A stretch of 41,390 nucleotides of DNA, taken from positions 1 through 41,390 of the forward strand of contig JACOVP010000005.1 of NCBI GenBank assembly GCA_016177265.1, written 5' to 3'. Shown here one piece after another: positions 1 through 41,390 of the stretch. The first letter of the stretch is position 1. Every line of letters starts with the position of its first letter. Source of the stretch: Candidatus Woesearchaeota archaeon. GTDB lineage: Archaea > Nanobdellota > Nanobdellia > SCGC-AAA011-G17 > UBA489. Both the position numbers and the translations under genes were made by a program. The notes beneath the pieces were generated by a model that saw nothing but the letters and a program-made list of their open reading frames with translations, was not told the origin of the DNA and ran no database searches.

Positions 1-2
1 AT

Positions 3-1262
3 AATTTTCTCATGTGTTTCAAAAACAATCCGTACTACCGAGTTGTTGGTTTCACTCAATCACAGATTCCAGGCATAGAGAAGCGTTCCTTTCCTAAAAA
101 ATTAGCAGGCCGATTATACAAAAAAAACATCCCCTTCTTTCCAGAAGAAAAACTAGCAGAGCTTATTCCAAGATTGAAAGTAGACGATGTCGTTTTGGCG
201 TATTCAGACTTATCGCATCAAGAAGTCATGGACAAAGCATCCATTGCTTTAGCTGCCGGTGCAAATTTTCGATTACTAGGACCAAAGGATACAATGTTAA
301 AATCAAAAAAACCAGTCATTGCTATCACTGCTGTGAGAACAGGCTGTGGAAAATCACCAACATCACGGAAAGTTGCACAGATACTCAAATCGTTCGGTTT
401 AAAAGTTGTCGCTGTCCGTCATCCTATGCCCTACGGTGATTTAAAAGAAGAAGTTGTTGAGCGCTTTGCATCCTACCAAGATCTTAAAAAATACAAATGT
501 ACCATTGAAGAGCGAGAAGAATACGAACCCTGGATTGAACTGCGTATTCCCATCTACGCAGGTGTAGATTATCAAAAAATCCTGAAAAGAGCAGAACAAG
601 AAGCAGACGTGATTATTTGGGATGGTGGCAACAACGACTCCAGTTTTTTTAAGCCAGATTTGAACATTGTCTTAGTTGACCCCCATCGTCCAGGCCATGA
701 ATTGTTATACTATCCTGGTGAAGTTAATTTTCTAAGCGCGGATGTAATTATTATTAGTAAGGTCTCTACAGCGCCAAAAGAAGGTATCACCATAGTCAAG
801 AAAAATATCAGAGAACACAATCCAACAGCAATCGTTATTGAAGCAGATTTGAAATTGCAGATTGATCATCCAGAGCTCATCAAAGGAAAAAAAGTATTAG
901 TAGTAGAAGATGGTCCGACAGTCACTCACGGTGGTATGAGTTATGGCGCAGGTATGCTTGTTGCTCAACGATACAAAGGAAATATTATAGATGGCGAAAA
1001 ACATGCAGTCGGTTCTCTTAAAGAAATTTATAAAAAGTACACTCATCTCAAAAAAATTGTGCCGGCCATGGGCTATTCTCCACACCAGATTAAAGAACTC
1101 GAAGCAACTATCAACAGATCGTCTTGTGATCTCATCATTGATGGAACGCCAGTAAACCTCAGAAAACTGCTCAAGATCAACAAACCCATTGTTTCAGTAA
1201 ACTATATACTAGAGGAACGAGGAAAACCAACCCTAAAGGACATCCTGAAGAGAGTAAGGTAG
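3..1262 (+). CDS. COG2403-family predicted GTPase / cyclic 2,3-diphosphoglycerate synthetase-like protein, 5' end cut by the window edge
   Basis: The frame is open to the window edge. It carries the characteristic motifs AYSDLSH, FRLLGPK, TAVRTGCGKS (P-loop-like), VRHPMPYGD, CTIEEREEYEP and WDGGNND. About 30-40 N-terminal residues appear to be missing. Confidence 0.8.
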   Translation, partial: NFLMCFKNNPYYRVVGFTQSQIPGIEKRSFPKKLAGRLYKKNIPFFPEEKLAELIPRLKVDDVVLAYSDLSHQEVMDKASIALAAGANFRLLGPKDTMLKSKKPVIAITAVRTGCGKSPTSRKVAQILKSFGLKVVAVRHPMPYGDLKEEVVERFASYQDLKKYKCTIEEREEYEPWIELRIPIYAGVDYQKILKRAEQEADVIIWDGGNNDSSFFKPDLNIVLVDPHRPGHELLYYPGEVNFLSADVIIISKVSTAPKEGITIVKKNIREHNPTAIVIEADLKLQIDHPELIKGKKVLVVEDGPTVTHGGMSYGAGMLVAQRYKGNIIDGEKHAVGSLKEIYKKYTHLKKIVPAMGYSPHQIKELEATINRSSCDLIIDGTPVNLRKLLKINKPIVSVNYILEERGKPTLKDILKRVR

Positions 1263-1362
1263 AAAAGTATACATACGTATGAAAAAATATACAACCAAAA
1301 TACAAATATACCGCAAAAGAAATGAAGAAAGAGATAGAAAAAGAAATGACTAAAATAAAGAA

Positions 1363-2295
1363 ATGAAAAAAGACCTGCTCTCCATCAGTGACTTATCCAA
1401 AAGAGAATTTCTTTCATTACTCAAGAAAGCACAGCACCTTAAGAAGTACCCAAAAAAATATCATCACGCCCTCTATGAAAAAACATTAATGACCTATTTC
1501 CAACAGCCATCCCTAAGAACAGAAGTCTCCTTTGATGTTGCCATGTTCCAGATGGGTGGAGAGATTATAGACTATCACGCAGAAACCTCGCCTTGGGCAA
1601 AGGGAAAAGAAGCATTGGAAGACGTGGCAAAAGTCATCTCCAGATACTGCGATATCATCATGATCCGTATGCCTAATCACGAAGACTTAGTCAAGTTTGC
1701 AAAAAACGCTTCCATTCCTGTTATCAATGGACTTACATCACTCGAACACCCTTGTCAGATTGTTGGTGATTTCCTCACGATTCTAGAGAAAAAGAAAAAA
1801 CTTACTAACCTAAAGCTAGCATATGTCGGAGACGCCAACAATAATGTCACCCATTCATTGATGCTTGCCTGTGCTCTTTTTGGTCTTGACATGAGTATTA
1901 GTTGCCCAGCATTAGAAGAATTTTTACCACAACCATCTCTTGTGAAGCAAGCAAAAACTATCGCGCAAAAAACCGGTGTAAACATCACCATCACAGCAAA
2001 TCCAAGAGAAGCTGCTCAGAACAGCGATATTCTCTACACAGATTCATTCATGTCCTACCACATCCCAAAATCACAGGAAAAGAGAAGAGTAAAACTGCTC
2101 AAACCATTCCAAGTTAATCAGGAACTTATAAAATATGCGAAGAAAAATGCAATCTTCATGCACTGTCTTCCAGCAAAGCGTGGCTATGAGGTAACAGCAG
2201 ATGTGATTGACGGGAAACAATCCGTTGTCTTTGACCAAGCAGAAAATCGATTGCATGCGCAAAAAGCAATTATCCTGCATCTCATGCACAAATAA
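1363..2295 (+). CDS. Ornithine-carbamoyltransferase-family transcarbamylase with atypical substrate-loop motifs
   Basis: At 310 aa it has the HPCQ and FMHCLPAKRGYEV (HCLP) transcarbamylase motifs. The carbamoyl-phosphate loop reads SLRTE instead of STRTR, and the SMG loop is replaced (TDSFMSYH). Confidence 0.8.
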   Translation: MKKDLLSISDLSKREFLSLLKKAQHLKKYPKKYHHALYEKTLMTYFQQPSLRTEVSFDVAMFQMGGEIIDYHAETSPWAKGKEALEDVAKVISRYCDIIMIRMPNHEDLVKFAKNASIPVINGLTSLEHPCQIVGDFLTILEKKKKLTNLKLAYVGDANNNVTHSLMLACALFGLDMSISCPALEEFLPQPSLVKQAKTIAQKTGVNITITANPREAAQNSDILYTDSFMSYHIPKSQEKRRVKLLKPFQVNQELIKYAKKNAIFMHCLPAKRGYEVTADVIDGKQSVVFDQAENRLHAQKAIILHLMHK

Positions 2296-2298
2296 AAA

Positions 2299-2853
2299 TC
2301 ATGAAACTTCTATTACAATATCATCATTAAATTGTAAATTCTCAGGAAGAAAAAAAGGTAGATAAGGCTCTTTTAGTTCTACCAAAGCCCGTCCATTAGG
2401 AAGTGCTTGAATAGCTACTACGTATTTACTAACATAACGACCCAATGCTTCTCCATCTTGATAGAAAAACCGAAGATGTCTCACATGATCTGGTTCAAAC
2501 TTAGTAACCCGTGGTAAGGAAAGAAAATGATGAATAATGGTAGTTAAATTCATATCCCGAATAATGGGTGATTGTTGTCTTCTTTGTTTTAAGAGAGGAT
2601 TATTTTGAATATACACTGGATCAGAAAAGGATGGTTTAGCACGCCCCAAAACTTCTTGTTCATACTGTCTTAGTGCAGCAACCTCATAAGCCCGAAAAAA
2701 TCCTCCCTGTCGTTTAATAAGGGTTTCTATAGCATCCACAATCCATTGAGAGAATGTATCTCGCTGCTCTTTAGTTGAAGCATGAAGTTCTGGAATAACA
2801 ATGCTTTTCTTATCTCTTTCCAAAAGATCTACCAAGGAAATGGGCTTGACCAT
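2299..2853 (-). CDS. Hypothetical protein
   Basis: The long ORF has an ATG at 2853, and a TATA-like box (2876-2884) sits about 27 nt upstream. The track start at 2865 is TTG. I recognise no motifs. Confidence 0.55.
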   Translation of the reverse strand: MVKPISLVDLLERDKKSIVIPELHASTKEQRDTFSQWIVDAIETLIKRQGGFFRAYEVAALRQYEQEVLGRAKPSFSDPVYIQNNPLLKQRRQQSPIIRDMNLTTIIHHFLSLPRVTKFEPDHVRHLRFFYQDGEALGRYVSKYVVAIQALPNGRALVELKEPYLPFFLPENLQFNDDIVIEVS

Positions 2854-2875
2854 AAAGCTCAGCAAAAAGAAGGAC

Positions 2876-2884
2876 TATATAAAA
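2876..2884 (-). promoter_or_regulatory. TATA-like box for the 2299..2853 gene
   Basis: TTTTATATA on the minus strand lies about 27 nt upstream of ATG 2853. Confidence 0.4.
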
Positions 2885-2985
2885 GTTATTATAAAAAGTA
2901 GTCGCTTGGAAAGGACAGTATGCTAAAGGAAGAGAAAAGGTTATTAAAGAGTTAAATGTTGGTTGTAAAGGAAAAAAGAGGTACC

Positions 2986-4455
2986 ATGAAAGAGTTTGGC
3001 TTGTATATAAATGGAAAATGGACGCCTTCCACAAGTAAAAAGACCTTTCCAACCATCAATCCTGCTAAAAAGAATCAAGTGCTTGCTCAGTGTGCTGCAG
3101 GTACTAGGGAAGATGTAGAGAAAGCAGTCTATGCTGCAGAAAAAGCATTACCAGCATGGAAAAAGATGCCTGCTCCGCGTCGTGGTGAGGTATTGTTAGA
3201 AGTAGCTTCCTTATTGAAAAAAAGAAAGCAAAAGTTAGGTGAACTCGTTACAACAGAAATGGGAAAAGTGTTGAAGGAAGGACTTGGTGATGTCCAGGAA
3301 GCTATTGATATTTTCGAATACATGGCAGGTGAAGGACGAAGATTATTTGGGCATACTACTCCTTCTGAATTAAAAAATAAATTCTGCTGCACTATTCGCC
3401 AACCTATTGGTGTTGTTGGCTTAATCACACCTTGGAACTTTCCCTTTGCAATTCCAGCTTGGAAACTAGCTCCTGCATTAATCTGTGGTAATACCATTGT
3501 CTTCAAACCATCATCAGATACGCCTTTGTGTGCAATTGAATTGATAAAAATACTTGAAGAGGCTGGCATTCCTCCTGGTGTTGTGAATATGGTAACAGGT
3601 TCAGGTGAAGATGTTGGTACTTCAATTATCACGCATAAACGTATTCAGGGTTTATCATTTACTGGTTCTCGTGAAACTGGTGAATTTATTGCAAGACAAT
3701 CAGGATTAAAAAAAGTTGGATTAGAGTTAGGTGGTAAAAATGCAATTATTATTATGGATGACGCTGATTTAGATTTAGCTCTGGAAGGAGTCCTCTGGGG
3801 AGCTTTTGGAACTACAGGTCAGCGTTGCACTGCCTGCTCTCGTGTTATTATTCATAAAAATGTGCAAAAAGAATTTGAAGAAAAACTGCTTGCAAGAGTC
3901 AAAAAACTAAAACTTGGGAGTGGTCTAGATCCAAAAACTGATGTTGGTCCTTTAATTGCGCATCGTGCTATCTTGAAAACACACATGTACACAGAAATTG
4001 GCAAAAAAGAAGGTGCTAAATTGTTATGTGGCGGATACTCAGTTAAGTCTTCAGGGTTCTTTTATGCTCCAACTATTTTTACAAATGTCAAGCCACACAT
4101 GCGGATTGCCCGTGAAGAAATCTTCGGTCCAACCTTATCTATCTTAAAAGCGAATGATCTCAAAGAAGCTATTCAAATTTGTAATAGTATTGAGTATGGA
4201 TTAAGTTCTTCTATGTACACACAAAATATTAATAATGCTTTCAGAGCCATAGAACGGATAGAAGCAGGCATTACCTATGTCAATGCATCTACTATAGGCG
4301 CAGAAGTTCATCTACCTTTTGGTGGTGTAAAAGCTACTGGAAACGGAACAAGAGAAGCTGGATGGACAGGAATCGAAGAATTTTCAGAAGAAAAAACAAT
4401 ATATATAGATTATTCTGGTAAATTGCAGAAAGCGCAGATTGATATTGAGGAGTAA
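2986..4455 (+). CDS. NAD(P)+-dependent aldehyde dehydrogenase
   Basis: It contains the ALDH motifs ELGGKN, the catalytic Cys region FGTTGQRCTACSR, and PFGG near the C-terminus. AGAGGT lies 4 nt upstream of ATG 2986. An alternative ATG occurs at 2956. Confidence 0.9.
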   Translation: MKEFGLYINGKWTPSTSKKTFPTINPAKKNQVLAQCAAGTREDVEKAVYAAEKALPAWKKMPAPRRGEVLLEVASLLKKRKQKLGELVTTEMGKVLKEGLGDVQEAIDIFEYMAGEGRRLFGHTTPSELKNKFCCTIRQPIGVVGLITPWNFPFAIPAWKLAPALICGNTIVFKPSSDTPLCAIELIKILEEAGIPPGVVNMVTGSGEDVGTSIITHKRIQGLSFTGSRETGEFIARQSGLKKVGLELGGKNAIIIMDDADLDLALEGVLWGAFGTTGQRCTACSRVIIHKNVQKEFEEKLLARVKKLKLGSGLDPKTDVGPLIAHRAILKTHMYTEIGKKEGAKLLCGGYSVKSSGFFYAPTIFTNVKPHMRIAREEIFGPTLSILKANDLKEAIQICNSIEYGLSSSMYTQNINNAFRAIERIEAGITYVNASTIGAEVHLPFGGVKATGNGTREAGWTGIEEFSEEKTIYIDYSGKLQKAQIDIEE

Positions 4456-4458
4456 ATT

Positions 4459-5568
4459 ATGAATTTTAAAAAAGAAGCAATAAAACTTCACGAAGGGCTC
4501 AAAGGTAAAATAGAAATCAAACCAAAGATAAAAGTAAATCAAAAAATCCTTTCTCTTATCTACACACCCGGTGTAGCGGAAATTGTTCGATTAATTCATA
4601 AAAATAAAGCAGATGTCTATAAATATACGGGCAGGGGCAATACCATCGCCATCATCTCTGACGGTTCTCGAGTGCTTGGTCTTGGTAATCAAGGTGCAGA
4701 AGCAGCCCTTCCAGTCATGGAAGGAAAAGCTTTGATCTACAAAACGTTTGGTAATGTTAATGCCATTCCTCTTTGTCTGAAAACACAAGATGCACAAGAG
4801 ATTATTAAAATAGTAGAAAATCTAGCCCCTAATTTCGGTGCTATCAACATTGAAGATATAGAGTCACCAAAATGTTTTGAAATCGTAGAAGCATTAACAC
4901 AACGTCTCGATACTCCCGTCTTTCATGACGACCAACATGGAACAGCAGTCGTTACGGTCGCGGGTTTACTCAACGCATTAAAGGTTGTCAAGAAAAAATT
5001 GGAAATGGTAAAGATAGTCATCCTTGGTGCCGGTGCAGCCGGCTATGGTATTATGACATTACTCCATTATGCTGGTGCTAGAAATATGTTAGTGCTAGAC
5101 AGTCAAGGTATTATCTATGAAGATCGTGCTAACTTAAATAAATACAAAGAGCATATAGCAAGAATAACTAATCCTAGAAGAGAAAGAGGACGACTAGGAG
5201 ATGCTCTGAAAAATGGTGATGTTTTCATCGGCGTTTCAGGGCAAAAAAATATCCTCACGCAGAAGCAGATGAAGAGCATGAAAAAACACCCCATAATCTT
5301 TGCTCTCTCCAATCCAGATCCGGAAATCATGCCACAAGAAGCAAGAAAAGGTGGTGCAGCTGTTATTGCAACAGGCAGAAGTGACATAAAAAATCAGATT
5401 AATAATGACATTTGTTTTCCCTTTATTATGCGAAAAATATTGGACGAACATCGAAAAAAAATTGATGAATTATTCTTATATGCAACTGCAAAAAAAATTG
5501 CAAGCACTGTGAAAAAAGTAAGAGCAGACAAAATTATCCCAACAATTAATGAAATGAAACCGCTCTAA
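4459..5568 (+). CDS. Malic enzyme (NAD(P)-dependent, decarboxylating, short form)
   Basis: The motifs YTPGVA, GLGNQG, FHDDQHGTA, the GAGAAG Rossmann loop and ALSNPDPEI are present. The start lies 3 nt after the ALDH stop. Confidence 0.9.
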   Translation: MNFKKEAIKLHEGLKGKIEIKPKIKVNQKILSLIYTPGVAEIVRLIHKNKADVYKYTGRGNTIAIISDGSRVLGLGNQGAEAALPVMEGKALIYKTFGNVNAIPLCLKTQDAQEIIKIVENLAPNFGAINIEDIESPKCFEIVEALTQRLDTPVFHDDQHGTAVVTVAGLLNALKVVKKKLEMVKIVILGAGAAGYGIMTLLHYAGARNMLVLDSQGIIYEDRANLNKYKEHIARITNPRRERGRLGDALKNGDVFIGVSGQKNILTQKQMKSMKKHPIIFALSNPDPEIMPQEARKGGAAVIATGRSDIKNQINNDICFPFIMRKILDEHRKKIDELFLYATAKKIASTVKKVRADKIIPTINEMKPL

Positions 5569-5569
5569 T

Positions 5570-6589
5570 TCATAATCGGTTGACTATAGCCTCAGTCATT
5601 CGTGTTGTGCTAACAGGTTTTCTCCTTGCAATATCATATGTCACGTATTTTCCTTCTTTGATAACAGCCTTCGTTGCTCTTTCCAAAGCACTTGCTGCTT
5701 TCTCTTCTCCTACAAAGCGAAGCATGAGCGCCCCTGCAAGAATGGCTGCTGTCGGATTCACTTTATGTTTGCCCGCATACTTAGGAGCAGAACCATGCAC
5801 TGGCTCAAAGATAGCCCCTCGTTCTCCGATGTTCGCAGAAGGCAGAAGCCCTAGTCCACCAACTAAACCAGCACAAAGATCAGAGAGGATATCGCCATAG
5901 AGATTAGGACAGAGCAAGACATCATAATCTTGCGGTTTCATAACTAGCTGCATTGCCATAGCGTCTACAATACGATCCTCAAAGTAAATTCGTGGGTAAT
6001 GTTCTGAGACATGCCGAGCAATGGCTAAGAATAAACCGTCAGTTGCTTTCAAAATGTTTGCCTTATGCACACAAGTGATCTTCTTTCTGTGATGATTTTG
6101 GGCATAGGTAAAAGCAAAGTGTGCAATTCTTTTAGTGTTTCGTTCAGAGATAACTTTCAAGGAAACTGCTGTATCTCTTGGTAATCCCTTGAATGTTCCT
6201 TTTTTAAATTCTATACCAGCATACAAATCTTCAAGATTTTCTCTAATCACAATAAGATCGACAGCGTTATAGGGTGTTCTTACGCCAGGAAGTGATGTTG
6301 CAGGGCGTACATTGGCAAAAAGATCCAAAGCTTGTCGTAGTTGCACATTTACTGAACGAAATCCTTCTCCCACAGGTGTCGTTACAGGTCCTTTCAGAGC
6401 AACTTTATTTCGTTTGATAACAGCCAGCGCTTCTCTTGGTAGCTCACTTCCATATTTTTTCTTTGCTCCGCTACCTAGCTGAACAACATCCCATTGAACA
6501 CGAACACCAGTAGCCTCAATGCATCGCACTGCAGCAGCTGTAACCTCAGGTCCAACTCCATCACCAGGAATTAGAGTAAGATGATGCAT
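5570..6589 (-). CDS. icd: Isocitrate/homoisocitrate dehydrogenase (beta-decarboxylating dehydrogenase family)
   Basis: It contains IPGDGVGPEV, the substrate loop FRSVNVQLRQ, NLYGDILSD and HGSAP. The start abuts the prpD-like stop with zero spacer. Confidence 0.85.
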   Translation of the reverse strand: MHHLTLIPGDGVGPEVTAAAVRCIEATGVRVQWDVVQLGSGAKKKYGSELPREALAVIKRNKVALKGPVTTPVGEGFRSVNVQLRQALDLFANVRPATSLPGVRTPYNAVDLIVIRENLEDLYAGIEFKKGTFKGLPRDTAVSLKVISERNTKRIAHFAFTYAQNHHRKKITCVHKANILKATDGLFLAIARHVSEHYPRIYFEDRIVDAMAMQLVMKPQDYDVLLCPNLYGDILSDLCAGLVGGLGLLPSANIGERGAIFEPVHGSAPKYAGKHKVNPTAAILAGALMLRFVGEEKAASALERATKAVIKEGKYVTYDIARRKPVSTTRMTEAIVNRL

Positions 6590-7903
6590 TTACTTAAGCA
6601 CCTGCATCAACGGTAGTATCGTTTTTTGCTTGTCTAAAGTCCAAAGAAACTGTAAGAGCCGGTGTTGTTTCACTGAAGAGAGAATGGGCTTGGTCAAAGT
6701 TTTAAATTTTTCTTCAATTTCCGCATCCGACATGCGATTACGAGGATGTCCTCGATGGTGATCAACCCTTTTTTCTACTGTCTCTCCAGAGGTGAGGTAT
6801 ACGCGAACAATATTTGCTGCAACTTTTGGATAAAGATCAGTAAGATGTTGATTTTCTGAAACAGAAATCTTTTTTACCAATGCAAGCAAACGCTTGTCGC
6901 GAAATCTTCTCGGTGTAAAAGTATGTCTATCAATAGTGCCATCCATCAGTGCCGCACCAACAACGTAGGGGATACTATGGTCAGCTGTCTCTCTCGTGTT
7001 TGGTTGCCATTTTTCTTTCCCCCTACCAATAATAGTATAGCCTGCCTCATGTGTTTCTACCAAAATACGATCGATATCTGTAACAGAAACTTGTGGTCGC
7101 AACTCTAGAGTAGCTTGGATTGCACTCTGTGAATGAACCTCTGCTGGCCATTTTTTAATCCAGCAGTCAAGGATTTTGAAATGACTTTTCTTCTTGCCAA
7201 ACAAAGTCGTGTCTAAAGACCAAGAGTCTTGTTGGGTCTGTCGAATAAGGCCGTATGTTCCTTCAAAAACGTCATTCGGTCCTGTCATGCCAAGTTTCGC
7301 AAGGTGCGCCGCAAAGAGAGCATTTCGGGCAACATTTGCAAAGGCGCATGCTTTCCACATACTCAGCTCTGTTCCCTCGCGAACTTGCCGGGTAGAAAGA
7401 TAAGTGGGAACTGTAAGGTTGATAACTTGTGTCAACTGAGCTGCTGAAAGTCCCATGAGTTTTCCTGCTGCTAATCCCGATGACACCAACCCATAAATAA
7501 CATGATCCCATCCATGAGCTCGTAAACTCGCTGCATCACATAATCTACATTGTAACTCATAAGCCAAGGCTGTAGCAAGAATAACATTCTTCCCATGTGC
7601 TTTCGTTGCTTCGGCTACTCCCAAAACCGCCCCAATATTGTCTGATGGATGTGCTGGTTCTTTCGCTAGATAACTATCATTATAATCGAAATAGCGAATC
7701 ATGGTTCCATAGAGAAAAGCGCGGAGTGGAGGTATGTTGATTCGTGCAGCTTGACGTACAATCTGTACAGGTGCAGCATCTTTCGCAGCTAATGCACATC
7801 CCACAGCATCAATAAAATGGCGCTTCACCTGATGAACAACATCGTCAGAGAGATCTGCATACGTTAAACGTGCAGCATAAATAGCAAGATCATCAGCTAT
7901 CAT
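6590..7903 (-). CDS. prpD: MmgE/PrpD-family dehydratase (2-methylcitrate dehydratase-like)
   Basis: The 437 aa product has a PrpD-like N-terminus (YAARLTYADLSDDVVHQVKRHFIDAVGCALAA) and typical family length. An ATGA overlap links it to the citrate synthase stop. Confidence 0.8.
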   Translation of the reverse strand: MIADDLAIYAARLTYADLSDDVVHQVKRHFIDAVGCALAAKDAAPVQIVRQAARINIPPLRAFLYGTMIRYFDYNDSYLAKEPAHPSDNIGAVLGVAEATKAHGKNVILATALAYELQCRLCDAASLRAHGWDHVIYGLVSSGLAAGKLMGLSAAQLTQVINLTVPTYLSTRQVREGTELSMWKACAFANVARNALFAAHLAKLGMTGPNDVFEGTYGLIRQTQQDSWSLDTTLFGKKKSHFKILDCWIKKWPAEVHSQSAIQATLELRPQVSVTDIDRILVETHEAGYTIIGRGKEKWQPNTRETADHSIPYVVGAALMDGTIDRHTFTPRRFRDKRLLALVKKISVSENQHLTDLYPKVAANIVRVYLTSGETVEKRVDHHRGHPRNRMSDAEIEEKFKTLTKPILSSVKQHRLLQFLWTLDKQKTILPLMQVLK

Positions 7904-9042
7904 CGTTGCTCAAGAGGAACATATTTCAAGTTATGAGGACCAATATAGAGCGCATTTGGTCGTATAAGACGATTATCAGCATATTGCTCTAAAGCATGCG
8001 CTACCCAACCAGCTATTCTTCCAAGAGCAAAAATTGCTGTAGTGAGCTCAGAGGGGATATCTAAATATTTATACACAGGGCCAGTATAAAAGTCAACGTT
8101 GGGATAAATTGGTTTTCCCAGTTTTTCTACTAGTTCCTTAATCACAACATCTTCAACCTTCGTTGCTATCATATACCATTTTTTGTCTTTCTTAAAGTTA
8201 GCTAATGCTAGTGCAGTCTCTTTGAAGAGTATTGCTCTTGGATCATACGTCTTATAGACACGATGGCCAAAACCCATAATTTTCTGGCCTTGCTTGAGGG
8301 CTCTCTGAATAAAGGCTTCTGCTCGCTCAGGTTTTTGAATTTTGTCTAGCATCTTATAGACTTCAGCTCGAGCTCCGCCATGCAGCGGCCCTTTTAGCGT
8401 ACTAATTCCAGAACAGATAGCAGAGTGGAGATCTGATAAGGTAGATACAGTTACTCGTGTAGTAAATGTAGAAGCATTAAGTTCATGCTCTGCAGTTAAA
8501 ATAAAATCTGTTTCCATAGCGTTCGCCTCAACCTCATTAGGAATTGTGCCACGTAGCATATACAAAAAATTAGCGCCTGATGAAAGATTTAGCATAGGTG
8601 CTATAACCTTCTTTCCTTGCTTCACTCTATAAAAAGCAGCGACGATTGTAGGAAATTTTGCTGCTAATCGTATGCCTTTTCTGATATTGGCCTCAGCACT
8701 GTTGTTGGATAAATCAGGATCACATTGAGCAAGATACGACACTGCAGTTCGCAAAGCATCCATAGCATCAATATGTTTCGCACAAGTTTGGAGAATCCTG
8801 ATAACAGAAGAGTCTATGGTTCGTTCACGTCGTATCTTTTGAGAAAATGCTCTCAGTTCTTTTTGAGTTGGTAAGCGTCCATACCACAGCAGGTACATTA
8901 CTTCTTCAAAGGTAGCAAAACGCGCTATATCTGTAATGTTATATCCGCAGTACTCAAGAATGCCAGCTGCACCATCAATAAAACTCAGTTTCGTTGTTGC
9001 GGCAACAACACCCTCTAACCCTCTTTTAACCTCGTCTGCCAT
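7900..9042 (-). CDS. gltA: Citrate synthase
   Basis: Citrate synthase motifs are present (LHGGA, GFGHRVYKTYDPRA, NVDFYTG). ATG 9042 gives about 380 aa and has a TATA-like box 29 nt upstream. The longer track ORF to 9192 would overlap the divergent gene. Confidence 0.9.
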   Translation of the reverse strand: MADEVKRGLEGVVAATTKLSFIDGAAGILEYCGYNITDIARFATFEEVMYLLWYGRLPTQKELRAFSQKIRRERTIDSSVIRILQTCAKHIDAMDALRTAVSYLAQCDPDLSNNSAEANIRKGIRLAAKFPTIVAAFYRVKQGKKVIAPMLNLSSGANFLYMLRGTIPNEVEANAMETDFILTAEHELNASTFTTRVTVSTLSDLHSAICSGISTLKGPLHGGARAEVYKMLDKIQKPERAEAFIQRALKQGQKIMGFGHRVYKTYDPRAILFKETALALANFKKDKKWYMIATKVEDVVIKELVEKLGKPIYPNVDFYTGPVYKYLDIPSELTTAIFALGRIAGWVAHALEQYADNRLIRPNALYIGPHNLKYVPLEQR

Positions 9043-9049
9043 AGATATG

Positions 9050-9057
9050 TTTATATA
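9050..9057 (+). promoter_or_regulatory. TATA-like box for the comA-like gene
   Basis: TTTATATA is centred about 25 nt upstream of ATG 9079. Confidence 0.45.
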
Positions 9058-9066
9058 GCATGTCTT

Positions 9067-9076
9067 ATTTATAAAG
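9067..9076 (-). promoter_or_regulatory. TATA-like box for citrate synthase
   Basis: CTTTATAAAT on the minus strand is centred about 29 nt upstream of ATG 9042. Confidence 0.45.
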
Positions 9077-9078
9077 GT

Positions 9079-9912
9079 ATGCTCGAAAAGAGGTCGTTCG
9101 ATTTTATCCCTATTCAAGAACAGGCACCAAAACCTCGTTCTAAAGGAGTTATAGAAATCCGAGGTTCCTATTACACGCCTGTTGGTTTCCATTACCTAAG
9201 TGACTTACTTGCAATAGCAGGAGAGTATGTTGACGGCTTCAAATTTGCTGGTGGTTCTCAGCGTTTACACCCAGTTTCTATGACAAAAAAAATTATCAGC
9301 CTCTGTCACGATCATGATGTCTATGTCTCGACTGGTGGTTTTATCGAACGAGTTATTGTAGAAGGAGCTCGTGCCGTTGATCAGTATTTAGAAGAATGTA
9401 AAAGTTTAGGCTTTGATGTCGTAGAAGTGTCTAGTGGTTTAGCTCCTATTCCGCTTCCAGATAAAATTGCCATCGTCAAAGAAGTGCATCGTCTTGGTCT
9501 AAAAGCCAAACCAGAAATCTCCTTCATGATTGGTGCTGGTGCAGGAACAAAAATTCTCAACTATAAACGAAAACTAAGACCTCTGAAGGAGGTCATCAAA
9601 GAAGCAGAAGCATTTCGTAAAGTTGGTGTATACATGCTTATGTTCGAGTCTGAAGGAGTGACTGAAGATTTACCGCCTAAACAATGGCGTACTGACTTGA
9701 TTAAAAATCTCGTGCAACACTTTGGTAGCAAGATATGGATGTTCGAAGCTGCCGAACCTCCAGTGTTCAAGTGGTATCTACAAACATTTGGTCCAGACGT
9801 CAATCTCTTTATTGATCACTCGCAAGTATTCGAATTCCAAGCATGGCGCTCCAAAGTCTGGGGAGACCCAAGGATCTGGCGAGGGAAAAAAATCTCTTAC
9901 AAACCTTCTTGA
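9079..9912 (+). CDS. comA: Phosphosulfolactate synthase (ComA) family protein
   Basis: The N-terminal KPRSKGV and FKFAGGS segments and the overall TIM-barrel-like pattern resemble the ComA family. A TATA-like box lies 25 nt upstream of the ATG. Confidence 0.7.
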   Translation: MLEKRSFDFIPIQEQAPKPRSKGVIEIRGSYYTPVGFHYLSDLLAIAGEYVDGFKFAGGSQRLHPVSMTKKIISLCHDHDVYVSTGGFIERVIVEGARAVDQYLEECKSLGFDVVEVSSGLAPIPLPDKIAIVKEVHRLGLKAKPEISFMIGAGAGTKILNYKRKLRPLKEVIKEAEAFRKVGVYMLMFESEGVTEDLPPKQWRTDLIKNLVQHFGSKIWMFEAAEPPVFKWYLQTFGPDVNLFIDHSQVFEFQAWRSKVWGDPRIWRGKKISYKPS

Positions 9913-9930
9913 TAAGAGCATGTCTTGACC

Positions 9931-10872
9931 ATGGCACGATCAAAAATTACCATAATGGGTGCAGGAAATGTAGGAAGAGAGGCAGCTGTATGGTGTGCTG
10001 TTAAAGAATTAGGAGATATAGTGCTCTGGAACAGAACAAAAGCAACTGCACTCGGTAGCGCATACGATATTATGGAAGCCGCTCCTATTATCGGTTTTGA
10101 TGCTGAGGTAAAAGGAACAAATAACATCAAGGACACTAAAAAATCAGACGTCATAGTTTTTACTGCAGGTGTTCCTCGAAAAGCAGGGCAAACGCGTGAA
10201 CAATTAGTCACAACCAATGCACAAGTTATTTATCCCTTAGTGAAAAAAGTAGCTCGACTATCCCCGCATGCTATTATCATCATGGTAACCAATCCCTTAG
10301 ATGCAATGACATATTTAGCCTATAAAGCAAGCAACTTTCCTAGTTCGAGAGTTCTTGGATTAGCTGGTGTTCTTGATAGCAGTAGATTTTCTTCCTTCGT
10401 TGCTAAAGCATTGAAAGTTTCTGTCAAAGAAGTCGAAGCATTAACACTGGGTAGTCATGGAGAATCTATGGTTCCGCTCTCGCGGTTCGCAACCGTTATT
10501 GGTATTCCAGTCAGTGATTTATTATCAGCAAAAAAACTAAAAAAAATCGAAGAACATACAAAAAAAGCGGGCGAAGAAATTGTACGGCTTCTAGGTACGA
10601 ATGCTTCTATCTCGACAGGTGCCGTGGCTGCAAAAATGGTGGAGGCAATCATCCATAATGAGAAAAGTCTTTTGCCTTGCTCTGCCTACCTCCATGGCCA
10701 GTATGGTATTCATGACTTATACCTTGGTGTCCCTATTATTCTTGGAGCGCAAGGTGTTGAACAGATTATCGAACTAAAGCTCACTGCCACTGAGCATACC
10801 AAGTTCCAAAAAGCTGCAGCAAGTATTCGCCAGCTAACATTGCTCGCAAAGAAAGCTATTCATAAAACATAA
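9931..10872 (+). CDS. mdh: Malate dehydrogenase (LDH-like family)
   Basis: It has the GAGNVG Rossmann loop, GVPRKAGQTR with the Arg typical of MDH specificity, VTNPLD and the catalytic GSHGESMVP. ATG 9931 is preferred over the track TTG at 9925. Confidence 0.85.
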   Translation: MARSKITIMGAGNVGREAAVWCAVKELGDIVLWNRTKATALGSAYDIMEAAPIIGFDAEVKGTNNIKDTKKSDVIVFTAGVPRKAGQTREQLVTTNAQVIYPLVKKVARLSPHAIIIMVTNPLDAMTYLAYKASNFPSSRVLGLAGVLDSSRFSSFVAKALKVSVKEVEALTLGSHGESMVPLSRFATVIGIPVSDLLSAKKLKKIEEHTKKAGEEIVRLLGTNASISTGAVAAKMVEAIIHNEKSLLPCSAYLHGQYGIHDLYLGVPIILGAQGVEQIIELKLTATEHTKFQKAAASIRQLTLLAKKAIHKT

Positions 10873-10876
10873 GAAA

Positions 10877-12634
10877 TTATTCCAACAGGTGAACAGCTGC
10901 TGTATTTCTTCGTAAGAAAGGTCTAATCTCATTTGGTACGGAAGGCACAGGTCGTGTCGCTATTCTGAATCCTTTCTGCATCGGTATACAAAGAATGTTT
11001 TTCTTCCATCGCGCTAACAGAGTTGGAAAATCTGAGCGATAATGCGCCCCCCGACTTTCCTTTCGATGCAATGCACTCCTAATAATCATCTCACAGGTAG
11101 GTAACATGTTAGCAACGTCCAATGCCGCAATCAGCTGCTCATTCATCTTGAGAGAACCACCACTTTTCAAAGGCATTTTTTTGAAACGTTCTAGTAAACG
11201 CAATGCTTGTTTCATAGTCTTCCCGTCGCGAACAACGCCAACATGATCCCACATCACCTGCATCAGTTCTTTCTTGATATGCACGGGATTTTTTCCTCGT
11301 TTAATCTGAAGTTTAGTTTTAAATTTAGCAATCTGCGTTGCCAAAGAGAGTTTATTCAGAGGAATCCAAGAAAGTTGTTTCACGCACTTCGCAATCGTTG
11401 CTCCAGTCAACCGTCCAAAAACAATAATCTCCGCTAGACTATTCCCTCCCAACCGATTTGCACCATGAACTCCTGAAGTCACTTCACCAATTGCATACAA
11501 ACGGTTGACACTTGTCTCCCCAGTTTTATGATTAACCCATACACCGCCCATAGAATAATGTGCTGTTGGTCCAACTTCCATATGTTCCCTAGAGATATCA
11601 ATACCTAAAAAGTGTTGAAACTGTGCGTACATCTTAGGGAGTCGCTGCAGAATATACTCCTTTGGTTTATGCGTTATATCCAGCCATACTCCTCCATGTT
11701 TTGTTCCTCTGCCAGCTTGTACTTCATGGTAGATGGCTCGTGCAACTATATCACGTGCAGATAATTCCAGTCGTTCGGGATCATAGCGTCGCATGAATCG
11801 TTCTCCTTTGCTATTCAAGAGAATACCACCTTCACCACGTACTGCTTCTGTTACTAAAACACCTTCTGCTTCCTTCGGATATAACATTCCCGTAGGATGA
11901 AATTGAAACATTTCCATATCCATAAACTTCGCACCGCAAGCATAAGCCAATGCAATCCCATCGCCAGTATTCTCCCAAAATCTTGAAGAACTTCTACTAA
12001 ACATTCTTGAATGGCCACCCGTTACTAAAACTACAATTTTTGCATGAAAAACAATAAACTTCCCACGCCTGACATCTAATCCTACAGCACCATAAACCCT
12101 GCCTCTATCTTGCAACAAAGAAAAAATATAAATTTCACTCTTAAACCGTATGTTCCTTTTTGCAACCTGATCTACTAAAGTATTAAGAATTTCTCTTCCT
12201 GTATGATCACCTATAAAACAAGCCCTTCTATACGTAGCAGCACCAAAAAAGCGTTGTGTTATTCTTCCATCTTGCTCTCGATGAAAGTGTGCCCCCCAAC
12301 TCACTAACTCCTGAATAGCTCGCGGAGCATGTTTGCACAAGGTAACTACAGCATACGGATCATTAATCTGTCCGCCGTCTCTAAGAGTGTCTGCTGCATG
12401 CAACTGCCAGCTATCCTGAGGATCCATTGTTCCTAAAGCAGCATTAATGCCGCCAGTAGCTAAAATAGTATGTGCATCTCTTTTCTTGCATTTACCAACT
12501 ACAAGAACATCTACGTTATGATCAAACAATTCTAGAGCACATCTTAGACCTGCACCACCTGATCCAATAATGAGAACATCCGCTTGTTCTACCTTAATAA
12601 TGATCACCTCCAGAATAGAATAAATAGAGGGCAT
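10877..12634 (-). CDS. sdhA: Succinate dehydrogenase/fumarate reductase flavoprotein-like subunit (FAD-binding)
   Basis: It contains DVLIIGSGGAG, HPTG, HYSMGG and ESRGAHYRSDFP. The start is ambiguous: ATG 12634, GTG 12607 or TTG 12664. No Fe-S or membrane subunit gene is adjacent. Confidence 0.8.
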   Translation of the reverse strand: MPSIYSILEVIIIKVEQADVLIIGSGGAGLRCALELFDHNVDVLVVGKCKKRDAHTILATGGINAALGTMDPQDSWQLHAADTLRDGGQINDPYAVVTLCKHAPRAIQELVSWGAHFHREQDGRITQRFFGAATYRRACFIGDHTGREILNTLVDQVAKRNIRFKSEIYIFSLLQDRGRVYGAVGLDVRRGKFIVFHAKIVVLVTGGHSRMFSRSSSRFWENTGDGIALAYACGAKFMDMEMFQFHPTGMLYPKEAEGVLVTEAVRGEGGILLNSKGERFMRRYDPERLELSARDIVARAIYHEVQAGRGTKHGGVWLDITHKPKEYILQRLPKMYAQFQHFLGIDISREHMEVGPTAHYSMGGVWVNHKTGETSVNRLYAIGEVTSGVHGANRLGGNSLAEIIVFGRLTGATIAKCVKQLSWIPLNKLSLATQIAKFKTKLQIKRGKNPVHIKKELMQVMWDHVGVVRDGKTMKQALRLLERFKKMPLKSGGSLKMNEQLIAALDVANMLPTCEMIIRSALHRKESRGAHYRSDFPTLLARWKKNILCIPMQKGFRIATRPVPSVPNEIRPFLRRNTAAVHLLE

Positions 12635-12652
12635 ATAAAGATTACCGAAAAG

Positions 12653-12661
12653 CTTATATAA
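12653..12661 (+). promoter_or_regulatory. TATA-like box for the 12683 gene (possibly bidirectional)
   Basis: CTTATATAA lies about 26 nt upstream of ATG 12683. It is also about 23 nt from the minus-strand ATG 12634. Confidence 0.4.
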
Positions 12662-12682
12662 CAACTACTGTATAGTAATAAT

Positions 12683-13675
12683 ATGAGTAAACTATTATCC
12701 TTATTAGATGCATGTAAAGAACTAAAGGCAGAATATGGTATCGGCACTAAAGATGCGTATCAATATCTCAAAATAAGAAATACCTATAGAGGACTACGAG
12801 ATGAGGTTGCAAAAGAATTAGCAAAACAAAAGATTCAATATCATCCTACTGAGCGCAAAGTTTCTAATGTCTGTTCTAAGATAAATGCAGATCTAAAAAC
12901 TATATTTCGGGATATTCTAGATGAAGATGTCGATGTGAAGCAGTATACAGATCACTTGCAATCTATAATAAGTAAAGAAGATAAGCAGCTATGTATTCCC
13001 TATAAAGAAATTCTCATAAAGTACTGCGCCTATGCCATGACAGAAGCTCCAGATCAAGCTTATCGCCATATGGTAAAAGATTTATTAAAAAACCATCAAT
13101 TTTTAGACGAAAGTGGACTCATTTTTTTCTCAATAACATTAAATAATATAAGAGATTTACCATCTTTAGAAAATTTAATAAAAGAAGATATGAGAATTAG
13201 AGAAAACCATCTTAATGAGATGCAACAATTGCTTGGAATGAAAGATGGACCTCGTGAAAAATATCTTGAATTTTTAGAATGGATAAATGAAGGGCAGGAA
13301 GTAATATGGTATGGAACTTTTGATCCTACAGGTATAACATTAGAAGAACAAGCTTATCTCTTTCAACTAGGATGTGGTATTGATTCATCAGAAAAAAGTC
13401 CTTATGAGAGAGCACTTCAGGAGAAGACCTTAAGGAAATTAGAGACAGAACGAAGAATTGCTCTTCAAGAGATGATACTTTATAAACATACAAATGTCGA
13501 AAATGCCATCAAAGATGTCGATAAAATGATCAGTAATGGAGTTCAAGACCTACCTAAATATCAAGAGTTTCCTGATCTTCAAAGCAGACTTAAGTTTAGT
13601 ATTAATAGATTTCGTTATCTTTCTCAGGCTATTAAGAAAAATAGAAAGTGGCTTGAAACCGTACTCAGTAGATAA
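12683..13675 (+). CDS. Hypothetical protein (helical, Lys/Glu-rich)
   Basis: The clean 330 aa ORF has a TATA-like box (12653-12661) about 26 nt upstream of the ATG. I recognise no motifs. Confidence 0.6.
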   Translation: MSKLLSLLDACKELKAEYGIGTKDAYQYLKIRNTYRGLRDEVAKELAKQKIQYHPTERKVSNVCSKINADLKTIFRDILDEDVDVKQYTDHLQSIISKEDKQLCIPYKEILIKYCAYAMTEAPDQAYRHMVKDLLKNHQFLDESGLIFFSITLNNIRDLPSLENLIKEDMRIRENHLNEMQQLLGMKDGPREKYLEFLEWINEGQEVIWYGTFDPTGITLEEQAYLFQLGCGIDSSEKSPYERALQEKTLRKLETERRIALQEMILYKHTNVENAIKDVDKMISNGVQDLPKYQEFPDLQSRLKFSINRFRYLSQAIKKNRKWLETVLSR

Positions 13676-13706
13676 CAGAGGTTATAACAAATATTTTCTT
13701 GTTGAA

Positions 13707-14384
13707 TTACTTAATAGGTAAACATATAAAGTGTTTTTGAGACTTACAAAGTACTTCTATGTTTCTACCTACATACAAAGTATCCTCAATCCGAATCCCC
13801 ACTTCTTTTCCTTGTTTCTTGAAGTAAATCCCTGGTTCAATCGTAAGAAAATCCCCTTCCTTAAGCACATCTGCTGACGTCACACTTACCAGAGGTTTAT
13901 CATGAATCTTCTTGCTGACACCATGACCTAGTGCATGCTTGAAATAAGGCTTATAGTCTTCCAACAAAGTTCTAGCATAAAGATCCAGATCGCATCCTAG
14001 CATCCCTGTTTTTACATGCCTTATACTTTTTTGTTGACAAGATCTAATAAGATCATAAAGTTGCTTTTCTTCCTTCGTTGCTTTTCCTAAGAAAAGAGTT
14101 CTTGTCATATCAGAACAGTAGCCATTGACTTTAGCACCAAAATCTAAGATCAAAAAACCATGCTGGAATCTTTTCTTTCTTGGCTTTGGATGAATGTTCA
14201 TACAATTATTAGCTACAATAGAGGGATAGGCTGGTTTTACACCAAAGTCACGAAACCTCTTCCGAATATACAAAGCTACCTCCTGTTCTGTTCTAAAGGT
14301 AAAATGCTTGACTATCTCACTAAAAATACGATCATTAATGGCACAGGCCTGCTTAAGAGAAGTATATTTATCCCTCTTTATCAT
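13707..14384 (-). CDS. M24-family metallopeptidase (Xaa-Pro/methionine aminopeptidase fold, catalytic domain only)
   Basis: The metal-ligand pattern is present: LDFGAKVNGYCSDMTRT, HALGHGV, TIEPGIY and IRIEDT. ATG 14384 has a TATA-like box 27 nt upstream. The track start at 14396 is TTG. Confidence 0.8.
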   Translation of the reverse strand: MIKRDKYTSLKQACAINDRIFSEIVKHFTFRTEQEVALYIRKRFRDFGVKPAYPSIVANNCMNIHPKPRKKRFQHGFLILDFGAKVNGYCSDMTRTLFLGKATKEEKQLYDLIRSCQQKSIRHVKTGMLGCDLDLYARTLLEDYKPYFKHALGHGVSKKIHDKPLVSVTSADVLKEGDFLTIEPGIYFKKQGKEVGIRIEDTLYVGRNIEVLCKSQKHFICLPIK

Positions 14385-14405
14385 AGAAAGTGTCAAGAAT
14401 GTCTT

Positions 14406-14415
14406 CTATATAAAA
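14406..14415 (-). promoter_or_regulatory. TATA-like box for the M24 peptidase gene
   Basis: TTTTATATAG on the minus strand lies about 27 nt upstream of ATG 14384. Confidence 0.4.
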
Positions 14416-14464
14416 GTAGCGAGGAGCCAGAAAACATTTAAAGGAGCTAAGTAAGGGAATAAGT

Positions 14465-15862
14465 ATGAAAAAAAGAGGTTACCGTAGAGAAAAAGATGAC
14501 CTCGGCGCTAAGAAAGTTCCAAAAGAGGCATACTATGGTGTTCAAACGAAAAGAGCGTTAGATAATTTCCCCATCAGCGGCCTCCATCTGCAGAAACAAC
14601 TCATCTATGCTATGACTATAATCAAAAAAGCTGCCGCTCTTACAAATCTCAAGGAAAAACGTCTCGATGCAAAAATCGCTAAAGCGATTAGTAGAGCATG
14701 TGATGATATCCTTAAAAGAAAATTAGATAACCAATTTCCAGTCGACGTCTTCCAAGCTGGCGCTGGAACTTCAGAAAATATGAACGTCAACGAGGTCATT
14801 GCTAATCGTGCTCTAGAACTACTGCACAAGAAGAAAGGTTCCTACAACATTATTCATCCGAACGATCATGTCAATTTAGCGCAATCAACCAATGATGTCT
14901 TCCATTCTGCTATCCACATTGCAGCCTATCTCCAAATCCAGAAAGAACTCCTTCCTCATCTTCTGCATTTAGAGAAAGCACTAGACCATAAAGCAAAACA
15001 ATGGAAAAGAATCATCAAGACAGGAAGAACACATTTGCGTGATGCAGTTCCCATGACGCTTGGCCAAGAGTTTAGTGGCTATGCAGCTGTCATTAAAAAT
15101 GATCGACGTCATGTTACAGAAGATGCAGAAGTGCTCCGTGCACTTAATATAGGAGGAACAGCTATTGGTACTGCCATTGATACGTCTCCGCACTATAGAC
15201 AATATGTACTAAAAGAAATTACTAAGCAGACAAAATACAAGTTTAAACCAGCAAATAATCTCTTCGAAGGAACTGCTAGTATAGCTGCTATTGCTACTAC
15301 CCATGCTGCTCTCAAAGTGTTGGCAGAAAATCTAATTAAGATAGCTAATGATCTTCGTTTGCTAAGTTCTGGTCCCCTTGGCGGTCTTAACGAAATCATA
15401 TTACCCGCAGTCCAACCAGGTTCTTCGATCATGCCTGGAAAAGTTAACCCTGCTGTAGCAGAAATGGTAGATATGGTCGGTTTTCAAGTTATCGGTAATG
15501 ACACAACCATTGCTATGTGTGCACAAGCAGGTCAATTAGAATTAAACGTCATGATGCCCCTAGCTGCTTATGCATTACTCAATTCCATTGATATTTTAGC
15601 AAATGGCATCCATATTTTTACAGAGAAATGTGTCAAAGGCATCAAAGCCAACGAAAAAAAATGTCGTGAATATGTAGAAAAGAATCCTATTATAGTTACA
15701 GCATTAACACCCTATATTGGCTACCAAAAAGCAGCAAAACTAGCGCAACGTGCTTACCAAGAAGAACGTAGTATCAAAGAACTTATTCTTGAAGAAAAAC
15801 TCCTAGATAAAAAGACTGTAGAACAACTACTGAATCCAAAAGCACTCATCAAAAAAACATGA
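14465..15862 (+). CDS. Class II fumarase / aspartate ammonia-lyase family enzyme
   Basis: It carries the signature GSSIMPGKVNP, GAGTSENMNVNEV and an N-terminal REKDDLG...AYYGVQT. I cannot separate fumarase from aspartase by eye. Confidence 0.85.
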   Translation: MKKRGYRREKDDLGAKKVPKEAYYGVQTKRALDNFPISGLHLQKQLIYAMTIIKKAAALTNLKEKRLDAKIAKAISRACDDILKRKLDNQFPVDVFQAGAGTSENMNVNEVIANRALELLHKKKGSYNIIHPNDHVNLAQSTNDVFHSAIHIAAYLQIQKELLPHLLHLEKALDHKAKQWKRIIKTGRTHLRDAVPMTLGQEFSGYAAVIKNDRRHVTEDAEVLRALNIGGTAIGTAIDTSPHYRQYVLKEITKQTKYKFKPANNLFEGTASIAAIATTHAALKVLAENLIKIANDLRLLSSGPLGGLNEIILPAVQPGSSIMPGKVNPAVAEMVDMVGFQVIGNDTTIAMCAQAGQLELNVMMPLAAYALLNSIDILANGIHIFTEKCVKGIKANEKKCREYVEKNPIIVTALTPYIGYQKAAKLAQRAYQEERSIKELILEEKLLDKKTVEQLLNPKALIKKT

Positions 15863-17160
15863 AATTCATCTGCCACCCACCAAGTTCCCAATCCAGGAAG
15901 ATTATTGCCCGTGATAGTAAAGTTATTTCTTCTTCTTATAGCCGTGAATTTGACTTCGTCTTTGATCATGCGAAAGGATGCCATATCTGGGACGTTGACG
16001 GAAAAAAATACTTAGACTTTGCAGCCGGCATCGCCGTTGCGAATATTGGTCATGCGCACCCTGCTGTCATCCACGCAATCAAAAAACAGATTGAAAAAGG
16101 ATCTCATGCTGCTTTCGGTGACTTTTATGCTGAACTCCCAGTACGTTTTGTAGAAAAATTGTTGACCTTTGTCCCGCCACATTTAAACAACGCTTTCCTT
16201 TCTAATTCTGGTACAGAAGCTGTCGAAGCAGCCTATAAATGTGCACGCTGGCATACGAACAAAAAATGGTTCATCGCTTTCGAACATGCCTTCCACGGTA
16301 GAACTATGGGTTCCCTCTCTTTGACGAAATCTAAACCCTCTCATCGAGAACGTTACGATCCTTTCTTACCTGTTGTTCATGTTCCCTTCCCGTATGTCTA
16401 TCGGATGCCTTTTTCCTCAGAAGATGAATGTGTGCAATATTGTCTCAATAAAATTGAAATTGCTATGAAAAAACACCACGGTGATATTGCAGGCTTGATG
16501 GTAGAGCCCATCCAAGGTGAAGGCGGTTATATTGTTCCTCCAGATAATTTCCATCGCGAAGTCAAAAAACTCTGTGAACGCTATAATGTCTTGTACTGCG
16601 CAGATGAAGTGCAATCTGGTTGTTTTCGGACAGGAACGTTTTTAGCATCTGAACAATTTAATGTCAAACCAGACCTAATTTCCTTGAGTAAAGCTATTGG
16701 TGGCGGTATTCCTATGGGCGTTACCCTTGCTAATAAAAAAACCATGGACTGGATACCTGGGAGTCATTCCAATACCTTCGGAGGAAATTTAATTGCCTGT
16801 GCTGCTGGTCTTGCTTCCTTAGATGTCATGAGGAAACAGAAGCTCGGGGAAAATGCCAAGAAACAGGGAAAACTGATGCTCAAAATCTTACAAGAAATGC
16901 AAGAAAGACATGAATACATTGGTGATGTCCGTGGTCGAGGTTTGATGATAGGTGTAGAAATTGTCAAAGACAAACACTCAAAACTAGCAGATGAAGAAAG
17001 AATGCAACACATCCTCTGTCATGCTGCTGCAGAAGGGCTTCTCTTATTAGGTGCTGGCCAGAGTGTCATCCGCATTTGTCCACCATTAACTTTAAATAGA
17101 GAACAGGTAGTAAATGGTTTAGTAATCTTAGAAGATGCCATCAAAACGGTGAAGCCATGA
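15859..17160 (+). CDS. Class III PLP-dependent aminotransferase (acetylornithine/GABA aminotransferase-like)
   Basis: It contains SNSGTEAVE, DEVQSGCFRTG and the PLP-lysine region SLSKAIGGG. An ATGA overlap links it to the upstream gene. Confidence 0.85.
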   Translation: MKFICHPPSSQSRKIIARDSKVISSSYSREFDFVFDHAKGCHIWDVDGKKYLDFAAGIAVANIGHAHPAVIHAIKKQIEKGSHAAFGDFYAELPVRFVEKLLTFVPPHLNNAFLSNSGTEAVEAAYKCARWHTNKKWFIAFEHAFHGRTMGSLSLTKSKPSHRERYDPFLPVVHVPFPYVYRMPFSSEDECVQYCLNKIEIAMKKHHGDIAGLMVEPIQGEGGYIVPPDNFHREVKKLCERYNVLYCADEVQSGCFRTGTFLASEQFNVKPDLISLSKAIGGGIPMGVTLANKKTMDWIPGSHSNTFGGNLIACAAGLASLDVMRKQKLGENAKKQGKLMLKILQEMQERHEYIGDVRGRGLMIGVEIVKDKHSKLADEERMQHILCHAAAEGLLLLGAGQSVIRICPPLTLNREQVVNGLVILEDAIKTVKP

Positions 17161-17744
17161 ATGCAAAATTGGTCATTATTCTTTTAGCATCCATAGTGAT
17201 TATAACTGCCTGTGCAGAACAATTCCAGCAACAACCATTCAGAGAATCCAAAAGGCAACTAACTCAACAACAAACTCCTAGTCCGCAAGCACAAGCAACA
17301 CCAACAGAAACAACAGCGATTGAAGGAGAAAAACCAGTAGTAACGCAACAAACTCCAACAGCAAAACAAGAACTACAAACGCCACAACAGAAGAAGACTG
17401 AAGCTGAATGTAAAAAGCAATGGGAAGTAGTAGCAGAAGCAAAAAATAGTTTCATATCCATAGAGAAAGGCTTAGTTGAGATCTTCTTCAGAGAAGGAAC
17501 AACCTTGGAGGAGGCAAAAGAAATTCTCAATGACTACCAGCTCCAGTTTAAAGAAGTAAAAGTTGTATTCCCCACCAAGGAACCACAGGCAATAGACAAA
17601 CTCTTCTCTTCCTATCGCAGAATCATAGCAGAAGTGCAACCAGGAAAAGAACTAGACAAGGGCTGTAAAACATTGCAAGAAGAAAGCGTTGAATCCGTTG
17701 CACCAGTCATCAAGATAGATATCAACGCTCTTGCAAAGAAATAA
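17157..17744 (+). CDS. Putative lipobox-containing secreted protein with a Gln/Thr/Pro-rich linker
   Basis: An N-terminal hydrophobic segment ends in ITAC (lipobox-like). A low-complexity QQQTPSPQAQATPTE linker follows. An ATGA overlap links it to the upstream gene. Confidence 0.6.
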   Translation: MNAKLVIILLASIVIITACAEQFQQQPFRESKRQLTQQQTPSPQAQATPTETTAIEGEKPVVTQQTPTAKQELQTPQQKKTEAECKKQWEVVAEAKNSFISIEKGLVEIFFREGTTLEEAKEILNDYQLQFKEVKVVFPTKEPQAIDKLFSSYRRIIAEVQPGKELDKGCKTLQEESVESVAPVIKIDINALAKK

Positions 17745-18469
17745 TGAGATTTATATACCTCCTCATCTTGCTGGTTCTCGTAGTTTCGGGTTGTTCAGGG
17801 GGTACACCGGAACAGATGCCAGAAGCAACAACGAAAGAAGTGAAGATTACTACAGAAGATCAAGTTGTCCTAGCTGCTACTCTTTATGAAACTATCAGTG
17901 AAAAAGCTGTCATCCTGCTCCACATGCTCGGCAATAATCGGCAGAGCTGGAAAGAACTTGCTCCCCTTTTGCAAAAGAATGGCTACAATGTGCTTGCTCT
18001 CGATCTCAGAGGTCATGGTCAAAGCCTAGAAAAGAATAAACAGAAAATCAGCTACATCAATTTTGCAGAACCAGACTTCCAGGATATGCTCAAAGACATC
18101 AAAGCAGCCAAGGAATTTCTCCAGAAACAAGGAGCATCGGAGATAAGTATTGTAGGTGCTTCCATCGGTGCAAATCTTGCTATTATCTATGCTGCGCAGG
18201 ACAAAGACATCCAGAAAATAGTTGCCCTTTCCCCAGGATTAAATTTTAAAGGACTCAAACCACAGGAACCAGCAAAGAAACTTACTATACCTATTTTCCT
18301 AGTGGCAGCAGAAGATGATCAATACTCAGCCATGTCATCCAGAACTTTAGAAGCAGTTATTCATAGTGACAAAGAACTCAAAATCTATCCAAAAGCAGAC
18401 CATGGAACAAGAATGTTTAATTATCAGCCAGAACTAAAAGAGTTCATAGTGAAGTTTCTAGAAAAATGA
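17744..18469 (+). CDS. Alpha/beta hydrolase with lipobox-like signal peptide
   Basis: The signal ends in VSGCSGG. It has the nucleophile elbow GASIGAN, an HG-type oxyanion region LDLRGHG and a C-terminal DHG. A TAATG overlap links it to the upstream gene. Confidence 0.75.
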   Translation: MRFIYLLILLVLVVSGCSGGTPEQMPEATTKEVKITTEDQVVLAATLYETISEKAVILLHMLGNNRQSWKELAPLLQKNGYNVLALDLRGHGQSLEKNKQKISYINFAEPDFQDMLKDIKAAKEFLQKQGASEISIVGASIGANLAIIYAAQDKDIQKIVALSPGLNFKGLKPQEPAKKLTIPIFLVAAEDDQYSAMSSRTLEAVIHSDKELKIYPKADHGTRMFNYQPELKEFIVKFLEK

Positions 18470-18476
18470 AAGCACG

Positions 18477-19442
18477 CTAGGTTAATACACTAAGAGGAGC
18501 TAGAAGTTCTTGATAAGGAATATGATCTAGAAAAGCGCTATAGTCGCGAGAAGAAAGATGAGAGGGATCCAGAACTGCTGAGTTAAATTTACGAACCAAA
18601 GGCCTCTCTTTCGGTGAGAATGGTTGTTTATAAACACAGATAGGATTTTTCCTTAGCTGTTCAGCGGCATAACGTCCTGCTTCTCCAGCTCGAGGATGTG
18701 TCAAGAGCTCATAACCACACAAAGCCAATCGCGAGATGTCCCTATCTGAACTAAGTATAGCAAAAGAGCCAGAATGCTTCGGGGAGAGTGACGTTGCCAT
18801 AGCAGCAGCAACGAGACTGATATCTGCAGCAAGATTCAATTCCGTTGGTAGAGGACGCTCTATCCTAGGGCCTCTAGAATACAAAAATGTATCCTTAGGA
18901 GAAAGAAAATGAAAATCAAACAAGAGTTGGAGCATTGCAGTAAAAGGAGCTACAGAGAGAGGAGGATGATAGCGGTGATGAGAAAGTCGTGCTATAAGCA
19001 TCTGCAAGGTATTTCCATAGTCATTGAGGATATCCAATCGGAGATCGAGTGTTTCCCTTCTTGTAGGAGTAAGGTCACGTCGCCGTATGATCTCGTGATG
19101 GTTATGCAACATCTTTGCAAAATGTTTCCCGCCACCTTTCACCTCTTCAACCACGAAATCAGTGACAGCAAGAGTACGTTTGGAGAAAAAAAGGTCCATG
19201 AGGAAAAAAAGATACTGTCGCGAATGATCAACAAATTCTATATCAATATCTTTGAGATGCGGTCTATTAGACATATAGGTCAGTAAATCTTCATGTGTAG
19301 GATACGTACGGATAGGGTGAAACATATTAGCATCTAGCAGAATCTGAGACTCGCGGCATAAAAGCGACTCTAAAGAAGATTCAAGCTCTTTCGGATGTGG
19401 CAGAATTGTTGTCTCTTGTTGAGTCGTGAACATCCCTAACAT
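18477..19442 (-). CDS. Hypothetical protein with PIN-like acidic motif pattern and a large insertion
   Basis: ILLDANMF, VTDFVVEEV, ADISLVAAA and SSDRDISRL occur in the order expected for the four PIN acidic positions. Otherwise I recognise nothing. Confidence 0.5.
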   Translation of the reverse strand: MLGMFTTQQETTILPHPKELESSLESLLCRESQILLDANMFHPIRTYPTHEDLLTYMSNRPHLKDIDIEFVDHSRQYLFFLMDLFFSKRTLAVTDFVVEEVKGGGKHFAKMLHNHHEIIRRRDLTPTRRETLDLRLDILNDYGNTLQMLIARLSHHRYHPPLSVAPFTAMLQLLFDFHFLSPKDTFLYSRGPRIERPLPTELNLAADISLVAAAMATSLSPKHSGSFAILSSDRDISRLALCGYELLTHPRAGEAGRYAAEQLRKNPICVYKQPFSPKERPLVRKFNSAVLDPSHLSSRDYSAFLDHIPYQELLAPLSVLT

Positions 19443-19540
19443 ACTCCCATAAAGAAAATAGAGAAGGGTTTATAAGAATTGCTGTCGAAAGTTTTATATG
19501 CAGCAAGTAGTAAAAGAAAAAGAGAAAAGCAGGTGACTGT

Positions 19541-20893
19541 ATGGAAAAATTCTTCACTCCCAAATCTATTGCGATTATAGGAGCTTCTCGTGATCACCAT
19601 AAGGTGGGGTTTGTCATCCTCAAAAACTTGAGAGATGCAGGTTATAAAGGAAGAATTTATCCTATTAATCCCAAGGCAAAAATCCTCCTCAATGAAAAAT
19701 GCTACCATTCAGTGCTTGCAGTCAAAGAAAAGATTGACATGGCAGTTATTGCTGTTCCAGCAGATATTACTCTTAAGATAGTGGAAGAATGCGGTAAGAA
19801 AAATATCCAGCACATCGTCATGATCACTGCAGGATTTAGTGAAATTGGTAATCAAAGAGCAGAAGAGCAACTCAAAAAAATAATCACCAAATACAAGATC
19901 AGATTAATCGGTCCCAATTGTCTCGGCTTATTGAATAATTACGCTGATATCGATACACTCTTCCTGCCGGCATCCCGTTTAGTCCGTCCGAAAAATGGAA
20001 AAATATCTTTCATCACGCAATCCGGTGCAACAGGTTCAACAGTCTTAGACTTGATGGCAAAAGAAAACTATGGATTTTCAAAATTTATTAGTTATGGCAA
20101 CGCGCTCGACATCACAGAAACAGAGTTGATCGAATACCTAGGCAATGATCCTCATACCGAAGTGATTTGCTTGTACGTAGAATCAATCAAAGATGGCAAG
20201 AAATTTCTGAAAGTAGCACAGCATGTTGCAAAGAAAAAACCCATCATAGCATTGAAAGGCGGTACAACGAAAGAAGGAGCAAAGGCAACATTATCCCATA
20301 CAGCGTCGCTCGCGGGTTCGTATGAGATCTACAAAGGAGCATTCGCACAGGCAAACATCATCCAGGCAGACACTTTAGAAGACATGTTCAACTACGCAAA
20401 AATTCTGGAAAAATCTATCCCTCCAAAAGGAAAACGTGTGCAAGTAATCACGAATGGCGGTGGTTTCGGTATTTTAGCTACAGATTATCTCAGCAGGATG
20501 GGATTGCTCATTGAAGAACCATCTCCAGAAACGATAAGAACATTGAAGAAAAAATGTCCAAAAACGTACATCATCAAGAACCCCATTGACTTGACAGGCA
20601 GTGCCTTTGCACAAGACTACGATAATGCTTTGCAGGCAGTCATGAAAGACCCCAAGGTTGACATTATCCTCTTAATCATCCTCTATCAAACGCCACAGTT
20701 AGATACAAATGTTGTTAGCTCTGTCATCAAGTACAACAAGATGCACAAAAAACCCATCATTGTCATTTCCATGGGCGGTGATTTTACGCAGAAGTACAAA
20801 AACATCCTAGAACGCCATCAAATCCCTTGCTTTACCTACCCCAATAATGCCGCTAGTGCTATCAAAGTATTATGTGACTATTATTTGAAGTAA
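19541..20893 (+). CDS. ADP-forming acetyl-CoA synthetase alpha subunit (CoA-binding / succinyl-CoA-ligase-like)
   Basis: It has the CoA-binding N-terminus PKSIAIIGAS, YPINPK, GPNCLG and the phosphohistidine loop SHTASLAG. AGGTGA lies 4 nt upstream of the ATG. Confidence 0.85.
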   Translation: MEKFFTPKSIAIIGASRDHHKVGFVILKNLRDAGYKGRIYPINPKAKILLNEKCYHSVLAVKEKIDMAVIAVPADITLKIVEECGKKNIQHIVMITAGFSEIGNQRAEEQLKKIITKYKIRLIGPNCLGLLNNYADIDTLFLPASRLVRPKNGKISFITQSGATGSTVLDLMAKENYGFSKFISYGNALDITETELIEYLGNDPHTEVICLYVESIKDGKKFLKVAQHVAKKKPIIALKGGTTKEGAKATLSHTASLAGSYEIYKGAFAQANIIQADTLEDMFNYAKILEKSIPPKGKRVQVITNGGGFGILATDYLSRMGLLIEEPSPETIRTLKKKCPKTYIIKNPIDLTGSAFAQDYDNALQAVMKDPKVDIILLIILYQTPQLDTNVVSSVIKYNKMHKKPIIVISMGGDFTQKYKNILERHQIPCFTYPNNAASAIKVLCDYYLK

Positions 20894-20898
20894 GAAAG

Positions 20899-22035
20899 TT
20901 ATTCCTTGGGCTTCCTGCACGTCTTGCACTTCTTCAAAACTCTTTCAACAGCAATCTGCATGGCAGCATCCCGTAGTTTTGTATTGTCTTTTTTCGCTTT
21001 CTCCAGAACGAGTGTAGTATTTTTCACAATTTTTCTCTCGACCAGTTTGAACATATCCTGCGGATTTTTTCCTTGGTATTCTGCATACGACGAAATAACA
21101 CCGCCTGCATTCGCCACAAAATCAGGAACAACAACAATTTTTTTCTTGTACAAAATATCTTCCATCGCACTAGTCATAGGAATATTGCTTCCTTCAATCA
21201 CATACTTCGCTTTGACGTGGTGCACATTCTCTGGATGAATGAGATCAGGAATTGCGGCAGTCACAAGCATATCTACACCCAATCCTACAATATCACCGGT
21301 TGGCAATACCTTTCCAGGTTGATAGTTAACAACAGAACCGGTTTTATTTTTGACTTGCAATAATTTCTTATACTCTAAACCATCCTGATTGTAGAGAACA
21401 CCCTTGCTGTCAGAAATCGCAACCAATTTTGCCCCTGCTTCAGAAAAGTATTGTGCAGCAAAACTCCCAACATTCCCTAGCCCTTCGATGGCAACCGTCT
21501 TTCCTTTGATCTGCTCTCCCATGAACTCAACTGCCACTTTCGCAGCATGAAACACACCAAATCCTGTACTACCATACTCATGCGGTATCCCACACTTGAC
21601 TCCTGGTTTGACGCAGAGAGTAGCAGGTTTTCCCGTTGCACTCTTCATCGAGCCATTAGCCTGCACAAACACCTTCATTTCTTCTTCTGCCGTATTCATA
21701 TCTGGAGCAGCAATATACTGTGAAGGACATAATGGTTTGAGAGCTTCGCTAAATGCTTTAATTAATTCCATCTTCTTTTGTTTCGTTATTGTTTTTGGAT
21801 CTGCAATAATGCCAGATTTTGCCCCCCCAAACGGCAAGTCTGCCAAAGAACATTTCCACGTCATCGTTCGAGCAAGTTTAGCAACCTCATCCATAGAAAC
21901 TGAAGGAGTCATCCTTATTCCCCCCTTCCCAGGACCAAGACTTCGATTATCAATGACTAAATAACCCCTCATACCCACTTTGGGATTATACACTTCAAGA
22001 ATTTTTTCCGGTCCAAAATCATCAAACTCAACCAA
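20899..22035 (-). CDS. Glu/Leu/Phe/Val dehydrogenase family enzyme (short glutamate dehydrogenase-like)
   Basis: The catalytic Lys motif GPGKGGIRM, LPFGGAKSG and the Rossmann loop GLGNVG are present. A TTG start is preceded by GGGGTGA 6-10 nt upstream. Confidence 0.8.
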   Translation of the reverse strand: MVEFDDFGPEKILEVYNPKVGMRGYLVIDNRSLGPGKGGIRMTPSVSMDEVAKLARTMTWKCSLADLPFGGAKSGIIADPKTITKQKKMELIKAFSEALKPLCPSQYIAAPDMNTAEEEMKVFVQANGSMKSATGKPATLCVKPGVKCGIPHEYGSTGFGVFHAAKVAVEFMGEQIKGKTVAIEGLGNVGSFAAQYFSEAGAKLVAISDSKGVLYNQDGLEYKKLLQVKNKTGSVVNYQPGKVLPTGDIVGLGVDMLVTAAIPDLIHPENVHHVKAKYVIEGSNIPMTSAMEDILYKKKIVVVPDFVANAGGVISSYAEYQGKNPQDMFKLVERKIVKNTTLVLEKAKKDNTKLRDAAMQIAVERVLKKCKTCRKPKE

Positions 22036-22134
22036 GCATAGTCACCCCGAGATACGGTTGAAGAAATGAACTGCTATTTAAAGATTGCTTTTGAGAGAAA
22101 AGAACGTTAAATACAACAGAGTAAGATAACAATA

Positions 22135-22142
22135 TTTATATA
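22135..22142 (+). promoter_or_regulatory. TATA-like box for the 22165 gene
   Basis: TTTATATA lies about 26 nt upstream of the ATG. Confidence 0.4.
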
Positions 22143-22164
22143 GATATGAAGAAGAAAAGGAAGA

Positions 22165-22482
22165 ATGGTAAACGATGATATTCTGAAAAGTATCATGGGC
22201 AGTAAAGATCCTATAGGAGCATATTGGGGGGCACTAGGACAATTTCATGAGGCATACAAAGCATGGATGAGAGATGGGCGAGATAGAGAAGAAGCAAAAA
22301 GACTTTCACTACAGGTAGGAGAGCTCTGCATCATTGGTGATAGAGAACATGGTAGTGTGCTTCAAAAGAAATATGATGAAGCGCTTAAAAAAACGTTTGA
22401 AGCATTTGAAGAAGTAGTGAATTTAGAAAAGATAACGTTTGATTTAACAGAAGCAATGGGGATAAAAGTTGCAAAACATTAA
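22165..22482 (+). CDS. Hypothetical protein
   Basis: The 105 aa ORF has TTTATATA (22135-22142) 26 nt upstream of the ATG. I recognise no motifs. Confidence 0.5.
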   Translation: MVNDDILKSIMGSKDPIGAYWGALGQFHEAYKAWMRDGRDREEAKRLSLQVGELCIIGDREHGSVLQKKYDEALKKTFEAFEEVVNLEKITFDLTEAMGIKVAKH

Positions 22483-22712
22483 GCAACCAACTGTTGAGGA
22501 AGAGGTAGTTCAAGATCTAAGTATTTTTCTTTTCGTTTCGAAAAATTAAAGAGAGCATAACCCACGAGTTCATGAGTTTTGCTATCGATGATTCTTGAGA
22601 TATGGTCTTGTATTTCTTCAAAATAAGTATCGGCACATTTGCGGAAAAGAACCTCTAAGTAATCACCTTCTTCATCATACCAGATAATAAATTTCTGTTT
22701 TTTTGTTGTCAT
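22479..22712 (-). CDS. DUF2283-like small protein (putative antitoxin)
   Basis: The 77 aa product has the pattern YDEEGDYLEV...ELVGYALFNF typical of DUF2283. A 4-nt overlap links it to the upstream small gene. Confidence 0.55.
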   Translation of the reverse strand: MTTKKQKFIIWYDEEGDYLEVLFRKCADTYFEEIQDHISRIIDSKTHELVGYALFNFSKRKEKYLDLELPLPQQLVA

Positions 22713-22891
22713 GGTAATGGTTTCCTACTTTTATAAATGGTAATAATAAAGCCTTCTCCATTGAAGACTTTCACAACAATAACCAAGTAGAGTAATTTGT
22801 CTTTTAAATACTTTTGGTAGTAGTAAACATCAGGGCGTTCATGAGTCACTCTAATATCGCGATTTCTGAAGTCAAGAAAATGTAGAGTCAT
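22709..22891 (-). CDS. DUF4258-like small protein (putative toxin)
   Basis: The 60 aa product from ATG 22891 has an N-terminal LHFLDFRNRDI (H..R.R.I pattern) and a C-terminal beta-rich LYLVIVV...FIITIY. The track ORF extends to 22975. Confidence 0.45.
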   Translation of the reverse strand: MTLHFLDFRNRDIRVTHERPDVYYYQKYLKDKLLYLVIVVKVFNGEGFIITIYKSRKPLP

Positions 22892-23003
22892 AAGAGAGGG
22901 AATAAAACACTTTTTATCTAATGTTCGGTGAAAATTCCGAAAATCTAACAAGAAAAAGTGAAAAGGTTCCGTCAATTACCGGAAGAAATACACCAAAAAG
23001 GAA

Positions 23004-23402
23004 TTACACCGCAAGAAAAACGCGTGTAGCGAAAAACAAGAGAAGAAGATTAATGAGATAAATAATATGACAAATCACACAAAAATTACGCATCTTCACA
23101 TAAGAGACATAGGCAAGGTACATCGTCCCAAAAAACGAAGCCAAAGTAAGATAAAAAAGATATTGACGGAAACCAAAAAGAGTGAGAACAAAAAGAAGTG
23201 CATAGAAAAATAATCCTCCAACTGCATTCGAAACTCCAAGGATTTTTCCATAGGGACTCGTAAAGGCTTTCGTACAGGACATGGACTCTTTGATATCGCA
23301 AATCGCTTTGTAAGCAGCATTCTGTTTTGCTTTTCGTTCAACTCCATAAGCATACAGAGAAACTACAAATCCAAGAACTGCAAGAATTTGGAGCGTAAGC
23401 AT
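23004..23402 (-). CDS. Vitamin K epoxide reductase (VKOR) family membrane protein
   Basis: It is a four-TM protein with a loop Cys pair (CDIKESMSC) and a CVIC redox motif in the last TM. It lies 6 nt downstream of trxB. Confidence 0.75.
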   Translation of the reverse strand: MLTLQILAVLGFVVSLYAYGVERKAKQNAAYKAICDIKESMSCTKAFTSPYGKILGVSNAVGGLFFYALLFVLTLFGFRQYLFYLTLASFFGTMYLAYVSYVKMRNFCVICHIIYLINLLLLFFATRVFLAV

Positions 23403-23408
23403 CGTAAG

Positions 23409-24368
23409 TTAATAATCCCCTGTTGCTTTCAAATGTTCTACATACCGTTCTGCTTCTATGGCAGCCTGGCATCCAGTTCCAGCACTCGTCACTGCTTGTT
23501 TAAACACAGGATCTTGGACGTCGCCACACGCATACACACCATCTTGACTCGTCCTTGATCGTTTATCCGTAACAATATATCCTTGCTCATCTAACTTCAC
23601 CAATTTCGAAAAAATAATTGTATTGGGTATATGCCCTATAGCCAGAAACATCCCATCCACCTTCAGAACTTTTTCTTGTTTTGTATTGACATCTTGAATC
23701 TTCACACCAGAAACAAATTTCCCATTGCCTTGCACTGCTACAGGTACAGCATTCCAAATGACTTCTATCTTGTCTTTTAATTTTAAGACACGCTCTTGCA
23801 TAATCTTGCTTGCTTTAAAAGCATCCCGTCTATGCACAATATAAATTTTAGTAGCAAATTTGTACAACGCTAATGATTCTTCCATCGCAGAATCTCCACC
23901 GCCGATAACAGCTACAGTTTTATTCCTAAACAATGCGGCATCGCAGATTGCACAAGTACTTACGCCCTTCGCCCAATATTCCTTCTCCCCCTTTATCCCT
24001 AAAGTTCTTGCTGATGCCCCTGTTCCTATAATAAGAGTTCTGCTGAGAAATGTTTTTCCGTTAACTCTAACCTCAAAAAAATTATTTTTCTGTACACAAC
24101 TCTCTACCTTTCCATCGAGATATTCCGCTCCAAACCGTTCTGCCTGTTTTTTACAGTTTTGAATTAAATCCGGTCCTTGAATGCCTTCAGGAAATCCAGG
24201 AAAGTTTTCAACGACAGATGTAGTGCTCAACTGATCGGGTTCAATCCCAGCAATGACCAACGGTTTCATGTTGGCCCGTGCAGCATAGAGAGCAGCAGTA
24301 TGACTTGCTATCCCTCCACCAATAATAATGACATCACGCACAGAATCCTTACTCTTTTGCTGAGGCAT
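23409..24368 (-). CDS. trxB: Thioredoxin-disulfide reductase
   Basis: It contains GGGIAS (FAD), the redox-active CAICDA, GGGDSAMEE (NADPH) and GDV. A TATA-like box lies 26 nt upstream of the ATG. Confidence 0.9.
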   Translation of the reverse strand: MPQQKSKDSVRDVIIIGGGIASHTAALYAARANMKPLVIAGIEPDQLSTTSVVENFPGFPEGIQGPDLIQNCKKQAERFGAEYLDGKVESCVQKNNFFEVRVNGKTFLSRTLIIGTGASARTLGIKGEKEYWAKGVSTCAICDAALFRNKTVAVIGGGDSAMEESLALYKFATKIYIVHRRDAFKASKIMQERVLKLKDKIEVIWNAVPVAVQGNGKFVSGVKIQDVNTKQEKVLKVDGMFLAIGHIPNTIIFSKLVKLDEQGYIVTDKRSRTSQDGVYACGDVQDPVFKQAVTSAGTGCQAAIEAERYVEHLKATGDY

Positions 24369-24388
24369 AAAAAGATGCAGGAGAAGAG

Positions 24389-24398
24389 CTATATAAAG
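24389..24398 (-). promoter_or_regulatory. TATA-like box for the trxB-VKOR operon
   Basis: CTTTATATAG on the minus strand lies about 26 nt upstream of ATG 24368. Confidence 0.45.
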
Positions 24399-24412
24399 AT
24401 TTGGTTGAAATA

Positions 24413-25024
24413 CTATAAAGCTGTCGTCCTTCGCCGTCGTTCCTGTGTTCCGCTAGGAGACGGTTGTGCCGTACTATAGAGTGGTTGTTGAGCAGAGCTA
24501 GGTTGTTGTGCTGTTGTGTACAATGGTTGTGCTTGTTGTTCTTGCAGTTGCTGTCGTTCCACACCCGTTGCATACCCGCTTCTGAGCTGTTGCTCCACCG
24601 TCTGCATCCCTGGTTGTGCTCCAATGGTAATCTCCATCCCGCAGCTGCATTGTCCGCTAATCGCTTGTAACCGTGTTGACCCTGCTCCAAAGTATTCATC
24701 TCCTGGATTTCGTTGGATACTTTCAGGAGCATTCCCTACATAGCCTGCCCTAGGATTAGAAGAGAGCTGTGAATGGTTAACGGTGTGCTGCGGTTTAGGT
24801 TGTTCTTCCTTCTCTTCTTTTTTTTCTTCTGTCTTCTTGAATAATCCACTATCCTCTACTGTTGTGACAGCAATCAATTGTGGTTTTGTTCCTGTACTAT
24901 GATGTTCTGTTATATGGTCTTGCCATTCTTTCGATTGGAGCAATTGAGTCCTGGCTACAGCTTTCTCATCAGTTTTTGCTACTTTGGTATCCAAGCTTTC
25001 CTTCGGCAAATGGCGGAAGCGCAT
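24413..25024 (-). CDS. Low-complexity Gln/Pro/Glu-rich hypothetical protein
   Basis: The 203 aa ORF has a KEEKEE stretch and degenerate C-terminal repeats (AQQPLY.TAQ). The region is stop-poor in several frames, so the coding call is tentative. Confidence 0.4.
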   Translation of the reverse strand: MRFRHLPKESLDTKVAKTDEKAVARTQLLQSKEWQDHITEHHSTGTKPQLIAVTTVEDSGLFKKTEEKKEEKEEQPKPQHTVNHSQLSSNPRAGYVGNAPESIQRNPGDEYFGAGSTRLQAISGQCSCGMEITIGAQPGMQTVEQQLRSGYATGVERQQLQEQQAQPLYTTAQQPSSAQQPLYSTAQPSPSGTQERRRRTTAL

Positions 25025-25054
25025 AAAATAACCATGTTTTTGGAGATTAAGAAG

Positions 25055-25267
25055 TTATCGCTTATTCCTCGTCCTCTGCCCGCCACCCCGCTTATAAGGC
25101 GTATGCTTTCCCTTGATTTTAGAACTTTTTTCTCCAGGATACGCAACATCATAGTCTTCTTCCTCATCGTACTCGCAATCCTTGCAACAGACATACAGAA
25201 AGCCGCTTTTCTCTTTCAACTGGATGTTGTGAGAGCCGCACACAGGGCACATCTTGGGTTCATGCAT
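25055..25267 (-). CDS. Small zinc-ribbon protein with acidic linker and basic tail
   Basis: It has CPVCG ... CCKDC (a four-Cys ribbon). A TATA-like box lies about 28 nt upstream of the ATG. Confidence 0.55.
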   Translation of the reverse strand: MHEPKMCPVCGSHNIQLKEKSGFLYVCCKDCEYDEEEDYDVAYPGEKSSKIKGKHTPYKRGGGQRTRNKR

Positions 25268-25341
25268 AGAGAATGAAAGTAAAAAGAAGTATATATGGAT
25301 TATGTCGTAGGGTGAATATACCCACTACAAATAGATTATTG

Positions 25342-25356
25342 AATGTAGAGGGTAAA
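25342..25356 (+). repeat. 15-bp direct repeat, left copy, flanking the Fic gene
   Basis: AATGTAGAGGGTAAA is identical to the copy at 26413-26427. Confidence 0.8.
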
Positions 25357-25366
25357 GTTTATAAAG
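25357..25366 (+). promoter_or_regulatory. TATA-like box for the Fic gene
   Basis: GTTTATAAAG lies about 26 nt upstream of ATG 25388. Confidence 0.45.
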
Positions 25367-25387
25367 GGTAATCACTAGAAAAAAAGA

Positions 25388-26386
25388 ATGGTATACATAT
25401 TCAAAAAACAAATAGGAGATAAAGCATACTATTACTTGCGAGCTTCCCAAAGAAAAGGAAACCAAGTAATAGCGAAAGATATAGCATATCTAGGTAGTAC
25501 CTTAGAAGAAGTAAAACATGCCCTGAATAATCTTCCAAGATACAAAGAGCAGATAAGAAAAGCCTACAAAACCATTAGAAATTTTCTTGAAGTAAACCAT
25601 TACCTAGAAAAGGCAACCCAACTCAAGCTAAAAAAAGACATATTTCTTGAACAGCAGCTCTTATCCATAGAAGCATGCAGAATACATTACAACACAACAT
25701 TCCTGCACCAACCAGTACTAACAAAACAAGAAATACTCAAGAATTTTATTATTGAGTTTGCTTTTAACACCACTGCAATAGAAGGAAATACTATAAAGCT
25801 TAATGAAGCAAGAAGTTTATTGCTAGACGGTTTAACTCCAAAAAATAAAACACTAAGGGAAATCTACGATCTGAAAAATACAGAGAAAGTATTCTTATGG
25901 CTGTTAGAAACAACAGGAAAGGTAACGCACGAGTTTATCATAAAGATACATAAAGAACTTATGGAAAATATTGATCCAAGAAGCGGTTATAGAACAACAG
26001 ATGTCAGAGTCATAAAAGCAAATTTTGAGGCGAGTCCTGCACCCTATGTAAAAATTGATATGGATCTGCTCTTACAATGGCTAGAAAAAAATAAAAACAA
26101 ACTCCATCCACTAGTTCTCGCAACCATCTTTCACCATAAATTTGAGAAAATACACCCGTTTATGGACGGCAATGGAAGAACAGGAAGAATGATATTGAAT
26201 TATATTCTGCTGAAAAACAAATATCCTCCCATAGTAATCAGAACCAAAAAAAGAGCTGAATATGTGCAAGCATTACGAGAAGCTGATACAGTAGGTCTAC
26301 TAGAAATAAAAAAAGAGAGATATCAAAAGCTTATAGCATATATGGCTGCGGAAATGAATGAAAACTATTGGAATATCTTCCTCTGA
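25388..26386 (+). CDS. Fic-domain protein (AMPylase-type) with N-terminal inhibitory-helix motif
   Basis: The canonical Fic motif HPFMDGNGRTGR is present. An upstream TTAIEG matches the [ST]xxxE[GN] autoinhibition motif. A TATA-like box lies 26 nt upstream of the ATG. Confidence 0.9.
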   Translation: MVYIFKKQIGDKAYYYLRASQRKGNQVIAKDIAYLGSTLEEVKHALNNLPRYKEQIRKAYKTIRNFLEVNHYLEKATQLKLKKDIFLEQQLLSIEACRIHYNTTFLHQPVLTKQEILKNFIIEFAFNTTAIEGNTIKLNEARSLLLDGLTPKNKTLREIYDLKNTEKVFLWLLETTGKVTHEFIIKIHKELMENIDPRSGYRTTDVRVIKANFEASPAPYVKIDMDLLLQWLEKNKNKLHPLVLATIFHHKFEKIHPFMDGNGRTGRMILNYILLKNKYPPIVIRTKKRAEYVQALREADTVGLLEIKKERYQKLIAYMAAEMNENYWNIFL

Positions 26387-26412
26387 ATATACCACTTACA
26401 AAAGAAATAGTA

Positions 26413-26427
26413 AATGTAGAGGGTAAA
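26413..26427 (+). repeat. 15-bp direct repeat, right copy, flanking the Fic gene
   Basis: AATGTAGAGGGTAAA is identical to the copy at 25342-25356. Confidence 0.8.
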
Positions 26428-26508
26428 ACAAGAGAGTAGTTCTTTTCAGCAAGTGGTAACGTAACTTTATATAGACAAAAAGAGAGTGTTTTCCAAGAAA
26501 TTGGGGGG

Positions 26509-26865
26509 GTGAAGACCATTTCAAAGAATCAAAAACAATGTGCTACCTGGATAGGCGCTATATTACTCGTTGTAGGTCTGTTAGGGTTTGTGACGGGTGA
26601 TATGGTTCTGTGGTTTAGTGTGAACGGCACGCATACCTGGATACATCTCTTATCTGGTATTATTGGTTTGTTTGCAGGCTTAAGTGCAAAAGGTGCTTAT
26701 GCAGGAACCTACAATAAAACCTTCGGTGTTATCTACCTTGTCATTGCTGTTTTAGGTTTCCTCAGCATTGGAGGCATAGTGGATTGGTTAGCACTGAATG
26801 CAGCAGATAACTGGTTGCACTTGGTTATTGGTGCTGTCGCAGCATGGGTTGGCTTCAAAGCGTAA
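26509..26865 (+). CDS. DUF4383-like small membrane protein
   Basis: It has four hydrophobic segments with the repeated N..W.HL..G pattern. The start is GTG, so the exact start is uncertain. Confidence 0.6.
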   Translation: MKTISKNQKQCATWIGAILLVVGLLGFVTGDMVLWFSVNGTHTWIHLLSGIIGLFAGLSAKGAYAGTYNKTFGVIYLVIAVLGFLSIGGIVDWLALNAADNWLHLVIGAVAAWVGFKA

Positions 26866-26881
26866 TTAAATTTTTTTCTTT
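26866..26881 (+). terminator. T-rich tract after the DUF4383-like gene (possible archaeal oligo-T terminator)
   Basis: The tract TTTTTTTCTTT begins 6 nt after the TAA stop, between convergent genes. Confidence 0.3.
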
Positions 26882-28039
26882 TTATTTTTTATATTTCTTC
26901 ACAAACTTCTCCATCCGCTCCAGAGCAGTTTCAATCTTCGGCAACGCAGTGGCATAGCTGCAACGAATGTATCCTTCCCCATAGCTCCCAAATTCTTTTC
27001 CCGGCACCACAGCAACCTTTGCTTCTTGCAGCAGATGGAATGCAAACTTAAAGCTATCATCAGTGATATGTTTGATGTTGGAAAACGTATAGAACGCCCC
27101 ATGCGGATTCACTGTCGCTAGCCCTATGTCATTCAGCCTTTTTACTATAACTTTTCTCCGTTTGTCATACTCCCTCCTCATGCTCTCAATGTACTTGTCG
27201 TCAATCGTTAATGCCTTTGCTGCCACCATCTGGCTTAGTGTTGGTGCACACAACGTCGTATAGATGTGCGTCTTCGTCATCGCATCAATCAGTAATTTTG
27301 GACCGACCGCATACCCAACTCGATACCCGCACATCGCATAACTCTTGCTGAAGGTATAGAACGAAACCGTGTATTTTTCCATGCCATTCAGACTCCCAAT
27401 ACTAATATGTGGTTTATTATAGACAATCCGCTCATACGCCTCATCACTAAAAATGTAGAGATTGAAATCACGCGCAATCGTTGCTATCTCCTCTAACAAC
27501 TTTTTGCTCAACACATTCCCCGTTGGATTAGATGGCGTGTTAATCATGATTGCTTTTGTTTTCTTAGGATCAATTAATTTTCTTAAGTCATCCGGATCGA
27601 TATTCCAGTCATTACTTTCATGCAGCTGCAATGGCACAGGAAAAGCGTCAAACAGTTCAAACATCGGTAAATACCCCAAGAAACTTGGATTGGGAATGAT
27701 GACCTGCTCAGCGACATCACAGGTGCATGCCGTTGCCAACAATAATGCCTCTTGACTCCCGCAGGTCACGATAATGTTATCTGGATGCGCTGTAATCTTA
27801 TTTTCTTTCTTGAGTTTTTTAATAATGGCTTCTTTTAACTCTTTTCTACCACCAGGAGCACTGTAATGGTTGCACTTGTCAGCAAACTGCTTCGTAAATT
27901 CGACTATAGGTTGCGGAGCAGACATGTCAGGTTCCCCCGGCCCGAGTGACACTACTGATTTATCTTCAGCAGCTAGTTTTATCAATTTAGAAATGACAGC
28001 ATCAGGTAACTGTACTTCTCGTTCTGCTATGTGCACCAT
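26882..28039 (-). CDS. Class I/II PLP-dependent aminotransferase (aspartate aminotransferase-like)
   Basis: It contains NTPSNPTG, SDEAY and the PLP-lysine motif SFSKSYAMCGYRVGY. Confidence 0.9.
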   Translation of the reverse strand: MVHIAEREVQLPDAVISKLIKLAAEDKSVVSLGPGEPDMSAPQPIVEFTKQFADKCNHYSAPGGRKELKEAIIKKLKKENKITAHPDNIIVTCGSQEALLLATACTCDVAEQVIIPNPSFLGYLPMFELFDAFPVPLQLHESNDWNIDPDDLRKLIDPKKTKAIMINTPSNPTGNVLSKKLLEEIATIARDFNLYIFSDEAYERIVYNKPHISIGSLNGMEKYTVSFYTFSKSYAMCGYRVGYAVGPKLLIDAMTKTHIYTTLCAPTLSQMVAAKALTIDDKYIESMRREYDKRRKVIVKRLNDIGLATVNPHGAFYTFSNIKHITDDSFKFAFHLLQEAKVAVVPGKEFGSYGEGYIRCSYATALPKIETALERMEKFVKKYKK

Positions 28040-28105
28040 ACTTCCTTTGGGTTAGAAGAGATTTAAATAGCCTCTGTTGTAATACGGGAGTGGGAAAAGA
28101 AAAAA

Positions 28106-28489
28106 TCATGCGGGCTGTAAGAGTTCTGCTACTCTCTCTTCAAGGTGAGCACCACGAATTAAACGCCATGCCAATCGATCACGGTCATGAAGCTGTGTTA
28201 AGTTCCTACAACCAAGTTTGGCTATATAAAGCATAAGAGTGGAGCAGGTAAGGTAATCTTTTCGTTTTAACCCATGGGATATTGCAAGGCGATGGAGATC
28301 TGTTGCTTGACTTCGAAGATGGATAACAACACCGGGATTGATCTCTCCTAGTTCACATAAGAAATCTACAGTTTCTGACTCGCTCAGAGCTGGTCTAAAG
28401 GAAGTAGTATTGCCAGAATGGTGAACATAACCGAGAAGTATGTGATTATAATAAATTTGTCGCCCTAATGATGTCTTTTCCATTAACAT
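28106..28489 (-). CDS. Hypothetical protein
   Basis: The roughly 127 aa ORF has an ambiguous start (TTG 28501, ATG 28489 or ATG 28483) preceded by a G-run. I recognise no motifs. Confidence 0.45.
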   Translation of the reverse strand: MLMEKTSLGRQIYYNHILLGYVHHSGNTTSFRPALSESETVDFLCELGEINPGVVIHLRSQATDLHRLAISHGLKRKDYLTCSTLMLYIAKLGCRNLTQLHDRDRLAWRLIRGAHLEERVAELLQPA

Positions 28490-28542
28490 CCCCCCCAACA
28501 ATGCATAGAAAAAGAAGAAAACACAACTATATAAAGACTTCG

Positions 28543-29415
28543 CTACGTCAAAATCTCCACCACTTTCGTGAAGATCAAATGAAAGTATTTCTCTGCAAAA
28601 TCCCTTCTCGGCTTGCTATAGTGGTCTAAATAATAGGTTATAAAAGGTCCGCATTTTCGCAAGATCTCCTGCATGTTCAGGTTGTAGCATCGGGCAATAT
28701 AGCGTAAGAGTTTCTTGGCTTGCTGTTCCTTATACTTCTTGAAAGGCAGAATCACTGACAGCAGAGAAAACTCAAAGTGCAACACAATACCTAAAATGTG
28801 TGGGTCTTTCTTGACTGCTCGTTTCAGTTTATCATAGAACACTGGCCGTGGACAAATCTTTTTCATCGAAAATTCCCGTTCATAGTAGTGGAGCAAGTGC
28901 TGTCCATAACCCCGTTGAATGAGCGCTGCATTCGTATACAAATCCTTCAATAACAAGACTGCATACTGTCCTATGTTTTCCAGCAGAGGAATGAATCGTT
29001 TTTGTTGCAACCTTGTCAAGAGATTGCTGTACAGTCGCAACACTTTTCTATACGATTGATGTAGTGGATAATAAGTTCCTTTCCGCATATGCTCAAGATG
29101 CATCAGTTCATGTAACAATAATCCCTCTAATGCTTGGGCATCACGCAGTAGAAAACGGTTGAAAGAAGTCAAGATGATGAGAACTAAAAACTCTTTTCCA
29201 TAGTGATAAGAAAAAGAAACCTTCTCTACAGCGCACATGCGACGAACATAATCCCTATCTTTCCGAGGAAAAGAATGCAGAATGCTGGATACATCCTGAT
29301 GCTCGTCAACAACATACACATGCACGTCCTGAGGAACACGAAGCAGCTTCTGCACTTTCTCAAGTGAACGGTGAAAGTACGGTTCTGATAAATCCCCTAA
29401 CAACGTGAGATGCAT
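28543..29415 (-). CDS. Hypothetical protein with HExxH motif (putative zinc metallopeptidase)
   Basis: The 290 aa product contains LLHELMHLEH. A TATA-like box (29438-29447) lies 27 nt upstream of the ATG. Confidence 0.6.
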   Translation of the reverse strand: MHLTLLGDLSEPYFHRSLEKVQKLLRVPQDVHVYVVDEHQDVSSILHSFPRKDRDYVRRMCAVEKVSFSYHYGKEFLVLIILTSFNRFLLRDAQALEGLLLHELMHLEHMRKGTYYPLHQSYRKVLRLYSNLLTRLQQKRFIPLLENIGQYAVLLLKDLYTNAALIQRGYGQHLLHYYEREFSMKKICPRPVFYDKLKRAVKKDPHILGIVLHFEFSLLSVILPFKKYKEQQAKKLLRYIARCYNLNMQEILRKCGPFITYYLDHYSKPRRDFAEKYFHLIFTKVVEILT

Positions 29416-29437
29416 AGAAAATATAAAAAAGTAATGC

Positions 29438-29447
29438 TATTTAAAGA
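29438..29447 (-). promoter_or_regulatory. TATA-like box for the HExxH gene
   Basis: CTTTAAATAG on the minus strand lies about 27 nt upstream of ATG 29415. Confidence 0.4.
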
Positions 29448-29451
29448 TACA

Positions 29452-30105
29452 CTATGGTCTTCCAGGTACATAGTGATGTCCTAAACATCTGGCTTCATAC
29501 CTTCTCTCTTGAACAACATCTTTGCCTCCAACGATAATTAAATCATCCCCATAAGGAACTGGTTCTCCATCGGGAAATAACCGTTGGGTAAAATAAGCAT
29601 CTTTGCCGCAACGTCGTTCCCCAGCATGACGTTTGTAAGCACAATACGCTGTCAATGATCGAATCAGTTGGGCATATGCCAGTAATTCACCCATGTGTCT
29701 CTCTGATGTCCTGAATGGAAAAGGTTCCCCTCGAAAGCTTAAATTGAGACCGCTGGCAATCACCATAATATCTCGCTTCATCGTCAGCTCACGACAAAGA
29801 TCTACAATCTTCCCATCCAAGAACTGTATTTCATCAATACCTACAACCCGAATACAAGGCTTCTCTTCTAGTACTGCAAGAATATCCTCTGCGAAAGCAG
29901 CAGTAAGACAAGGAAGCATTGCATTATTATGGGAAACCACCTTGCTTTCTCCCGTATAGCGGGTGTCCAAAGATGGTTTAAACAAAAGCACTTTTGGAGA
30001 AGCCTCTGTATGCTCATATCTGAACATCTCCCTATGAATTCTATCGCGAAGTCGCTCTGTTTTTCCAGAAAACATGCACCCCGTAATAACCTCTAACGTA
30101 GCCAT
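29452..30105 (-). CDS. tdk: Thymidine kinase
   Basis: It has the P-loop GCMFSGKT, GIDEIQFL and C-terminal Cys pairs (CAYK..RRCG, ARC). ATG 30105 has a TATA-like box 27 nt upstream. The track ORF to 30150 is an unlikely extension. Confidence 0.85.
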   Translation of the reverse strand: MATLEVITGCMFSGKTERLRDRIHREMFRYEHTEASPKVLLFKPSLDTRYTGESKVVSHNNAMLPCLTAAFAEDILAVLEEKPCIRVVGIDEIQFLDGKIVDLCRELTMKRDIMVIASGLNLSFRGEPFPFRTSERHMGELLAYAQLIRSLTAYCAYKRHAGERRCGKDAYFTQRLFPDGEPVPYGDDLIIVGGKDVVQERRYEARCLGHHYVPGRP

Positions 30106-30127
30106 ACACTTAAAAAGACAGTGAAGA

Positions 30128-30137
30128 TTTATAAAAA
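30128..30137 (-). promoter_or_regulatory. TATA-like box for tdk
   Basis: TTTTTATAAA on the minus strand lies about 27 nt upstream of ATG 30105. Confidence 0.45.
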
Positions 30138-30256
30138 TGAGTATACTCAACTATATAAAAAGGTCAAATTCCTCTGTTTCCAGCCAAAAAGAAGCTATTC
30201 TATCCATTTCTCAAACACCAGCGATAAGTATTTATACGAGTTCTGCTATAGAGGGT

Positions 30257-30267
30257 AGTGAGGGGGT
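30257..30267 (+). repeat. 11-bp direct repeat, left copy, near the left edge of the high-GC block
   Basis: AGTGAGGGGGT is identical to 36782-36792. The match extends to GGG[T/G]AGTGAGGGGGT with one mismatch. Confidence 0.6.
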
Positions 30268-30507
30268 TGAGACAGAAAACCTAGAGTGTGAAAAGAGTCC
30301 TCTCTCTCATGCTCATAGTCATAGGAACCGGGTAGGGTGGGTTTTCTGCTATGTCTTTTCCCTAACACCTCTTTTCCCCACTCTACCTCTTCCTTGACAA
30401 TTCTGGTCTTGGTGCATTCCAGTTCAAGGCTTATAGCCTGGCCCGTGCTCGAAAACTGATAGCTGGCGGACTGTCCTCCAGGTAGCCCCGTTACCACAAG
30501 TGCGTGG

Positions 30508-30532
30508 GGGGTAGTGGGCTGGACTCTACCCC
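30508..30532 (+). repeat. Perfect 7-bp stem hairpin upstream of the integrase start
   Basis: GGGGTAG (30508-30514) pairs with CTACCCC (30526-30532) across an 11-nt loop. Confidence 0.6.
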
Positions 30533-30582
30533 AGGGTGGGGGAATGGTAGTGACAGGATCTGCTCGGGGGAGGAACGAGACC

Positions 30583-32040
30583 ATGGAGATCGAGTACATT
30601 GACGTGAACGAGGTGGAGAAACGCTTCAGGCAGGCGCTGGCGAGGTTTGAGCAACGGCCGGACGTGAGCGAGGGGAACAAGGAGCTGCTCAAGCGGTTTC
30701 TGCGGGAATCATTCTTGGGGAAGACGAATCCTGGGCGGGCGAAGAAGCGAGTCGGCTTCTCGCGACTGCAGGGCTACTTGAACTACCTGTCGACCTTGAT
30801 CCGGTTCGTCCGCAAGGACCTGGACCAGGTGACGCAGGGAGACATGGAGGGCTTCATCGAGGCGCTCGAGCGGAATGAGATCCTGTCCATCCGGCCCATC
30901 ATGTATGGTCGTTCAGGATGGAAGGTCGCGAACACCCCCTTCAGCAAGAGCCACAAGCTCCACCTCAAGATGGCTGTCCGGAAGTTCTATCGGTGGCTCC
31001 TGGGCAACAATCGGGAATACCCGCCCCTGGTGGACTGGATTGAAGTGCTCCCTGTGCACCAGGAGATCCCTGCGCTCACGGAGGAGGAGGTCAGGCAGCT
31101 GCTCGGAGCCTGTTCAAGGACCGTGCACCGCGCCCTGATCCAGATGCTCTTTGACGGTGGCTTTCGGATCGCGGAGCTCCTGAATGTGCGGCTGTGTCAT
31201 GTCCAGCTCCAGTGCGTCGACGAGGAGGCCGGGCGGAAGTGCTTCCTCGTCCGCATCCCCTTCTCGAAGACCATGCCGCGAACCATTGTTCTCCCCATGG
31301 AGACCACGACCCGATGGTTGTCCTTGTGGCTCGCAGAGCATCCTGCGCAACCTGAAGTCCGGGAGGATGGCACGATCCAGTGCGACCAACTCCAAGCCCA
31401 GCTCTTTCCCATGCCGGTGAAGCGAGCTCGCACCATCCTGAAGACAGCAGGGAAACGGGCTCTGGCCAAGCGGGTCTATCCCCACCTGATCCGCCACACC
31501 TCTGCCACTTACTGGGCGAACCGCCTTCCCTACTTCAAGTTCTGCAAGCGCTTCGGCTGGACATTGACGAGCAAGATGCCCCAGCGCTACATCGACCGCC
31601 AAGGGATTGATGACCTGGACGTGGCCAGGATCTATCGGCAGACCAAGACGCCGCGGCAACCCCAGAGTGCTCCATCACTGCCATGTCCCGCGCTTGAACG
31701 GGAGGAACCTGACCCTCGCCAGACCGTTGAAGCGGATGGCCCCCCTCCACTACTGAATGAAAGGAGTGAGGGTCGAGGGCGAGCTCCAACACCGCAGGCG
31801 CCACCTCATAGTGACCTCGAACGCCTCGAGCGTCTCGGCCAGGTGCTGTTGCAGGAGCTGTGGCGACTGAAGGATGGGCAGACCGAAAACGGAACACCGG
31901 CAGAACGGGCAACAACCCTCAATACTACGCCCGTCGACGCATCGGAGGGAATGGATAGACGCCCCCGTGAACCGCTCCCTCCATGGACAACAAATCATCG
32001 GCAGGTTGTGAAGCAACAACGGAGCGTCGGATCCTGGTGA
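30583..32040 (+). CDS. Tyrosine recombinase / integrase with long Pro/Arg-rich C-terminal tail
   Basis: The catalytic pattern is present: GFRIAELLNVR (Arg), HLIRHTSATYW (HxxR) and MPQRYIDRQG (Tyr). GGAGG lies about 10 nt upstream of ATG 30583. The track start at 30514 is GTG. Confidence 0.85.
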   Translation: MEIEYIDVNEVEKRFRQALARFEQRPDVSEGNKELLKRFLRESFLGKTNPGRAKKRVGFSRLQGYLNYLSTLIRFVRKDLDQVTQGDMEGFIEALERNEILSIRPIMYGRSGWKVANTPFSKSHKLHLKMAVRKFYRWLLGNNREYPPLVDWIEVLPVHQEIPALTEEEVRQLLGACSRTVHRALIQMLFDGGFRIAELLNVRLCHVQLQCVDEEAGRKCFLVRIPFSKTMPRTIVLPMETTTRWLSLWLAEHPAQPEVREDGTIQCDQLQAQLFPMPVKRARTILKTAGKRALAKRVYPHLIRHTSATYWANRLPYFKFCKRFGWTLTSKMPQRYIDRQGIDDLDVARIYRQTKTPRQPQSAPSLPCPALEREEPDPRQTVEADGPPPLLNERSEGRGRAPTPQAPPHSDLERLERLGQVLLQELWRLKDGQTENGTPAERATTLNTTPVDASEGMDRRPREPLPPWTTNHRQVVKQQRSVGSW

Positions 32041-32100
32041 ACCACGTGCCGCAGAATGCGCGGGATGAAGAGAACGCATGTCCTTCTCAGCCCGCGAGCG

Positions 32101-32355
32101 CTAGAATTTGTACGCATCGTGGCGGTGCCGAAGCGACCGAATGAACAGTTCATCAGAAGCACGGTCATGGTCGACGAACAGGCGGTAGGAACCGATGCGG
32201 ATCTTTCCGAAGTCAACACCCTCAAGATGCTCGATGTAACGGAGGACGTCCTTGGCGATGTCCCTGTGAAGCTTCTTGAGAATCCGTGCGCGGACATGGT
32301 GCTCAAGCTTATCTAAGGTGTCTTGAGCTTCCGGACCCCATCTAATCGACGTCAT
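32101..32355 (-). CDS. RelE/ParE-superfamily toxin
   Basis: The 84 aa product has the pattern IGSYRLFVDHD...LFIRSLRHRHDAY typical of RelE/ParE toxins. An ATGA overlap links it to the upstream antitoxin gene. Confidence 0.7.
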   Translation of the reverse strand: MTSIRWGPEAQDTLDKLEHHVRARILKKLHRDIAKDVLRYIEHLEGVDFGKIRIGSYRLFVDHDRASDELFIRSLRHRHDAYKF

Positions 32356-32564
32356 TGCACGTCGTACTTCTTGATCAGGTCCTCGTTGCTCACAAACTCA
32401 GTTCGTTTACGACGACGCGATGCTGCGACTTCGGCAATCACATCGTCCGCCACGCGGAGGTCGTCTTCGTTGACAGCGTCCTGCATGAGGAGGCGGAGCT
32501 GACGAACTTCTTTCCGGAGGCCGTGCAGTTCGCGGTGGACTTGCTGGAGCGTTACCGTTGTCAT
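32352..32564 (-). CDS. Putative antitoxin partner of the RelE-like toxin
   Basis: The 70 aa helical protein is translationally coupled upstream of the toxin. A TATA-like box (32585-32595) lies 26 nt upstream of the ATG. Confidence 0.6.
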   Translation of the reverse strand: MTTVTLQQVHRELHGLRKEVRQLRLLMQDAVNEDDLRVADDVIAEVAASRRRKRTEFVSNEDLIKKYDVQ

Positions 32565-32584
32565 GAAACTCTGGAAGAGGCGCT

Positions 32585-32595
32585 CCTATAAAAAG
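32585..32595 (-). promoter_or_regulatory. TATA-like box for the island antitoxin-toxin operon
   Basis: CTTTTTATAGG on the minus strand lies about 26 nt upstream of ATG 32564. It is an isolated A/T patch in GC-rich DNA. Confidence 0.45.
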
Positions 32596-32689
32596 ATTAC
32601 GCTTGGCGCTAGGAAGGAGAGCGAGCATCTCAGGTGATGGCTTATAAGGAATGGATCGACCGAAGGGCGAATAGTGAGAACCCTGTCCG

Positions 32690-34669
32690 ATGAACATGCC
32701 ATCCCTGCTGCGAAAACTCGAACCCCTCCTTCCAAGAGAAGTGAAACGGTGGCGTCTGATGCTTCCGTTGGTGAACGAGGACACGAGGAAACTCCTGGAG
32801 CGCCAGATCATCAGCCTAGCCCACAAGCATCTTGGGAATCACAACCAGCGGCTCTTGCTGCCACCTCCGCCAGAGAAGCTGTCCAAGGGCACGTTCAACC
32901 TCGGCACGATCCTCTATGACACGGAGAAGTGGTCATTCGCCTTGACGGAAGGAGAGCTGCTGCAGAACCTTGCCATCTTCGGTCGTTCTGGTGCAGGAAA
33001 AACGAATGTGGTCTTCCATCTCCTCCAGCAGTTTCTCAAGAAAGGCATCCCGTTCCTCTTCTTCGATTGGAAACGGACAGCACGCCATCTCCTTCCTCTC
33101 TTGAAGCACCCGGTGTTGCTCTACACGCCAGGACGAAAACTCGCTCCCTTTCCCTTCAACACCTTGATCCCGCCACCTGGTCTTGAACAGCATCTCCACG
33201 TGCAGCAGGTCCTGGACATCCTGGCAGCGGCCTACACCCTGGGTGACGGTGCCACGAGTCTCATCCAGCGCGTCCTCCAGGAATGGTACACGAAGAACGC
33301 AACACCGCCCATGATCCATGACCTCGTCCAAGAACTGCAATGCCTGAATGTGAAAGGTCGGGCTCACGGGTGGCATGCTTCGGCGGTGCGTGCACTCCAA
33401 AGTCTGGACTATGCTGACCTCGTTACTTCCACTGCTGAAGATCAGGAGGCCAGGGTCGACGAACTCCTCCACCACTCGACGATCCTCGAGCTCAATGGTC
33501 TGGGCGACAACGCGAAGCAGTTCCTCATTCCATCCATGCTCCTCTGGATCTTCAACGCCCGCCTCGCCAGGAGTGACCGAGAGCAGCTCCGCTTCGTGGT
33601 CATCGTGGAAGAGGCACACCACCTGCTCTACACGCGGAAGGGCCAGGAGTCCGCGATGGAACGCTTGGTCCGTCAATGTCGGGAGCTGGGCATCGCCATG
33701 GTCATCGTCGACCAGCACCCCCACTTGATTTCCAGCGCTGCCCTGGGTAATACCTTCACCACGATCTGCCTGAACCTCAAAGATCCCCGGGACATGAATC
33801 GTGCTGCTGCCCTCTGCCTCCTCGATGAAGAGGACCGTGGACACTTGAGCACGCTGCCCGTTGGTCATGGGATTGTGAAGCTCCAGAACCGCTGGCACCA
33901 ACCCTTCCTCGTTCGATTCCCTCTGGTGCAGGTGGAGAAGGGAGCAGTCACCAATGATCGCCTTCACGCCTTCCTCATTGGCAAGAGACCACGTTCGGGA
34001 CGAAAACCGCCTTTGTCGTTGAAGGAAGAGGGCGTTCGGCAGGTTCGGTTTGTGGATGTCATTCCTTCAGAGGATGCATGCCGTCTGATCGAGGATTGTG
34101 TCCTCCATCCCTTTGACGGGGTGAAGGCACGCTACCAACGCCTGAGTTGGAGTGCGGATAAGGGAACGAGGCTGGTGAGGGAGCTGGTGGCTGCAGGACT
34201 CCTGGAGTTGGAAAGGGTTGACCTTGGCACCACGAGGAAGACCTTGCTTCGGCCCAGTCGCAGTGCTAGGCTCGCCCTTGGCCTTGACCACCATCCCCAG
34301 CATGAGTCCATCGCCCATGAGTTTTGGAAGTACCACGTCGCTGCCCAGTTTCTGGAAGCGGAGTACCAGGTCGAGATCGAGGCTCCTCGTCCAAGGGGAG
34401 GAGGACGGGTGGACGTGCTGGCCAGGAAGGGCGAGGAATCTGTTGCCATCGAAGTCGAGACTGGGAAGAGTGACGTGGTGGGGAACGTGAAAGCTGACCT
34501 GGCAGCGGGGTTCACCAGGGTGGTGGTTATCGCCACGGATGATGTTGCGAGGGAGTCCATCGAGCGACAGCTAGGGAGGGCTGGACTGCTGATGACAGAA
34601 CGAGTGATCGTCGCCGACTTGGACATGGTCCTCCGTCACCCGGCGATAGACTACCGGAGGAAGCCCTAA
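32690..34669 (+). CDS. HerA/FtsK-like (DUF87-type) P-loop ATPase fused to winged-helix and PD-(D/E)xK-like nuclease modules
   Basis: It has Walker A GRSGAGKT (32981-33004), Walker B FVVIVEEAH and VIVDQHP. The C-terminal part reads GVKARYQRL...LVRELVAAGLL (wHTH-like) followed by VDVLA...AIEVETGKS (nuclease-like). Confidence 0.85.
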   Translation: MNMPSLLRKLEPLLPREVKRWRLMLPLVNEDTRKLLERQIISLAHKHLGNHNQRLLLPPPPEKLSKGTFNLGTILYDTEKWSFALTEGELLQNLAIFGRSGAGKTNVVFHLLQQFLKKGIPFLFFDWKRTARHLLPLLKHPVLLYTPGRKLAPFPFNTLIPPPGLEQHLHVQQVLDILAAAYTLGDGATSLIQRVLQEWYTKNATPPMIHDLVQELQCLNVKGRAHGWHASAVRALQSLDYADLVTSTAEDQEARVDELLHHSTILELNGLGDNAKQFLIPSMLLWIFNARLARSDREQLRFVVIVEEAHHLLYTRKGQESAMERLVRQCRELGIAMVIVDQHPHLISSAALGNTFTTICLNLKDPRDMNRAAALCLLDEEDRGHLSTLPVGHGIVKLQNRWHQPFLVRFPLVQVEKGAVTNDRLHAFLIGKRPRSGRKPPLSLKEEGVRQVRFVDVIPSEDACRLIEDCVLHPFDGVKARYQRLSWSADKGTRLVRELVAAGLLELERVDLGTTRKTLLRPSRSARLALGLDHHPQHESIAHEFWKYHVAAQFLEAEYQVEIEAPRPRGGGRVDVLARKGEESVAIEVETGKSDVVGNVKADLAAGFTRVVVIATDDVARESIERQLGRAGLLMTERVIVADLDMVLRHPAIDYRRKP

Positions 34670-35307
34670 TGGAAACTACATACCGTGTTATCGACTTGAC
34701 GGTTAACTTCGAGAAGCGGCGATTGATCCTCCACGAGATCGAGGCCAATAAACAAGCTCTTCTCGAGCTCCTGAACCCACAAGGAGGATACAATATTGGC
34801 ATCCGAAAGGAGGCTCTCATCCTTGATTTCGCGGCGGGTCGCTTCATCGCGGAGGAGACCGGGATCATTGCTTTCCATTTTCGTGGCGCTACTATCCAAA
34901 AAGTCCAGCAACCCATTATTGCATGTACATCGCACATTTGCGAGACCTTAGGCTGGCCCAGAAACAATGAACCAATCTCCGTGAACATAGAAATCGTCTC
35001 CGAGACGACTAAAGCAAACGCTGGTTCATTTACTGCGAAGCATCTAGATGTTCCCGCCCTAGAAACCCTCCTGTCGCAGAAGATTCCCCATGCTGGGCTG
35101 ACGCTCTTCCTAACGCCATTGGATACGCAACGACCACGAGAAGATGTGCGGGTGAGAATTGAGCCACTGGCCAAGGAGCCGCATCAGAAGCTCTACGTTC
35201 GCCTCTCATTGGACGCAGAGGACACGCGAATCGCCAAAATCGAAGCGCATCTGGCTAGGTGCGATACACTTCTCGGGCAGATACAGGAGGCGATAAGCGC
35301 ATCATGA
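34669..35307 (+). CDS. Hypothetical protein (operon gene 2)
   Basis: The 212 aa ORF has an ATG that overlaps the ATPase stop (TAATG). I recognise no motifs. Confidence 0.65.
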   Translation: METTYRVIDLTVNFEKRRLILHEIEANKQALLELLNPQGGYNIGIRKEALILDFAAGRFIAEETGIIAFHFRGATIQKVQQPIIACTSHICETLGWPRNNEPISVNIEIVSETTKANAGSFTAKHLDVPALETLLSQKIPHAGLTLFLTPLDTQRPREDVRVRIEPLAKEPHQKLYVRLSLDAEDTRIAKIEAHLARCDTLLGQIQEAISAS

Positions 35308-36272
35308 GCGTTGAACGTAGAGTGACGTTGAGATTAGGGACACTCGGCGCGAGGCAGAACAGTGGGATATCTAGATGGAAGGCGGTAAGCGAGCTGGAGG
35401 ATTGGAAAGCTTTAAGAACTCTGTTGACGAGGGAAACTGTTGGATCAAAGGCATGGGAGGAGGGCCGGCGATTTGGGGAGAGTAATACACTTACGGCACG
35501 TGAACGGATGATGGAGAAGCTCGAGGATGGGAGGACAGAGGACAAAGCGCTTTACGTCGCGCTTATTCAGAAGTATGAGAAGGAGTTGCGCACTAGGGCT
35601 GTGGCCGGGGAAAACAACATAGAGAGAGAGGCGTGCATCACCCATCTAGGAGTGCTCTACGATGACAAGCCGCAGGCACTGCAGGAGTATGGGGATGTGG
35701 ATCGACAGATCCTAGAGCAGATTCTGAAAGAAGGTGGACCATTTAGACAAATCCGGTCGGTCTTTCTGGCATTGCGCAGGAGACTAGAGAAGGGGAGTGG
35801 GTTCACGTGTGCGGAGCTTGAGCAGATCCTCGAAGGTGAGCGAGTCGTCATGCCGTCAACGACGCATATGGATCCGTTTGTGCGTAGGCGCGGTAGTCGA
35901 CTGCAGGAAGAGGGCTATAGATTGTTGCTGCGGTACTTCGGTGGGAAAGTAGGGGTAAAGGTGAAGGTGTATTCCGTGCGCGAGTATCATGCTGTATGTG
36001 AGAGAGGCGACCCGGATTGGTTGATTCGAGGAGAAGAAGGGACGGTGGAAGCACGAGCATTTAGAGCGTTGCGTTCCTTCGCGGGGATGCTGGAGAGCAT
36101 GAGAGCCTGGAATAGGGTGGAAGCATCGCTGCGTACGAGGGATCCAAGCCTGAGGGAAATGCGGGGGTGGGAAGTGAAAGAGACGATGGAGCGTCTGTTT
36201 GAGCGGGTCCGCAAGGGGGTAGAGGCGAAGTATAAGAGATGGGAGGAGTTTTGGCGGGGAGTGCGGAGATAA
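35304..36272 (+). CDS. Hypothetical Arg/Glu-rich helical protein (operon gene 3)
   Basis: It is 322 aa from ATG 35304, which overlaps the upstream stop (ATGA). The track start at 35259 is GTG. I recognise no motifs. Confidence 0.65.
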   Translation: MSVERRVTLRLGTLGARQNSGISRWKAVSELEDWKALRTLLTRETVGSKAWEEGRRFGESNTLTARERMMEKLEDGRTEDKALYVALIQKYEKELRTRAVAGENNIEREACITHLGVLYDDKPQALQEYGDVDRQILEQILKEGGPFRQIRSVFLALRRRLEKGSGFTCAELEQILEGERVVMPSTTHMDPFVRRRGSRLQEEGYRLLLRYFGGKVGVKVKVYSVREYHAVCERGDPDWLIRGEEGTVEARAFRALRSFAGMLESMRAWNRVEASLRTRDPSLREMRGWEVKETMERLFERVRKGVEAKYKRWEEFWRGVRR

Positions 36273-36727
36273 TGATCGCGGTGGATTCCGATGTCTTCTT
36301 GTCCGCGAAAGTGTTCAGCGGAAAGGATGAGAGGTCGAGGAAGAGCAACGAGTTTCTGGTTGCGGTCACCGGAGGGAATATGTGCACGACAGTGATTAAT
36401 GTTTTTGAGGTGTGTGGCGTTGCCGGTCCACATCTTGAGGAGGAGGAGCTACGGAAGTGGTTGCATAACTTTCGCGGGACGTTTGGTGTACAGATTCTGT
36501 TGCCGCGAGACGCGGCTCTTCCGCTTGGTTCCTTCTTTCGGATCTTGCCAACAATATTATTTGGTAAGCTTCACAAGGGGATGCGGTTTGGAGATGCTTT
36601 GATAATAGGAATTGTGGAAGGACATCCTGAGATACGAGAATTTGTTACGTGGAATGTGAAGGATTTCGATGGGAGGACGCGTCTGCGAGTGTCATCGCCA
36701 GCGGATTACTTGGCACGGGTGAGGTGA
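36272..36727 (+). CDS. PIN-domain nuclease (VapC-like; operon gene 4)
   Basis: It is 151 aa from ATG 36272, which overlaps the upstream stop (TAATG). The PIN acidic pattern is IAVDSDVF, VFEVCG, FGDALIIG and TWNVKDFD. Confidence 0.75.
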   Translation: MIAVDSDVFLSAKVFSGKDERSRKSNEFLVAVTGGNMCTTVINVFEVCGVAGPHLEEEELRKWLHNFRGTFGVQILLPRDAALPLGSFFRILPTILFGKLHKGMRFGDALIIGIVEGHPEIREFVTWNVKDFDGRTRLRVSSPADYLARVR

Positions 36728-36781
36728 CTGACTGGGGGGAGGCGAGATTCAGGGGATCATGGGAGGCACGGTGCTGTGGGG

Positions 36782-36792
36782 AGTGAGGGGGT
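36782..36792 (+). repeat. 11-bp direct repeat, right copy, 55 nt after the PIN gene stop
   Basis: AGTGAGGGGGT is identical to 30257-30267. Confidence 0.6.
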
Positions 36793-37071
36793 GAAGGGAG
36801 CATCTCAGCGAAACCTTTTTTAAGGATGACGCCGTGCCAAGTGCATGGGCCATGTCGAGTCAGGGAGAGTCCCGCAGTATGCGCAGGAGTTGTTGAAGTC
36901 AGTTCGAGAGAAGACGTGCTACCCTCTGGTCTGGCGACAACAACCCGGCCTCGGTCACGATTCGGAAGTCAAGGTTGCCCGTCCTGGCGAGAGATGCCAT
37001 GTGTTGCTCTACCGGCCTGAGTACCGGGACTACGAGCTCCACTTCGTGGTCAGGATCAGGGAAGAGCGTGA

Positions 37072-37713
37072 TCAACACGTTCCTCGTCGGCCAATACCTG
37101 CAACGAGGTGGCAGGGCTTGGGTGTGCGGATGACCTGGTAGAGGAGAGTTGCGAGCCGTTCCATCTCGCAGGTGATCGCGCGAATCTGTGGTTCAGTGAT
37201 TCCGTCCCAATAATATGCGAGGCGGCCGAGGACGCCGGTGACCCAGCACCCGATGGCATCGGACAGCTCAGGTTCCCTTGCCTCAAGATCCTGCCACCAA
37301 CGTGCGCGAACCTTGAGATCCTGGTCCTGGGCGATCGTCCGCCAGATCAAGTCGCGGGTGACAAGCGGATTTTCTTCATCTATAAACCCTCGCTCAATAT
37401 AAACCACCTTCTTTTTTTCTCGTTTGAACAAAAACTCATAATAGGCGGACTCATCTGTATCTTGAAATCTCCCCCATCTAGTGACATCAAAAAGAAGTAC
37501 ATAGTCAAATCGTTGTTCTTTAGTATATTGAAACAATGCTAAAAATCCAGGTCTATTTGCGTTTAGACCAGTCTTGCCGGCGTCTTGAAACTCTTTGATG
37601 ATACGGATGTTATGTTTCTTAGCAAATTTTTGGACTTCTTCTCTTTGAACGGGTATTGAGAACTCTTGTTTGTCCTCTGCAGAGTGACGATAATATGCTA
37701 CAGCTGTTTTCAT
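37072..37713 (-). CDS. Serine recombinase (resolvase/invertase catalytic domain); the 3' half lies in the high-GC block, so the gene is possibly chimeric or truncated
   Basis: The N-terminus reads AVAYYRHSAEDKQEFSIPVQ (catalytic Ser region), then DAGKTGLNANRPGF and LLFDVTRWGRF. A TATA-like box lies 26 nt upstream of the ATG. Composition switches inside the ORF at about 37368, and I see no recognisable DNA-binding domain after that point. Confidence 0.6.
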   Translation of the reverse strand: MKTAVAYYRHSAEDKQEFSIPVQREEVQKFAKKHNIRIIKEFQDAGKTGLNANRPGFLALFQYTKEQRFDYVLLFDVTRWGRFQDTDESAYYEFLFKREKKKVVYIERGFIDEENPLVTRDLIWRTIAQDQDLKVRARWWQDLEAREPELSDAIGCWVTGVLGRLAYYWDGITEPQIRAITCEMERLATLLYQVIRTPKPCHLVAGIGRRGTC

Positions 37714-37734
37714 TACTTATCAAAAAATTTATTG

Positions 37735-37744
37735 ATTTATAAAT
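37735..37744 (-). promoter_or_regulatory. TATA-like box for the serine recombinase gene
   Basis: The palindromic ATTTATAAAT lies about 26 nt upstream of ATG 37713. Confidence 0.4.
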
Positions 37745-37792
37745 GTACTTCTGTCGGTAGAAATTCTAGAAGAACGTACAGAAGAGCAAAAG

Positions 37793-37802
37793 ACTTATAA
37801 GG
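37793..37802 (+). promoter_or_regulatory. TATA-like box for the small antitoxin-like ORF
   Basis: ACTTATAAGG lies about 26 nt upstream of ATG 37823. Confidence 0.35.
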
Positions 37803-37822
37803 TCCAAAGGTATAGATGTTGT

Positions 37823-37981
37823 ATGAAACAAGAAATGATTCAAATAGCAAAGAAGGAATACGAGGAACTATTAGAAGAAGTTGGTATCTTGAGAAATCCT
37901 GCAATGATGGAGGCTATCAGAGAGAGTGACGAAGCTAAAAAGAAAGGTGTAAAAACCTGGAAGCTCAAAACTCATCCATAG
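37823..37981 (+). CDS. Small antitoxin-like protein (Phd/YefM C-terminal-like EYEELLE...ILRNP pattern)
   Basis: This 52 aa ORF is not in the track. A TATA-like box (37793-37802) lies 26 nt upstream of the ATG. The sequence is MKQEMIQIAKKEYEELLEEVGILRNPAMMEAIRESDEAKKKG. Confidence 0.45.
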   Translation: MKQEMIQIAKKEYEELLEEVGILRNPAMMEAIRESDEAKKKGVKTWKLKTHP

Positions 37982-38026
37982 ATCTTGTGAGAGCCAACAG
38001 CAACCACTAACAAAAAGGTAAAACCA

Positions 38027-38449
38027 ATGGAAGTCTATATCCACACCTTTACTCCAGAACCCTATGAAGTGAGAAAACCTATTCCTGTCATACTACAAAG
38101 AGAAGGGAAAGACAACTGTACAGCAGGCTGGTATGATGCAAATATCCATTCTGGCGGTGCGAATGAACAAGAAGCATTTGACAACCTAAAATCACTCGTG
38201 CTCGATGCATTTGAGTCATTAAGAAGTGAAAAACCAGAATCTCTTGGACCTGAACCAAAAAGATGCTTAGCAGTACTGAATGAATATCTCTATCCTAAAA
38301 GAGATACCAAAGATCCGTCATCACCCCCCAATCTTAAAGAAAAACTCGCAGCAATCGATCAACTATATCATCTATTGGATGATGCAACCCCTGAACAAAG
38401 AAAGGGCTTTTTTGAAAGCATTCGCCGAAGACCTTGGCATACCGAGTAA
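38027..38449 (+). CDS. Hypothetical protein, possibly HicB/UPF0150-like fold
   Basis: The 140 aa product has the segment PVILQREGKDNCTAGWYDANIHSGGANEQEAFDNLKSLV, which resembles the beta-beta-alpha core of HicB-like antitoxins. The functional call is tentative. Confidence 0.55.
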   Translation: MEVYIHTFTPEPYEVRKPIPVILQREGKDNCTAGWYDANIHSGGANEQEAFDNLKSLVLDAFESLRSEKPESLGPEPKRCLAVLNEYLYPKRDTKDPSSPPNLKEKLAAIDQLYHLLDDATPEQRKGFFESIRRRPWHTE

Positions 38450-38533
38450 TTCTGAAATAAGGGAGGTCTCAGAGAGAGTAGCAAAACCCTTTTAAACCGA
38501 ACTCTATATTCTAATATAATGGTTAGAAGAGAT

Positions 38534-39592
38534 ATGCAAAGAATAAGAATACTGGGCGGTATAGGCATAGTCCTCTGCATACTTGCCTTCATTGTAGTAA
38601 CCCTGGTTATTCTGCAGTCTCCTGGGCCGTTGCCAGTTGGACAAGAAAATCAAACACAAGAACCACAACAAGAAGGAAATCACACAGTGGTACAAGAAGA
38701 AGAAAATGAACAACCAAAGCAGAAACTCATCTACATCCTCCATAAGGTGCCAAATGTGCTGAGCATCGTAGACTTAGAAAAAAATGAAACCCTCCAAGAG
38801 ATTACCTTAGGCAAAGGACCGCAAGAGATGTTCTATGATAAAGGAACCAATAATCTCTACATTACCAACAAAGCAGCTAACACCATCAGCGTTGTGAACC
38901 TTGAGAAGAACGAGATTGTCCGCACCATCAAGGGAGGCAATAGTCCAGAAGGCATTATAGTCACTGACAAGAAAATTTATGTCACAAATCCAGGAGATCG
39001 AGTAGTGCTCGTCATCAACAAAGCATTGGGCTCCATAGATAAAGAGATTCAGGTTGGTGAAGATCCCTCCCACATGCTGCTCAGCCAGGATCAGCGAAAG
39101 CTCTATGTGTTGAATAGGGGTTCCGATGATATTACTATTATCAACACGAATATCGATGCCTTCATCGACGTATGGTTCGCTGGAGACAATCCAGAGCGCT
39201 TCGCAATAAATCCTCATGAGCGGTTTATGTATGTAAGCAGCCTGAATGGGCTGATCACGATTCTTCCCATGAAACAACCGAAGGAATATAGGGAAATGCG
39301 TGTCGGTCTTGGCGCATCGGAAATTGCTTTTACGCCAAATAATATTCTTGCGATAACAGTGAACAGTGATGAGAACACCATATCCTTAACCAGCTTGACG
39401 CAGGAAATGCTGCTTGCAACAGTCGATGTCGGAGTAAATCCTAGTGACGTTGTGATCACTGGAGATGGAAAAACTGCCTATGTGAGCAATGCTGGTTCTA
39501 ATACCATTTCAATCATTGACTTGCAGCAGAAAATACGGATAGCAGAATTTCCTGTCAATAAAGATCCGCAACGACTAATACTGAGAGAATAA
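38534..39592 (+). CDS. Membrane-anchored YVTN-repeat beta-propeller protein
   Basis: An N-terminal TM segment is followed by repeated units of the LYITN/IYVTN/LYVLN/AYVSN ... ISVV/ITII/ISIID type. ATG 38534 (TATA-like box about 27 nt upstream) or ATG 38519 could be the start. Confidence 0.8.
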   Translation: MQRIRILGGIGIVLCILAFIVVTLVILQSPGPLPVGQENQTQEPQQEGNHTVVQEEENEQPKQKLIYILHKVPNVLSIVDLEKNETLQEITLGKGPQEMFYDKGTNNLYITNKAANTISVVNLEKNEIVRTIKGGNSPEGIIVTDKKIYVTNPGDRVVLVINKALGSIDKEIQVGEDPSHMLLSQDQRKLYVLNRGSDDITIINTNIDAFIDVWFAGDNPERFAINPHERFMYVSSLNGLITILPMKQPKEYREMRVGLGASEIAFTPNNILAITVNSDENTISLTSLTQEMLLATVDVGVNPSDVVITGDGKTAYVSNAGSNTISIIDLQQKIRIAEFPVNKDPQRLILRE

Positions 39593-39618
39593 GGGGAGTG
39601 GAGTTCTTAGAAAAAAGA

Positions 39619-39711
39619 TTAGATATCAGTAAAGACCTTGAATATAAAGTACATAATGACCATACCAAAACCAATCCACGCTGCCGTGTCCCAAAAGTTG
39701 TCCCAGTTCAT
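39619..39711 (-). CDS. Possible 30-aa single-TM micropeptide
   Basis: The ORF MNWDNFWDTAAWIGFGMVIMYFIFKVFTDI has an A/T box 25 nt upstream of its ATG. There is no other support. Confidence 0.25.
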   Translation of the reverse strand: MNWDNFWDTAAWIGFGMVIMYFIFKVFTDI

Positions 39712-39822
39712 ACAACAGAGAGAAAAGTTGGAATTTATGAACTTTGCGGCTAAAAAGGCGAAAAATCCGTAGAAAGAGGCGGAAAGATTCCAAGAGAACA
39801 GTTCATCGAATCTTGCTATTAT

Positions 39823-40239
39823 TTATTGTTGTTGGTTTACTCTTACTTCTAAACCTTCATTTCTTTTCCGAACTCCTAATCTTCCTAACTCATACAATCC
39901 AGAAGCTACATTGAGTCCTAGTAAAACTGCTACAGGGATATAGTTTTTGTTTTGAAATAAATCCACTGCAGAATAAAGACAAACACCCATATCAGTTAGA
40001 GAACCAATAAAAATCCCTAATTGCCACCCGCTGCCAGCTATAGTATCTTGATCCCATACTACTTCACATCTGTCTGCTAGGGTCTGATCTTCTCTACACT
40101 TTCTTATAAACGTAGGAATCCGAAACAGTAAAGCAACTGCACCATACAATCCTTTGACGAAATACTGCGAAAGTTCTCCTATTTGTTTTCTAGGTAGTGC
40201 ATCCCAGAGTCTTTGTTCAACAGATTTGTAGTCAGTCAT
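39823..40239 (-). CDS. Hypothetical membrane protein
   Basis: The roughly 138 aa ORF has several hydrophobic segments. ATG 40239 is the likely start, since the track start at 40248 is GTG. An A/T box lies upstream. Confidence 0.55.
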   Translation of the reverse strand: MTDYKSVEQRLWDALPRKQIGELSQYFVKGLYGAVALLFRIPTFIRKCREDQTLADRCEVVWDQDTIAGSGWQLGIFIGSLTDMGVCLYSAVDLFQNKNYIPVAVLLGLNVASGLYELGRLGVRKRNEGLEVRVNQQQ

Positions 40240-40373
40240 TTTGCTCACCAGGAGGAGGTACTAACTCATATAAGAAGTTTCCGTTTGTTTAAAAAAAGAC
40301 CGCCACAAGCTTTAAATAGGAGTTCCACCATAAAATATATATCTCATATACCATATATGGGTTTAGGAAGACC

Positions 40374-40493
40374 ATGTACCAAGCCGAATGCACCCAGTGC
40401 GGAGCAATCTTCACGTTAGATCAGCCTGTAGTCCCTGAATGTGTAGAGTGTGTCTGCCAAGGAAAACAGTTTAACATTTTGACTGTTGCATAA
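40374..40493 (+). CDS. Possible 39-aa zinc-ribbon micropeptide
   Basis: The sequence MYQAECTQCGAIFTLDQPVVPECVECVCQGKQFNILTVA has CxxC ... CxxCxC. It is not in the track and is supported by Cys spacing only. Confidence 0.3.
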   Translation: MYQAECTQCGAIFTLDQPVVPECVECVCQGKQFNILTVA

Positions 40494-40541
40494 AACCAGG
40501 ACAACAGCAAAAGACGTTTTCTAAGAGAGAAGTAAATGACA

Positions 40542-41390
40542 CTATAACAAGAGCAGGTAAGTCAATCCATAGCCCAAGAAACAGCCAGCACTTAAGATGG
40601 GCATCGCAGGATAGTACTTGTTCTTCTCACTGGCGATTAACAAAAAACTCAATGCTAGTGCGCTTCCTAAAACAATCAACACAGCAGGCCAGAAAGAATA
40701 TTCCATCAAGATGACGCTCGCAAAAAGCAGAGGAAATCCAATGTCTCCTCCTCCCAAAATAGCAGTCTTCTCTCCTTTTTTGCCATAGGGAATTAATAAT
40801 CCAGCAAATAACTGCATCTTCGCCTGGAATTCAGCCATATTCACCATGTGTTTTGTTTTTCTCACAGCAATGAAGTCATAGGCAGAGATGATCAGGAGCA
40901 AAACAGATATGCTAAACACACTTAATACTGGAGTAAAGACAGCAGCCAATCCCCCATAGATGAAAAGTTCTGTGAAATTATGAAGCAAATGGTTAATGCG
41001 CAACACTTTCAGCAAAGCCAGGACAAAGCCGAGAATAAGGACAATCCAGTAGGTATCCAGAAATGCGCCAAAGGCAATCAGCAAACAGAACCACACAGAC
41101 AGGAAAAACCAGAGCTTCCATAGCCAGCGCGCGCCAAACTTAATGATGAGCAAGACCAACAAGGTAGCTACAAAAAGAATAGCAATAATGGGAAGATAAG
41201 AAGTTTCCTTTGCAAACTGTGGCCGTTCAATGTCATACGGCAACGGTTTATAGACTTCTTCCTGGTAGGTGATATTTCCTACAGTCCTTGTCTCAAGCGT
41301 CACGTATTCGCTCACGATGAACAACCCAAGGAATTGTGCAACCACGAACAAGAGAACTAGCACCATGGTGACGGACAATGTATGCTTCAT
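40542..41390 (-). CDS. Presenilin/signal-peptide-peptidase-like intramembrane aspartyl protease (archaeal PSH type)
   Basis: It is polytopic with the YD motif (SAYDFIAV), the GxGD motif (LGGGDIGFP) and a PAL-like motif (YPAMP). The ATG sits exactly at the window edge, so the 5' end could extend further. Confidence 0.8.
   Translation of the reverse strand: MKHTLSVTMVLVLLFVVAQFLGLFIVSEYVTLETRTVGNITYQEEVYKPLPYDIERPQFAKETSYLPIIAILFVATLLVLLIIKFGARWLWKLWFFLSVWFCLLIAFGAFLDTYWIVLILGFVLALLKVLRINHLLHNFTELFIYGGLAAVFTPVLSVFSISVLLLIISAYDFIAVRKTKHMVNMAEFQAKMQLFAGLLIPYGKKGEKTAILGGGDIGFPLLFASVILMEYSFWPAVLIVLGSALALSFLLIASEKNKYYPAMPILSAGCFLGYGLTYLLLL

What the first reader, a model, noticed from the sequence alone, without database searches (positions are those of the whole stretch)
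30250..37368. Sharp-edged high-GC block of about 7.1 kb inside an AT-rich archaeal chromosome
By eye the sequence changes within a few nucleotides from A/T-rich DNA (mid to upper 30s % GC) to roughly 60 % GC at about 30250, and back at about 37368. Protein composition flips in parallel, from Lys/Ile/Asn-rich to Arg/Ala/Gly/Pro-rich. The content is typical of a mobile element: a tyrosine integrase at one end, a RelE-type TA pair and a nuclease/ATPase operon. The antitoxin gene has an isolated A/T box 26 nt upstream of its ATG. That matches the geometry of host genes and argues for an archaeal donor rather than bacterial contamination. The lack of amelioration suggests recent acquisition from a compositionally very different lineage.
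Basis: partly seen in the sequence, partly recalled or inferred. Interest (0 to 1): 0.8.

Follow-up and report, generated by a model that had tools for sequence, protein, structure and literature searches.

The report
Foreign high-GC island in Woesearchaeota genome
A roughly 7 kb stretch of foreign, GC-rich DNA carrying its own integrase sits right after a conserved, previously undescribed small RNA gene in a tiny (DPANN) archaeon's genome; it is a real genomic island of a familiar kind, not an assembly error, and its donor is unknown.

Summary
The high-GC block is real. GC is 57% against about 40% in the flanks, GC3 is 0.67 against 0.34, and tetranucleotide distance is 3-4 times background. 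The right edge is sharp at 37360-37369, as reported. The true left edge is 30400, not 30250. The stretch 30263-30399 is a host non-coding RNA of about 48% GC, conserved in at least 16 DPANN loci, with covariation support and no Rfam family.

Chimerism is very unlikely. Independent single-run assemblies from three sequencing runs span both junctions. At least 10 related loci have an empty site, where the RNA gene is followed directly by the beta-propeller gene that lies 8.1 kb away in the window.

The block encodes an intact tyrosine integrase, a ParE/RelE toxin-antitoxin pair, a HerA/DndH-like ATPase with a nuclease-like C-terminal domain, and three or four orphan genes. Its right end abuts an AT-rich serine recombinase gene cut at codon ~117. 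That gene belongs to a 1.1 kb AT-rich segment also missing from relatives, so the site was hit at least twice. TGACAA occurs at both junctions (P about 0.03).

Integrase and ATPase are closest (50-60%) to Planctomycetota proteins. Related integrases also sit after the same RNA in a 56-60% GC contig and next to a tRNA in a Nanoarchaeota MAG. The donor's domain is therefore open.

The parts
29452..30105 (-). Host thymidine kinase gene, the left flank of the insertion site
   Evidence: Pfam TK recorded on the Logan gene call. It is 61% identical to the homologue in Woesearchaeota MAG L001 and syntenic with it.
30263..30399 (+). Conserved host non-coding RNA gene (5' end approximate), ending ...CCUUGACA. 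It is the integration target and has no Rfam family.
   Evidence: About 95% nucleotide identity to L001 over 105 nt, although neighbouring proteins are only 60-84% identical. Sixteen homologues were aligned. The 18-bp 3' hairpin is 98.6% paired, has 5 pairs with compensatory changes, and no shuffle out of 500 reaches the observed covariation score. There is no Rfam match. A TTTATAC box lies about 25 nt upstream.
30395..30400 (.). Left copy of TGACAA, a candidate crossover core or a microhomology, at the host/insert junction
   Evidence: the same 6-mer straddles both junctions. P is about 0.03 for random pairs of 16-nt windows.
30400..30465 (+). Left arm of the insert, about 50% GC. It is shared with a related DPANN contig (L102) at the same position after the RNA gene.
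   Evidence: local alignment score 34 against 14.6 +/- 2.0 for shuffles. It is absent from the empty sites in L001, L092, L105 and L090.
30583..32040 (+). Tyrosine integrase, 485 aa (alternative start at 30544). The gene is not split by integration. It has a C-terminal tail of about 110 aa that homologues lack.
   Evidence: Pfam Phage_integrase 1.4e-10. Weak XerA/XerC/XerD matches. Identical to P0160, which NCBI labels Candidatus Woesearchaeota archaeon. The R...K...HxxR...W...Y motifs can be read directly in the sequence. Homologues cover only 72-75% of the query.
32101..32355 (-). ParE/RelE-family toxin, 84 aa
   Evidence: Pfam ParE_toxin 7.6e-5, 23.7 bits against a cut-off of 23. PHROG RelE-like toxin 6e-9.
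32352..32564 (-). Putative antitoxin, 70 aa, overlapping the toxin start by 4 nt. TTTTTATA lies at -30 to -23.
   Evidence: Position and size. There is only a weak Arc-like hit, E = 0.046. Upstream sequence is shown.
32759..34669 (+). HerA/FtsK-superfamily ATPase (Walker A motif GRSGAGKTN) with a winged-helix domain and a PD-(D/E)xK-like C-terminal domain. An alternative start is at 32690.
   Evidence: Pfam DUF87. PADLOC mad8, HerA and DndH matches, and NCBIfam CedD, HerA and TraC matches. The AlphaFold2 model has pLDDT 89. Foldseek finds HerA 4d2i, the DndH C-domain 7es4 (TM 0.76), SIR2-HerA, VirB4 and TrwB. The C-terminus gives weak Cas4, CoiA_nuc and AHJR hits. Start 32759 is the gene call P0001.
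34669..35307 (+). Orphan gene, 212 aa. Its ATG shares one base with the ATPase stop codon.
   Evidence: Called in the independent Logan contig L081. No family match in Pfam, NCBIfam, PHROGs or PADLOC.
35304..36272 (+). Orphan gene, 322 aa
   Evidence: Gene call in L081. No family match.
36272..36727 (+). Orphan gene, 151 aa
   Evidence: Gene call in L081. No family match.
36845..37141 (+). Possible 98-aa gene near the right end of the block. Whether it is a real gene is uncertain.
   Evidence: Gene call in L081. No significant family match. It overlaps the GC-rich tail of the hybrid recombinase ORF.
37359..37364 (.). Right copy of TGACAA at the junction between the block and the recombinase gene
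   Evidence: The junction position comes from the protein alignment and the GC change point at 37369.
37366..37713 (-). AT-rich serine recombinase gene remnant, about codons 1-116. The reading frame runs on by chance into the GC block down to 37072, giving a 213-aa hybrid ORF.
   Evidence: The Pfam Resolvase match covers residues 4-116, which is profile positions 1-108 of 145. Homology to the family (P0121, 74% identical) stops at ...FIDEENPLV. The missing 3' part is not at the left junction.
37823..38449 (+). Two small AT-rich genes (52 aa at 37823-37981 and 140 aa at 38027-38449). They belong to the same AT-rich segment, 37361 to about 38478, which is also absent from the empty sites of relatives.
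   Evidence: ORFs. GC3 is 0.31. No homologues in the related loci. A faint Phd/YefM hit for the 52-aa protein.
38519..39592 (+). Host YNCE-like beta-propeller gene, the right flank of the insertion site
   Evidence: Pfam Lactonase/YNCE. In L001, L090, L092, L105 and others its homologue starts 40-170 nt after the RNA gene.

Best explanation
The block is a genuine integrated genomic island of about 6.96 kb (window 30400 to about 37360) in the chromosome of a Woesearchaeota (DPANN) archaeon. It most likely arrived as a circular integrative element. Its own tyrosine integrase is encoded intact at the left end, so it is not of the SSV type, in which integration splits the integrase gene. I infer that this integrase recombined the element into the 3' end of a conserved structured small RNA gene lying between the thymidine kinase gene and a beta-propeller gene. 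This is the same logic as tRNA-targeting islands.

The site had already been visited. A 1.1 kb AT-rich segment (serine recombinase remnant plus two small genes) is also missing from relatives. The GC block now abuts the recombinase gene at codon ~117. TGACAA is present at both junctions and is either the crossover core or a microhomology.

The cargo is a ParE/RelE toxin-antitoxin pair, a HerA/DndH-like DNA-translocating ATPase fused to a nuclease-like domain, and three or four orphan genes. The toxin-antitoxin pair lies between the integrase and the ATPase, which are translationally coupled neighbours in relatives. This cargo is more likely a stabilisation and anti-invader (defence) set than a virus.

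The immediate donor was a much more GC-rich organism. Whether it was a GC-rich archaeon carrying the same RNA gene or a bacterium (Planctomycetota-like) is not settled.

Shown: foreignness, boundaries, empty sites, junction support, gene identities. Inferred: integrase-mediated mechanism, order of events, cargo function, recency.
For: 1. Composition. GC, GC3 and tetranucleotide content shift sharply.

2. Independent junction support. L085 (run SRR12113430) equals window 26624-30664 and spans the left junction. L083 (run SRR12113384) equals window 37035-40101 at 100% identity and spans the right junction. L081 and L114 cover the interior. L085 carries a different SNP haplotype in the flank, so it is an independent population. 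Only 6 nt are shared at the two junctions, so a false k-mer join (k = 31) cannot explain them.

3. Empty sites. The order TK - RNA - propeller, or RNA - propeller, is conserved in L001, L090, L092, L094, L095, L100, L104, L105, L108, L110 and L111, with 40-170 nt between the RNA and the propeller gene. In the window that gap is 8.1 kb.

4. The junction lies 0-1 nt after the closing helix of an RNA with covariation support.

5. Recurrence. A homologous integrase (45% over 73 aa) lies about 150 nt after the same RNA in L097. L102 shares the first 65 nt of the insert at the same position. In a Nanoarchaeota MAG a homologous integrase (50%) sits exactly where GC jumps from 30% to 57%, next to an intron-containing tRNA.

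6. The integrase motifs are intact.

7. The integrase-ATPase pair is a conserved adjacent module in L082 and L088.

8. The ATPase fold matches HerA and DndH. There are no relatives among 2.9 million viral contigs.
Against: - No long flanking direct repeat or terminal inverted repeat was found. The TGACAA repeat is only 6 nt, with P about 0.03.
- The right end does not restore host sequence. It abuts a truncated gene whose other half is absent. A simple one-step integration is therefore not sufficient, and a deletion or an earlier rearrangement must be assumed.
- The 65-nt left arm could belong to the older AT-rich element rather than to the GC block. L102 continues at 44% GC.
- L097 and L102 are very short contigs (1.1-1.2 kb).
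- Two Logan contigs stop at 30367. I attribute this to the RNA core being shared between species in the same sample, but that is an inference.
- Read coverage and an excised circular form could not be examined.
Confidence: 0.8

Rival explanations
1. Assembly or binning artefact. A 7 kb piece of a GC-rich bacterium's genome, for example a planctomycete from the same sample, was joined by error into an archaeal contig.
For: The contig comes from a metagenome-assembled genome. The closest homologues of the integrase and the ATPase that carry an organism name are from Planctomycetota. Two per-run contigs end at 30367, and the interior contigs end inside the block.
Against: Two independent false joins on the same 7 kb piece would be needed. 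Each junction is reproduced in a separate single-run assembly made with another assembler: L085 for the left and L083 for the right, the latter at 100% identity. L085 also has a different flank haplotype. The two sides share no k-mer-length sequence at the junctions. The left junction falls exactly at the end of an RNA gene, with an integrase next to it, and the same arrangement is seen in L097 and L112.
Confidence: 0.04
2. Direct cross-domain transfer. The element came straight from a bacterium (Planctomycetota-like) into the archaeon.
For: The integrase is 54% identical to that of Fontivita pretiosa (an isolate genome) and 50-51% to Phycisphaerales MAGs. The ATPase is 59% identical to one on a 340 kb Planctomycetes contig and 49% to Brocadiales. 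The adjacent pair is conserved in those bacteria. Those bacterial loci are 60-63% GC, similar to the block. GGAGG-type ribosome-binding sites precede several block genes, whereas host genes are leaderless.
Against: The nearest homologues are only 55-60% identical, so no actual donor has been sampled. The integrase tree is star-like. The integration target is an archaeal RNA gene, and a related integrase occupies the same RNA in another, GC-rich, archaeal-looking contig, which has a TATA box 25 nt upstream of the RNA. That pattern fits an element lineage already adapted to archaea. The antitoxin has a TATA-like box at archaeal spacing.
Confidence: 0.3
3. The block did not arrive by site-specific integration. 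It entered by illegitimate, microhomology-mediated recombination that replaced part of an older AT-rich element, and the integrase is only cargo.
For: Only 6 nt are shared at the junctions. No att-length repeats exist. The right junction is inside a gene and the displaced DNA is missing. In the bacterial loci the integrase is translationally coupled to the ATPase inside defence islands, so it may have a role other than mobility.
Against: The left junction lies precisely at the 3' end of a small RNA gene with the integrase gene adjacent. This arrangement recurs in L097 and, with a tRNA, in L112. A 6-8 bp identical overlap flanking the insert is what tyrosine recombinases leave.
Confidence: 0.15

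Closest known systems
Genomic islands and integrative elements that target the 3' end of tRNA or tmRNA genes through a tyrosine integrase, including archaeal pNOB8-type (non-split) integrases
   Same: The integrase gene lies at the boundary next to a small structured RNA gene. Composition is foreign. Related genomes have empty sites. A short identical sequence sits at both ends. The cargo includes a toxin-antitoxin pair and defence-like genes.
   Different: The target is not a tRNA or tmRNA. It is an undescribed RNA of about 140 nt with no Rfam family. The repeat is only 6 nt. The right end abuts a truncated gene of another element rather than restored host sequence.
SSV-type archaeal integrative elements, in which the integrase gene is split by integration
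   Same: An archaeal host, and integration at an RNA gene.
   Different: The integrase here is intact (485 aa, one ORF) and is not partitioned. The gene that is cut at the right junction is a serine recombinase of different composition, and its other half is not at the opposite junction.
[quoted passage not shown]
   Same: Small elements of about 10 kb that integrate in RNA genes and combine a tyrosine integrase with a single FtsK/HerA-superfamily DNA translocase.
   Different: No replication gene or Tra/Spd set was recognised. The ATPase here carries a nuclease-like C-terminal domain and is structurally nearest to HerA and DndH rather than TraB. No transfer function is shown.
HerA-based anti-phage systems (SIR2-HerA/Nezha, DUF4297-HerA, DndFGH, TdpAB)
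   Same: The ATPase core folds like HerA and the DndH C-domain. The bacterial homologues lie in defence islands alongside Dnd, TIR/ThsB, Mrr and restriction-modification genes.
   Different: All sequence scores are far below the family cut-offs. The partner here is a tyrosine integrase, and the nuclease-like domain is fused to the ATPase. No known system has this architecture in the libraries searched.
Bacterial-derived genes in DPANN archaea (for example PMC8204110, PMC7414124)
   Same: A DPANN genome carrying genes whose nearest relatives are bacterial.
   Different: Here the transfer vehicle itself is preserved, with integrase, boundaries and unameliorated composition, and the insertion site can be defined to the nucleotide.

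Membership tests
Integrase-mediated genomic island at a small RNA gene | Tyrosine integrase gene at one boundary, with catalytic residues present | tested here: met
   Pfam Phage_integrase 1.4e-10. The gene starts 145-184 nt inside the left junction. The R, K, HxxR, W and Y motifs are readable in the sequence.
Integrase-mediated genomic island at a small RNA gene | Insertion next to the 3' end of a structured RNA gene | tested here: met
   The junction 30399|30400 lies 1 nt after the closing helix of an RNA supported by covariation in 16 sequences. The RNA is not a tRNA.
Integrase-mediated genomic island at a small RNA gene | Flanking direct repeats (att core duplication) | tested here: inconclusive
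   Only TGACAA (6 nt) occurs at both junctions, with P about 0.03. No repeat of 12 nt or more was found, and local alignments of the two ends are not above shuffles.
Integrase-mediated genomic island at a small RNA gene | Absence from related genomes (empty site) | tested here: met
   Eleven related loci have the RNA gene followed directly by the propeller gene. These relatives are distant (60-85% amino-acid identity). No same-species empty site was found.
Integrase-mediated genomic island at a small RNA gene | Excision to a circular form | not testable with these tools
   This needs read-level data.
Assembly chimera | Junctions not reproducible in independent assemblies or reads | tested here: not met
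   L085 spans the left junction and L083 spans the right junction. Both come from other runs.
SSV-type split-integrase element | Recombinase gene partitioned into N and C parts at the two ends of the insert | tested here: not met
   The tyrosine integrase is intact. The C-terminal part of the cut serine recombinase is absent from all frames at the left junction.
Type II ParE/RelE toxin-antitoxin pair | Small toxin of the ParE/RelE fold preceded by a small overlapping antitoxin gene | tested here: met
   The toxin scores 23.7 bits against a cut-off of 23 and matches the PHROG RelE-like family at 6e-9. The antitoxin overlaps the toxin by 4 nt but has no family match. Activity was not tested.
HerA/FtsK-superfamily ATPase | Walker A/B ATPase core with a HerA-like fold | tested here: met
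   The Walker A motif GRSGAGKTN is present. Pfam DUF87 matches. The model has pLDDT 89 and matches HerA 4d2i at E = 1e-14 and the DndH C-domain at TM 0.76.
Known HerA-containing defence systems (SIR2-HerA, DUF4297-HerA, DndFGH, MADS) | Presence of the system's partner genes and scores above the model cut-offs | tested here: not met
   No partner genes were found in PADLOC. The ATPase scores (38-50 bits) cover only the core. NCBIfam scores are far below the cut-offs.
Functional serine recombinase (AT-rich gene at the right edge) | Complete catalytic domain plus a DNA-binding domain | tested here: not met
   Only profile positions 1-108 of 145 are present. Homology ends at the junction.
Provirus | Virus hallmark genes, or relatives among viral contigs | tested here: not met
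   No structural genes were found. The ATPase family has no relatives in IMG/VR. PHROG hits are limited to the integrase, the toxin and the generic ATPase core.

The most novel reading that the evidence does not exclude
A family of integrative elements built around a tyrosine integrase and a HerA-nuclease ATPase circulates across the bacteria/archaea boundary, between Planctomycetota and DPANN archaea. In DPANN archaea it uses, as its attachment site, the 3' end of a previously undescribed, widely conserved structured RNA of about 140 nt with an almost invariant 34-nt pyrimidine-rich loop. The window would then capture a very recent cross-lineage hop, and the RNA itself would be a new archaeal RNA family.
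Probability: 0.3. Interest if true: 0.7.

Novelty: new member of a known kind. Interest (0 to 1): 0.5.

Why it matters
DPANN archaea have tiny genomes and depend on other cells, and many of their genes look borrowed. The vehicles of that borrowing are rarely seen. Here the vehicle is preserved: an unameliorated island with its integrase, a nucleotide-level insertion site, empty sites in relatives, and a second analogous case in another DPANN genome.

This gives a concrete and testable route for gene flow into these organisms. That flow possibly comes from bacteria. It also shows that sharp GC switches in DPANN MAG contigs should not be discarded automatically as contamination.

As a by-product, the work uncovers a conserved structured RNA of unknown function in Woesearchaeota-like archaea that acts as a recombination hot spot.

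Tried and rejected
- Exact-protein look-ups with my own start codons failed for the long ATPase ORF, the 290-aa host gene and the 498-aa integrase. They succeeded only with the start codons that the public gene calls use.
- A literature search for the run accessions found nothing, so the sampling site is unknown.
- No tRNA or Rfam family is present in the window, at the junction, or in six homologous loci.
- Searches for direct and inverted repeats and local alignment of the two ends gave nothing above shuffles. The 20-nt inverted pair 30463/37326 is not significant.
- I looked for the missing C-terminal half of the serine recombinase at the left junction, testing a split-gene (SSV-like) model. 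It is absent. The frame that stays open through the antisense strand of the RNA gene is not homologous to the family.
- A second match to the RNA 3' end, at 22492, lies inside a small coding gene and is chance.
- tblastn of the ATPase against plasmids gave only distant hits of 22-26% identity, which say nothing about the donor.
- No relatives of the ATPase or copies of the RNA motif exist in viral contigs.
- Cluster look-up of ten NCBI homologues returned no organism names.
- The idea that the left arm is shared with L097 was rejected. Only L102 is significantly similar.
- An NJ tree of 100 integrases did not group the two DPANN-borne integrases together.
- The orphan genes gave no family match even at E = 10.
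- My first guess that the 151-aa protein is a PIN domain has no support.

Full report
**Observation.**
A 500-nt profile shows 33-45% GC across the window except 30.5-37.5 kb, where GC is 53-62%. The mean is 39.8% for 1-30200, 57.1% for 30430-37360 and 40.4% to the right.

A two-segment likelihood scan puts the right change point at 37369 (2-lnL interval 37356-37396). The same scan puts the left change point at 30436 (interval 30376-30465), not at 30250. The stretch 30251-30430 is intermediate at 48-49% GC.

GC3 is 0.34 in 25 host genes and 0.67 in seven block genes. Lys+Ile+Asn falls from 20.7% to 12.5% and Arg doubles, but Ala, Gly and Pro do not change. The tetranucleotide distance from the host mean is 4.5-5.3 inside the block and 1.0-1.7 elsewhere. 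The anomaly is therefore real and far beyond the window's own variation, but the left coordinate and part of the amino-acid claim need correcting.

**Host.**
The window is an entire 41,390-nt NCBI contig labelled Candidatus Woesearchaeota archaeon. This follows from the integrase, P0160, which is 100% identical and whose longest contig is 41,390 nt.

The flanks encode central-metabolism enzymes. They are syntenic with a Woesearchaeota MAG contig, L001, and with several metagenome contigs at 60-85% amino-acid identity. Host genes have a TATA-like box 23-32 nt before the ATG and no ribosome-binding site, which is the archaeal leaderless pattern.

**Not a chimera.**
Logan assemblies are made per sequencing run with a different assembler. 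They reproduce the structure as follows:
- L085 (SRR12113430) equals window 26624-30664 and crosses the left junction.
- L083 (SRR12113384) equals window 37035-40101 at 100% identity and crosses the right junction.
- L081 (SRR12113383) equals 31203-37243 at 100% identity, and L114 (SRR12113384) equals 30454-33954. Both cover the interior.

L085 differs from the window by six clustered SNPs in a flank gene, so it represents another population that carries the same junction. The sequences on the two sides of each junction share at most 6 nt, which cannot create a false join in a k = 31 graph.

Two contigs stop at 30367. That position is where a stretch of about 40 nt begins that is identical in many species' copies of the RNA described below. 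I read this stop as an inter-species repeat break. That reading is an inference.

**Empty site and true left boundary.**
In L001 the thymidine kinase gene is followed after about 500 nt by the homologue of the window's beta-propeller gene (38519-39592). In the window these two genes are 8.4 kb apart.

Nucleotide alignment shows that the window matches L001 from the kinase gene up to 30399-30402. A core of about 95% identity runs over 105 nt and ends ...CCTTGACA. Neighbouring proteins are only 60-84% identical, and a 2-nt indel excludes coding.

A 20-nt probe from this core found 23 metagenome loci, of which 18 are clear homologues. Eleven related loci (ten of these plus L001) have the propeller gene 40-170 nt after GACA. 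Four of them, L001, L090, L092 and L108, also carry the complete kinase gene on the other side, and L105 carries its start at the end of the locus. Homology on the right resumes only at about 38478, at the propeller promoter motif AAAACCCTTTTAAAC.

The inserted DNA is therefore 30400 to about 38478. It consists of the GC block and a 1.1 kb AT-rich tail.

**The RNA.**
Sixteen sequences were aligned. They share these features:
- a TATA box about 25 nt upstream of a GGGGG start;
- an AAAAGAG motif;
- a variable hairpin;
- the motif UCAUAGUCA;
- an 18-bp hairpin closed by GUCA/UGAC, with an almost invariant 34-nt pyrimidine-rich loop.

RNAalifold and pair counting give 98.6% paired cells and five pairs with compensatory changes. 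No shuffle out of 500 reaches the observed covariation score, and versions with the 3' partner slid by 1-3 columns pair at only 41-65%. No Rfam family matches at any threshold and ARAGORN finds no tRNA. The function is unknown. The GC block begins one nucleotide after the closing helix.

**Right boundary.**
The minus-strand ORF 37072-37713 starts as an AT-rich serine recombinase. Pfam Resolvase matches residues 4-116, which is profile positions 1-108 of 145. Alignment with family members (best 74% identity) shows that homology stops at ...FIDEENPLV, at about nucleotide 37360. The remaining 97 codons are a chance open frame in GC-rich DNA. The missing part of the gene is not at the left junction in any frame.

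This remnant and two small genes (52 and 140 aa; GC3 0.31) are absent from all relatives. They form an older, host-like insertion at the same spot.

TGACAA occurs at 30395-30400 and at 37359-37364, straddling both junctions. Random pairs of 16-nt windows share a 6-mer 3% of the time. This would fit a tyrosine-recombinase overlap region if, before the insertion, the recombinase remnant already abutted the RNA. It would equally fit a microhomology. No longer repeats exist.

**Content.**
In order, the block encodes:
- A tyrosine integrase with all catalytic motifs, and a C-terminal tail of about 110 aa that homologues lack.
- A ParE/RelE toxin with an overlapping upstream antitoxin.
- A 636-659 aa ATPase.
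- Genes of 212, 322 and 151 aa, and perhaps 98 aa, with no match in Pfam, NCBIfam, PHROGs or PADLOC.

The ATPase has a Walker A motif and DUF87/HerA signatures. An AlphaFold2 model built from 51 sequences has pLDDT 89. It superposes on Sulfolobus HerA, the DndH C-domain (TM 0.76), SIR2-HerA, TdpA, VirB4 and TrwB. Its C-terminal 200 residues form a winged-helix region plus an alpha/beta domain carrying a D...ExE...K pattern, with faint Cas4, CoiA and AHJR hits.

In two GC-rich loci the integrase and the ATPase are overlapping neighbours inside islands of defence genes (Dnd, TIR/ThsB, Mrr, restriction-modification). One locus is a 340 kb Planctomycetes contig and the other is an unlabelled Logan contig. 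In the window the toxin-antitoxin pair has been inserted between them. The ATPase family has no relatives among 2.9 million viral contigs. I infer a non-viral integrative island whose cargo serves stabilisation and probably defence. That function is not shown.

**Donor.**
The nearest homologues are only 55-60% identical, so the donor has not been sampled.

Homologues that carry an organism name are:
- Planctomycetes and Brocadiales for the ATPase.
- Fontivita pretiosa and Phycisphaerales for the integrase.
- One Nanoarchaeota MAG for the integrase.

The Nanoarchaeota locus, L112, repeats the pattern. AT-rich archaeal DNA at 30% GC, containing an arginyl-tRNA synthetase gene and an intron-containing tRNA, switches to 53-62% GC exactly at the tRNA, and the integrase homologue is the first gene after the switch.

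A 1.1 kb contig of 56-60% GC, L097, carries the same RNA with an archaeal TATA box. About 150 nt later, in the same orientation, it has an integrase N-terminus 45% identical to the window's. L102, from a different Woesearchaeota-like organism, shares the first 65 nt of the insert at the same place but continues at 44% GC.

The integrase tree is star-like, and the two DPANN-borne integrases are not sisters.

These data support site-specific targeting of the RNA by this integrase family, and repeated entry into DPANN genomes. They leave open whether the last donor was a GC-rich archaeon with the same RNA or a bacterium. I slightly favour the archaeon, because the attachment site must match.

Several block genes instead have GGAGG motifs, so it settles nothing.

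**Verdict.**
This is a real, recently acquired integrative genomic island of a known general kind. Its boundaries are corrected to 30400-37360. Its target is an interesting new RNA, and a cross-domain origin is possible but unproven.

Noticed in passing
window 30263-30399 (+); homologues in L001, L090, L092, L094, L095, L097, L099, L100, L102-L108, L110, L111: An undescribed conserved structured RNA of about 140-170 nt with no Rfam family. It has an 18-bp hairpin with covariation support and an almost invariant 34-nt loop, UUUUCUGCUAUGUCUUUUCCCUAACACCUCUUUU. It is nearly always followed by a YNCE-like beta-propeller gene.
   Followed up: partly
L112 9632-9760 and onward (Nanoarchaeota MAG GCA_038045705.1, contig JBBSXO010000005.1): A second DPANN contig in which GC jumps from about 30% to about 57% at an intron-containing tRNA. 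A homologue of the window's integrase is the first gene after the switch. The GC-rich part runs for at least 11 kb towards the contig end and includes ParB and a protein kinase.
   Followed up: partly
window 37072-37713 (-): The 213-aa ORF, which is also called as a gene in public data, is a hybrid. About 116-118 codons are a serine recombinase, and the rest is a chance open frame in GC-rich DNA. It is likely to be mis-annotated as a complete resolvase.
   Followed up: yes
window 31699-32040: The integrase has a low-complexity C-terminal extension of about 110 aa, rich in Pro, Arg and Gln, that homologues lack. It lies where a toxin-antitoxin cassette separates the integrase from the ATPase gene that overlaps it in relatives.
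   Followed up: partly
window 37823-38449: Two small AT-rich genes (52 aa with a faint Phd/YefM-like match, and 140 aa) lie next to the recombinase remnant. They may be another toxin-antitoxin-like pair from an older element. They are absent from all related loci.
   Followed up: no
window 1363-20893: A dense cluster of TCA-cycle and related genes: citrate synthase, PrpD-like protein, isocitrate, malate and glutamate dehydrogenases, succinate dehydrogenase flavoprotein, fumarase, malic enzyme and an acyl-CoA/succinyl-CoA ligase-like gene. ComA is also there. This is rich metabolism for a DPANN genome.
   Followed up: no
window 22482-22710 (-): A small unannotated ORF of about 75 aa (MTTKKQKFIIWYDEEGDYLEV...) in an otherwise AT-rich intergenic stretch. 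It gave a chance match to the RNA 3' end.
   Followed up: no
L082 and L088 (GC-rich contigs; L082 is labelled Planctomycetes): A tyrosine integrase and the HerA-nuclease ATPase form an overlapping gene pair inside defence islands (Dnd, TIR/ThsB, Mrr, BsuBI/PstI restriction-modification, HD). Matching contig lengths in the two hit lists suggest at least four more such pairs. The pair may be an undescribed functional module rather than just a mobility gene plus cargo.
   Followed up: partly
window 28899-28969 and 29247-29288: Clustered SNPs (6-7 within 40-70 nt) distinguish the populations in different sequencing runs, inside the 290-aa gene of unknown function. This is a local hypervariable patch in otherwise identical sequence.
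   Followed up: no

What the first reader, a model, noticed from the sequence alone, without database searches (positions are those of the whole stretch)
32690..36727. Four-gene, stop/start-overlapping operon on the island: candidate undescribed defence or DNA-processing system
Four ORFs are chained by overlapping stop and start codons: TAATG at 34667-34671, ATGA at 35304-35307 and TAATG at 36270-36274. That chaining implies co-translation and probably a stoichiometric complex. Gene 1 is a HerA/FtsK-like P-loop ATPase with a C-terminal winged-helix and PD-(D/E)xK-like module. Genes 2 (212 aa) and 3 (322 aa) carry no motif I can assign. Gene 4 is a PIN-domain nuclease. I do not recognise this combination (NTPase plus two different nuclease folds plus two orphan proteins, on an integrase-bearing element next to a TA pair) as any named defence system. 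The HerA-associated systems I know pair HerA with NurA, Sir2 or DUF4297. An alternative explanation is a replication or transfer module of an archaeal integrative element.
Basis: partly seen in the sequence, partly recalled or inferred. Interest (0 to 1): 0.9.

Follow-up and report, generated by a model that had tools for sequence, protein, structure and literature searches.

The report
Mobile-element ATPase with orphan cargo genes
The four chained genes are real but are not one conserved system: the first is the core motor-nuclease of a widespread integrase-borne mobile element, and the other three are a one-off cargo cassette (a TBP-fold protein, a gene with no relatives anywhere, and a probable PIN nuclease) that may be a small new defence-type module.

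Summary
Four same-strand ORFs (32690-36727) are joined by TAATG, ATGA and TAATG, and they lie on a 52-61% GC island in a 40% GC Woesearchaeota MAG contig.

Gene 1 is a DUF87/HerA-FtsK ATPase with a C-terminal PD-(D/E)xK-like module. It belongs to a large family conserved over its full length (at least 756 proteins, 45-60% identity), mostly from Planctomycetota.

In 81 related loci the conserved partners lie upstream of the ATPase: a tyrosine integrase, a double wHTH protein, an orphan DNA methylase, ArdC and a coiled-coil protein. The genes downstream vary and include QatABC, dGTPase, Ppl and Mrr. Gene 1 is therefore a mobile-element backbone gene followed by a cargo slot.

Genes 2-4 recur in none of these loci as a set. 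Gene 3 has no relative among 1.84 billion representative proteins.

Gene 2 has 13 remote relatives. It folds with high confidence (pLDDT 93.6) into a tandem TBP-like fold. In every context read it heads a tightly coupled cassette whose second gene is non-homologous between lineages; the third gene is SIR2 in one case and PIN-like here.

The PIN assignment for gene 4 rests on motifs and one local match only. No named system matches.

The parts
30514..32040 (+). Tyrosine integrase (508 aa), backbone gene of the island
   Evidence: Pfam Phage_integrase 1.4e-10. NCBIfam XerA-like 1.3e-15, below cutoff. 52% identical to the integrases that directly precede, with a 4-nt overlap, the closest gene 1 relatives in L002/L003/L004.
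32101..32564 (-). ParE/RelE-like toxin (32101-32355) and a 70-aa antitoxin-like gene (32352-32564). This pair sits between integrase and ATPase, which are adjacent in the closest relatives.
   Evidence: Pfam ParE_toxin 7.6e-5, 23.7 bits against a cutoff of 23. The pair is absent from all related loci.
32690..34669 (+). Gene 1: DUF87/HerA-FtsK-type ATPase with a wHTH-like region and a PD-(D/E)xK-like C-terminus. It is the backbone gene ('F0') of an integrative-element family.
   Evidence: DUF87 above threshold. Best sub-threshold matches are CedD/CedB/TraC/VirB4/HerA, mad8/HerA/DndH and PDB HerA 4d2i at 7.7e-6. 756 homologues were found, of which the 120 listed cover at least 92% of the query at 46-60% identity. 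171 relatives in GTDB species genomes.
32981..33004 (+). Walker A motif GRSGAGKT (K104)
   Evidence: G98, S100, G101, G103, K104 and T105 are invariant in 26 sequences.
33596..33622 (+). Walker B region VVIVEEAHH (E307, E308)
   Evidence: V303, E307, E308, A309, H310 and H311 are invariant.
34316..34468 (+). PD-(D/E)xK-like nuclease core of gene 1 (H543...E564...D575...E588-x-E590-TGK593)
   Evidence: These residues are invariant. The profile aligns to Cas4 4r5q across H..E..D..ExK at E 0.13. Pfam AHJR-like hits 7 of 14 members (best 0.0065), plus CoiA_nuc, PDDEXK_9, Mrr_cat and Hjc.
34669..35307 (+). Gene 2: tandem TBP-like (helix-grip) fold protein. It is the conserved first gene ('A') of a rare cassette family.
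   Evidence: Only a self hit in the word-indexed 5.8-billion-protein database. 12 remote relatives among 1.84 billion representatives, plus L008 at E 2e-18 in a pairwise comparison. AF2 pLDDT 93.6 and pTM 0.88. Foldseek top hits are TBPs: prob 1.0, E 4e-5, TM 0.37-0.46 in PDB. The best BFVD hit has TM 0.68-0.71, and giant-virus TBPs follow.
35304..36272 (+). Gene 3: ORFan of 322 aa, rich in Arg/Glu/Lys. It occupies the variable 'B' position of the cassette.
   Evidence: Only self hits in both protein searches. No Pfam, NCBIfam, PHROG or PADLOC match. Coding-type codon composition. AF2 without an alignment failed, pLDDT 35.
36272..36727 (+). Gene 4: probable PIN_3-like nuclease (151 aa), the candidate effector ('C' position)
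   Evidence: Motifs IAVDSD (D5), TTVINVFE, GDALIIG and VTWNVKDFD. Residues 108-147 are 52% identical to the end of a Pfam-verified PIN_3 domain in L088. No Pfam or PDB hit of its own.
36845..37141 (+). High-GC 98-aa ORF of unknown function, still inside the island
   Evidence: GC 0.59 with coding-type periodicity. Weak similarity (E 1e-4) to an ORF in F0 locus L042. No Pfam hit.
37072..37713 (-). Serine-recombinase ORF that contains the right-hand GC switch of the island at about codon 118-121 (about 37345-37365)
   Evidence: The Pfam Resolvase match covers residues 4-116 only. GC by 10-codon blocks jumps from about 0.35 to about 0.6 at residue 121.
30253..30267 (.). Candidate att-like 15-mer GGGTAGTGAGGGGGT at the left GC transition. 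Its partner is at 36778-36792.
   Evidence: This is the only direct repeat found between the two borders, 14 of 15 bases identical. My rough estimate of the chance probability is 0.01-0.1, so it is only a candidate.
36778..36792 (.). Right copy of the candidate att-like 15-mer (GGGGAGTGAGGGGGT), 51 nt after the gene 4 stop
   Evidence: Not found in any other locus except L001, which is the same DNA.

Best explanation
The locus is a composite of a mobile-element backbone and a cargo cassette. It is not a four-protein machine.

(1) Backbone. The tyrosine integrase and gene 1 are the core of a family of integrative elements found mainly in Planctomycetota. Gene 1 is a HerA/FtsK-type P-loop motor fused to a wHTH-like region and a PD-(D/E)xK nuclease-like domain. 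I infer that it translocates or processes the element's DNA together with the integrase, during excision, integration or transfer. The analogies are FtsK with XerCD and the VirB4/TraB-type DNA-transfer ATPases. This step is inference, not shown.

(2) Cargo slot. The position directly downstream of this ATPase holds different genes in each relative, often known defence systems.

(3) Cargo. In this window the slot holds genes 2-4, which differ in composition from the backbone. The cassette belongs to a rare modular family. Its first gene ('A', gene 2) is conserved and has a tandem TBP-like fold. Its tightly coupled second gene ('B', here the ORFan gene 3) is non-homologous between lineages. A third gene ('C') is often present: PIN-like here and SIR2 elsewhere, with two other third genes carrying only tentative aspartic-protease-like motifs.

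Proposed mechanism for the cassette (inferred): A is a nucleic-acid-binding sensor or adaptor, as the TBP-like domains of RNase HIII and RnlA are. B gives specificity or keeps the effector inactive. C is the toxic effector, here a PIN RNase or DNase. The module would then act as an abortive-infection or toxin-antitoxin-type conflict module that benefits the element or its host.

The translational coupling to gene 1 reflects read-through expression of cargo from the backbone operon.
For: Backbone:
- Gene 1 is conserved over its full length in at least 756 proteins and in 171 hits in GTDB species genomes.
- In the closest relatives (59-60% identity) a 52%-identical integrase overlaps the ATPase start by 4 nt, and the downstream genes are unrelated: 94 aa plus Mrr_cat 878 aa, or 239 aa, 252 aa and an HD dGTPase.
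- Among 66 loci with at least 1.5 kb of upstream sequence, a coiled-coil gene lies upstream in 34, a double wHTH gene in 32, an N6_N4 methylase in 19 and ArdC in 6. An integrase lies upstream in 18 of 48 loci with at least 6 kb of upstream sequence.
- Several copies occur in one MAG: OFTM303 gave L014, L017, L023, L054 and L077.

Cargo slot: 58 downstream ORFs hit QatA/B/C, dGTPase, Ppl, Mrr_cat, KAP NTPase, TCAD9, an AbiEii-like ATPase and methylases.

Composition: GC3 is 0.74 for the integrase and 0.70 for gene 1, against 0.57, 0.60 and 0.56 for genes 2-4.

Cassette family:
- In all 9 independent contexts read, the gene 2 relative is followed by the next gene with an overlap or a gap of at most 10 nt. 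These are the window, L008, L084, L085, L086, L087, L089/L090, L091, L092 and L093.
- The B proteins are unrelated except between L008 and L086.
- In L089 the third gene is SIR2_2, E 2.2e-10.
- The gene 2 fold is.
- TBP-like domains bind substrate in RnlA, an anti-phage TA toxin (PMC8266594).
- Gene 4 matches a PIN_3 protein locally.
Against: - No function has been shown for any of the genes.
- Gene 3 and gene 4 could not be modelled: pLDDT 35.
- Gene 4 has no profile-level PIN hit.
- The TBP match has low global TM (0.37-0.46, rmsd about 10 A) against solved TBPs. The fold class is well supported, but homology to TBP and DNA binding are not.
- Two of the roughly 9 known gene 2-family cassettes lie next to an F0 ATPase (the window and L008). 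This could reflect a functional link rather than a shared cargo site.
- In about half of the loci, and in this window, the F1 and F2 partners are missing. The backbone is therefore heterogeneous.
- An F0 protein plus a methylase could itself be a restriction-like defence rather than a mobility function.
- No element ends were defined.
- Only L089 has an established defence-type effector, and the contexts of the other cassettes are not clearly defence islands.
Confidence: 0.6

Rival explanations
1. All four genes encode one dedicated HerA-based defence system, a stoichiometric complex of an NTPase, two nucleases and two adaptor proteins.
For: - Three stop/start overlaps and no + strand terminator-like site between the genes.
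- HerA-family ATPases do scaffold defence effectors in known systems. The sub-threshold PDB and PADLOC matches are to such HerA proteins.
- A gene 2 relative also lies beside an F0 ATPase in L008.
Against: - The set does not recur. Genes 3 and 4 are absent from 82 other F0 loci and, for gene 3, from 1.84 billion representatives.
- The L008 cassette is on the opposite strand and has different B and C genes.
- Gene 2 relatives occur with no F0 gene within 8 kb.
- F0 is conserved with upstream mobile-element genes and with many different downstream cargoes.
- Codon composition differs between gene 1 and genes 2-4.
- NCBIfam anti-phage HerA models score 18-39 bits against cutoffs of 800-850.
Confidence: 0.1
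2. Genes 2-4 serve the element itself rather than acting as a defence or addiction module. They could be regulators, replication or transfer accessories, or anti-defence genes, like the ArdC and orphan methylases of related elements.
For: - Related elements carry anti-restriction functions: ArdC, orphan N6_N4 methylases and DUF2958.
- A TBP-like DNA binder could be a regulator or an origin-binding protein.
- Gene 3 is a basic, apparently helical protein (low-confidence model).
- Cargo read through from the backbone operon would be expressed together with the element's own genes.
Against: - No match to any replication, conjugation or anti-defence family in Pfam, NCBIfam, PHROGs or PADLOC.
- The gene 2 family is also found away from such elements, once with a SIR2 effector. 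That fits a self-contained conflict module better.
- The position is occupied by bona fide defence systems in relatives.
Confidence: 0.15
3. The island is not really part of the archaeal genome. The contig is a chimeric assembly, or the island is bacterial (Planctomycetota-like) DNA mis-joined at a recombinase gene. The 'archaeal' setting would then be an artefact. This does not change what the genes are.
For: - A 15-20 point GC jump at both borders.
- The closest relatives of integrase and ATPase are in Planctomycetota.
- The right GC switch falls inside a serine-recombinase ORF, a kind of gene at which assemblers can mis-join.
- The independent Logan contig L001 covers only about 31204-37240 and stops short of both GC junctions.
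- No convincing att repeats.
Against: - Two chimeric joins would be needed to place 7 kb between two 40% GC arms of one contig. A real insertion is simpler.
- F0 relatives occur in two other Nanoarchaeia MAGs, one on a 956-kb contig (L044 and L079).
- An integrase-bearing island with foreign composition is what horizontal transfer produces.
Confidence: 0.15

Closest known systems
HerA-scaffolded defence systems (SIR2-HerA, DUF4297-HerA) and HerA-NurA end resection
   Same: Gene 1 has a DUF87/HerA-type P-loop domain with Walker A and B motifs. The nearest solved structures by sequence are HerA proteins of these systems, E 7.7e-6 to 2e-3. A nuclease function is associated with the ATPase.
   Different: - Only the C-terminal half of the ATPase domain aligns, and NCBIfam scores are 18-39 bits against cutoffs of 800-970.
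- The nuclease-like domain is fused in cis and is PD-(D/E)xK-like.
- No NurA, SIR2 or DUF4297 partner is present.
- The conserved neighbours are integrase, wHTH, methylase and ArdC genes.
DNA-transfer and translocation ATPases: VirB4/TraC, CedB/CedD, AICE TraB, and FtsK acting with XerCD
   Same: - The best profile match for gene 1 is CedD at 2.2e-16, followed by CedB, TraC and VirB4. CedD is a VirB4-like ATPase needed for DNA import (10.1101/2024.09.27.615246).
- Like FtsK and TraB (my own knowledge), the motor is followed by a wHTH-like region.
- It is encoded next to, and in close relatives translationally coupled with, a Xer-like tyrosine recombinase.
   Different: - All scores are far below the family cutoffs: 60 against 600.
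- By my reading of the sequence there is no membrane segment, and no other T4SS, relaxase or pilus genes are present.
- It carries an extra nuclease-like domain.
- Full-length relatives are absent from PLSDB plasmids, IMG/VR and phage GenBank.
Integrative islands with a conserved core and a variable defence-cargo hotspot (for example P4-like satellites, ICE hotspots; my own knowledge)
   Same: An integrase plus conserved core genes, and a fixed position where unrelated defence systems (Qat, dGTPase, Ppl, Mrr-type) alternate between relatives.
   Different: The core gene set (double wHTH, coiled-coil, F0 ATPase-nuclease, with or without methylase and ArdC) matches no element family I could find in the held literature. 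The hosts are mainly Planctomycetota, with scattered other phyla and DPANN archaea.
TBP and TBP-like domains: TBP, the RNase HIII N-domain, and RnlA TBP1/TBP2 of the RnlAB anti-phage TA system
   Same: - The gene 2 model is two beta-alpha-beta4-alpha repeats, and Foldseek ranks TBPs first.
- RnlA places two TBP-like domains in front of an RNase effector and needs TBP1 for substrate binding (PMC8266594).
- In this window a tandem TBP-like protein is encoded two genes upstream of a putative PIN RNase.
   Different: - Sequence identity is 8-15% and global TM to solved TBPs only 0.37-0.46. RnlA itself was not among the top 50 hits.
- Gene 2 is a free-standing protein.
- According to PMC3597702, characterised non-TBP examples carry a single TBP domain. 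A free tandem form outside transcription is therefore unusual.
VapBC-type PIN toxin-antitoxin modules and PIN_3 (PF13470) proteins
   Same: Gene 4 has the size (151 aa) and motif order of a PIN domain. It shares VTWNVKDFD and the preceding helix with a verified PIN_3 domain. It is translationally coupled to the upstream gene, as toxins are to antitoxins.
   Different: - No PIN profile is matched.
- The upstream gene is a 322-aa ORFan, not a small DNA-binding antitoxin.
- A third, conserved TBP-fold gene heads the cassette.
MADS (mad1-mad8)
   Same: The best PADLOC hit for gene 1 is mad8, at 6.8e-14 over residues 93-400.
   Different: MADS is an 8-gene operon in which MAD6, MAD7 and MAD8 are mandatory (10.1101/2023.03.30.534895). 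No other mad protein is matched by genes 2-4.

Membership tests
HerA/FtsK superfamily (Pfam DUF87, PF01935) | Profile match above the curated threshold | tested here: met
   30.1 bits against a gathering score of 23.2, residues 71-280.
HerA/FtsK superfamily (Pfam DUF87, PF01935) | Walker A GxxGxGK[ST] and an acidic Walker B motif | tested here: met
   GRSGAGKT (K104) and VVIVEE (E307, E308) are invariant in 26 homologues.
HerA/FtsK superfamily (Pfam DUF87, PF01935) | Hexameric ring and DNA translocation | not testable with these tools
   Needs biochemistry or a multimer model.
Anti-phage HerA systems (SIR2-HerA, DUF4297-HerA) and HerA-NurA | Equivalog-level match to an anti-phage or repair HerA model | tested here: not met
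   NCBIfam HerA_antiphage 39.4 bits against 800, HerA_antiphage_2 17.9 against 850, HerA_Thermprot 36.9 against 800.
Anti-phage HerA systems (SIR2-HerA, DUF4297-HerA) and HerA-NurA | An adjacent SIR2, DUF4297 or NurA partner gene | tested here: not met
   Genes 2-4 have no Pfam or PADLOC hit.
PD-(D/E)xK nuclease fold (gene 1 C-terminus) | Conserved D...(D/E)xK core on an alpha-beta-beta-beta-alpha-beta scaffold | tested here: inconclusive
   D575, E588 and E590 (with K593 in TGK) are invariant. The profile aligns to the Cas4 core at E 0.13. Seven of 14 members hit AHJR-like at E of 0.0065 or weaker, all below threshold. No structure model was made.
PIN domain (gene 4) | Match to a PIN-clan profile | tested here: not met
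   No Pfam family at E<=10. No PDB sequence hit, alone or as a 2-sequence profile.
PIN domain (gene 4) | Conserved acidic residues in the canonical order (the N-terminal Asp, a central Glu, Asp in helix 4, and a C-terminal T-x-[DN]-x-x-D-F motif) | tested here: inconclusive
   D5, E46, D108, N128 and D131 are present in the expected order (sequence). Residues 108-147 are 52% identical to the end of a verified PIN_3 domain. There are no homologues with which to test conservation.
PIN domain (gene 4) | The alpha/beta/alpha PIN fold | tested here: inconclusive
   The single-sequence AF2 model has pLDDT 35 and is unusable.
TBP-like (helix-grip) fold, tandem (gene 2) | Two repeats of beta-alpha-beta4-alpha, with structural matches to TBP | tested here: met
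   pLDDT 93.6. Secondary structure is E-H-H-E-E-E-E-H followed by E-H-H-E-E-E-H. TBPs are the top PDB hits, prob 1.0, and BFVD gives TBP-like hits with best TM 0.68-0.71.
TBP-like (helix-grip) fold, tandem (gene 2) | Homology to TBP proper, or DNA binding through a saddle | tested here: not met
   Identity is 8-15%, global TM 0.37-0.46 and rmsd about 10 A. No Pfam TBP hit. Binding cannot be tested here.
Named defence systems in PADLOC-DB v2 | Any component model matched by genes 2-4 | tested here: not met
   No family at E<=0.1.
MADS | MAD6, MAD7 and MAD8 all present | tested here: not met
   Only a mad8-like hit for gene 1. The requirement comes from 10.1101/2023.03.30.534895.
Conjugative T4SS ATPase (VirB4/TraC/CedB/CedD) | Equivalog-level score and neighbouring T4SS genes | tested here: not met
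   CedD 59.7 bits against 600, TraC 29 against 567. No T4SS genes in the window island or among the conserved neighbours.
F0 integrative-element backbone (defined here) | Full-length (about 650 aa) collinear homology including the C-terminal module | tested here: met
   92-100% coverage at 46-60% identity to 120 listed proteins. 120 invariant positions spread over residues 12-599.
F0 integrative-element backbone (defined here) | Upstream F1 (double wHTH) and F2 (coiled-coil) partner genes | tested here: not met
   Absent from the window. hhalign of genes 2-4 against F1, F2, F4 and F7 gives probabilities of 3.2% or less. The closest relatives (L002-L004) also lack them and have integrase-ATPase directly adjacent.
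F0 integrative-element backbone (defined here) | A linked tyrosine integrase of the same lineage | tested here: met
   The window integrase is 52% identical to those overlapping the ATPase start in L002/L003/L004.

The most novel reading that the evidence does not exclude
Two undescribed things may be stacked in this locus.

(a) A new family of integrative elements, with an integrase plus a HerA/FtsK-type motor fused to a nuclease. These elements spread defence cargo at a fixed slot downstream of the ATPase through Planctomycetota and occasionally into DPANN archaea.

(b) A new modular defence family. Its conserved free-standing tandem TBP-fold protein would be the nucleic-acid sensor or adaptor. 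Its second gene is hypervariable. Its effectors are interchangeable (PIN here, SIR2 elsewhere, possibly aspartic proteases).
Probability: 0.25. Interest if true: 0.7.

Novelty: new variant of a known kind. Interest (0 to 1): 0.5.

Why it matters
If the composite reading is right, the useful result is not a 'four-gene HerA system' but two separate leads.

First, the gene 1 family marks a large, uncharacterised class of integrase-linked elements in Planctomycetota and other poorly studied phyla. The position downstream of the ATPase is a predictable place to look for new defence genes; Qat, dGTPase, Ppl and Mrr-type genes already occur there.

Second, the gene 2 family would add a tandem TBP-like fold to the sensor or adaptor modules of prokaryotic conflict systems. 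TBP-like domains are otherwise known in transcription, DNA glycosylases, RNase HIII and RnlA. The cassette also shows an extreme case of partner-gene turnover.

Third, if the junctions are real, a bacterial-type element inside a Woesearchaeota contig would be a case of inter-domain transfer of a defence-carrying element.

All three leads are modest until function is shown.

Tried and rejected
1. **Permuted operon.** The sizes of genes 2, 3 and 4 (212, 322, 151 aa) resemble those of the conserved upstream partners F1, F4/F7 and F2 (about 190, 260-290, 143 aa). I tested whether the window carries a circularly permuted version of the same operon. hhalign probabilities were 3.2% or less, so I rejected this.

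2. **Viral packaging ATPase or provirus.** PHROG 'terminase large subunit' hits at 2.6e-12. However, the family is absent from IMG/VR, only remote ATPase-domain hits occur in phage GenBank, and no capsid genes are nearby. Rejected.

3. **Plasmid conjugation gene.** PLSDB gives only matches of about 24% identity confined to the ATPase domain. Not supported.

4. **Relatives of gene 4 and gene 2 in plasmids and phages.** None found.

6. **Structure of genes 3 and 4.** Single-sequence AF2 of the two proteins joined end to end gave pLDDT 35, so no fold search was attempted.

7. **Profile of gene 4 plus the L088 PIN region against the PDB.** No PIN hit.

8. **att sites.** Only a 15-mer with one mismatch. 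No tRNA in the window. No clear flanking repeats in L002 or L003.

9. **ncRNA on the island, such as a retron or intron.** No Rfam match at E<=0.1.

10. **Promoter and terminator scans.** No enrichment over shuffled sequence.

11. **Literature.** No paper in the held library describes this element family or a TBP-fold defence gene of this kind. Absence from that library is not proof of novelty.

Full report
**Observation**

The four ORFs exist as described: 32690-34669 (659 aa), 34669-35307 (212 aa), 35304-36272 (322 aa) and 36272-36727 (151 aa), all on the + strand. Direct reading confirms TAATG at 34667-34671, ATGA at 35304-35307 and TAATG at 36270-36274. GGAGG-like motifs lie 7-13 nt upstream of the gene 2 and gene 3 starts. 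No terminator-like site is present on the + strand inside the block.

All four frames have coding-type codon-position composition, unlike the long antisense ORFs that the high GC content produces. The block lies on an island of 52-61% GC in a contig of about 40% GC. The protein database names the contig as a Candidatus Woesearchaeota MAG. Upstream are a tyrosine integrase and, on the opposite strand, a ParE-like toxin with a small partner gene. The window has no tRNA, and the island has no Rfam match.

**Gene 1**

Pfam DUF87 (HerA central domain) is matched above threshold. Every more specific model is far below its cutoff: CedD 2e-16 (60 bits against 600), anti-phage HerA, CedB, TraC and VirB4, PADLOC mad8, HerA and DndH, and PDB HerA chains at 8e-6 or weaker.

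A search of 5.8 billion proteins returned 756 hits. The best 120 are all about 620-710 aa, cover at least 92% of the query and are 46-60% identical. An alignment of 26 of them has 120 invariant columns, including Walker A (K104), Walker B (E307, E308) and a C-terminal H543...E564...D575...E588-x-E590 block.

A profile of the C-terminal 208 residues aligns to the catalytic core of Cas4 (E 0.13). Individual members hit AHJR-like, CoiA_nuc, PDDEXK_9, Mrr_cat and Hjc. These hits are weak but all point to the PD-(D/E)xK fold. The wHTH between the two modules is inferred from the sequence pattern only.

**What gene 1 is associated with**

I fetched 80 loci from GTDB species genomes (171 relatives were found) and three from exact look-ups. 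The hosts are mostly Planctomycetota (Phycisphaerae, Pirellulales, Brocadiales). Scattered others include two Nanoarchaeia MAGs. Several copies occur in single MAGs.

I called ORFs and clustered them. The conserved neighbours are upstream of the ATPase. They are a roughly 190-aa double wHTH protein (F1), an N6_N4 DNA methylase (F4), ArdC (F7), a roughly 143-aa coiled-coil protein (F2) immediately before the ATPase, and a tyrosine integrase further upstream (F3). Pfam confirms the methylase, ArdC and wHTH assignments, and also a DUF2958 gene in L008.

The counts are:

| Upstream feature | Loci with it | Loci examined |
|---|---|---|
| F2 (coiled-coil) | 34 | 66 with at least 1.5 kb upstream |
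| F1 (double wHTH) | 32 | 66 with at least 1.5 kb upstream |
| Methylase | 19 | 66 with at least 1.5 kb upstream |
| ArdC | 6 | 66 with at least 1.5 kb upstream |
| Integrase | 18 | 48 with at least 6 kb upstream |

In the closest relatives (59-60% identity: L002/L004 from a Planctomycetota MAG, and L003), a 52%-identical integrase overlaps the ATPase start by 4 nt, and F1 and F2 are absent, as in the window. In the window the TA pair separates integrase and ATPase.

The family is absent from IMG/VR. In phage GenBank and PLSDB only distant ATPase-domain matches occur. This is the signature of a chromosomal integrative element. Integrase, anti-restriction genes (ArdC, orphan methylase), multiple copies per genome and frequent short contigs all fit that reading. 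Gene 1 is its backbone ATPase.

**The downstream position is a cargo slot**

Downstream genes differ from locus to locus. Scanning 58 same-strand downstream ORFs gave QatA, QatB, QatC, dGTPase, Ppl, Mrr_cat, KAP NTPase, TCAD9, an AbiEii-like ATPase and several methylases. The two closest relatives carry a 94-aa gene, an F0 3' fragment and an Mrr_cat protein in one case, and 239-aa and 252-aa genes plus an HD dGTPase in the other.

Genes 2-4 of the window occupy this same slot. Their GC3 (0.56-0.60) is lower than that of the integrase (0.74) and gene 1 (0.70). This fits separate acquisition.

**Do genes 2-4 recur?**

tblastn of genes 2, 3 and 4 against the 82 other loci found nothing. My all-against-all clustering found one exception: a 221-aa ORF in L008 that is 26% identical to gene 2 over its full length (E 2e-18 pairwise). 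It lies on the opposite strand, between F2 and F0.

In the word-indexed 5.8-billion-protein database, genes 2 and 3 hit only themselves. A full HMMER scan of 1.84 billion cluster representatives, run with genes 2 and 3 joined end to end, gave no hit for gene 3. It gave 12 remote relatives for gene 2 (197-232 aa, 21-36% identity, E 6e-21 to 7e-4). Gene 3 is thus a true ORFan, and gene 2 belongs to a rare family. None of genes 2-4 matches Pfam (even at E<=10), NCBIfam, PHROGs or PADLOC.

**The gene 2 family**

With a 13-sequence alignment, AlphaFold2 gives pLDDT 93.6 and pTM 0.88. The model is two consecutive beta-alpha-beta4-alpha units. Foldseek ranks TATA-binding proteins first in the PDB (prob 1.0, E 4e-5), but with global TM of only 0.37-0.46. 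In BFVD the best hit has TM 0.68-0.71, followed by giant-virus TBP-like proteins. I read this as a tandem TBP-like (helix-grip) fold. It is not evidence of homology to TBP or of TATA-type binding.

In all nine independent contexts read, the gene 2 relative is the first gene of a cassette. The next gene follows with an overlap or a gap of at most 10 nt. These second genes (263-371 aa where complete) are unrelated to each other and to gene 3 by BLASTP, phmmer and hhalign. The one exception is L008 and L086, which share all three genes.

| Locus | Third gene |
|---|---|
| L089/L090 | SIR2_2 protein |
| L008, L086 | roughly 170-aa protein (L086 copy cut at 114 aa by the contig end), no family match |
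| L091 | 181-aa protein with a DSGA motif and faint Asp-protease hits, E about 0.2 |
| Window | gene 4 |

In L085 the pair has lower GC than its surroundings and sits between RND-efflux genes, with no F0 gene nearby. The recurring unit is therefore 'TBP-fold gene plus variable partner, with or without an effector'. It is not 'ATPase plus three genes'.

**Gene 4**

Neither Pfam nor PDB sequence searches support PIN, and the single-sequence AF2 model failed (pLDDT 35). What supports PIN is the order of motifs: IAVDSD with D5, TTVINVFE, GDALIIG and VTWNVKDFD. In addition, residues 108-147 are 52% identical to the end of a domain that Pfam recognises as PIN_3 (7.5e-12) in a metagenomic HTH-PIN protein. 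I rate PIN-like as likely (about 0.65) but unproven.

**Mechanism**

Shown:
- The backbone and cargo have the architecture described above.
- The four-gene set does not recur.
- The gene 2 cassettes are modular.
- Gene 2 has a tandem TBP-like fold.

Inferred:
- The ATPase-nuclease acts on element DNA with the integrase. The analogies are FtsK with XerCD and the VirB4/CedD/TraB-type motors. CedD is a VirB4-like ATPase needed for DNA import (10.1101/2024.09.27.615246).
- Genes 2-4 form a conflict module. The TBP-fold protein would bind nucleic acid, as the TBP-like domains of RnlA bind substrate (PMC8266594). The variable second protein would set specificity or restrain the effector. The PIN-like protein would be the toxic nuclease.

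An alternative for the backbone is that F0 with the methylase is itself restriction-like. I cannot exclude this. Its co-operonic ArdC and its multi-copy distribution argue for a mobile-element function.

**Comparison with known systems**

The locus is not a member of the SIR2-HerA, DUF4297-HerA or HerA-NurA systems: the partners are absent and the equivalog scores are far below cutoff. It is not MADS, because only a mad8-like hit is present, and MAD6-8 are mandatory (10.1101/2023.03.30.534895). It is not a T4SS.

It resembles integrative islands that have a defence-cargo hotspot. The cassette resembles toxin-antitoxin and abortive-infection modules with interchangeable effectors. A free-standing tandem TBP-like protein is unusual: according to PMC3597702, characterised non-TBP examples carry a single TBP domain. 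RnlA, however, has two fused to HEPN.

**Caveats**

- The archaeal setting is not independently verified. The Logan contig of the same run (L001) spans only about 31204-37240 and crosses neither GC junction.
- The right GC switch lies inside a serine-recombinase ORF.
- Only a weak 15-nt candidate att repeat was found.
- My ORF calling in related loci is crude, so the neighbour counts are approximate.
- The literature check covers only the held library.

**Verdict**

The 'single four-gene system' reading is not supported by comparative genomics. The locus is best described as a mobile-element backbone ATPase followed by a unique three-gene cargo cassette. That cassette is a new variant of a modular, defence-type gene arrangement. 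Interest is moderate at 0.5: there are two real leads but no demonstrated function.

Noticed in passing
window 37072-37713 (- strand): The 213-aa 'resolvase' ORF is a compositional hybrid. Codons 1 to about 118 are about 35% GC and carry the Pfam Resolvase match (residues 4-116). Codons from about 121 to 213 are about 60% GC and match nothing. The right border of the island therefore lies inside this ORF. Either the insertion truncated a host serine-recombinase gene or the assembly mis-joined here. No remainder of the gene was found at the left border.
   Followed up: partly
window 30253-30267 and 36778-36792: The 15-mer GGG[T/G]AGTGAGGGGGT is the only direct repeat shared by the two island borders. 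The left copy sits at the GC transition and the right copy 51 nt after gene 4. About 550 nt of high-GC DNA, including a 98-aa ORF (36845-37141), would then lie outside the element. That could be a remnant of an earlier insertion.
   Followed up: partly
L001 (Logan contig of SRR12113383, 6041 nt): An independent assembly of the run gives a contig identical to the island. It breaks inside the integrase (aa 231) and about 100 nt before the right GC switch, so it does not confirm either junction with the low-GC arms.
   Followed up: partly
L002/L004 10250-10375; L018 3347-3913; L019 3717-4673; L070 7085-7275: In several relatives a second, partial copy of the 3' end of the ATPase gene (the nuclease-motif region) lies downstream of the complete gene, with cargo or an IS-like gene in between. 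In L002 an 86-nt repeat is 79% identical. This suggests that cargo enters by recombination at the 3' end of the ATPase gene. No such fragment occurs in the window.
   Followed up: partly
L091 1934-2476; L008 5552-6064 (-); L085 8656-9771: Some third genes of gene 2-family cassettes, and the C-terminus of the L085 second gene, carry retropepsin-like motifs (LLDSGAP and IIGTDFF; ADFDTGAG; LGADFM). Only L091 gives faint Pfam Asp_protease_2 and gag-asp_proteas hits, at E about 0.2. They may be aspartic-protease effectors, but this is unproven.
   Followed up: partly
L085 8001-9771 (GCA_043806315.1, JAZDHF010000044.1): A gene 2-like gene and a 371-aa gene sit directly after a 1385-aa ACR_tran gene and before a 70-aa ACR_tran fragment. 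Their GC is 0.56-0.58 against 0.61-0.66 in the flanks. The cassette appears to have inserted into the end of an RND efflux pump gene.
   Followed up: no
L008 4068-7656: The only other F0 locus with a gene 2 relative has the three-gene cassette inverted between the F2 gene (4068-4511) and the ATPase (7992-). It lies next to a DUF2958 gene (5014-5352), a family typical of conjugative-element leading regions (my own knowledge).
   Followed up: partly
L014, L017, L023, L054, L077 (Phycisphaerae MAG OFTM303): At least five F0 loci occur in one MAG. Three have the same F1-methylase-ArdC-F2-F0 order and lie on short contigs. This is consistent with a multi-copy element that breaks assemblies.
   Followed up: no
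window 32933-33967 (- strand): A 344-aa ORF runs antisense inside gene 1. Similar antisense ORFs of 148-215 aa overlap genes 1-4. They are by-products of the high GC content and not genes. The conserved gene 1 family fixes the coding strand there, and the ORFs antisense to genes 2-4 lack coding-type periodicity.
   Followed up: yes
L044 and L079 (Candidatus Nanoarchaeia MAGs): Two other DPANN-type archaeal MAGs carry members of the ATPase family: 50% identity on a 9-kb contig of about 55% GC, and 35% identity on a 956-kb contig of variable GC. The presence of such elements in DPANN bins is therefore not unique to this window.
   Followed up: partly

What the first reader, a model, noticed from the sequence alone, without database searches (positions are those of the whole stretch)
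32690..34669. HerA/FtsK-like ATPase fused to winged-helix and PD-(D/E)xK-like nuclease modules
The N-terminal approximately 420 aa carry Walker A GRSGAGKT (aa 98-105), Walker B VVIVEE (aa 303-308) and VIVDQHP. This resembles DUF87/HerA-type translocases. The C-terminal approximately 200 aa contain a wHTH-like segment (aa ~475-515, GVKARYQRLSWSADKGTRLVRELVAAGLLELERV). A pattern then follows that fits a restriction-endonuclease-like core: HESIAHEF, D575 in VDVLA, E588/E590 and K593 in AIEVETGKS. Having translocase and nuclease in a single polypeptide is unusual. HerA normally partners with a separate nuclease.
Basis: partly seen in the sequence, partly recalled or inferred. Interest (0 to 1): 0.75.

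Follow-up and report, generated by a model that had tools for sequence, protein, structure and literature searches.

The report
Fused DNA motor–nuclease on mobile island
The gene encodes one protein that joins an ATP-driven DNA-pumping motor, a DNA-binding winged helix and a DNA-cutting domain; it belongs to a large, unstudied family found mostly on mobile islands of planctomycete bacteria, and here it sits in a foreign DNA island inside a contig assigned to a tiny archaeon.

Summary
ORF 32690..34669 (+, 659 aa) has the stated Walker A, Walker B and DQHP motifs. Confident AlphaFold models (pLDDT 87.8 and 91.5) show four parts: a HerA/DndH-type ATPase, a disordered linker, a MarR-like winged helix (aa 458-530) and an alpha-beta-beta-beta-alpha-beta restriction-endonuclease-fold domain (aa 538-650). 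E564, D575, E588 and E590 are invariant down to 32% identity. K593 is not, so the site is a BamHI-type E..D..ExE variant.

The fusion is a conserved family: 478 loci in GTDB species genomes, mostly Planctomycetota, annotated only as DUF87 or ATP-binding. It is absent from IMG/VR, PLSDB and INPHARED. Family-wide, a small ORF overlaps the ATPase start and a tandem winged-helix gene usually lies upstream. In the window's subclade a tyrosine integrase takes the small ORF's place.

Here the gene lies in a roughly 7-kb, 55-60% GC island in a 40% GC Woesearchaeota contig. My best reading (about 0.45) is a compact DndH-like motor-nuclease used in DNA conflict and carried by integrative islands. The main rival (about 0.3) is an element DNA-processing or mobility protein. 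Translocase-nuclease fusions are already known (DndH), so this is a new variant of a known kind.

The parts
32690..34669 (+). ATPase-wH-nuclease gene (659 aa). The start at 32690 is supported by the family alignment; public calls start at 32759 (M24).
32690..32884 (+). N-terminal three-helix domain (aa 1-65), with conserved K9, L10, P12, L13, P15, W21. It is not a HAS-barrel. Role unknown; possibly a partner-docking surface.
32885..33949 (+). FtsK/HerA-superfamily (DndH-C-like) ATPase core, aa 66-420, with an all-helical insert at aa 165-262.
32981..33004 (+). Walker A, GRSGAGKT (aa 98-105).
33596..33613 (+). Walker B, VVIVEE (aa 303-308).
33671..33721 (+). RQCRELG (invariant R328 and R331; arginine-finger candidates) and VIVDQHP (aa 338-344). 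These align with HerA's REGRKFG and SQRP.
33950..34060 (+). Poorly conserved linker (aa 421-457; pLDDT below 50 for aa 432-454; 30% mean pairwise identity).
34061..34279 (+). MarR-like winged helix (aa 458-530): three helices plus a beta-hairpin wing, with a conserved DGV..RY.RL..S...G.R.K signature.
34301..34639 (+). PD-(D/E)xK-fold nuclease domain (aa 538-650). Invariant residues are H543, W546, E564, D575, E588, E590, T591, G592, S594 and N599; K593 is variable.
30514..32040 (+). Tyrosine integrase (PF00589, 1.4e-10). In the closest relatives its stop overlaps the ATPase start.
32101..32564 (-). ParE-like toxin (32101..32355) and a small antitoxin-like ORF (32352..32564), lying between the integrase and the ATPase in this island only.
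34669..36727 (+). Three orphan ORFs (212, 322 and 151 aa) joined to the ATPase by overlapping stop/start codons (TAATG, ATGA, TAATG). They have no family hits and no counterpart in 89 related loci.
30300..37370 (.). Approximate extent of the GC-rich island (52-62% GC) in a contig of about 40% GC. No att repeats were found.
37072..37713 (-). Serine-recombinase ORF whose Resolvase match stops at aa 116, exactly at the GC break (about 37,370). The gene is truncated or fused at the island edge.

Best explanation
The protein is a self-contained DNA translocase-endonuclease.

An FtsK/HerA-superfamily ATPase, closest in fold to the C-terminal motor of DndH/DptH and presumably a hexameric ring, hydrolyses ATP to move along or pump double-stranded DNA. 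On a flexible linker of about 35 residues, each subunit carries a MarR-like winged helix that holds DNA and a metal-dependent PD-(D/E)xK nuclease that cuts it. The nuclease has a BamHI-type E564/D575/E588/E590 active site.

Shown here: the domain folds, the motifs and their conservation, the fusion as a conserved family, and residence in mobile or variable islands.

Inferred: hexamer formation, DNA translocation and nuclease activity.

The role I consider most likely is DNA conflict. The gene would be the effector of a compact DndH-like 'HerA/FtsK capture' or restriction-type system carried by integrative islands. It would work with a small upstream partner protein and, in most loci, a tandem winged-helix protein, and it would intercept and cleave foreign or competing DNA. 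In the window's subclade the module is reduced to integrase plus this gene. Here it also has three orphan genes translationally coupled downstream.

The confidence given (0.45) is for the whole statement including the conflict role. The molecular description alone (motor + winged helix + active nuclease) I put at about 0.85.
For: Architecture and catalytic residues.

ATPase relatives:
- The closest structural relative per target length is the DndH C-domain (7es4: TM 0.76, rmsd 3.5 A over 388 columns).
- The best full-domain HMMs are Mad8 of the MADS defence system (6.8e-14) and DndH (1.4e-9).
- Distant plasmid relatives lie in dynamin-ATPase-HNH operons.

Family-wide core:
- A small ORF overlaps the ATPase start (63 of 80 loci), and this also holds in the 32-34% identity clade.
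- A tandem MarR-like wH protein accompanies it in 57 of 80 loci. This recalls the multi-wHTH DndG-like partners of capture systems (PMC10853773).

Neighbours are often defence-type genes:
- TIR and ThsB_TIR, FRG, and Mrr_cat
- BsuBI/PstI restriction endonuclease with an Eco57I-type methylase
- an MmeI-like enzyme and DUF4365
- N6/N4 methyltransferases inside the operon in about a third of loci

Other points:
- Integrase and ATPase divergence correlate only weakly (Spearman 0.17), as expected for a module shuffled among islands.
- There is no membrane segment, and no transfer or capsid genes were seen.
Against: - No curated defence model is matched at family level, and the partners cl1 and cl2 hit nothing in PADLOC.
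- ArdC anti-restriction genes sit inside the same operon in 8 loci, and DNA methyltransferases are absent from two thirds of loci, so no general self/non-self marking is evident.
- In the window's subclade the integrase stop overlaps the ATPase start in three unrelated contexts. This looks like functional coupling to recombination rather than cargo.
- Several divergent copies coexist in one genome, as for element backbone genes.
- The winged helix is not hypervariable, unlike typical defence sensors.
- No activity has been measured.
Confidence: 0.45

Rival explanations
1. Element DNA-processing or mobility protein. The motor-wH-nuclease acts on the island's own DNA together with the tyrosine recombinase. 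Possible modes: recognising a site on the excised circle, nicking or cutting it and pumping it (as with relaxase-helicase fusions, or a T4CP plus a MOB_C restriction-endonuclease-fold relaxase, or TraB of actinomycete elements); or controlling or resolving recombinase intermediates (as in FtsK-XerCD, or a RuvAB-RuvC-style motor plus junction nuclease).
For: - Integrase-ATPase overlap in L002, L085 and L086, with only these genes shared (83% nucleotide identity over 3.6 kb between L002 and L085).
- A conserved backbone order, with anti-restriction and establishment genes (ArdC, orphan methyltransferases, RadC) inserted between cl2 and cl1.
- Multiple divergent copies per genome, often on short contigs.
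- The best NCBIfam hit is CedD, a VirD4-like DNA-transfer ATPase (2.2e-16; PMC11823120).
- MOB_C relaxases are PD-(D/E)xK enzymes (PMC12857230).
- The commonest weak Pfam hits for the nuclease are Holliday-junction-resolvase-like families (AHJR-like in 14 of 30 members, Hjc in 4 of 30).
- The wH is moderately conserved, which fits a conserved target.
Against: - No TM anchor.
- No T4SS, pilus or capsid genes in the flanks.
- No att repeats or tRNA targets could be defined.
- About half of the loci with full 10-kb flanks have no integrase of this family nearby, and integrase and ATPase co-diverge only weakly.
- The divergent clade has no integrase nearby and sits beside restriction genes.
- The CedD score (59.7 bits) is far below the cutoff of 600.
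Confidence: 0.3
2. Recombination or repair helper of the HerA-NurA or RuvABC kind. A motor with a structure-specific nuclease would resect ends or resolve branched DNA for the host or element, without a conflict role.
For: - HerA is the best sequence match in the PDB.
- There are weak AHJR, Hjc and NucS similarities.
- The active-site residues are invariant.
Against: - No HAS-barrel and no NurA, Mre11 or Rad50 neighbours.
- The distribution is patchy and multi-copy, and the genes sit in variable islands rather than a conserved housekeeping locus.
Confidence: 0.08
3. Genome-packaging enzyme of a virus or satellite: an FtsK/HerA packaging ATPase with its own nuclease, analogous to a terminase.
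For: - PHROG 2666, annotated 'terminase large subunit', matches at 2.6e-12 over aa 302-383.
- BFVD fold hits include packaging ATPases of PH1, corticoviruses and A32-like enzymes.
Against: - No family member in 2.9 million IMG/VR contigs or in INPHARED phages.
- Viral fold hits are no better than cellular HerA/DndH hits.
- No capsid or other virion genes were recognised in the flanks.
Confidence: 0.04
4. The nuclease domain is catalytically dead and serves only as a DNA-binding or oligomerisation module. The canonical lysine is missing.
For: E590 replaces the canonical Lys and K593 is dispensable.
Against: - Four acidic residues are invariant down to 32% identity.
- They reproduce the active BamHI/OkrAI tetrad of Glu77, Asp94, Glu111 and Glu113 (PMC3025578).
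Confidence: 0.08

Closest known systems
DndH/DptH (restriction component of DndFGH/DptFGH)
   Same: A REase-fold nuclease and a HerA/FtsK ATPase in one polypeptide. The ATPase is the best per-target fold match (7es4: TM 0.76). HTH-type DNA-binding domains are present, and a separate multi-wHTH partner (DndG) resembles cl2 in kind (PMC10853773).
   Different: DndH is about 1,500-1,700 aa, with its REase N-terminal to the motor plus SF2-C, TRD and inactive-MTase domains. It works with DndF and DndG. Here the protein is 659 aa, the order is motor-wH-REase, no DndF/G homologs are present, and only profile positions 1357-1636 of 1715 match.
'HerA/FtsK capture' systems (Orc/Cdc6 + iREase + REase + HerA/FtsK + wHTH; PMC10853773)
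   Same: The same domain vocabulary (HerA/FtsK, wHTH, active REase) in single or multiple polypeptides, on mobile neighbourhoods with features of both mobile elements and defence.
   Different: No Orc/Cdc6 ATPase or inactive REase was seen. The partners are instead a small coiled-coil protein and a tandem wH protein. I found no description of this exact fusion.
HerA-NurA and the anti-phage HerA complexes (Sir2-HerA, DUF4297-HerA, TdpAB)
   Same: A HerA-type motor coupled to a DNA- or NAD-degrading effector. These give the best PDB sequence and fold matches.
   Different: Those effectors are separate proteins docking on a HAS-barrel. Here there is no HAS-barrel, and the nuclease is tethered covalently by a linker.
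BamHI/OkrAI active-site type within PD-(D/E)xK
   Same: An E..D..ExE tetrad with Glu in place of the usual Lys (E564/D575/E588/E590 against Glu77/Asp94/Glu111/Glu113; PMC3025578).
   Different: There is no detectable sequence or specific fold relationship to BamHI. The nearest weak hits are Cas4, AHJR/Hjc, CoiA, Mrr, AF1548, Bax1 and the R2 endonuclease.
FtsK-XerCD, TraB, and T4CP + MOB_C relaxase (mobile-DNA processing analogues)
   Same: A motor of the same superfamily followed by a C-terminal winged helix (FtsK gamma, TraB), working with or beside a tyrosine recombinase or a REase-fold relaxase. CedD (VirD4-like) is the best NCBIfam hit.
   Different: No membrane anchor. FtsK_SpoIIIE and TraG/TrwB HMMs match only at E around 0.05. 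No T4SS context was seen. None of these proteins carries a nuclease on the motor chain.

Membership tests
FtsK-HerA superfamily of P-loop ATPases | RecA-like core with Walker A, Walker B and the (S/T/D)Q-x-P sensor motif after an Arg-rich helix; fold match to members | tested here: met
   GRSGAGKT, VVIVEE, RQCRELG and DQHP are invariant. The protein aligns to HerA's REGRKFG/SQRP. Foldseek gives HerA at 1.4e-15, DndH-C with TM 0.76 and TrwB at 2.8e-11.
HerA sensu stricto (HerA-NurA) | N-terminal HAS-barrel domain | tested here: not met
   The model shows three helices and one beta-hairpin before the P-loop strand. There is no HAS-barrel Pfam hit at E<=0.1.
HerA sensu stricto (HerA-NurA) | Adjacent NurA (and often Mre11/Rad50) genes; score above the curated HerA models | tested here: not met
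   No such neighbours in the window or in 80 loci. NCBIfam HerA models score 25-39 bits against cutoffs of 800-970.
DndH/DptH | HerA/FtsK ATPase plus REase in one polypeptide | tested here: met
   Domain composition of DndH is taken from PMC10853773.
DndH/DptH | Full architecture (SF2-C, HTH, TRDs, inactive MTase, REase, then ATPase; about 1,500-1,700 aa) with DndF and DndG partners | tested here: not met
   The protein is 659 aa. Only the ATPase part of the DndH profile matches (positions 1357-1636 of 1715). Neighbours do not hit DndF/G models.
PD-(D/E)xK nuclease superfamily | alpha-beta-beta-beta-alpha-beta core fold | tested here: met
   The core elements are H541-556, E560-566, E573-580, E583-590, H596-605 and E610-615, and they recur in the domain-only model (pLDDT 91.5). 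Fold hits are AF1548 (probability 1.00), Bax1 and the R2 endonuclease, but only at E around 1e-3.
PD-(D/E)xK nuclease superfamily | Conserved acidic residues at the start of beta2 and in beta3 | tested here: met
   D575, E588 and E590 (plus E564 in beta1) are invariant in 44 homologs and in the 32-34% identity clade.
PD-(D/E)xK nuclease superfamily | Lysine in the (D/E)xK position | tested here: not met
   The Cas4 alignment places E590 at the Lys position. K593 is M, N, L or A in some members. A Glu at this position is a known active variant in BamHI (PMC3025578).
A specific Pfam/NCBIfam nuclease family (Cas4, Hjc/AHJR, Mrr_cat, CoiA, NucS) | Score above the curated threshold | tested here: not met
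   All hits are sub-threshold: Cas4 15 bits against 65, and AHJR-like best E 0.0055 in 14 of 30 members. The four Cas4 cysteines are absent; aa 538-659 contain no Cys (sequence).
Winged helix-turn-helix (MarR-like) | Three-helix bundle plus beta-hairpin wing, superposable on known wHTH domains | tested here: met
   The elements are H461-472, H478-485, H489-501, E505-512 and E515-522. MexR, ScpB and AF HTH regulators superpose at 2.3-2.9 A over 71-78 columns with probability 1.00.
Type IV coupling proteins (VirD4/TrwB/CedD) | N-terminal membrane anchor, T4SS/Ced gene context, score above family thresholds | tested here: not met
   The maximum Kyte-Doolittle 19-residue mean is 1.3. CedD scores 59.7 bits against 600, and the TraG/FtsK Pfam hits have E around 0.05. 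No T4SS genes are in the flanks.
MOB_C relaxases (TraX, CloDF13 MobC) | Homology to the MOB_C catalytic domain; oriT nicking | not testable with these tools
   No MOB_C profile appeared among the Pfam or NCBIfam hits. Nicking needs an experiment. The resemblance is at superfamily level only (PMC12857230).

The most novel reading that the evidence does not exclude
The protein is the mobility engine of a previously unrecognised class of small integrative elements. It would be an integrase-coupled, soluble FtsK/HerA-type motor that carries its own site- or structure-recognising winged helix and a junction- or nick-making nuclease. It would process the excised element, either as a fused 'coupling ATPase plus REase-fold relaxase' or as an FtsK-Xer-like or RuvABC-like partner of the tyrosine recombinase. 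One such planctomycete-type element would have crossed domains into a DPANN archaeon.
Probability: 0.27. Interest if true: 0.8.

Novelty: new variant of a known kind. Interest (0 to 1): 0.5.

Why it matters
This is a large protein family with no functional annotation: 478 loci in species-representative genomes. It packs motor, DNA reader and nuclease into 659 residues, which makes it a compact model for how HerA/FtsK motors are coupled to DNA cleavage. That question is currently studied in much larger, multi-subunit systems such as DndFGH, HerA-NurA and HerA-Sir2.

Its rare BamHI-type all-acidic active site, and in one subclade its translational coupling to a tyrosine integrase, give clear experimental handles.

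If the archaeal placement is real, the window also documents a bacterial-type mobile island inside a DPANN genome.

Tried and rejected
- **att sites.** Direct and inverted repeats around the window island gave only chance-level 14-29-mers. Repeats bracketing Int..ATPase in 18 loci were only 12-15-mers. The ends of the 3.6-kb unit shared by L002 and L085 have no terminal repeats.
- **tRNA-targeted integration.** There are no tRNAs in the window, and tRNAs are rarely near the gene in 50 loci.
- **Remainder of the truncated serine recombinase at the left junction.** Absent.
- **Viral, plasmid or phage residence.** None in IMG/VR. PLSDB and INPHARED hold only 22-27% identical ATPase-only relatives.
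- **Closer relatives of the window protein in JGI metagenomes.** None above 49% identity.
- **Partner proteins.** cl1 has no hit anywhere. cl2 gives only generic MarR/Csa3-type wHTH similarity and is not related to the protein's own wH by hhalign.
- **Window downstream ORFs.** No hits in Pfam, NCBIfam, PHROGs or PADLOC, and no homologs in other loci.
- **A conjugation-like apparatus near the gene (L008, L062).** Not found; the neighbours include GrpE-like and Hsp70-like genes and another DUF87/TrwB-like ATPase.
- **Promoter and terminator scan.** Counts at chance level.
- **Integrase-ATPase co-divergence.** Weak.
- **C-terminal profile against 1.84 billion representatives.** It returned mainly the same family and fragments, with no new architectures among the top 150.
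- **Iyer et al. 2004 (PMC521647).** The paper could not be read.
Full report
**1. Observation**

The ORF 32690..34669 (+) encodes 659 aa.
- Walker A GRSGAGKT, aa 98-105
- Walker B VVIVEE, aa 303-308
- VIVDQHP, aa 338-344
- the wH string, aa 477-510
- HESIAHEF, aa 538-545
- D575, E588, E590 and K593

The gene is real. 756 database proteins match it, and the best 120 are full-length relatives of 617-711 aa at 46-60% identity. Public gene calls start at M24 (P0001, 636 aa). Residues 1-23 align with the conserved family N-terminus, so 32690 is the better start.

**2. ATPase module**

Sequence evidence:
- Pfam gives DUF87, the 'HerA central domain' (6.4e-7).
- PADLOC gives Mad8 (6.8e-14), several HerA models and DndH.
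- NCBIfam gives CedD (2.2e-16), HerA, CedB and TraC, all far below their curated cutoffs.
- HerA is the best PDB sequence match, both for the single sequence and for the family profile, which also finds DptH over aa 87-344.

Structural evidence. The full-length AlphaFold model is confident (pLDDT 87.8). It matches HerA 4d2i at 1.4e-15 and the DndH C-domain 7es4 with TM 0.76 and 3.5 A rmsd, and it matches TrwB more weakly.

The RQCRELG and DQHP motifs align with HerA's REGRKFG and SQRP. There is no HAS-barrel: three helices and one hairpin precede the P-loop. There is also no membrane segment. The motor is therefore an FtsK-HerA superfamily member of the DndH-like kind, not HerA proper and not a membrane-anchored coupling protein.

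**3. C-terminal modules**

After a disordered, poorly conserved linker (aa 421-457), a domain-only model (pLDDT 91.5, pTM 0.84) shows two units:
- a three-helix plus beta-hairpin unit (aa 458-530);
- an alpha-beta-beta-beta-alpha-beta unit (aa 538-650).

Foldseek hits are individually weak (E around 1e-3) but coherent. MarR, MexR, ScpB and ArsR winged helices match the first unit at 2.3-2.9 A rmsd. The REase-fold proteins AF1548, Bax1 and the R2 restriction-like endonuclease match the second.

A family profile aligns to Cas4 4r5q, with H543 on His, D575 on Asp and E588-x-E590 on E-x-K. Across 30 members, the only recurrent Pfam hits belong to the PD-(D/E)xK clan, all sub-threshold:
- AHJR-like, 14 of 30
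- CoiA_nuc, 7
- Hjc, 4
- PDDEXK_9, 4
- Mrr_cat, 2
- NucS_C, 1

H543, W546, E564, D575, E588, E590, T591, G592, S594 and N599 are invariant in 44 homologs. They are also invariant in a clade only 32-34% identical. K593 varies (M, N, L, A). The catalytic set is thus E564/D575/E588/E590. This is the rare Glu-for-Lys variant documented for BamHI and OkrAI (Glu77/Asp94/Glu111/Glu113; PMC3025578).

**4. The family and its context**

Distribution. A scan of one genome per GTDB species found 478 confirmed loci. Most are in Planctomycetota (Phycisphaerae, Pirellulales, Brocadiales). Several genomes carry multiple copies, and many copies lie on short contigs. Copies within one genome are 64-86% identical in DNA.

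Conserved module. Clustering ORFs from 80 loci and annotating them gives this order:
- a tyrosine integrase (25 loci);
- a small Zn-ribbon ORF on the opposite strand;
- a tandem MarR-like winged-helix protein (cl2; 57 loci);
- optionally N6/N4 DNA methyltransferases, ArdC and RadC;
- a 140-aa coiled-coil protein (cl1; 63 loci) whose stop overlaps the ATPase start;
- the ATPase.

The divergent clade also has a small ORF overlapping the ATPase start. There the gene lies beside an MmeI-like enzyme and a DUF4365 protein, without an integrase. Other neighbours include TIR/ThsB, FRG and Mrr and a BsuBI/PstI restriction endonuclease with an Eco57I-type methylase.

The window's subclade. The three closest relatives (58-60% identity) lack cl1 and cl2. 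In all three contexts, which are otherwise unrelated, a 403-aa integrase ends four bases inside the ATPase gene. L002 and L085 share only this 3.6-kb unit, at 83% nucleotide identity.

Family-wide, integrase and ATPase divergence correlate only weakly (Spearman 0.17; 68 of 2000 permutations reach it). About half of the loci with full flanks have no integrase of this family within 10 kb.

The family is absent from IMG/VR. On PLSDB plasmids and INPHARED phages only 22-27% identical ATPase-only relatives occur, some of them in dynamin-ATPase-HNH operons.

**5. The window**

The contig belongs to a Candidatus Woesearchaeota MAG and has about 40% GC. The region from about 30.3 to 37.37 kb has 52-62% GC. 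It holds:
- the integrase;
- a ParE-like toxin-antitoxin pair on the opposite strand;
- the ATPase;
- three orphan genes joined to the ATPase by overlapping stop/start codons.

The right GC break coincides with the end of the Resolvase-domain match of a serine-recombinase ORF. The rest of that gene is not at the left junction.

An independent Logan contig reproduces 31203..37243 at 100% identity but stops short of both junctions. Real cross-domain insertion and assembly chimera therefore cannot be told apart here. AT-rich host-like DNA on both sides would require two misjoins, which mildly favours a real insertion. A 'Nanoarchaeia' contig carrying the family (L048) is uniformly GC-rich and is probably mis-binned.

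**6. Mechanism**

Shown: folds, motifs, conservation, fusion and island residence.

Inferred from the FtsK-HerA superfamily and PD-(D/E)xK enzymology: a ring-shaped motor that moves on dsDNA using ATP, with six tethered wH-nuclease heads that bind and cut DNA in a two-metal reaction.

On biological role, I place about 0.45 on a DNA-conflict function, meaning a compact DndH-like 'capture' or restriction system carried by integrative islands. Reasons:
- the motor is closest to DndH and Mad8;
- the family-wide core is a small partner plus the effector, usually with a multi-wH protein;
- the neighbours are often defence genes;
- integrases are shuffled relative to the ATPase;
- no transfer genes were seen.

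I place about 0.3 on element DNA processing or mobility. Reasons:
- integrase-ATPase translational coupling in the window's subclade;
- a backbone-like gene order, with ArdC and methyltransferases inserted inside the operon;
- multiple lineages per genome;
- a conserved rather than hypervariable wH;
- weak junction-resolvase-like similarities.

Repair, packaging and inactive-domain readings take the remainder.

**7. Comparison and novelty**

[quoted passage not shown] 'HerA/FtsK capture' systems mix HerA/FtsK, wHTH and REase domains in one or several polypeptides on mobile neighbourhoods. HerA/FtsK genes also occur in mobile operons with tyrosine recombinases (PMC10853773). The fusion as such is therefore not unprecedented.

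What is new relative to what I could find:
- this specific compact order, motor-wH-REase;
- its BamHI-type active site;
- its partners;
- its abundance in Planctomycetota;
- the integrase-coupled two-gene form.

Literature searches returned no description of it, and databases name it only 'DUF87' or 'ATP-binding protein'. I rate it a new variant of a known kind, with interest 0.5.

**8. Unexplained**

- DNA homology between L002 and L085 stops about 110 nt before the ATPase stop, at the codons for D-L-A-A-G (window position about 34,509). L002 carries a 75-bp orphan copy of the preceding nuclease-motif segment 433 bp downstream.
- Four other loci have 3' ATPase fragments downstream, with different breakpoints. 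This may reflect recombination between elements at this conserved patch. No site-specific core could be defined.

Noticed in passing
window 30300-37370 (whole island) and contig flanks: The contig is assigned to a Candidatus Woesearchaeota (DPANN archaeon) MAG with about 40% GC. The island has 52-62% GC, and its genes' relatives are mainly planctomycete. This is either a cross-domain insertion or a chimeric contig. An independent Logan contig matches 31203..37243 at 100% but ends before both junctions.
   Followed up: partly
window 37072-37713 (-): The Resolvase-domain match of this serine-recombinase ORF ends at aa 116, exactly at the GC break (about 37,370). The C-terminal 97 aa are read from island DNA. 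The missing part of the gene is not at the left junction.
   Followed up: yes
window 32101-32564 (-): A ParE-like toxin (Pfam 7.6e-5) and a 70-aa antitoxin-like ORF with overlapping stop/start codons lie between the integrase and the ATPase. In the closest relatives those two genes overlap directly.
   Followed up: partly
window 34669-36727 (+): Three orphan ORFs (212, 322 and 151 aa) are chained to the ATPase by TAATG, ATGA and TAATG overlaps. Each is a singleton cluster in the 15-billion-protein collection. None matches any library or any of 89 related loci. The 151-aa protein looks PIN-like by eye, but Pfam does not support this.
   Followed up: partly
L027:19040-21083; also L008, L026, L040, L054: A nuclease-less paralog (ATPase plus winged helix, about 555-630 aa, 24% identical) is preceded by a Cys-rich 133-aa protein. 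It lies 6-8 kb from the main gene in five loci. In L008 it is followed by GrpE-like and Hsp70-like genes.
   Followed up: partly
L002:10250-10345; L014, L020, L021, L081: Orphan fragments of the ATPase 3' end lie downstream of full-length copies. In L002 a 75-bp piece encoding ETVAIKVETGKSDVVANVKADLAA ends where the L002/L085 homology breaks.
   Followed up: partly
L062:19021-21186 (-) (Planctomycetales bacterium ZRK34, complete genome): A separate 721-aa DUF87/TrwB_AAD_bind ATPase lies 7 kb downstream of the family member. A BsuBI/PstI restriction endonuclease with an Eco57I-type methylase and an FRG protein lie upstream.
   Followed up: no
L087 and L088 (Bacillus and Lactococcus plasmids): The nearest plasmid relatives of the ATPase domain are ATP-binding proteins of about 1,000 aa in conserved operons: dynamin, dynamin, two small ORFs, the ATPase, then an HNH endonuclease.
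   Followed up: no
L048 (contig binned as Candidatus Nanoarchaeia): This contig is uniformly 51-60% GC with no AT-rich flanks. It is probably a mis-binned bacterial contig rather than a second archaeal host.
   Followed up: partly
window 30514-32040 (+): The integrase ORF is 508 aa, against 403 aa in relatives. Its C-terminal part, roughly the last 110-140 aa, is a Pro/Gln/Arg-rich low-complexity extension. The listed GTG start may lie upstream of the true one.
   Followed up: no

What the first reader, a model, noticed from the sequence alone, without database searches (positions are those of the whole stretch)
34669..36272. Two orphan proteins sandwiched between the ATPase-nuclease and the PIN nuclease
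Gene 2 (212 aa, mixed beta/alpha appearance) and gene 3 (322 aa, strongly Arg/Glu-rich and helical) have no motif I can place. Both are translationally coupled on both sides, so they are unlikely to be spurious. They may act as sensor, adaptor or regulator subunits. One possibility is a large antitoxin-like inhibitor of the downstream PIN nuclease, since no small VapB-like gene is present.
Basis: inference. Interest (0 to 1): 0.6.

Follow-up and report, generated by a model that had tools for sequence, protein, structure and literature searches.

The report
Orphan cargo genes on integrated element
The two genes are real but almost unique: they travel with a PIN nuclease gene as swappable cargo on a small bacterial-type mobile element inserted in a tiny archaeal genome, and their function is still only inferred.

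Summary
Window 34669-35307 (212 aa, gene 2) and 35304-36272 (322 aa, gene 3) are open frames chained by stop/start overlaps to an upstream HerA/FtsK-type ATPase-nuclease and a downstream gene. I confirmed that downstream gene as a PIN domain with a custom profile.

Gene 3 is a true ORFan: it matched only itself among 1.84 billion representative proteins. Gene 2 has one detectable relative (26% identity, full length), which also lies beside a homologue of the ATPase. Its AlphaFold model most resembles the TATA-binding-protein fold, with moderate confidence.

The block sits on a ~7 kb high-GC insertion that same-genus genomes lack. The insertion's integrase and ATPase are 59-60% identical to elements of Planctomycetota, and a ParE-like toxin pair lies between them. 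In those sister elements the slot behind the ATPase holds different genes, including known defence genes (dGTPase, Mrr-type nuclease, cyclase).

So genes 2 and 3 plus PIN are most likely a variable conflict cassette (defence or addiction), not core element genes. Gene 3 is the positional candidate for the PIN partner or antitoxin, but nothing tests this. Interest is moderate to low.

The parts
34669..35307 (+). Gene 2, 212 aa, pI 6.2. A member of a two-sequence family. Predicted alpha/beta protein with a TBP-like repeat topology.
   Evidence: The ORF and overlaps are. Its only relative is L008:5991-6656(-), 26% identity over 200 aa, E 6e-18. The AF2 model has pLDDT 61 and pTM 0.63, with residues 1-112 at 74-88. 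Foldseek top hits are TBPs in PDB and TBP/TFIID-like proteins in BFVD.
35304..36272 (+). Gene 3, 322 aa, ORFan. Arg/Glu-rich, basic (pI 9.7, net +12), predicted all-helical. Translationally coupled to gene 2 and to the PIN gene.
   Evidence: Only a self-hit in the 5.8-billion word-index search and in the exhaustive phmmer search of 1.84 billion representatives. The AF2 single-sequence model has pLDDT 36.5. ORF length p is about 0.001 by shuffles. No internal repeats.
36272..36727 (+). PIN-domain (VapC-like) nuclease, 151 aa.
   Evidence: No Pfam hit. An HMM built from 24 PF01850-positive proteins gives 31.5 bits, E 4.7e-9, against a maximum of 2.9 bits in shuffles, and hhalign probability is 96.5%. 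D5, E46, D108 and N128/D131 align to the acidic signature. Full-length relatives (35% and 29% identity) occur in Planctomycetota.
32690..34669 (+). HerA/FtsK-type ATPase fused to a C-terminal PD-(D/E)xK-like nuclease module. A conserved backbone gene of the element family.
   Evidence: Family hits are DUF87 6e-7, CedD 2e-16 and mad8 7e-14, with weak Cas4/YraN hits at residues 553-617. At least 756 homologues at about 50% identity were found, mostly in Planctomycetota. D575, E588 and E590 are invariant across the family.
30514..32040 (+). Tyrosine integrase of the island.
   Evidence: Phage_integrase 1.4e-10 and XerA-like 1.3e-15. Close homologues sit directly upstream of the ATPase in L002, L003 and L111.
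32101..32564 (-). ParE-like toxin (32101-32355, 84 aa) and an overlapping 70-aa upstream partner (32352-32564). Probably the island's addiction pair.
   Evidence: Pfam ParE_toxin 7.6e-5, above the cut-off. The partner has only a faint Arc-like hit. GC by codon position is strongly coding-like.
30400..37368 (.). High-GC (52-61%) inserted block that carries all of the above. Same-genus genomes lack it.
   Evidence: Composition. In congeners G002 and G004 the flanks are contiguous, and homology runs up to window 30399 and resumes at 38479.

Best explanation
Genes 2 and 3 are real protein-coding genes. Together with the PIN gene they form a variable cargo cassette in the slot behind the backbone ATPase of a small integrative element. 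The element's backbone is a tyrosine integrase and a HerA/FtsK-wHTH-nuclease ATPase, with a ParE-type addiction pair between them. It is of Planctomycetota type and has inserted into a small archaeal chromosome.

Shown:
- The insertion, the backbone and its relatives.
- The PIN identity of the downstream gene.
- The orphan status of gene 3.
- The single gene 2 relative next to another ATPase homologue.

Inferred: the cassette is a nucleic-acid-directed conflict module, either defence against other mobile elements or an addiction function.
- The PIN protein is the nuclease effector.
- Gene 3 is a basic helical protein made in fixed ratio with PIN through the TAATG overlap. It is PIN's bound partner, most likely an inhibitor or regulator that holds it inactive.
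- Gene 2 is a probable TBP-fold nucleic-acid-binding protein. It acts as the sensor or adaptor and may work with the ATPase.
For: - Real genes in one transcription unit.
- The island is a true insertion. Same-genus genomes have the two flanks 170-330 bp apart.
- Integrase and ATPase are 59-60% identical to L002, L003 and L111. There the integrase directly precedes the ATPase and the downstream genes differ. Those include dGTPase (PADLOC 6e-89), an Mrr_cat protein (PDC-M58A) and a cyclase (PycC-like).
- GC3 of genes 2, 3 and PIN (0.56-0.60) differs from that of integrase and ATPase (0.70-0.74).
- In about 80 ATPase loci the conserved partners lie upstream: a wHTH protein, a DNA methylase, an ArdC-like protein and a 144-aa protein. 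None of them is in the window.
- PIN is confirmed. Its relatives have a coupled upstream gene.
- The only gene 2 relative lies 340 bp from another ATPase homologue, next to a Ppl defence gene.
- Gene 2 resembles the TBP fold in two independent libraries.
Against: - No experiment or co-fold supports any interaction.
- Gene 3 is an ORFan, so conservation cannot support a function.
- Gene 3 is basic like PIN (pI 9.7 against 8.7), whereas many antitoxins are acidic.
- The TBP-fold call rests on a two-sequence alignment (pLDDT 61). Residues 113-174 are unmodelled, global TM-scores against PDB are 0.3-0.4, and the best BFVD hit reaches 0.6.
- The Pfam TBP model does not hit gene 2.
- The genes following the gene 2 relative in L008 (303 and 170 aa) are unrelated to gene 3 and PIN, so the trio as such is not conserved.
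- The four genes are tightly coupled, which would equally fit a single ATPase-centred machine.
Confidence: 0.45

Rival explanations
1. The ATPase-nuclease, gene 2, gene 3 and PIN are four subunits of one machine. It could be an ATPase-driven anti-invader system. It could also be a DNA-processing or donation apparatus like the TdtA operon of ICEth1, in which a HerA-type pump works with accessory nucleases.
For: - All four genes are chained by 1-4 nt stop/start overlaps with no internal terminator.
- Both known gene 2 family members sit next to this ATPase family.
- ICEth1 has an integrase plus a four-gene operon in which a HerA-like ATPase needs two nucleases for DNA donation (PMC5365140).
- HerA/FtsK + wHTH + REase combinations are described in both mobile elements and anti-invader systems (PMC10853773).
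Against: - About 80 loci of the ATPase family, including the three closest, lack gene 2, gene 3 and PIN and carry other genes downstream.
- The trio's codon composition differs from the ATPase's.
- Relatives of the PIN occur without the ATPase.
- In L008 the gene 2 relative is on the opposite strand from the ATPase.
Confidence: 0.25
2. Genes 2 and 3 are housekeeping proteins of the element itself. Examples would be a replication initiator, a partition or excision cofactor, or a transfer accessory protein that has diverged beyond recognition.
For: - Small integrative elements need such functions, and none is annotated on this island apart from the integrase.
- Gene 2 may be a DNA-binding fold.
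- Gene 3 is basic.
Against: - The closest sister elements, with the same integrase and ATPase, have no counterpart.
- There are no hits to any plasmid or phage record or family.
- The family's conserved accessory genes (wHTH/Replic_Relax-like, methylase, ArdC-like) are different proteins located upstream.
Confidence: 0.12
3. Gene 3 is not a functional protein. It would be a chance, decaying or very recently arisen open frame in purine-rich high-GC DNA between gene 2 and PIN.
For: - No homologue exists among 1.84 billion representatives.
- The AF2 model has no confident fold.
- High-GC DNA throws up long frames, and several antisense ORFs of 150-340 aa are present on the island.
Against: - A frame of this length arose in 1 of 1000 shuffles.
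- GC by codon position is coding-like.
- It has exact ATGA and TAATG overlaps with both neighbours and an upstream AGGAGG motif.
- An independent gene caller predicted it.
Confidence: 0.08

Closest known systems
VapBC-type (PIN) type II toxin-antitoxin modules
   Same: There is a VapC-like PIN domain with the acidic signature. The upstream gene overlaps the PIN start, as antitoxin genes do. The module is carried on a mobile element. Relatives of this PIN have a coupled 134-137 aa upstream gene.
   Different: The upstream gene is 322 aa, basic, and has no recognisable DNA-binding antitoxin domain or homologue. A third coupled gene (gene 2) and a large ATPase precede it. Neither toxicity nor neutralisation has been tested.
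ICEth1 of Thermus thermophilus (integrase plus the TdtA four-gene operon; PMC5365140)
   Same: Both are small integrative elements with a XerC-type integrase and an operon built around a HerA-type hexameric DNA pump with associated nucleases. The wider ATPase family here is also often linked to a PF01555 methylase, as tdtA is.
   Different: Here the nuclease module is fused to the ATPase. There is no NurA, type IIG enzyme or methylase on the island. Genes 2 and 3 have no counterpart in ICEth1. No similarity to TdtA itself was tested.
TATA-binding-protein fold (TBP-domain superfamily)
   Same: The gene 2 model has the strand/helix order S1-H1-S2-S3-S4-S5-H2 in its N half. The confidently modelled parts of the C half repeat that order. 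TBPs are the top Foldseek hits in PDB, and TBP/TFIID-like giant-virus proteins are among the top hits in BFVD.
   Different: There is no sequence-profile match to Pfam TBP, although the host's own TBP scores 113 bits in the same search. No internal sequence repeat is detectable. The middle of the C half is unmodelled and global TM-scores are low.
Defence-gene cargo hot spots of integrative elements
   Same: Sister elements with the same integrase-ATPase backbone carry dGTPase, Mrr-type nuclease or cyclase genes in the same position. L008 has a Ppl gene beside the ATPase.
   Different: None of gene 2, gene 3 or PIN matches any PADLOC model. A defence function is inferred from position only.

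Membership tests
PIN domain (PF01850-like, VapC type), for the downstream gene | Profile match over the whole domain | tested here: met
   Pfam itself gives no hit at E<=1. An HMM built from 24 PF01850-positive proteins of related genomes gives 31.5 bits, E 4.7e-9, over positions 2-124 of 131. The best of the 2000 shuffled sequences scored 2.9 bits. hhalign probability is 96.5%.
PIN domain (PF01850-like, VapC type), for the downstream gene | Conserved acidic residues (D, E, D, D/N-x-x-D) | tested here: met
   D5, E46, D108 and N128/D131 align with the conserved acidic columns. They are also conserved in the 35% and 29% identical relatives (alignment).
Type II toxin-antitoxin pair VapBC (gene 3 as antitoxin) | Antitoxin gene directly upstream and translationally coupled | tested here: met
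   TAATG overlap at 36270-36274. The same layout occurs in PIN relatives L150 and L151.
Type II toxin-antitoxin pair VapBC (gene 3 as antitoxin) | Small antitoxin (about 70-140 aa) with an AbrB, RHH, Phd or HTH DNA-binding domain | tested here: not met
   Gene 3 is 322 aa, with no family hit at E<=1 in four libraries and no PDB sequence hit. It is basic, pI 9.7.
Type II toxin-antitoxin pair VapBC (gene 3 as antitoxin) | Toxin arrests growth and the antitoxin binds and neutralises it | not testable with these tools
   This needs expression assays or complex prediction. Only single-chain prediction was available.
TBP-domain fold (gene 2) | Two tandem S1-H1-S2-S3-S4-S5-H2 repeats forming a saddle | tested here: inconclusive
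   The N repeat is complete at pLDDT 74-88. The C repeat has S1', H1', S5' and H2', but residues 113-174 are below pLDDT 50. Foldseek: PDB TBPs E 1.5e-3 to 3e-2, probability up to 0.96, TM 0.31-0.39. BFVD best E 2e-6, best TM 0.59/0.61.
TBP-domain fold (gene 2) | Sequence-profile match to TBP (PF00352) | tested here: not met
   A six-frame search of the genome at E<=10 hits only the host TBP on contig C57, not 34669-35307. The Pfam scan is also empty.
Known anti-phage defence systems (PADLOC 2.0) | Any component model matching gene 2, gene 3 or PIN | tested here: not met
   No hits at E<=1. Only the ATPase hits models: mad8 7e-14, and HerA and DndH ATPase domains.
HerA/FtsK-type ATPase-nuclease backbone family (context gene) | Gene 2 and gene 3 conserved as neighbours of the ATPase | tested here: not met
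   Among about 80 genome loci and 7 metagenome loci there is one gene 2 relative and no gene 3 relative. The conserved partners are four other proteins that lie upstream.
   PHROGs and Pfam are empty. tblastn against 72,556 plasmids and 50,697 phages gives no match at E<=0.01. The pattern scan of IMG/VR is empty for gene 2.

The most novel reading that the evidence does not exclude
Gene 2 is a bacterial-element TBP-fold DNA reader. It teams up with the HerA-wHTH-nuclease pump, and gene 3 and the PIN nuclease act as a regulated effector pair. The four genes would then form an undescribed ATPase-guided anti-invader system. It would be carried by a Planctomycetota-type integrative element that has crossed into a DPANN-like archaeon.
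Probability: 0.12. Interest if true: 0.65.

Novelty: new variant of a known kind. Interest (0 to 1): 0.35.

Why it matters
If gene 3 neutralises the PIN nuclease, it would be an unusually large antitoxin with no sequence relatives. If gene 2 really has a TBP-like saddle, it would add a mobile-element member to a fold known mostly from transcription factors and a few nucleic-acid enzymes.

The better-supported result concerns the context. A very large, unstudied family of HerA-wHTH-nuclease ATPases marks small integrative elements, and the slot behind the ATPase collects defence-type cargo. One such bacterial-type element sits in an archaeal chromosome.

For the two genes themselves the evidence reaches only as far as 'real, nearly unique cargo genes of inferred function'.

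Tried and rejected
**Family and homology searches**
- Family scans of gene 2, gene 3 and PIN in Pfam, PADLOC, NCBIfam and PHROGs at E<=1 returned nothing.
- Word-index homology searches found only self-hits. The exhaustive phmmer search for gene 3 also found only itself.
- Pattern scans for the gene 2 family in metagenome and viral contigs found nothing.
- Six-frame profile searches found nothing new in 40 relatives or in 400 Planctomycetota genomes.
- jackhmmer over all fetched loci found nothing new.
- PDB sequence searches returned nothing meaningful.
- tblastn against plasmids and phages returned nothing.

**Hypotheses tested and rejected**
- Genes 2, 3 and PIN are diverged, permuted copies of the ATPase's usual upstream partners (about 193, 261/293 and 144 aa). 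Rejected: the HMM and hhalign comparisons are all null.
- The 205-aa protein two genes upstream of a PIN relative (L150/L154) belongs to the gene 2 family. Only a short RVRxEP-like motif matches. hhalign probability is 0.2-0.3% even with a 10-row profile (9 family members plus the query). Rejected.
- The C-terminal third of gene 3 is a degenerate PIN copy. Pairwise Smith-Waterman gives z = 3.9 (2 of 1000 shuffles reach the score), but a PIN-subfamily HMM gives no hit. Not supported.
- The shared W-x-R-G-x-R tail of gene 3 and of the 134-aa protein upstream of a PIN relative reflects homology. It is more simply explained by an in-frame Shine-Dalgarno sequence for the overlapping PIN start (inference).

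**Steps not possible or not run**
- The gene 3 AF2 model (pLDDT 36.5) is too poor for a fold search, so none was run.
Junction reads, coverage, excision circles and expression could not be checked.
- No tRNA gene or Rfam family lies at the island ends.
Full report
**1. The observation**

The window has ORFs at 34669-35307 (212 aa, gene 2) and 35304-36272 (322 aa, gene 3). The sequence shows three overlaps directly:
- The upstream ATPase gene ends in TAA at 34667-34669, sharing its last A with the ATG of gene 2.
- Gene 2 and gene 3 share ATGA at 35304-35307.
- Gene 3 ends in TAA at 36270-36272, sharing its A with the ATG of the next gene (36272-36727).

An independent gene call on a Logan contig of the same locus (L001, 100% identical to window 31203-37243) gives the same 212, 322 and 151 aa products.

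Both frames look coding:
- GC by codon position is 0.59/0.39/0.57 for gene 2 and 0.59/0.44/0.60 for gene 3.
- GGAGG-like motifs precede the starts.
- No terminator-like site on the + strand interrupts the block.
- In 1000 dinucleotide shuffles of 34669-36272, a stop-free frame of at least 322 codons arose once. A frame of at least 212 codons arose 29 times.

Gene 3 is therefore supported by length. Gene 2 is supported by having a homologue (section 3).

**2. Context: a foreign island**

The window is about 40% GC, except for 30.3-37.4 kb at 52-61%. The assembly is 688 kb in 57 contigs at 41% GC and 71% complete. Its relatives have complete genomes of 0.6-1.1 Mb. It encodes a canonical two-repeat TBP (113 and 99 bits). 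The window's flanking genes are ordinary metabolism genes, several with archaeal-type best matches. The host is therefore most likely a small-genome archaeon.

In same-genus genomes G002, G004 and G001 the two flanks are adjacent. A direct alignment shows homology up to window 30399, resuming at 38479, with only about 80-170 bp between them in the relatives. So 30400-38478 is an insertion. It consists of the high-GC block (30400-37368) and an AT-rich piece with a truncated serine-recombinase gene (37369-38478; Resolvase domain 9e-17).

The high-GC block carries, in order:
- a tyrosine integrase at 30514-32040;
- on the minus strand, a ParE-like toxin with an overlapping 70-aa partner at 32101-32564;
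- the ATPase at 32690-34669;
- gene 2, gene 3 and the 151-aa gene;
- a 98-aa ORF of unknown function.

None of these has a second copy in the assembly.

**3. Relatives**

Gene 3 matched only itself in the 5.8-billion-protein word-index search. It also matched only itself in an exhaustive phmmer search of 1.84 billion representatives. The one other hit there is a 24-residue stretch in a 1522-aa protein.

Gene 2 also found only itself by word index. Local phmmer against ORFs of loci fetched through the ATPase found one full-length relative: L008:5991-6656(-), 221 aa, 26% identity over 200 residues, E 6e-18. It lies 340 bp from a 48%-identical ATPase homologue in a Planctomycetota MAG, on the opposite strand. 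It heads its own three-gene string (221, 303 and 170 aa), and the last two proteins are unrelated to gene 3 or PIN.

No further member appeared in any of these searches:
- 40 relatives of the host;
- 400 Planctomycetota genomes;
- metagenome or viral pattern scans;
- plasmid and phage records;
- jackhmmer over everything fetched.

**4. The ATPase is a backbone gene and the slot behind it is variable**

The ATPase has at least 756 homologues of the same length at about 50% identity. They are mostly in Planctomycetota (Phycisphaerae, Pirellulales, Brocadiales). There are often several per MAG and often on short contigs.

In about 80 genome loci the conserved neighbours lie upstream on the same strand:
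- a 144-aa protein directly before the ATPase (44 loci);
- a 193-aa wHTH-like protein with a faint Replic_Relax hit (38 loci);
- a DPPY DNA methylase (25 loci);
- an ArdC-like HExxH protein (7 loci);
- integrases (17 loci).

None of these proteins is encoded in the window. None is related to gene 2, gene 3 or PIN by hhalign.

The three closest ATPases (59-60% identity; L002, L003, L111) each have a 403-aa integrase overlapping the ATPase start. That integrase is homologous to the window's (E about 1e-127 for L002 and L003; L111 by gene layout and Pfam only). Different genes follow in each:
- L002: two unknown proteins plus a dGTPase (PADLOC 6e-89).
- L003: two small proteins plus an 878-aa Mrr_cat protein, inside a TIR/ThsB-rich region.
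- L111: a 290-aa unknown plus a cyclase (Guanylate_cyc 7e-7, PycC-like).

L008 has a Ppl-type gene (1e-35) beside its ATPase.

GC3 of genes 2, 3 and PIN (0.56-0.60) is lower than that of integrase and ATPase (0.70-0.74).

Taken together, integrase and ATPase are the element's backbone, and the position behind the ATPase is a cargo slot often filled with defence genes. The closest described analogue of the backbone is ICEth1 of Thermus thermophilus. That element has a XerC-type integrase and a four-gene operon with the HerA-like pump TdtA, two nucleases and a PF01555 methylase (PMC5365140). A comparative study describes HerA/FtsK + wHTH + REase combinations in both mobile elements and anti-invader systems (PMC10853773).

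**5. The downstream gene is a PIN domain**

Pfam, NCBIfam and PDB sequence searches gave nothing. I built an HMM from 24 PF01850-positive proteins of the host's relatives.
- It scores the 151-aa protein at 31.5 bits (E 4.7e-9 among all window frames), against at most 2.9 bits for 2000 shuffles.
- hhalign gives 96.5% probability.
- D5, E46, D108 and N128/D131 fall on the acidic columns.

Full-length relatives (35%, 29% and 24% identity) occur in 3 of 401 Planctomycetota genomes. In two of them a 134- or 137-aa gene overlaps the PIN start, which is the usual toxin-antitoxin layout. One of these sits beside prohead-protease and HK97-capsid genes and away from any ATPase homologue. The PIN gene and its partner therefore move independently of the ATPase.

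**6. Structure**

The gene 2 model was built from a two-sequence alignment. It has pLDDT 61 and pTM 0.63, with residues 1-112 at 74-88 and residues 113-174 unmodelled.
- Its elements run E5-14, H21-35, E40-46, E49-54, E57-62, E66-74, H76-94, then E103-113, H128-135..., E173-180, H188-211.
- That is the S1-H1-S2-S3-S4-S5-H2 order of a TBP repeat (my knowledge of the fold), occurring once in full and once in part.
- In PDB, Foldseek puts TBPs in 10 of the top 15 places (E 1.5e-3 to 3e-2, probability up to 0.96, TM 0.31-0.39).
- In BFVD the top hit has E 2e-6. The list includes giant-virus TFIID/TBP-like proteins, with a best TM of 0.59/0.61.
- The Pfam TBP model does not hit gene 2, and no internal sequence repeat is detectable.

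I rate the TBP-like fold as probable, not established.

The gene 3 single-sequence model is unusable (pLDDT 36.5), though uniformly helical. The protein is basic (pI 9.7, net +12) and has no internal repeats.

**7. Interpretation**

Shown:
- Both genes are real.
- They lie on a foreign integrative element.
- They are not core to that element family.
- One is an ORFan, and the other belongs to a two-member family linked twice to the ATPase family.
- The downstream gene is a PIN nuclease whose relatives have coupled upstream partners.

Inferred: the trio is a conflict cassette (defence or addiction). PIN is the effector, gene 3 its stoichiometrically co-translated partner (inhibitor or regulator), and gene 2 a nucleic-acid-binding sensor or adaptor.

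The main rival is that all four coupled genes form one ATPase-centred machine. It is kept alive by the tight coupling and by the 2-of-2 linkage of gene 2 with the ATPase. It is weakened by the absence of the trio from about 80 other ATPase loci.

Position favours it. Size, charge and the lack of any antitoxin domain do not.

**8. Limits**

- Only two structure jobs and one exhaustive search were allowed.
- No complex prediction was available.

Noticed in passing
window 30250-30399: This GC-rich 150-nt intergenic stretch is host sequence, not island. It is conserved at 68-79% identity in same-genus genomes that lack the island. It folds as a stem of about 21 predicted pairs (2 compensatory pairs in 3 sequences) around an invariant loop. 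The island begins immediately after its last bases (TTGACA). There is no tRNA or Rfam match. It is a candidate structured RNA serving as the integration site. The earlier-noted left 'att' repeat (30253-30267) lies inside this host element.
   Followed up: partly
window 32101-32564 (- strand): A ParE-like toxin (84 aa, Pfam 7.6e-5, above the cut-off) and an overlapping 70-aa upstream partner lie between the integrase and the ATPase. They are probably the island's own addiction pair.
   Followed up: partly
window 30400-37368 versus the rest of the assembly: The island's integrase and ATPase are 59-60% identical to proteins of Planctomycetota (one on a 340-kb MAG contig). ATPase relatives in the host's own order reach only 27-35%. 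The host has a canonical archaeal TBP. This looks like a bacterium-to-archaeon transfer, unless the contig is a double-junction chimera. Reads could not be checked.
   Followed up: partly
window 37072-38478: The serine-recombinase ORF has an AT-rich resolvase domain (codons 4-116) and then runs on into high-GC island DNA, so the island landed in or truncated it. The whole AT-rich piece 37369-38478 is also missing from congeners at this site. Window 37822-38013 matches another contig of a congener at 83%, which suggests an older host-lineage mobile remnant.
   Followed up: partly
assembly contig C9, about 17000-19000: This is the only other stretch of the assembly above 50% GC (57%). It is not rRNA (no Rfam hit) and may be a second foreign block.
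   Followed up: partly
loci L005-L083 (Planctomycetota and others): The ATPase family usually ends an operon of a wHTH/Replic_Relax-like protein, a DPPY DNA methylase, sometimes an ArdC-like protein, and a 144-aa protein. It occurs in several copies per MAG and often on short contigs. This appears to be a large family of integrative or mobilisable elements. I searched the paper library once for these elements and found no description.
   Followed up: partly
L154:8663-10150 (Planctomycetota genome G487): A PIN relative (35% identity) forms a three-gene string with a 134-aa protein and a 205-aa protein. The 205-aa protein belongs to a 9-member family whose members all have different downstream partners. 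The string lies directly upstream of prohead-protease and HK97-capsid genes.
   Followed up: partly
window 36845-37141: A 98-aa ORF with strongly coding-like GC by codon position (0.66/0.43/0.68) lies at the right end of the island. It has no family hit.
   Followed up: no

What the first reader, a model, noticed from the sequence alone, without database searches (positions are those of the whole stretch)
37072..37713. Right junction of the high-GC block lies inside a serine recombinase ORF
The first approximately 115 codons (37713 down to about 37369) are A/T-rich and encode a clear resolvase-type catalytic domain: YYRHS...Q, GKTGLNANRPGF and FDVTRWGRF. From about 37368 downstream the same open frame continues in about 60 % GC DNA. 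For approximately 25 more residues (LVTRDLIWRTIAQDQDLKVRARWW) it still resembles the helix that follows the catalytic core. It then loses resemblance and has no recognisable HTH. Three explanations are possible. The island may have inserted into, or recombined with, a resident recombinase gene. This may be a hybrid gene formed between two recombinase homologs. Or the contig may be a chimera joined in a conserved gene.
Basis: partly seen in the sequence, partly recalled or inferred. Interest (0 to 1): 0.6.

Follow-up and report, generated by a model that had tools for sequence, protein, structure and literature searches.

The report
Dead recombinase stub at island edge
The half AT-rich, half GC-rich gene is real DNA and not an assembly error: it is the first quarter of a mobile-element recombinase gene, fused in frame to the edge of a second, GC-rich mobile element inserted at the same site in a tiny archaeon's chromosome, which is ordinary decay of stacked mobile DNA.

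Summary
The ORF (37072-37713, minus strand, 213 aa) and the GC switch are real. Residues 1-118 are the catalytic domain of a large serine recombinase (LSR). The closest full-length relative (494 aa, 71% identical) stops matching at V118, position 37360. The GC-rich tail (95 aa) has no recombinase similarity, so the reported "helix" resemblance is not supported.

The contig is not a chimera. Independent single-run Logan contigs from three runs cross both edges of the GC block. In four same-genus genomes the two flanking genes (thymidine kinase and a beta-propeller protein) are direct neighbours.

About 8 kb is inserted right after a conserved hairpin non-coding element. It has two parts:
- A (30406-37358, 57% GC) carries a tyrosine integrase.
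- B (37365-38447, 38% GC) holds the LSR stub and two small genes.

The junctions carry TGACAATTCTG (left), TGACAA (A|B) and AATTCTG (right), which are the two halves of one 11-bp attachment core (chance about 3e-4).

The best reading is two mobile elements stacked at one site. The LSR element was cut down by deletion or captured as a fragment, which made an accidental in-frame fusion with no recombinase function. The missing LSR part is nowhere in the genome.

The parts
30313..30399 (+). Conserved core of a hairpin non-coding element (candidate ncRNA gene) that ends ...CCTTGACA. A TATA-like TTTATA lies at 30231-30236. The insertion starts immediately after this element.
   Evidence: It is 86-90% identical across genera of the family, and homology always ends at 30399. 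The consensus fold is a long stem (GTCA...TGAC) around a conserved loop. No Rfam family or tRNA matches it.
30395..30405 (.). Left junction J1: TGACAATTCTG, the inferred attL core, identical to the modelled native attB.
   Evidence: Homology with relatives stops at 30399. The 11-mer occurs once in the window. The empty-site model aligns colinearly with G001, G003 and G004.
30406..37358 (.). Element A, the GC-rich (57%) integrative island. It carries a tyrosine integrase, a ParE-like toxin gene with a small upstream partner gene, a HerA-like ATPase-nuclease and orphan cargo.
   Evidence: Composition. Pfam hits. The integrase is 52% identical to integrases next to ATPase homologues on Planctomycetota contigs.
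30583..32040 (+). Tyrosine integrase of element A (485 aa). GGAGG lies 10 nt upstream and the gene starts 178 nt from the left core.
   Evidence: PF00589, E=1.4e-10. The exact protein is on Logan contig L007. Homologues are listed.
37072..37713 (-). The fusion ORF of the finding (213 aa).
   Evidence: The identical ORF is on Logan contig L005 from SRR12113384.
37360..37713 (-). Large serine recombinase fragment, codons 1-118: the catalytic domain only, with the YYRHS serine motif. An archaeal-type TATA (TTTATAAA, 37736-37743) lies about 30 nt upstream of the ATG.
   Evidence: Pfam, PDB, family HMM aligned to HMM positions 12-129. P0002 is 71% identical over residues 2-123. The DNA alignment to L006 ends at 37367. 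Codon alignment.
37072..37359 (-). GC-rich tail of the ORF (codons 119-213 plus the stop). It is island-derived and an orphan sequence with gene-like codon usage.
   Evidence: Codon log-odds is 0.20 bits per codon in this frame, against -0.2 to -0.3 in the out-of-register frames and 0.13-0.33 for island genes. No homologue or family was found.
37359..37364 (.). Junction J2 (A|B): TGACAA, the left half of the 11-bp core. It overlaps LSR codons L117-V118.
   Evidence: The chance of a shared 6-mer at two breakpoints is 1.4-3%.
37365..38447 (.). Segment B (38% GC), the remnant of an LSR-bearing mobile element. It holds the LSR stub, a 52-aa gene (37823-37981, +, weak Phd/YefM-like) and a 140-aa gene (38027-38449, +).
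   Evidence: It is absent between the same flanking genes in G001-G004, G012 and G013. GC. The Phd_YefM hit has E=0.069, below threshold.
38448..38454 (.). Right junction J3: AATTCTG, the right half of the core. It overlaps the stop codon of the 140-aa gene, and native spacer DNA resumes here.
   Evidence: The chance of a shared 7-mer is 0.8-1.3%; both repeats together, 3e-4.
36845..37141 (.). An ambiguous small-gene region just downstream of the fusion ORF. It holds a 59-aa ORF (36899-37078, -), whose start overlaps the fusion ORF's stop, and an antisense 98-aa ORF (36845-37141, +).
   Evidence: Both frames have gene-like codon scores. Gene callers chose different ones on different contigs. 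No family was found.

Best explanation
The junction is real chromosomal DNA of a DPANN (Woesearchaeota-type) archaeon. Two unrelated mobile elements lie side by side in one integration site, directly after a conserved hairpin non-coding element between the thymidine-kinase and beta-propeller genes.

- Element A is GC-rich and carries a tyrosine integrase. It is bounded by the core TGACAATTCTG on the left and by the first half of that core (TGACAA) on the right.
- Segment B is what is left of an AT-rich element that carried a large serine recombinase. Only the promoter, codons 1-118 and two upstream small genes survive. B ends at the second half of the core (AATTCTG).

The recombinase gene was therefore cut in one of two ways. 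Either a microhomology (TGACAA) deletion occurred between A's right att site and the inside of the gene after the two elements had stacked in tandem, or a fragment of the LSR element was captured inside the att core.

The cut end happens to be in frame with coding-like island DNA on the same strand. This gives a 213-aa ORF that consists of a bare catalytic domain plus 95 unrelated residues. It lacks the alpha-E helix, the recombinase domain and the zinc-ribbon DNA-binding parts, so it cannot act as a recombinase.

Shown: the junctions are real, the site is empty in relatives, the extent of LSR homology, and the repeats. Inferred: the order and mechanism of the events, and the loss of function.
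For: 1. Independent assemblies.
- Logan contig L005/L012 (SRR12113384) equals window 37035-40101 at 100% identity.
- L011 (SRR12113383) equals 37214-41390, identical except for a SNP patch at 41085-41324.
- L008 (SRR12113430) equals 26624-30664 and crosses the left junction.
- L007 and L021 cover the island interior.

2. Synteny. TK and the 357-aa beta-propeller gene are divergent neighbours 350-500 bp apart in G001, G002 and G004, and also in G003. The same conserved element lies between them.

3. Boundaries. Homology to relatives ends at 30399 and resumes at about 38449-38455. The joined flanks align colinearly with the native intergenic DNA of relatives.

4. Repeats. TGACAATTCTG, TGACAA and AATTCTG lie at the three junctions. 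Simulated chance is 0.8-1.3% for the 7-mer, 1.4-3% for the 6-mer and 3e-4 for both.

5. LSR homology ends at V118. The tail is unrelated to LSRs.

6. The LSR C-terminal part and the ParB/RepB partner genes seen beside two relatives are absent from the genome.

7. B is host-like or AT-rich, as is the nearest LSR relative's contig (30% GC). The LSR family is sporadic in the phylum, found in 4 of 400 genomes.

8. Tandem accretion followed by decay of integrated elements at one att site is a documented pattern (PMC5704250).
Against: - The three runs have neighbouring accession numbers and may share a site, and the Logan contigs may come from the same reads as the MAG.
- The att-core inference rests on 6-11-nt repeats noticed after the fact.
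- No second copy of the full 11-mer exists, and no excised circle or empty-site allele was seen.
- Related Planctomycetota elements do not carry this core.
- Whether the GC-rich tail is a truncated island gene, a complete small gene starting at TTG 37350, or antisense of a plus-strand gene is unresolved.
- The genome is only about 71% complete, so absence of the LSR C-terminus is not absolute.
Confidence: 0.7

Rival explanations
1. A and B were already joined in another host or on an episome. The composite then integrated as one unit, through the tyrosine integrase, at the 7-bp core AATTCTG. On this view the A|B junction is internal to one mobile element and older than the integration.
For: The outer junctions have the classic attL/attR form with a shared 7-mer (30399-30405 and 38448-38454). 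The integrase gene sits next to the left core. Transfer of accreted composites is documented (PMC5704250).
Against: TGACAA at the A|B junction, which is exactly the left half of the native 11-mer, would have to be coincidence (1.4-3%). A (57% GC) and B (38% GC) show no compositional blending, so they cannot have travelled together for long.
Confidence: 0.13
2. Assembly chimera: foreign GC-rich bacterial DNA was joined to the archaeal contig inside a conserved recombinase gene.
For: The genome is a fragmented MAG (57 contigs, about 71% complete). The island's integrase and ATPase have their named close relatives on Planctomycetota contigs. Reads could not be inspected.
Against: The block is sandwiched between two genes that are neighbours in four congeneric genomes, and it sits at a precise intergenic point. 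Single-run k-mer contigs from three runs pass through both junctions by 150-330 nt or more. The GC side holds no recombinase sequence that could have served as a shared k-mer.
Confidence: 0.03
3. Hybrid gene: homologous recombination between an AT-rich and a GC-rich recombinase homologue. The tail would then be the diverged alpha-E region of a second recombinase.
For: After ...ENPLV the tail reads TRDLIWRTI against NDLIKTI in the nearest relative. Some phmmer alignments run on to residues 130-167.
Against: The family HMM run at maximum sensitivity stops at L117 and gives no second domain. The tail alone scores E>=0.66 against 149 relatives. The invariant MAAxYSxxLSxKV motif, the Recombinase domain and the zinc ribbon are all missing, and the ORF ends after 95 residues.
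Confidence: 0.02
4. Simple disruption: the island inserted into an intact resident recombinase gene, and the 3' part was displaced to the island's other side.
For: The 5' part of the gene and its promoter are intact up to the junction.
Against: The left side of the island is the conserved hairpin element and then the TK gene, with no recombinase remnant. No LSR C-terminal sequence exists in the genome. The gene is not resident in any of the six relatives examined.
Confidence: 0.03

Closest known systems
Tandem accretion and decay of integrative elements at one att site (ICE/IME/CIME arrays such as ICESt1-related islands; reviewed in PMC5704250)
   Same: Two unrelated elements with different recombinases lie side by side at the end of an RNA-type gene. 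Each is delimited by copies or part-copies of a short core. One of them has decayed and lost its recombinase function.
   Different: The host is a DPANN archaeon, not a bacterium. The target is an unannotated hairpin element and not a tRNA. The middle att copy is only a half-core that lies inside the remnant's recombinase gene. No conjugation or mobilisation genes are present.
Large serine recombinases (TnpX, TP901-1 integrase, CcrA/CcrB)
   Same: The N-terminal 118 residues are a typical LSR catalytic domain with the serine nucleophile motif. The closest full-length relatives are 440-520-aa proteins with Resolvase and Recombinase domains.
   Different: Everything after the catalytic core is missing: the alpha-E helix, the recombinase domain, and the zinc ribbon with its coiled coil. 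The ORF is a fragment and not a family member in any functional sense.
tRNA-targeting genomic islands integrated by tyrosine integrases
   Same: The integrase gene lies next to one end. Short direct repeats lie at the ends. The insertion is at the 3' end of a structured RNA-like gene, and the site is empty in relatives.
   Different: The core is very short (11 bp). The right copy is split by 1.08 kb of foreign DNA. The element is 16 GC points richer than its host.
SSV1-type archaeal integrases, whose gene is split by integration
   Same: A recombinase gene appears cut exactly at an element boundary in an archaeal chromosome.
   Different: Here the cut gene is a serine recombinase and belongs to the other element. 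No second half exists at the opposite end. The tyrosine integrase of element A is intact.

Membership tests
Large serine recombinase (functional member) | N-terminal resolvase-type catalytic domain with the serine nucleophile | tested here: met
   PF00239 matches residues 4-116, E=9e-17. The YYRHS motif aligns with the family consensus YvRmSt. TnpX and TP901-1 are the best PDB hits.
Large serine recombinase (functional member) | Long alpha-E helix following the catalytic core (family motif MAAxYSxxLSxKV) | tested here: not met
   The family HMM alignment ends at L117, and the motif is absent from the ORF and from all six frames of the window.
Large serine recombinase (functional member) | C-terminal Recombinase domain (PF07508) and zinc-ribbon/coiled-coil DNA-binding region | tested here: not met
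   There is no PF07508 hit. tblastn with the C-terminal parts of six relatives against the whole genome gives E>=1.5. Relatives P0002, P0012 and P0015 do carry PF07508.
Integrative element mobilised by a tyrosine integrase (element A) | Tyrosine recombinase gene next to one end | tested here: met
   PF00589 protein at 30583-32040, 178 nt from the left core.
Integrative element mobilised by a tyrosine integrase (element A) | Direct repeats (att core) at both ends and an empty site in relatives | tested here: inconclusive
   The empty site is shown in six relatives. The left core is 11 nt, but the right copy is split into TGACAA and AATTCTG by segment B. The joint chance is 3e-4, but the repeats are short and were noticed post hoc.
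Integrative element mobilised by a tyrosine integrase (element A) | Excision and circularisation (attP junction, or an empty attB in the population) | not testable with these tools
Exact-protein look-ups found only occupied-site contigs.
Assembly chimera | Junction not reproduced by independent assembly, and flanks unrelated | tested here: not met
   Both junctions lie inside Logan single-run contigs from three runs. The flanks are neighbours in congeners.
SSV-type split integrase | Both halves of the recombinase gene present at opposite ends of the integrated element | tested here: not met
   There is no C-terminal half at 38448 (the 140-aa gene ends there) or at 30400, nor elsewhere in the genome.

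The most novel reading that the evidence does not exclude
Element A may belong to a recurrent class of high-GC integrative elements with a Planctomycetota-like integrase. These would cross the domain boundary and integrate site-specifically, through very short (about 11 bp) cores, at the ends of structured RNA genes of AT-rich DPANN archaea. Here the target would be the 3' end of an undescribed, family-wide conserved hairpin ncRNA. The recombinase stub would then mark competition or replacement between a native archaeal LSR element and an incoming bacterial-type element at one hot spot. A second DPANN genome (G617) has an integrase 50% identical to A's, sitting exactly where 30% GC DNA switches to 56% GC beside an intron-containing tRNA.
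Probability: 0.3. Interest if true: 0.6.

Novelty: new member of a known kind. Interest (0 to 1): 0.3.

Why it matters
For genome curation, the result shows that this contig is sound. The 213-aa "resolvase" should be annotated as a pseudogene or fusion remnant and not as a recombinase.

For biology, the junction itself is ordinary decay of mobile elements. It does, however, pin down to the base an integration hot spot in a DPANN archaeon. It shows that a 57% GC element with bacterial-type relatives is truly integrated in a 41% GC archaeal chromosome. It also exposes a conserved non-coding hairpin element as the apparent target. These points bear on how ultra-small archaea acquire foreign DNA.

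Tried and rejected
Logan contigs found by exact-protein look-up served as a substitute.
- tRNA or known RNA at the left edge: none found.
- Long direct repeats between the island edges: none above 11 nt.
- Homologues of the 95-aa tail. All of the following were negative:
  - word-index search of 5.8 billion proteins;
  - JGI metagenome contigs;
  - Pfam and NCBIfam;
  - the loci of three island relatives and four LSR-type loci.
- A weak tblastn hit of an LSR C-terminal part to 37126-36989 (E=1.6) suggested a frameshifted recombinase remnant in the GC block. The family HMM at maximum sensitivity found nothing there, so this was rejected.
- The tail gene continuing across the att core in a circular form of A: the frame stays open, but the extension has non-coding codon usage (-0.13 bits per codon). 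Rejected.
- The single-protein scan of genome contigs with the ATPase found nothing.
- Strain variants gave no test of selection on the ORF, because all SNPs lie elsewhere.
- No island-free allele was found.
- Segment B as a complete LSR element integrated at an AA dinucleotide: rejected, because its left end lies inside the LSR gene and no C-terminal half exists.

Full report
**1. What is there**

The ORF exists as described: 37072..37713 on the minus strand, 213 aa. Pfam Resolvase matches residues 4-116 but only profile positions 1-108 of 145. The best solved-structure matches are catalytic domains of large serine recombinases (TnpX, TP901-1 integrase).

GC content drops from about 0.6 to about 0.37 within one 60-nt step near 37360-37390. 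The GC-rich block runs from about 30400 to 37367 at 57% GC, against 40-41% in both flanks.

The window is the whole contig C25 of a 688-kb, 57-contig, about 71% complete genome. Earlier notes call the organism a Woesearchaeota (DPANN) archaeon. No other contig has such a block, apart from one 2.5-kb stretch on C9 that I guess is rRNA but did not check.

**2. Where recombinase homology stops**

An exhaustive HMMER search of 1.84 billion representatives found 4478 relatives, but none covers the ORF beyond its own entry. The best, P0002 (494 aa, Resolvase + Recombinase domains), is 71% identical over query residues 2-123.
- Its DNA (L006, 30% GC) aligns without gaps to window 37698-37367 and then stops.
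- The codon alignment shows identity through ...GF.DEENPLV (V118 = 37362-37360). After that only a scattered DLI/TI remains, and the family's conserved MAAxYSxxLSxKV alpha-E motif is absent.

I built an HMM from 66 full-length relatives and ran it at maximum sensitivity against all six frames of the window. It matched only residues about 2-117 of this ORF and nothing else. The 95-aa tail alone has no hit among 149 relatives.

The C-terminal three quarters of the recombinase are found nowhere in the genome. The same holds for the ParB/RepB-like genes that follow it in two relatives.

**3. Not a chimera**

As a substitute I looked up exact proteins in Logan single-run assemblies.
- Right junction: L005/L012 (SRR12113384) equals window 37035-40101 at 100% identity. 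L011 (SRR12113383) equals 37214-41390 and beyond, identical except for a SNP patch at 41085-41324.
- Left junction: L008 (SRR12113430) equals 26624-30664.
- Interior: L007 and L021 cover 30454-33954 and 31203-37243.

Independently, in the same-genus genomes G001, G002 and G004 the thymidine-kinase gene (left flank) and the 357-aa beta-propeller gene (right flank) are divergent neighbours 350-500 bp apart. G003 shows the same arrangement. A foreign piece placed precisely between two genes that are natural neighbours cannot be a mis-join.

**4. The insertion site**

The intergenic region of the relatives has three parts:
- a conserved promoter-like box;
- a conserved element whose 87-nt core (window 30313-30399) is 86-90% identical across genera, folds into a long stem around a conserved loop, and always ends ...CCTTGACA;
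- a short variable spacer and the beta-propeller gene's promoter.

The element matches no Rfam family or tRNA. In the window, homology stops at 30399 and resumes at about 38449-38455. Joining the two flanks gives a sequence that aligns colinearly with the native DNA of G001, G003 and G004. About 8.05 kb is therefore inserted, in two parts:
- A, GC-rich, 30406-37358.
- B, 37365-38447, 38% GC, holding the recombinase stub, a 52-aa gene (weak Phd/YefM-like, E=0.069, below threshold) and a 140-aa gene.

Relatives lack B at this site too, so the recombinase is not a resident gene. The family is sporadic in the phylum, present in 4 of 400 genomes, none close.

**5. The junction sequences**

- J1 (30395-30405) reads TGACAATTCTG.
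- J2, the A|B junction of this finding (37359-37364), reads TGACAA and overlaps recombinase codons L117-V118.
- J3 (38448-38454) reads AATTCTG and overlaps the stop codon of the 140-aa gene.

J2 and J3 are the two halves of the J1 11-mer. Random position pairs in this window share a 7-mer within 8 nt in 0.8% of trials and a 6-mer in 1.4-3%. Both occur together in 0.03% of trials.

The simplest reading is as follows. The native attB is TGACAATTCTG at the end of the hairpin element. Element A, with its tyrosine integrase 178 nt from J1, is flanked by that core. The right-hand core copy is interrupted by B.

Two histories give this result:
- A and a full LSR element stacked in tandem, followed by a TGACAA-microhomology deletion from A's right att site into the recombinase gene.
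- Capture of a fragment of the LSR element inside the core, before or after A arrived.

I cannot separate these two. A third history has A+B formed elsewhere and integrated as a unit through AATTCTG. It requires the TGACAA at J2 to be coincidence and sits badly with the unblended composition of A and B. Tandem accretion followed by decay is well documented in bacteria (PMC5704250).

**6. The tail**

In the ORF's frame, the GC-rich 95 codons score 0.20 bits per codon on the island's codon usage. That is within the range of the island's real genes (0.13-0.33) and well above the out-of-register frames. The DNA is therefore probably coding, but the sequence is an orphan.

It may be a 5'-truncated island gene, a complete small gene starting at TTG 37350, or, less likely, antisense of a plus-strand gene. 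Extension across the att core in a circular model is open but non-coding in character. The in-frame fusion needs no selection; its chance is about 1 in 6.

The stub keeps an archaeal-type TATA box about 30 nt upstream of its ATG, so the ORF may be expressed. Without the alpha-E helix and the DNA-binding domains it cannot work as a recombinase. That last point rests on established knowledge of serine recombinases.

**7. Origin of A**

A's integrase is 52% identical to integrases that directly precede homologues of its HerA-like ATPase (59-60% identical) on 60-63% GC contigs. One of these is a Planctomycetes MAG, GCA_016713175.1.

A 50% identical integrase also sits in another DPANN genome of the same class (G617). 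There, 30% GC DNA switches to 56% GC beside an intron-containing tRNA, but that block runs to the contig end and cannot be verified.

Earlier scan notes report similar high-GC, Planctomycetota-like islands at DPANN tRNA genes, and ultrashort att cores. These notes are leads, not evidence.

**8. Verdict**

The chimera and hybrid-gene readings are rejected. The feature is a recombinase pseudogene stub, created where a decayed serine-recombinase element meets the attachment site of a tyrosine-integrase island at a shared integration site.

This is a known kind of event in an unusual host. The more interesting points are the base-precise hot spot, the unknown hairpin element it targets, and confirmation that the high-GC island is truly integrated in the archaeal chromosome.

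Noticed in passing
window 30231-30402 (+); also G001:C78, G002:C20, G003:C117, G004:C18, G008:C4, G012:C17, G013:C1: A conserved non-coding element lies upstream of the beta-propeller gene. It has a TATA-like box and an 87-nt core, 86-90% identical across genera, that folds as a long GTCA...TGAC stem around a conserved CU-rich loop (CUUUUCCCUAACACCUCUUUUCCCC) and ends in ACA. It has no Rfam match. It is a candidate undescribed DPANN ncRNA and the apparent integration target.
   Followed up: partly
G617:C5:71468-85135 (loci L044, L051, L052): A second DPANN genome of the same class has an integrase 50% identical to the island's. It sits exactly where about 30% GC DNA switches to about 56% GC, next to the 5' end of an intron-containing tRNA. 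The GC-rich block is at least 13.6 kb and runs to the contig end, so whether it is a real insertion or a chimera is open.
   Followed up: partly
window 32101-32564 (-): An 84-aa ParE-family toxin gene (Pfam 23.7 bits, cut-off 23) and an upstream 70-aa partner lie between the integrase and the ATPase. In the Planctomycetota relatives the integrase and ATPase genes overlap directly, with nothing between them.
   Followed up: partly
loci L040 (GCA_031556455.1) and L042 (JGI 3300024423): Two relatives of this recombinase family are followed on the same strand by two ParB_N/RepB-like genes, a possible conserved three-gene module. One relative also has a divergent small HTH gene upstream, mirroring the 52-aa gene here.
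   Followed up: partly
window 28899-28969, 29247-29288, 41085-41324: All differences between the window and the Logan contigs of the three runs fall in three tight SNP clusters (6, 7 and 31 changes, mostly synonymous in the last). The sequence is otherwise identical. They look like strain-level recombination patches.
   Followed up: no
window 30463-30471 and 37337-37345; 30415-30435: The 9-mer CTGGCGGAC occurs in inverted orientation 60-70 nt inside the left end and 14-22 nt inside the right end of element A (a 20-nt imperfect inverted repeat). A 21-nt motif near the left end resembles, in reverse orientation, a repeated motif upstream of the integrase in the Planctomycetota relatives (E=0.007). 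These are possible integrase-binding sites, but the significance is marginal.
   Followed up: partly
window 30367/30368 and 30453/30454: Logan contigs of SRR12113383 and SRR12113384 both end at 30367, and the island contig of SRR12113384 starts at 30454. The 86 nt around the left junction are therefore unassembled in those two runs, although they are continuous in SRR12113430. No repeat of 31 nt or more explains this. It may be a population variant at the junction.
   Followed up: partly
locus L011, beyond window end 41390: The Logan contig extends the contig by about 1.2 kb. It completes the signal-peptide-peptidase gene (305 aa) and adds a DUF3368 (PIN-like) and UPF0175 pair, probably a toxin-antitoxin system.
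   Followed up: no
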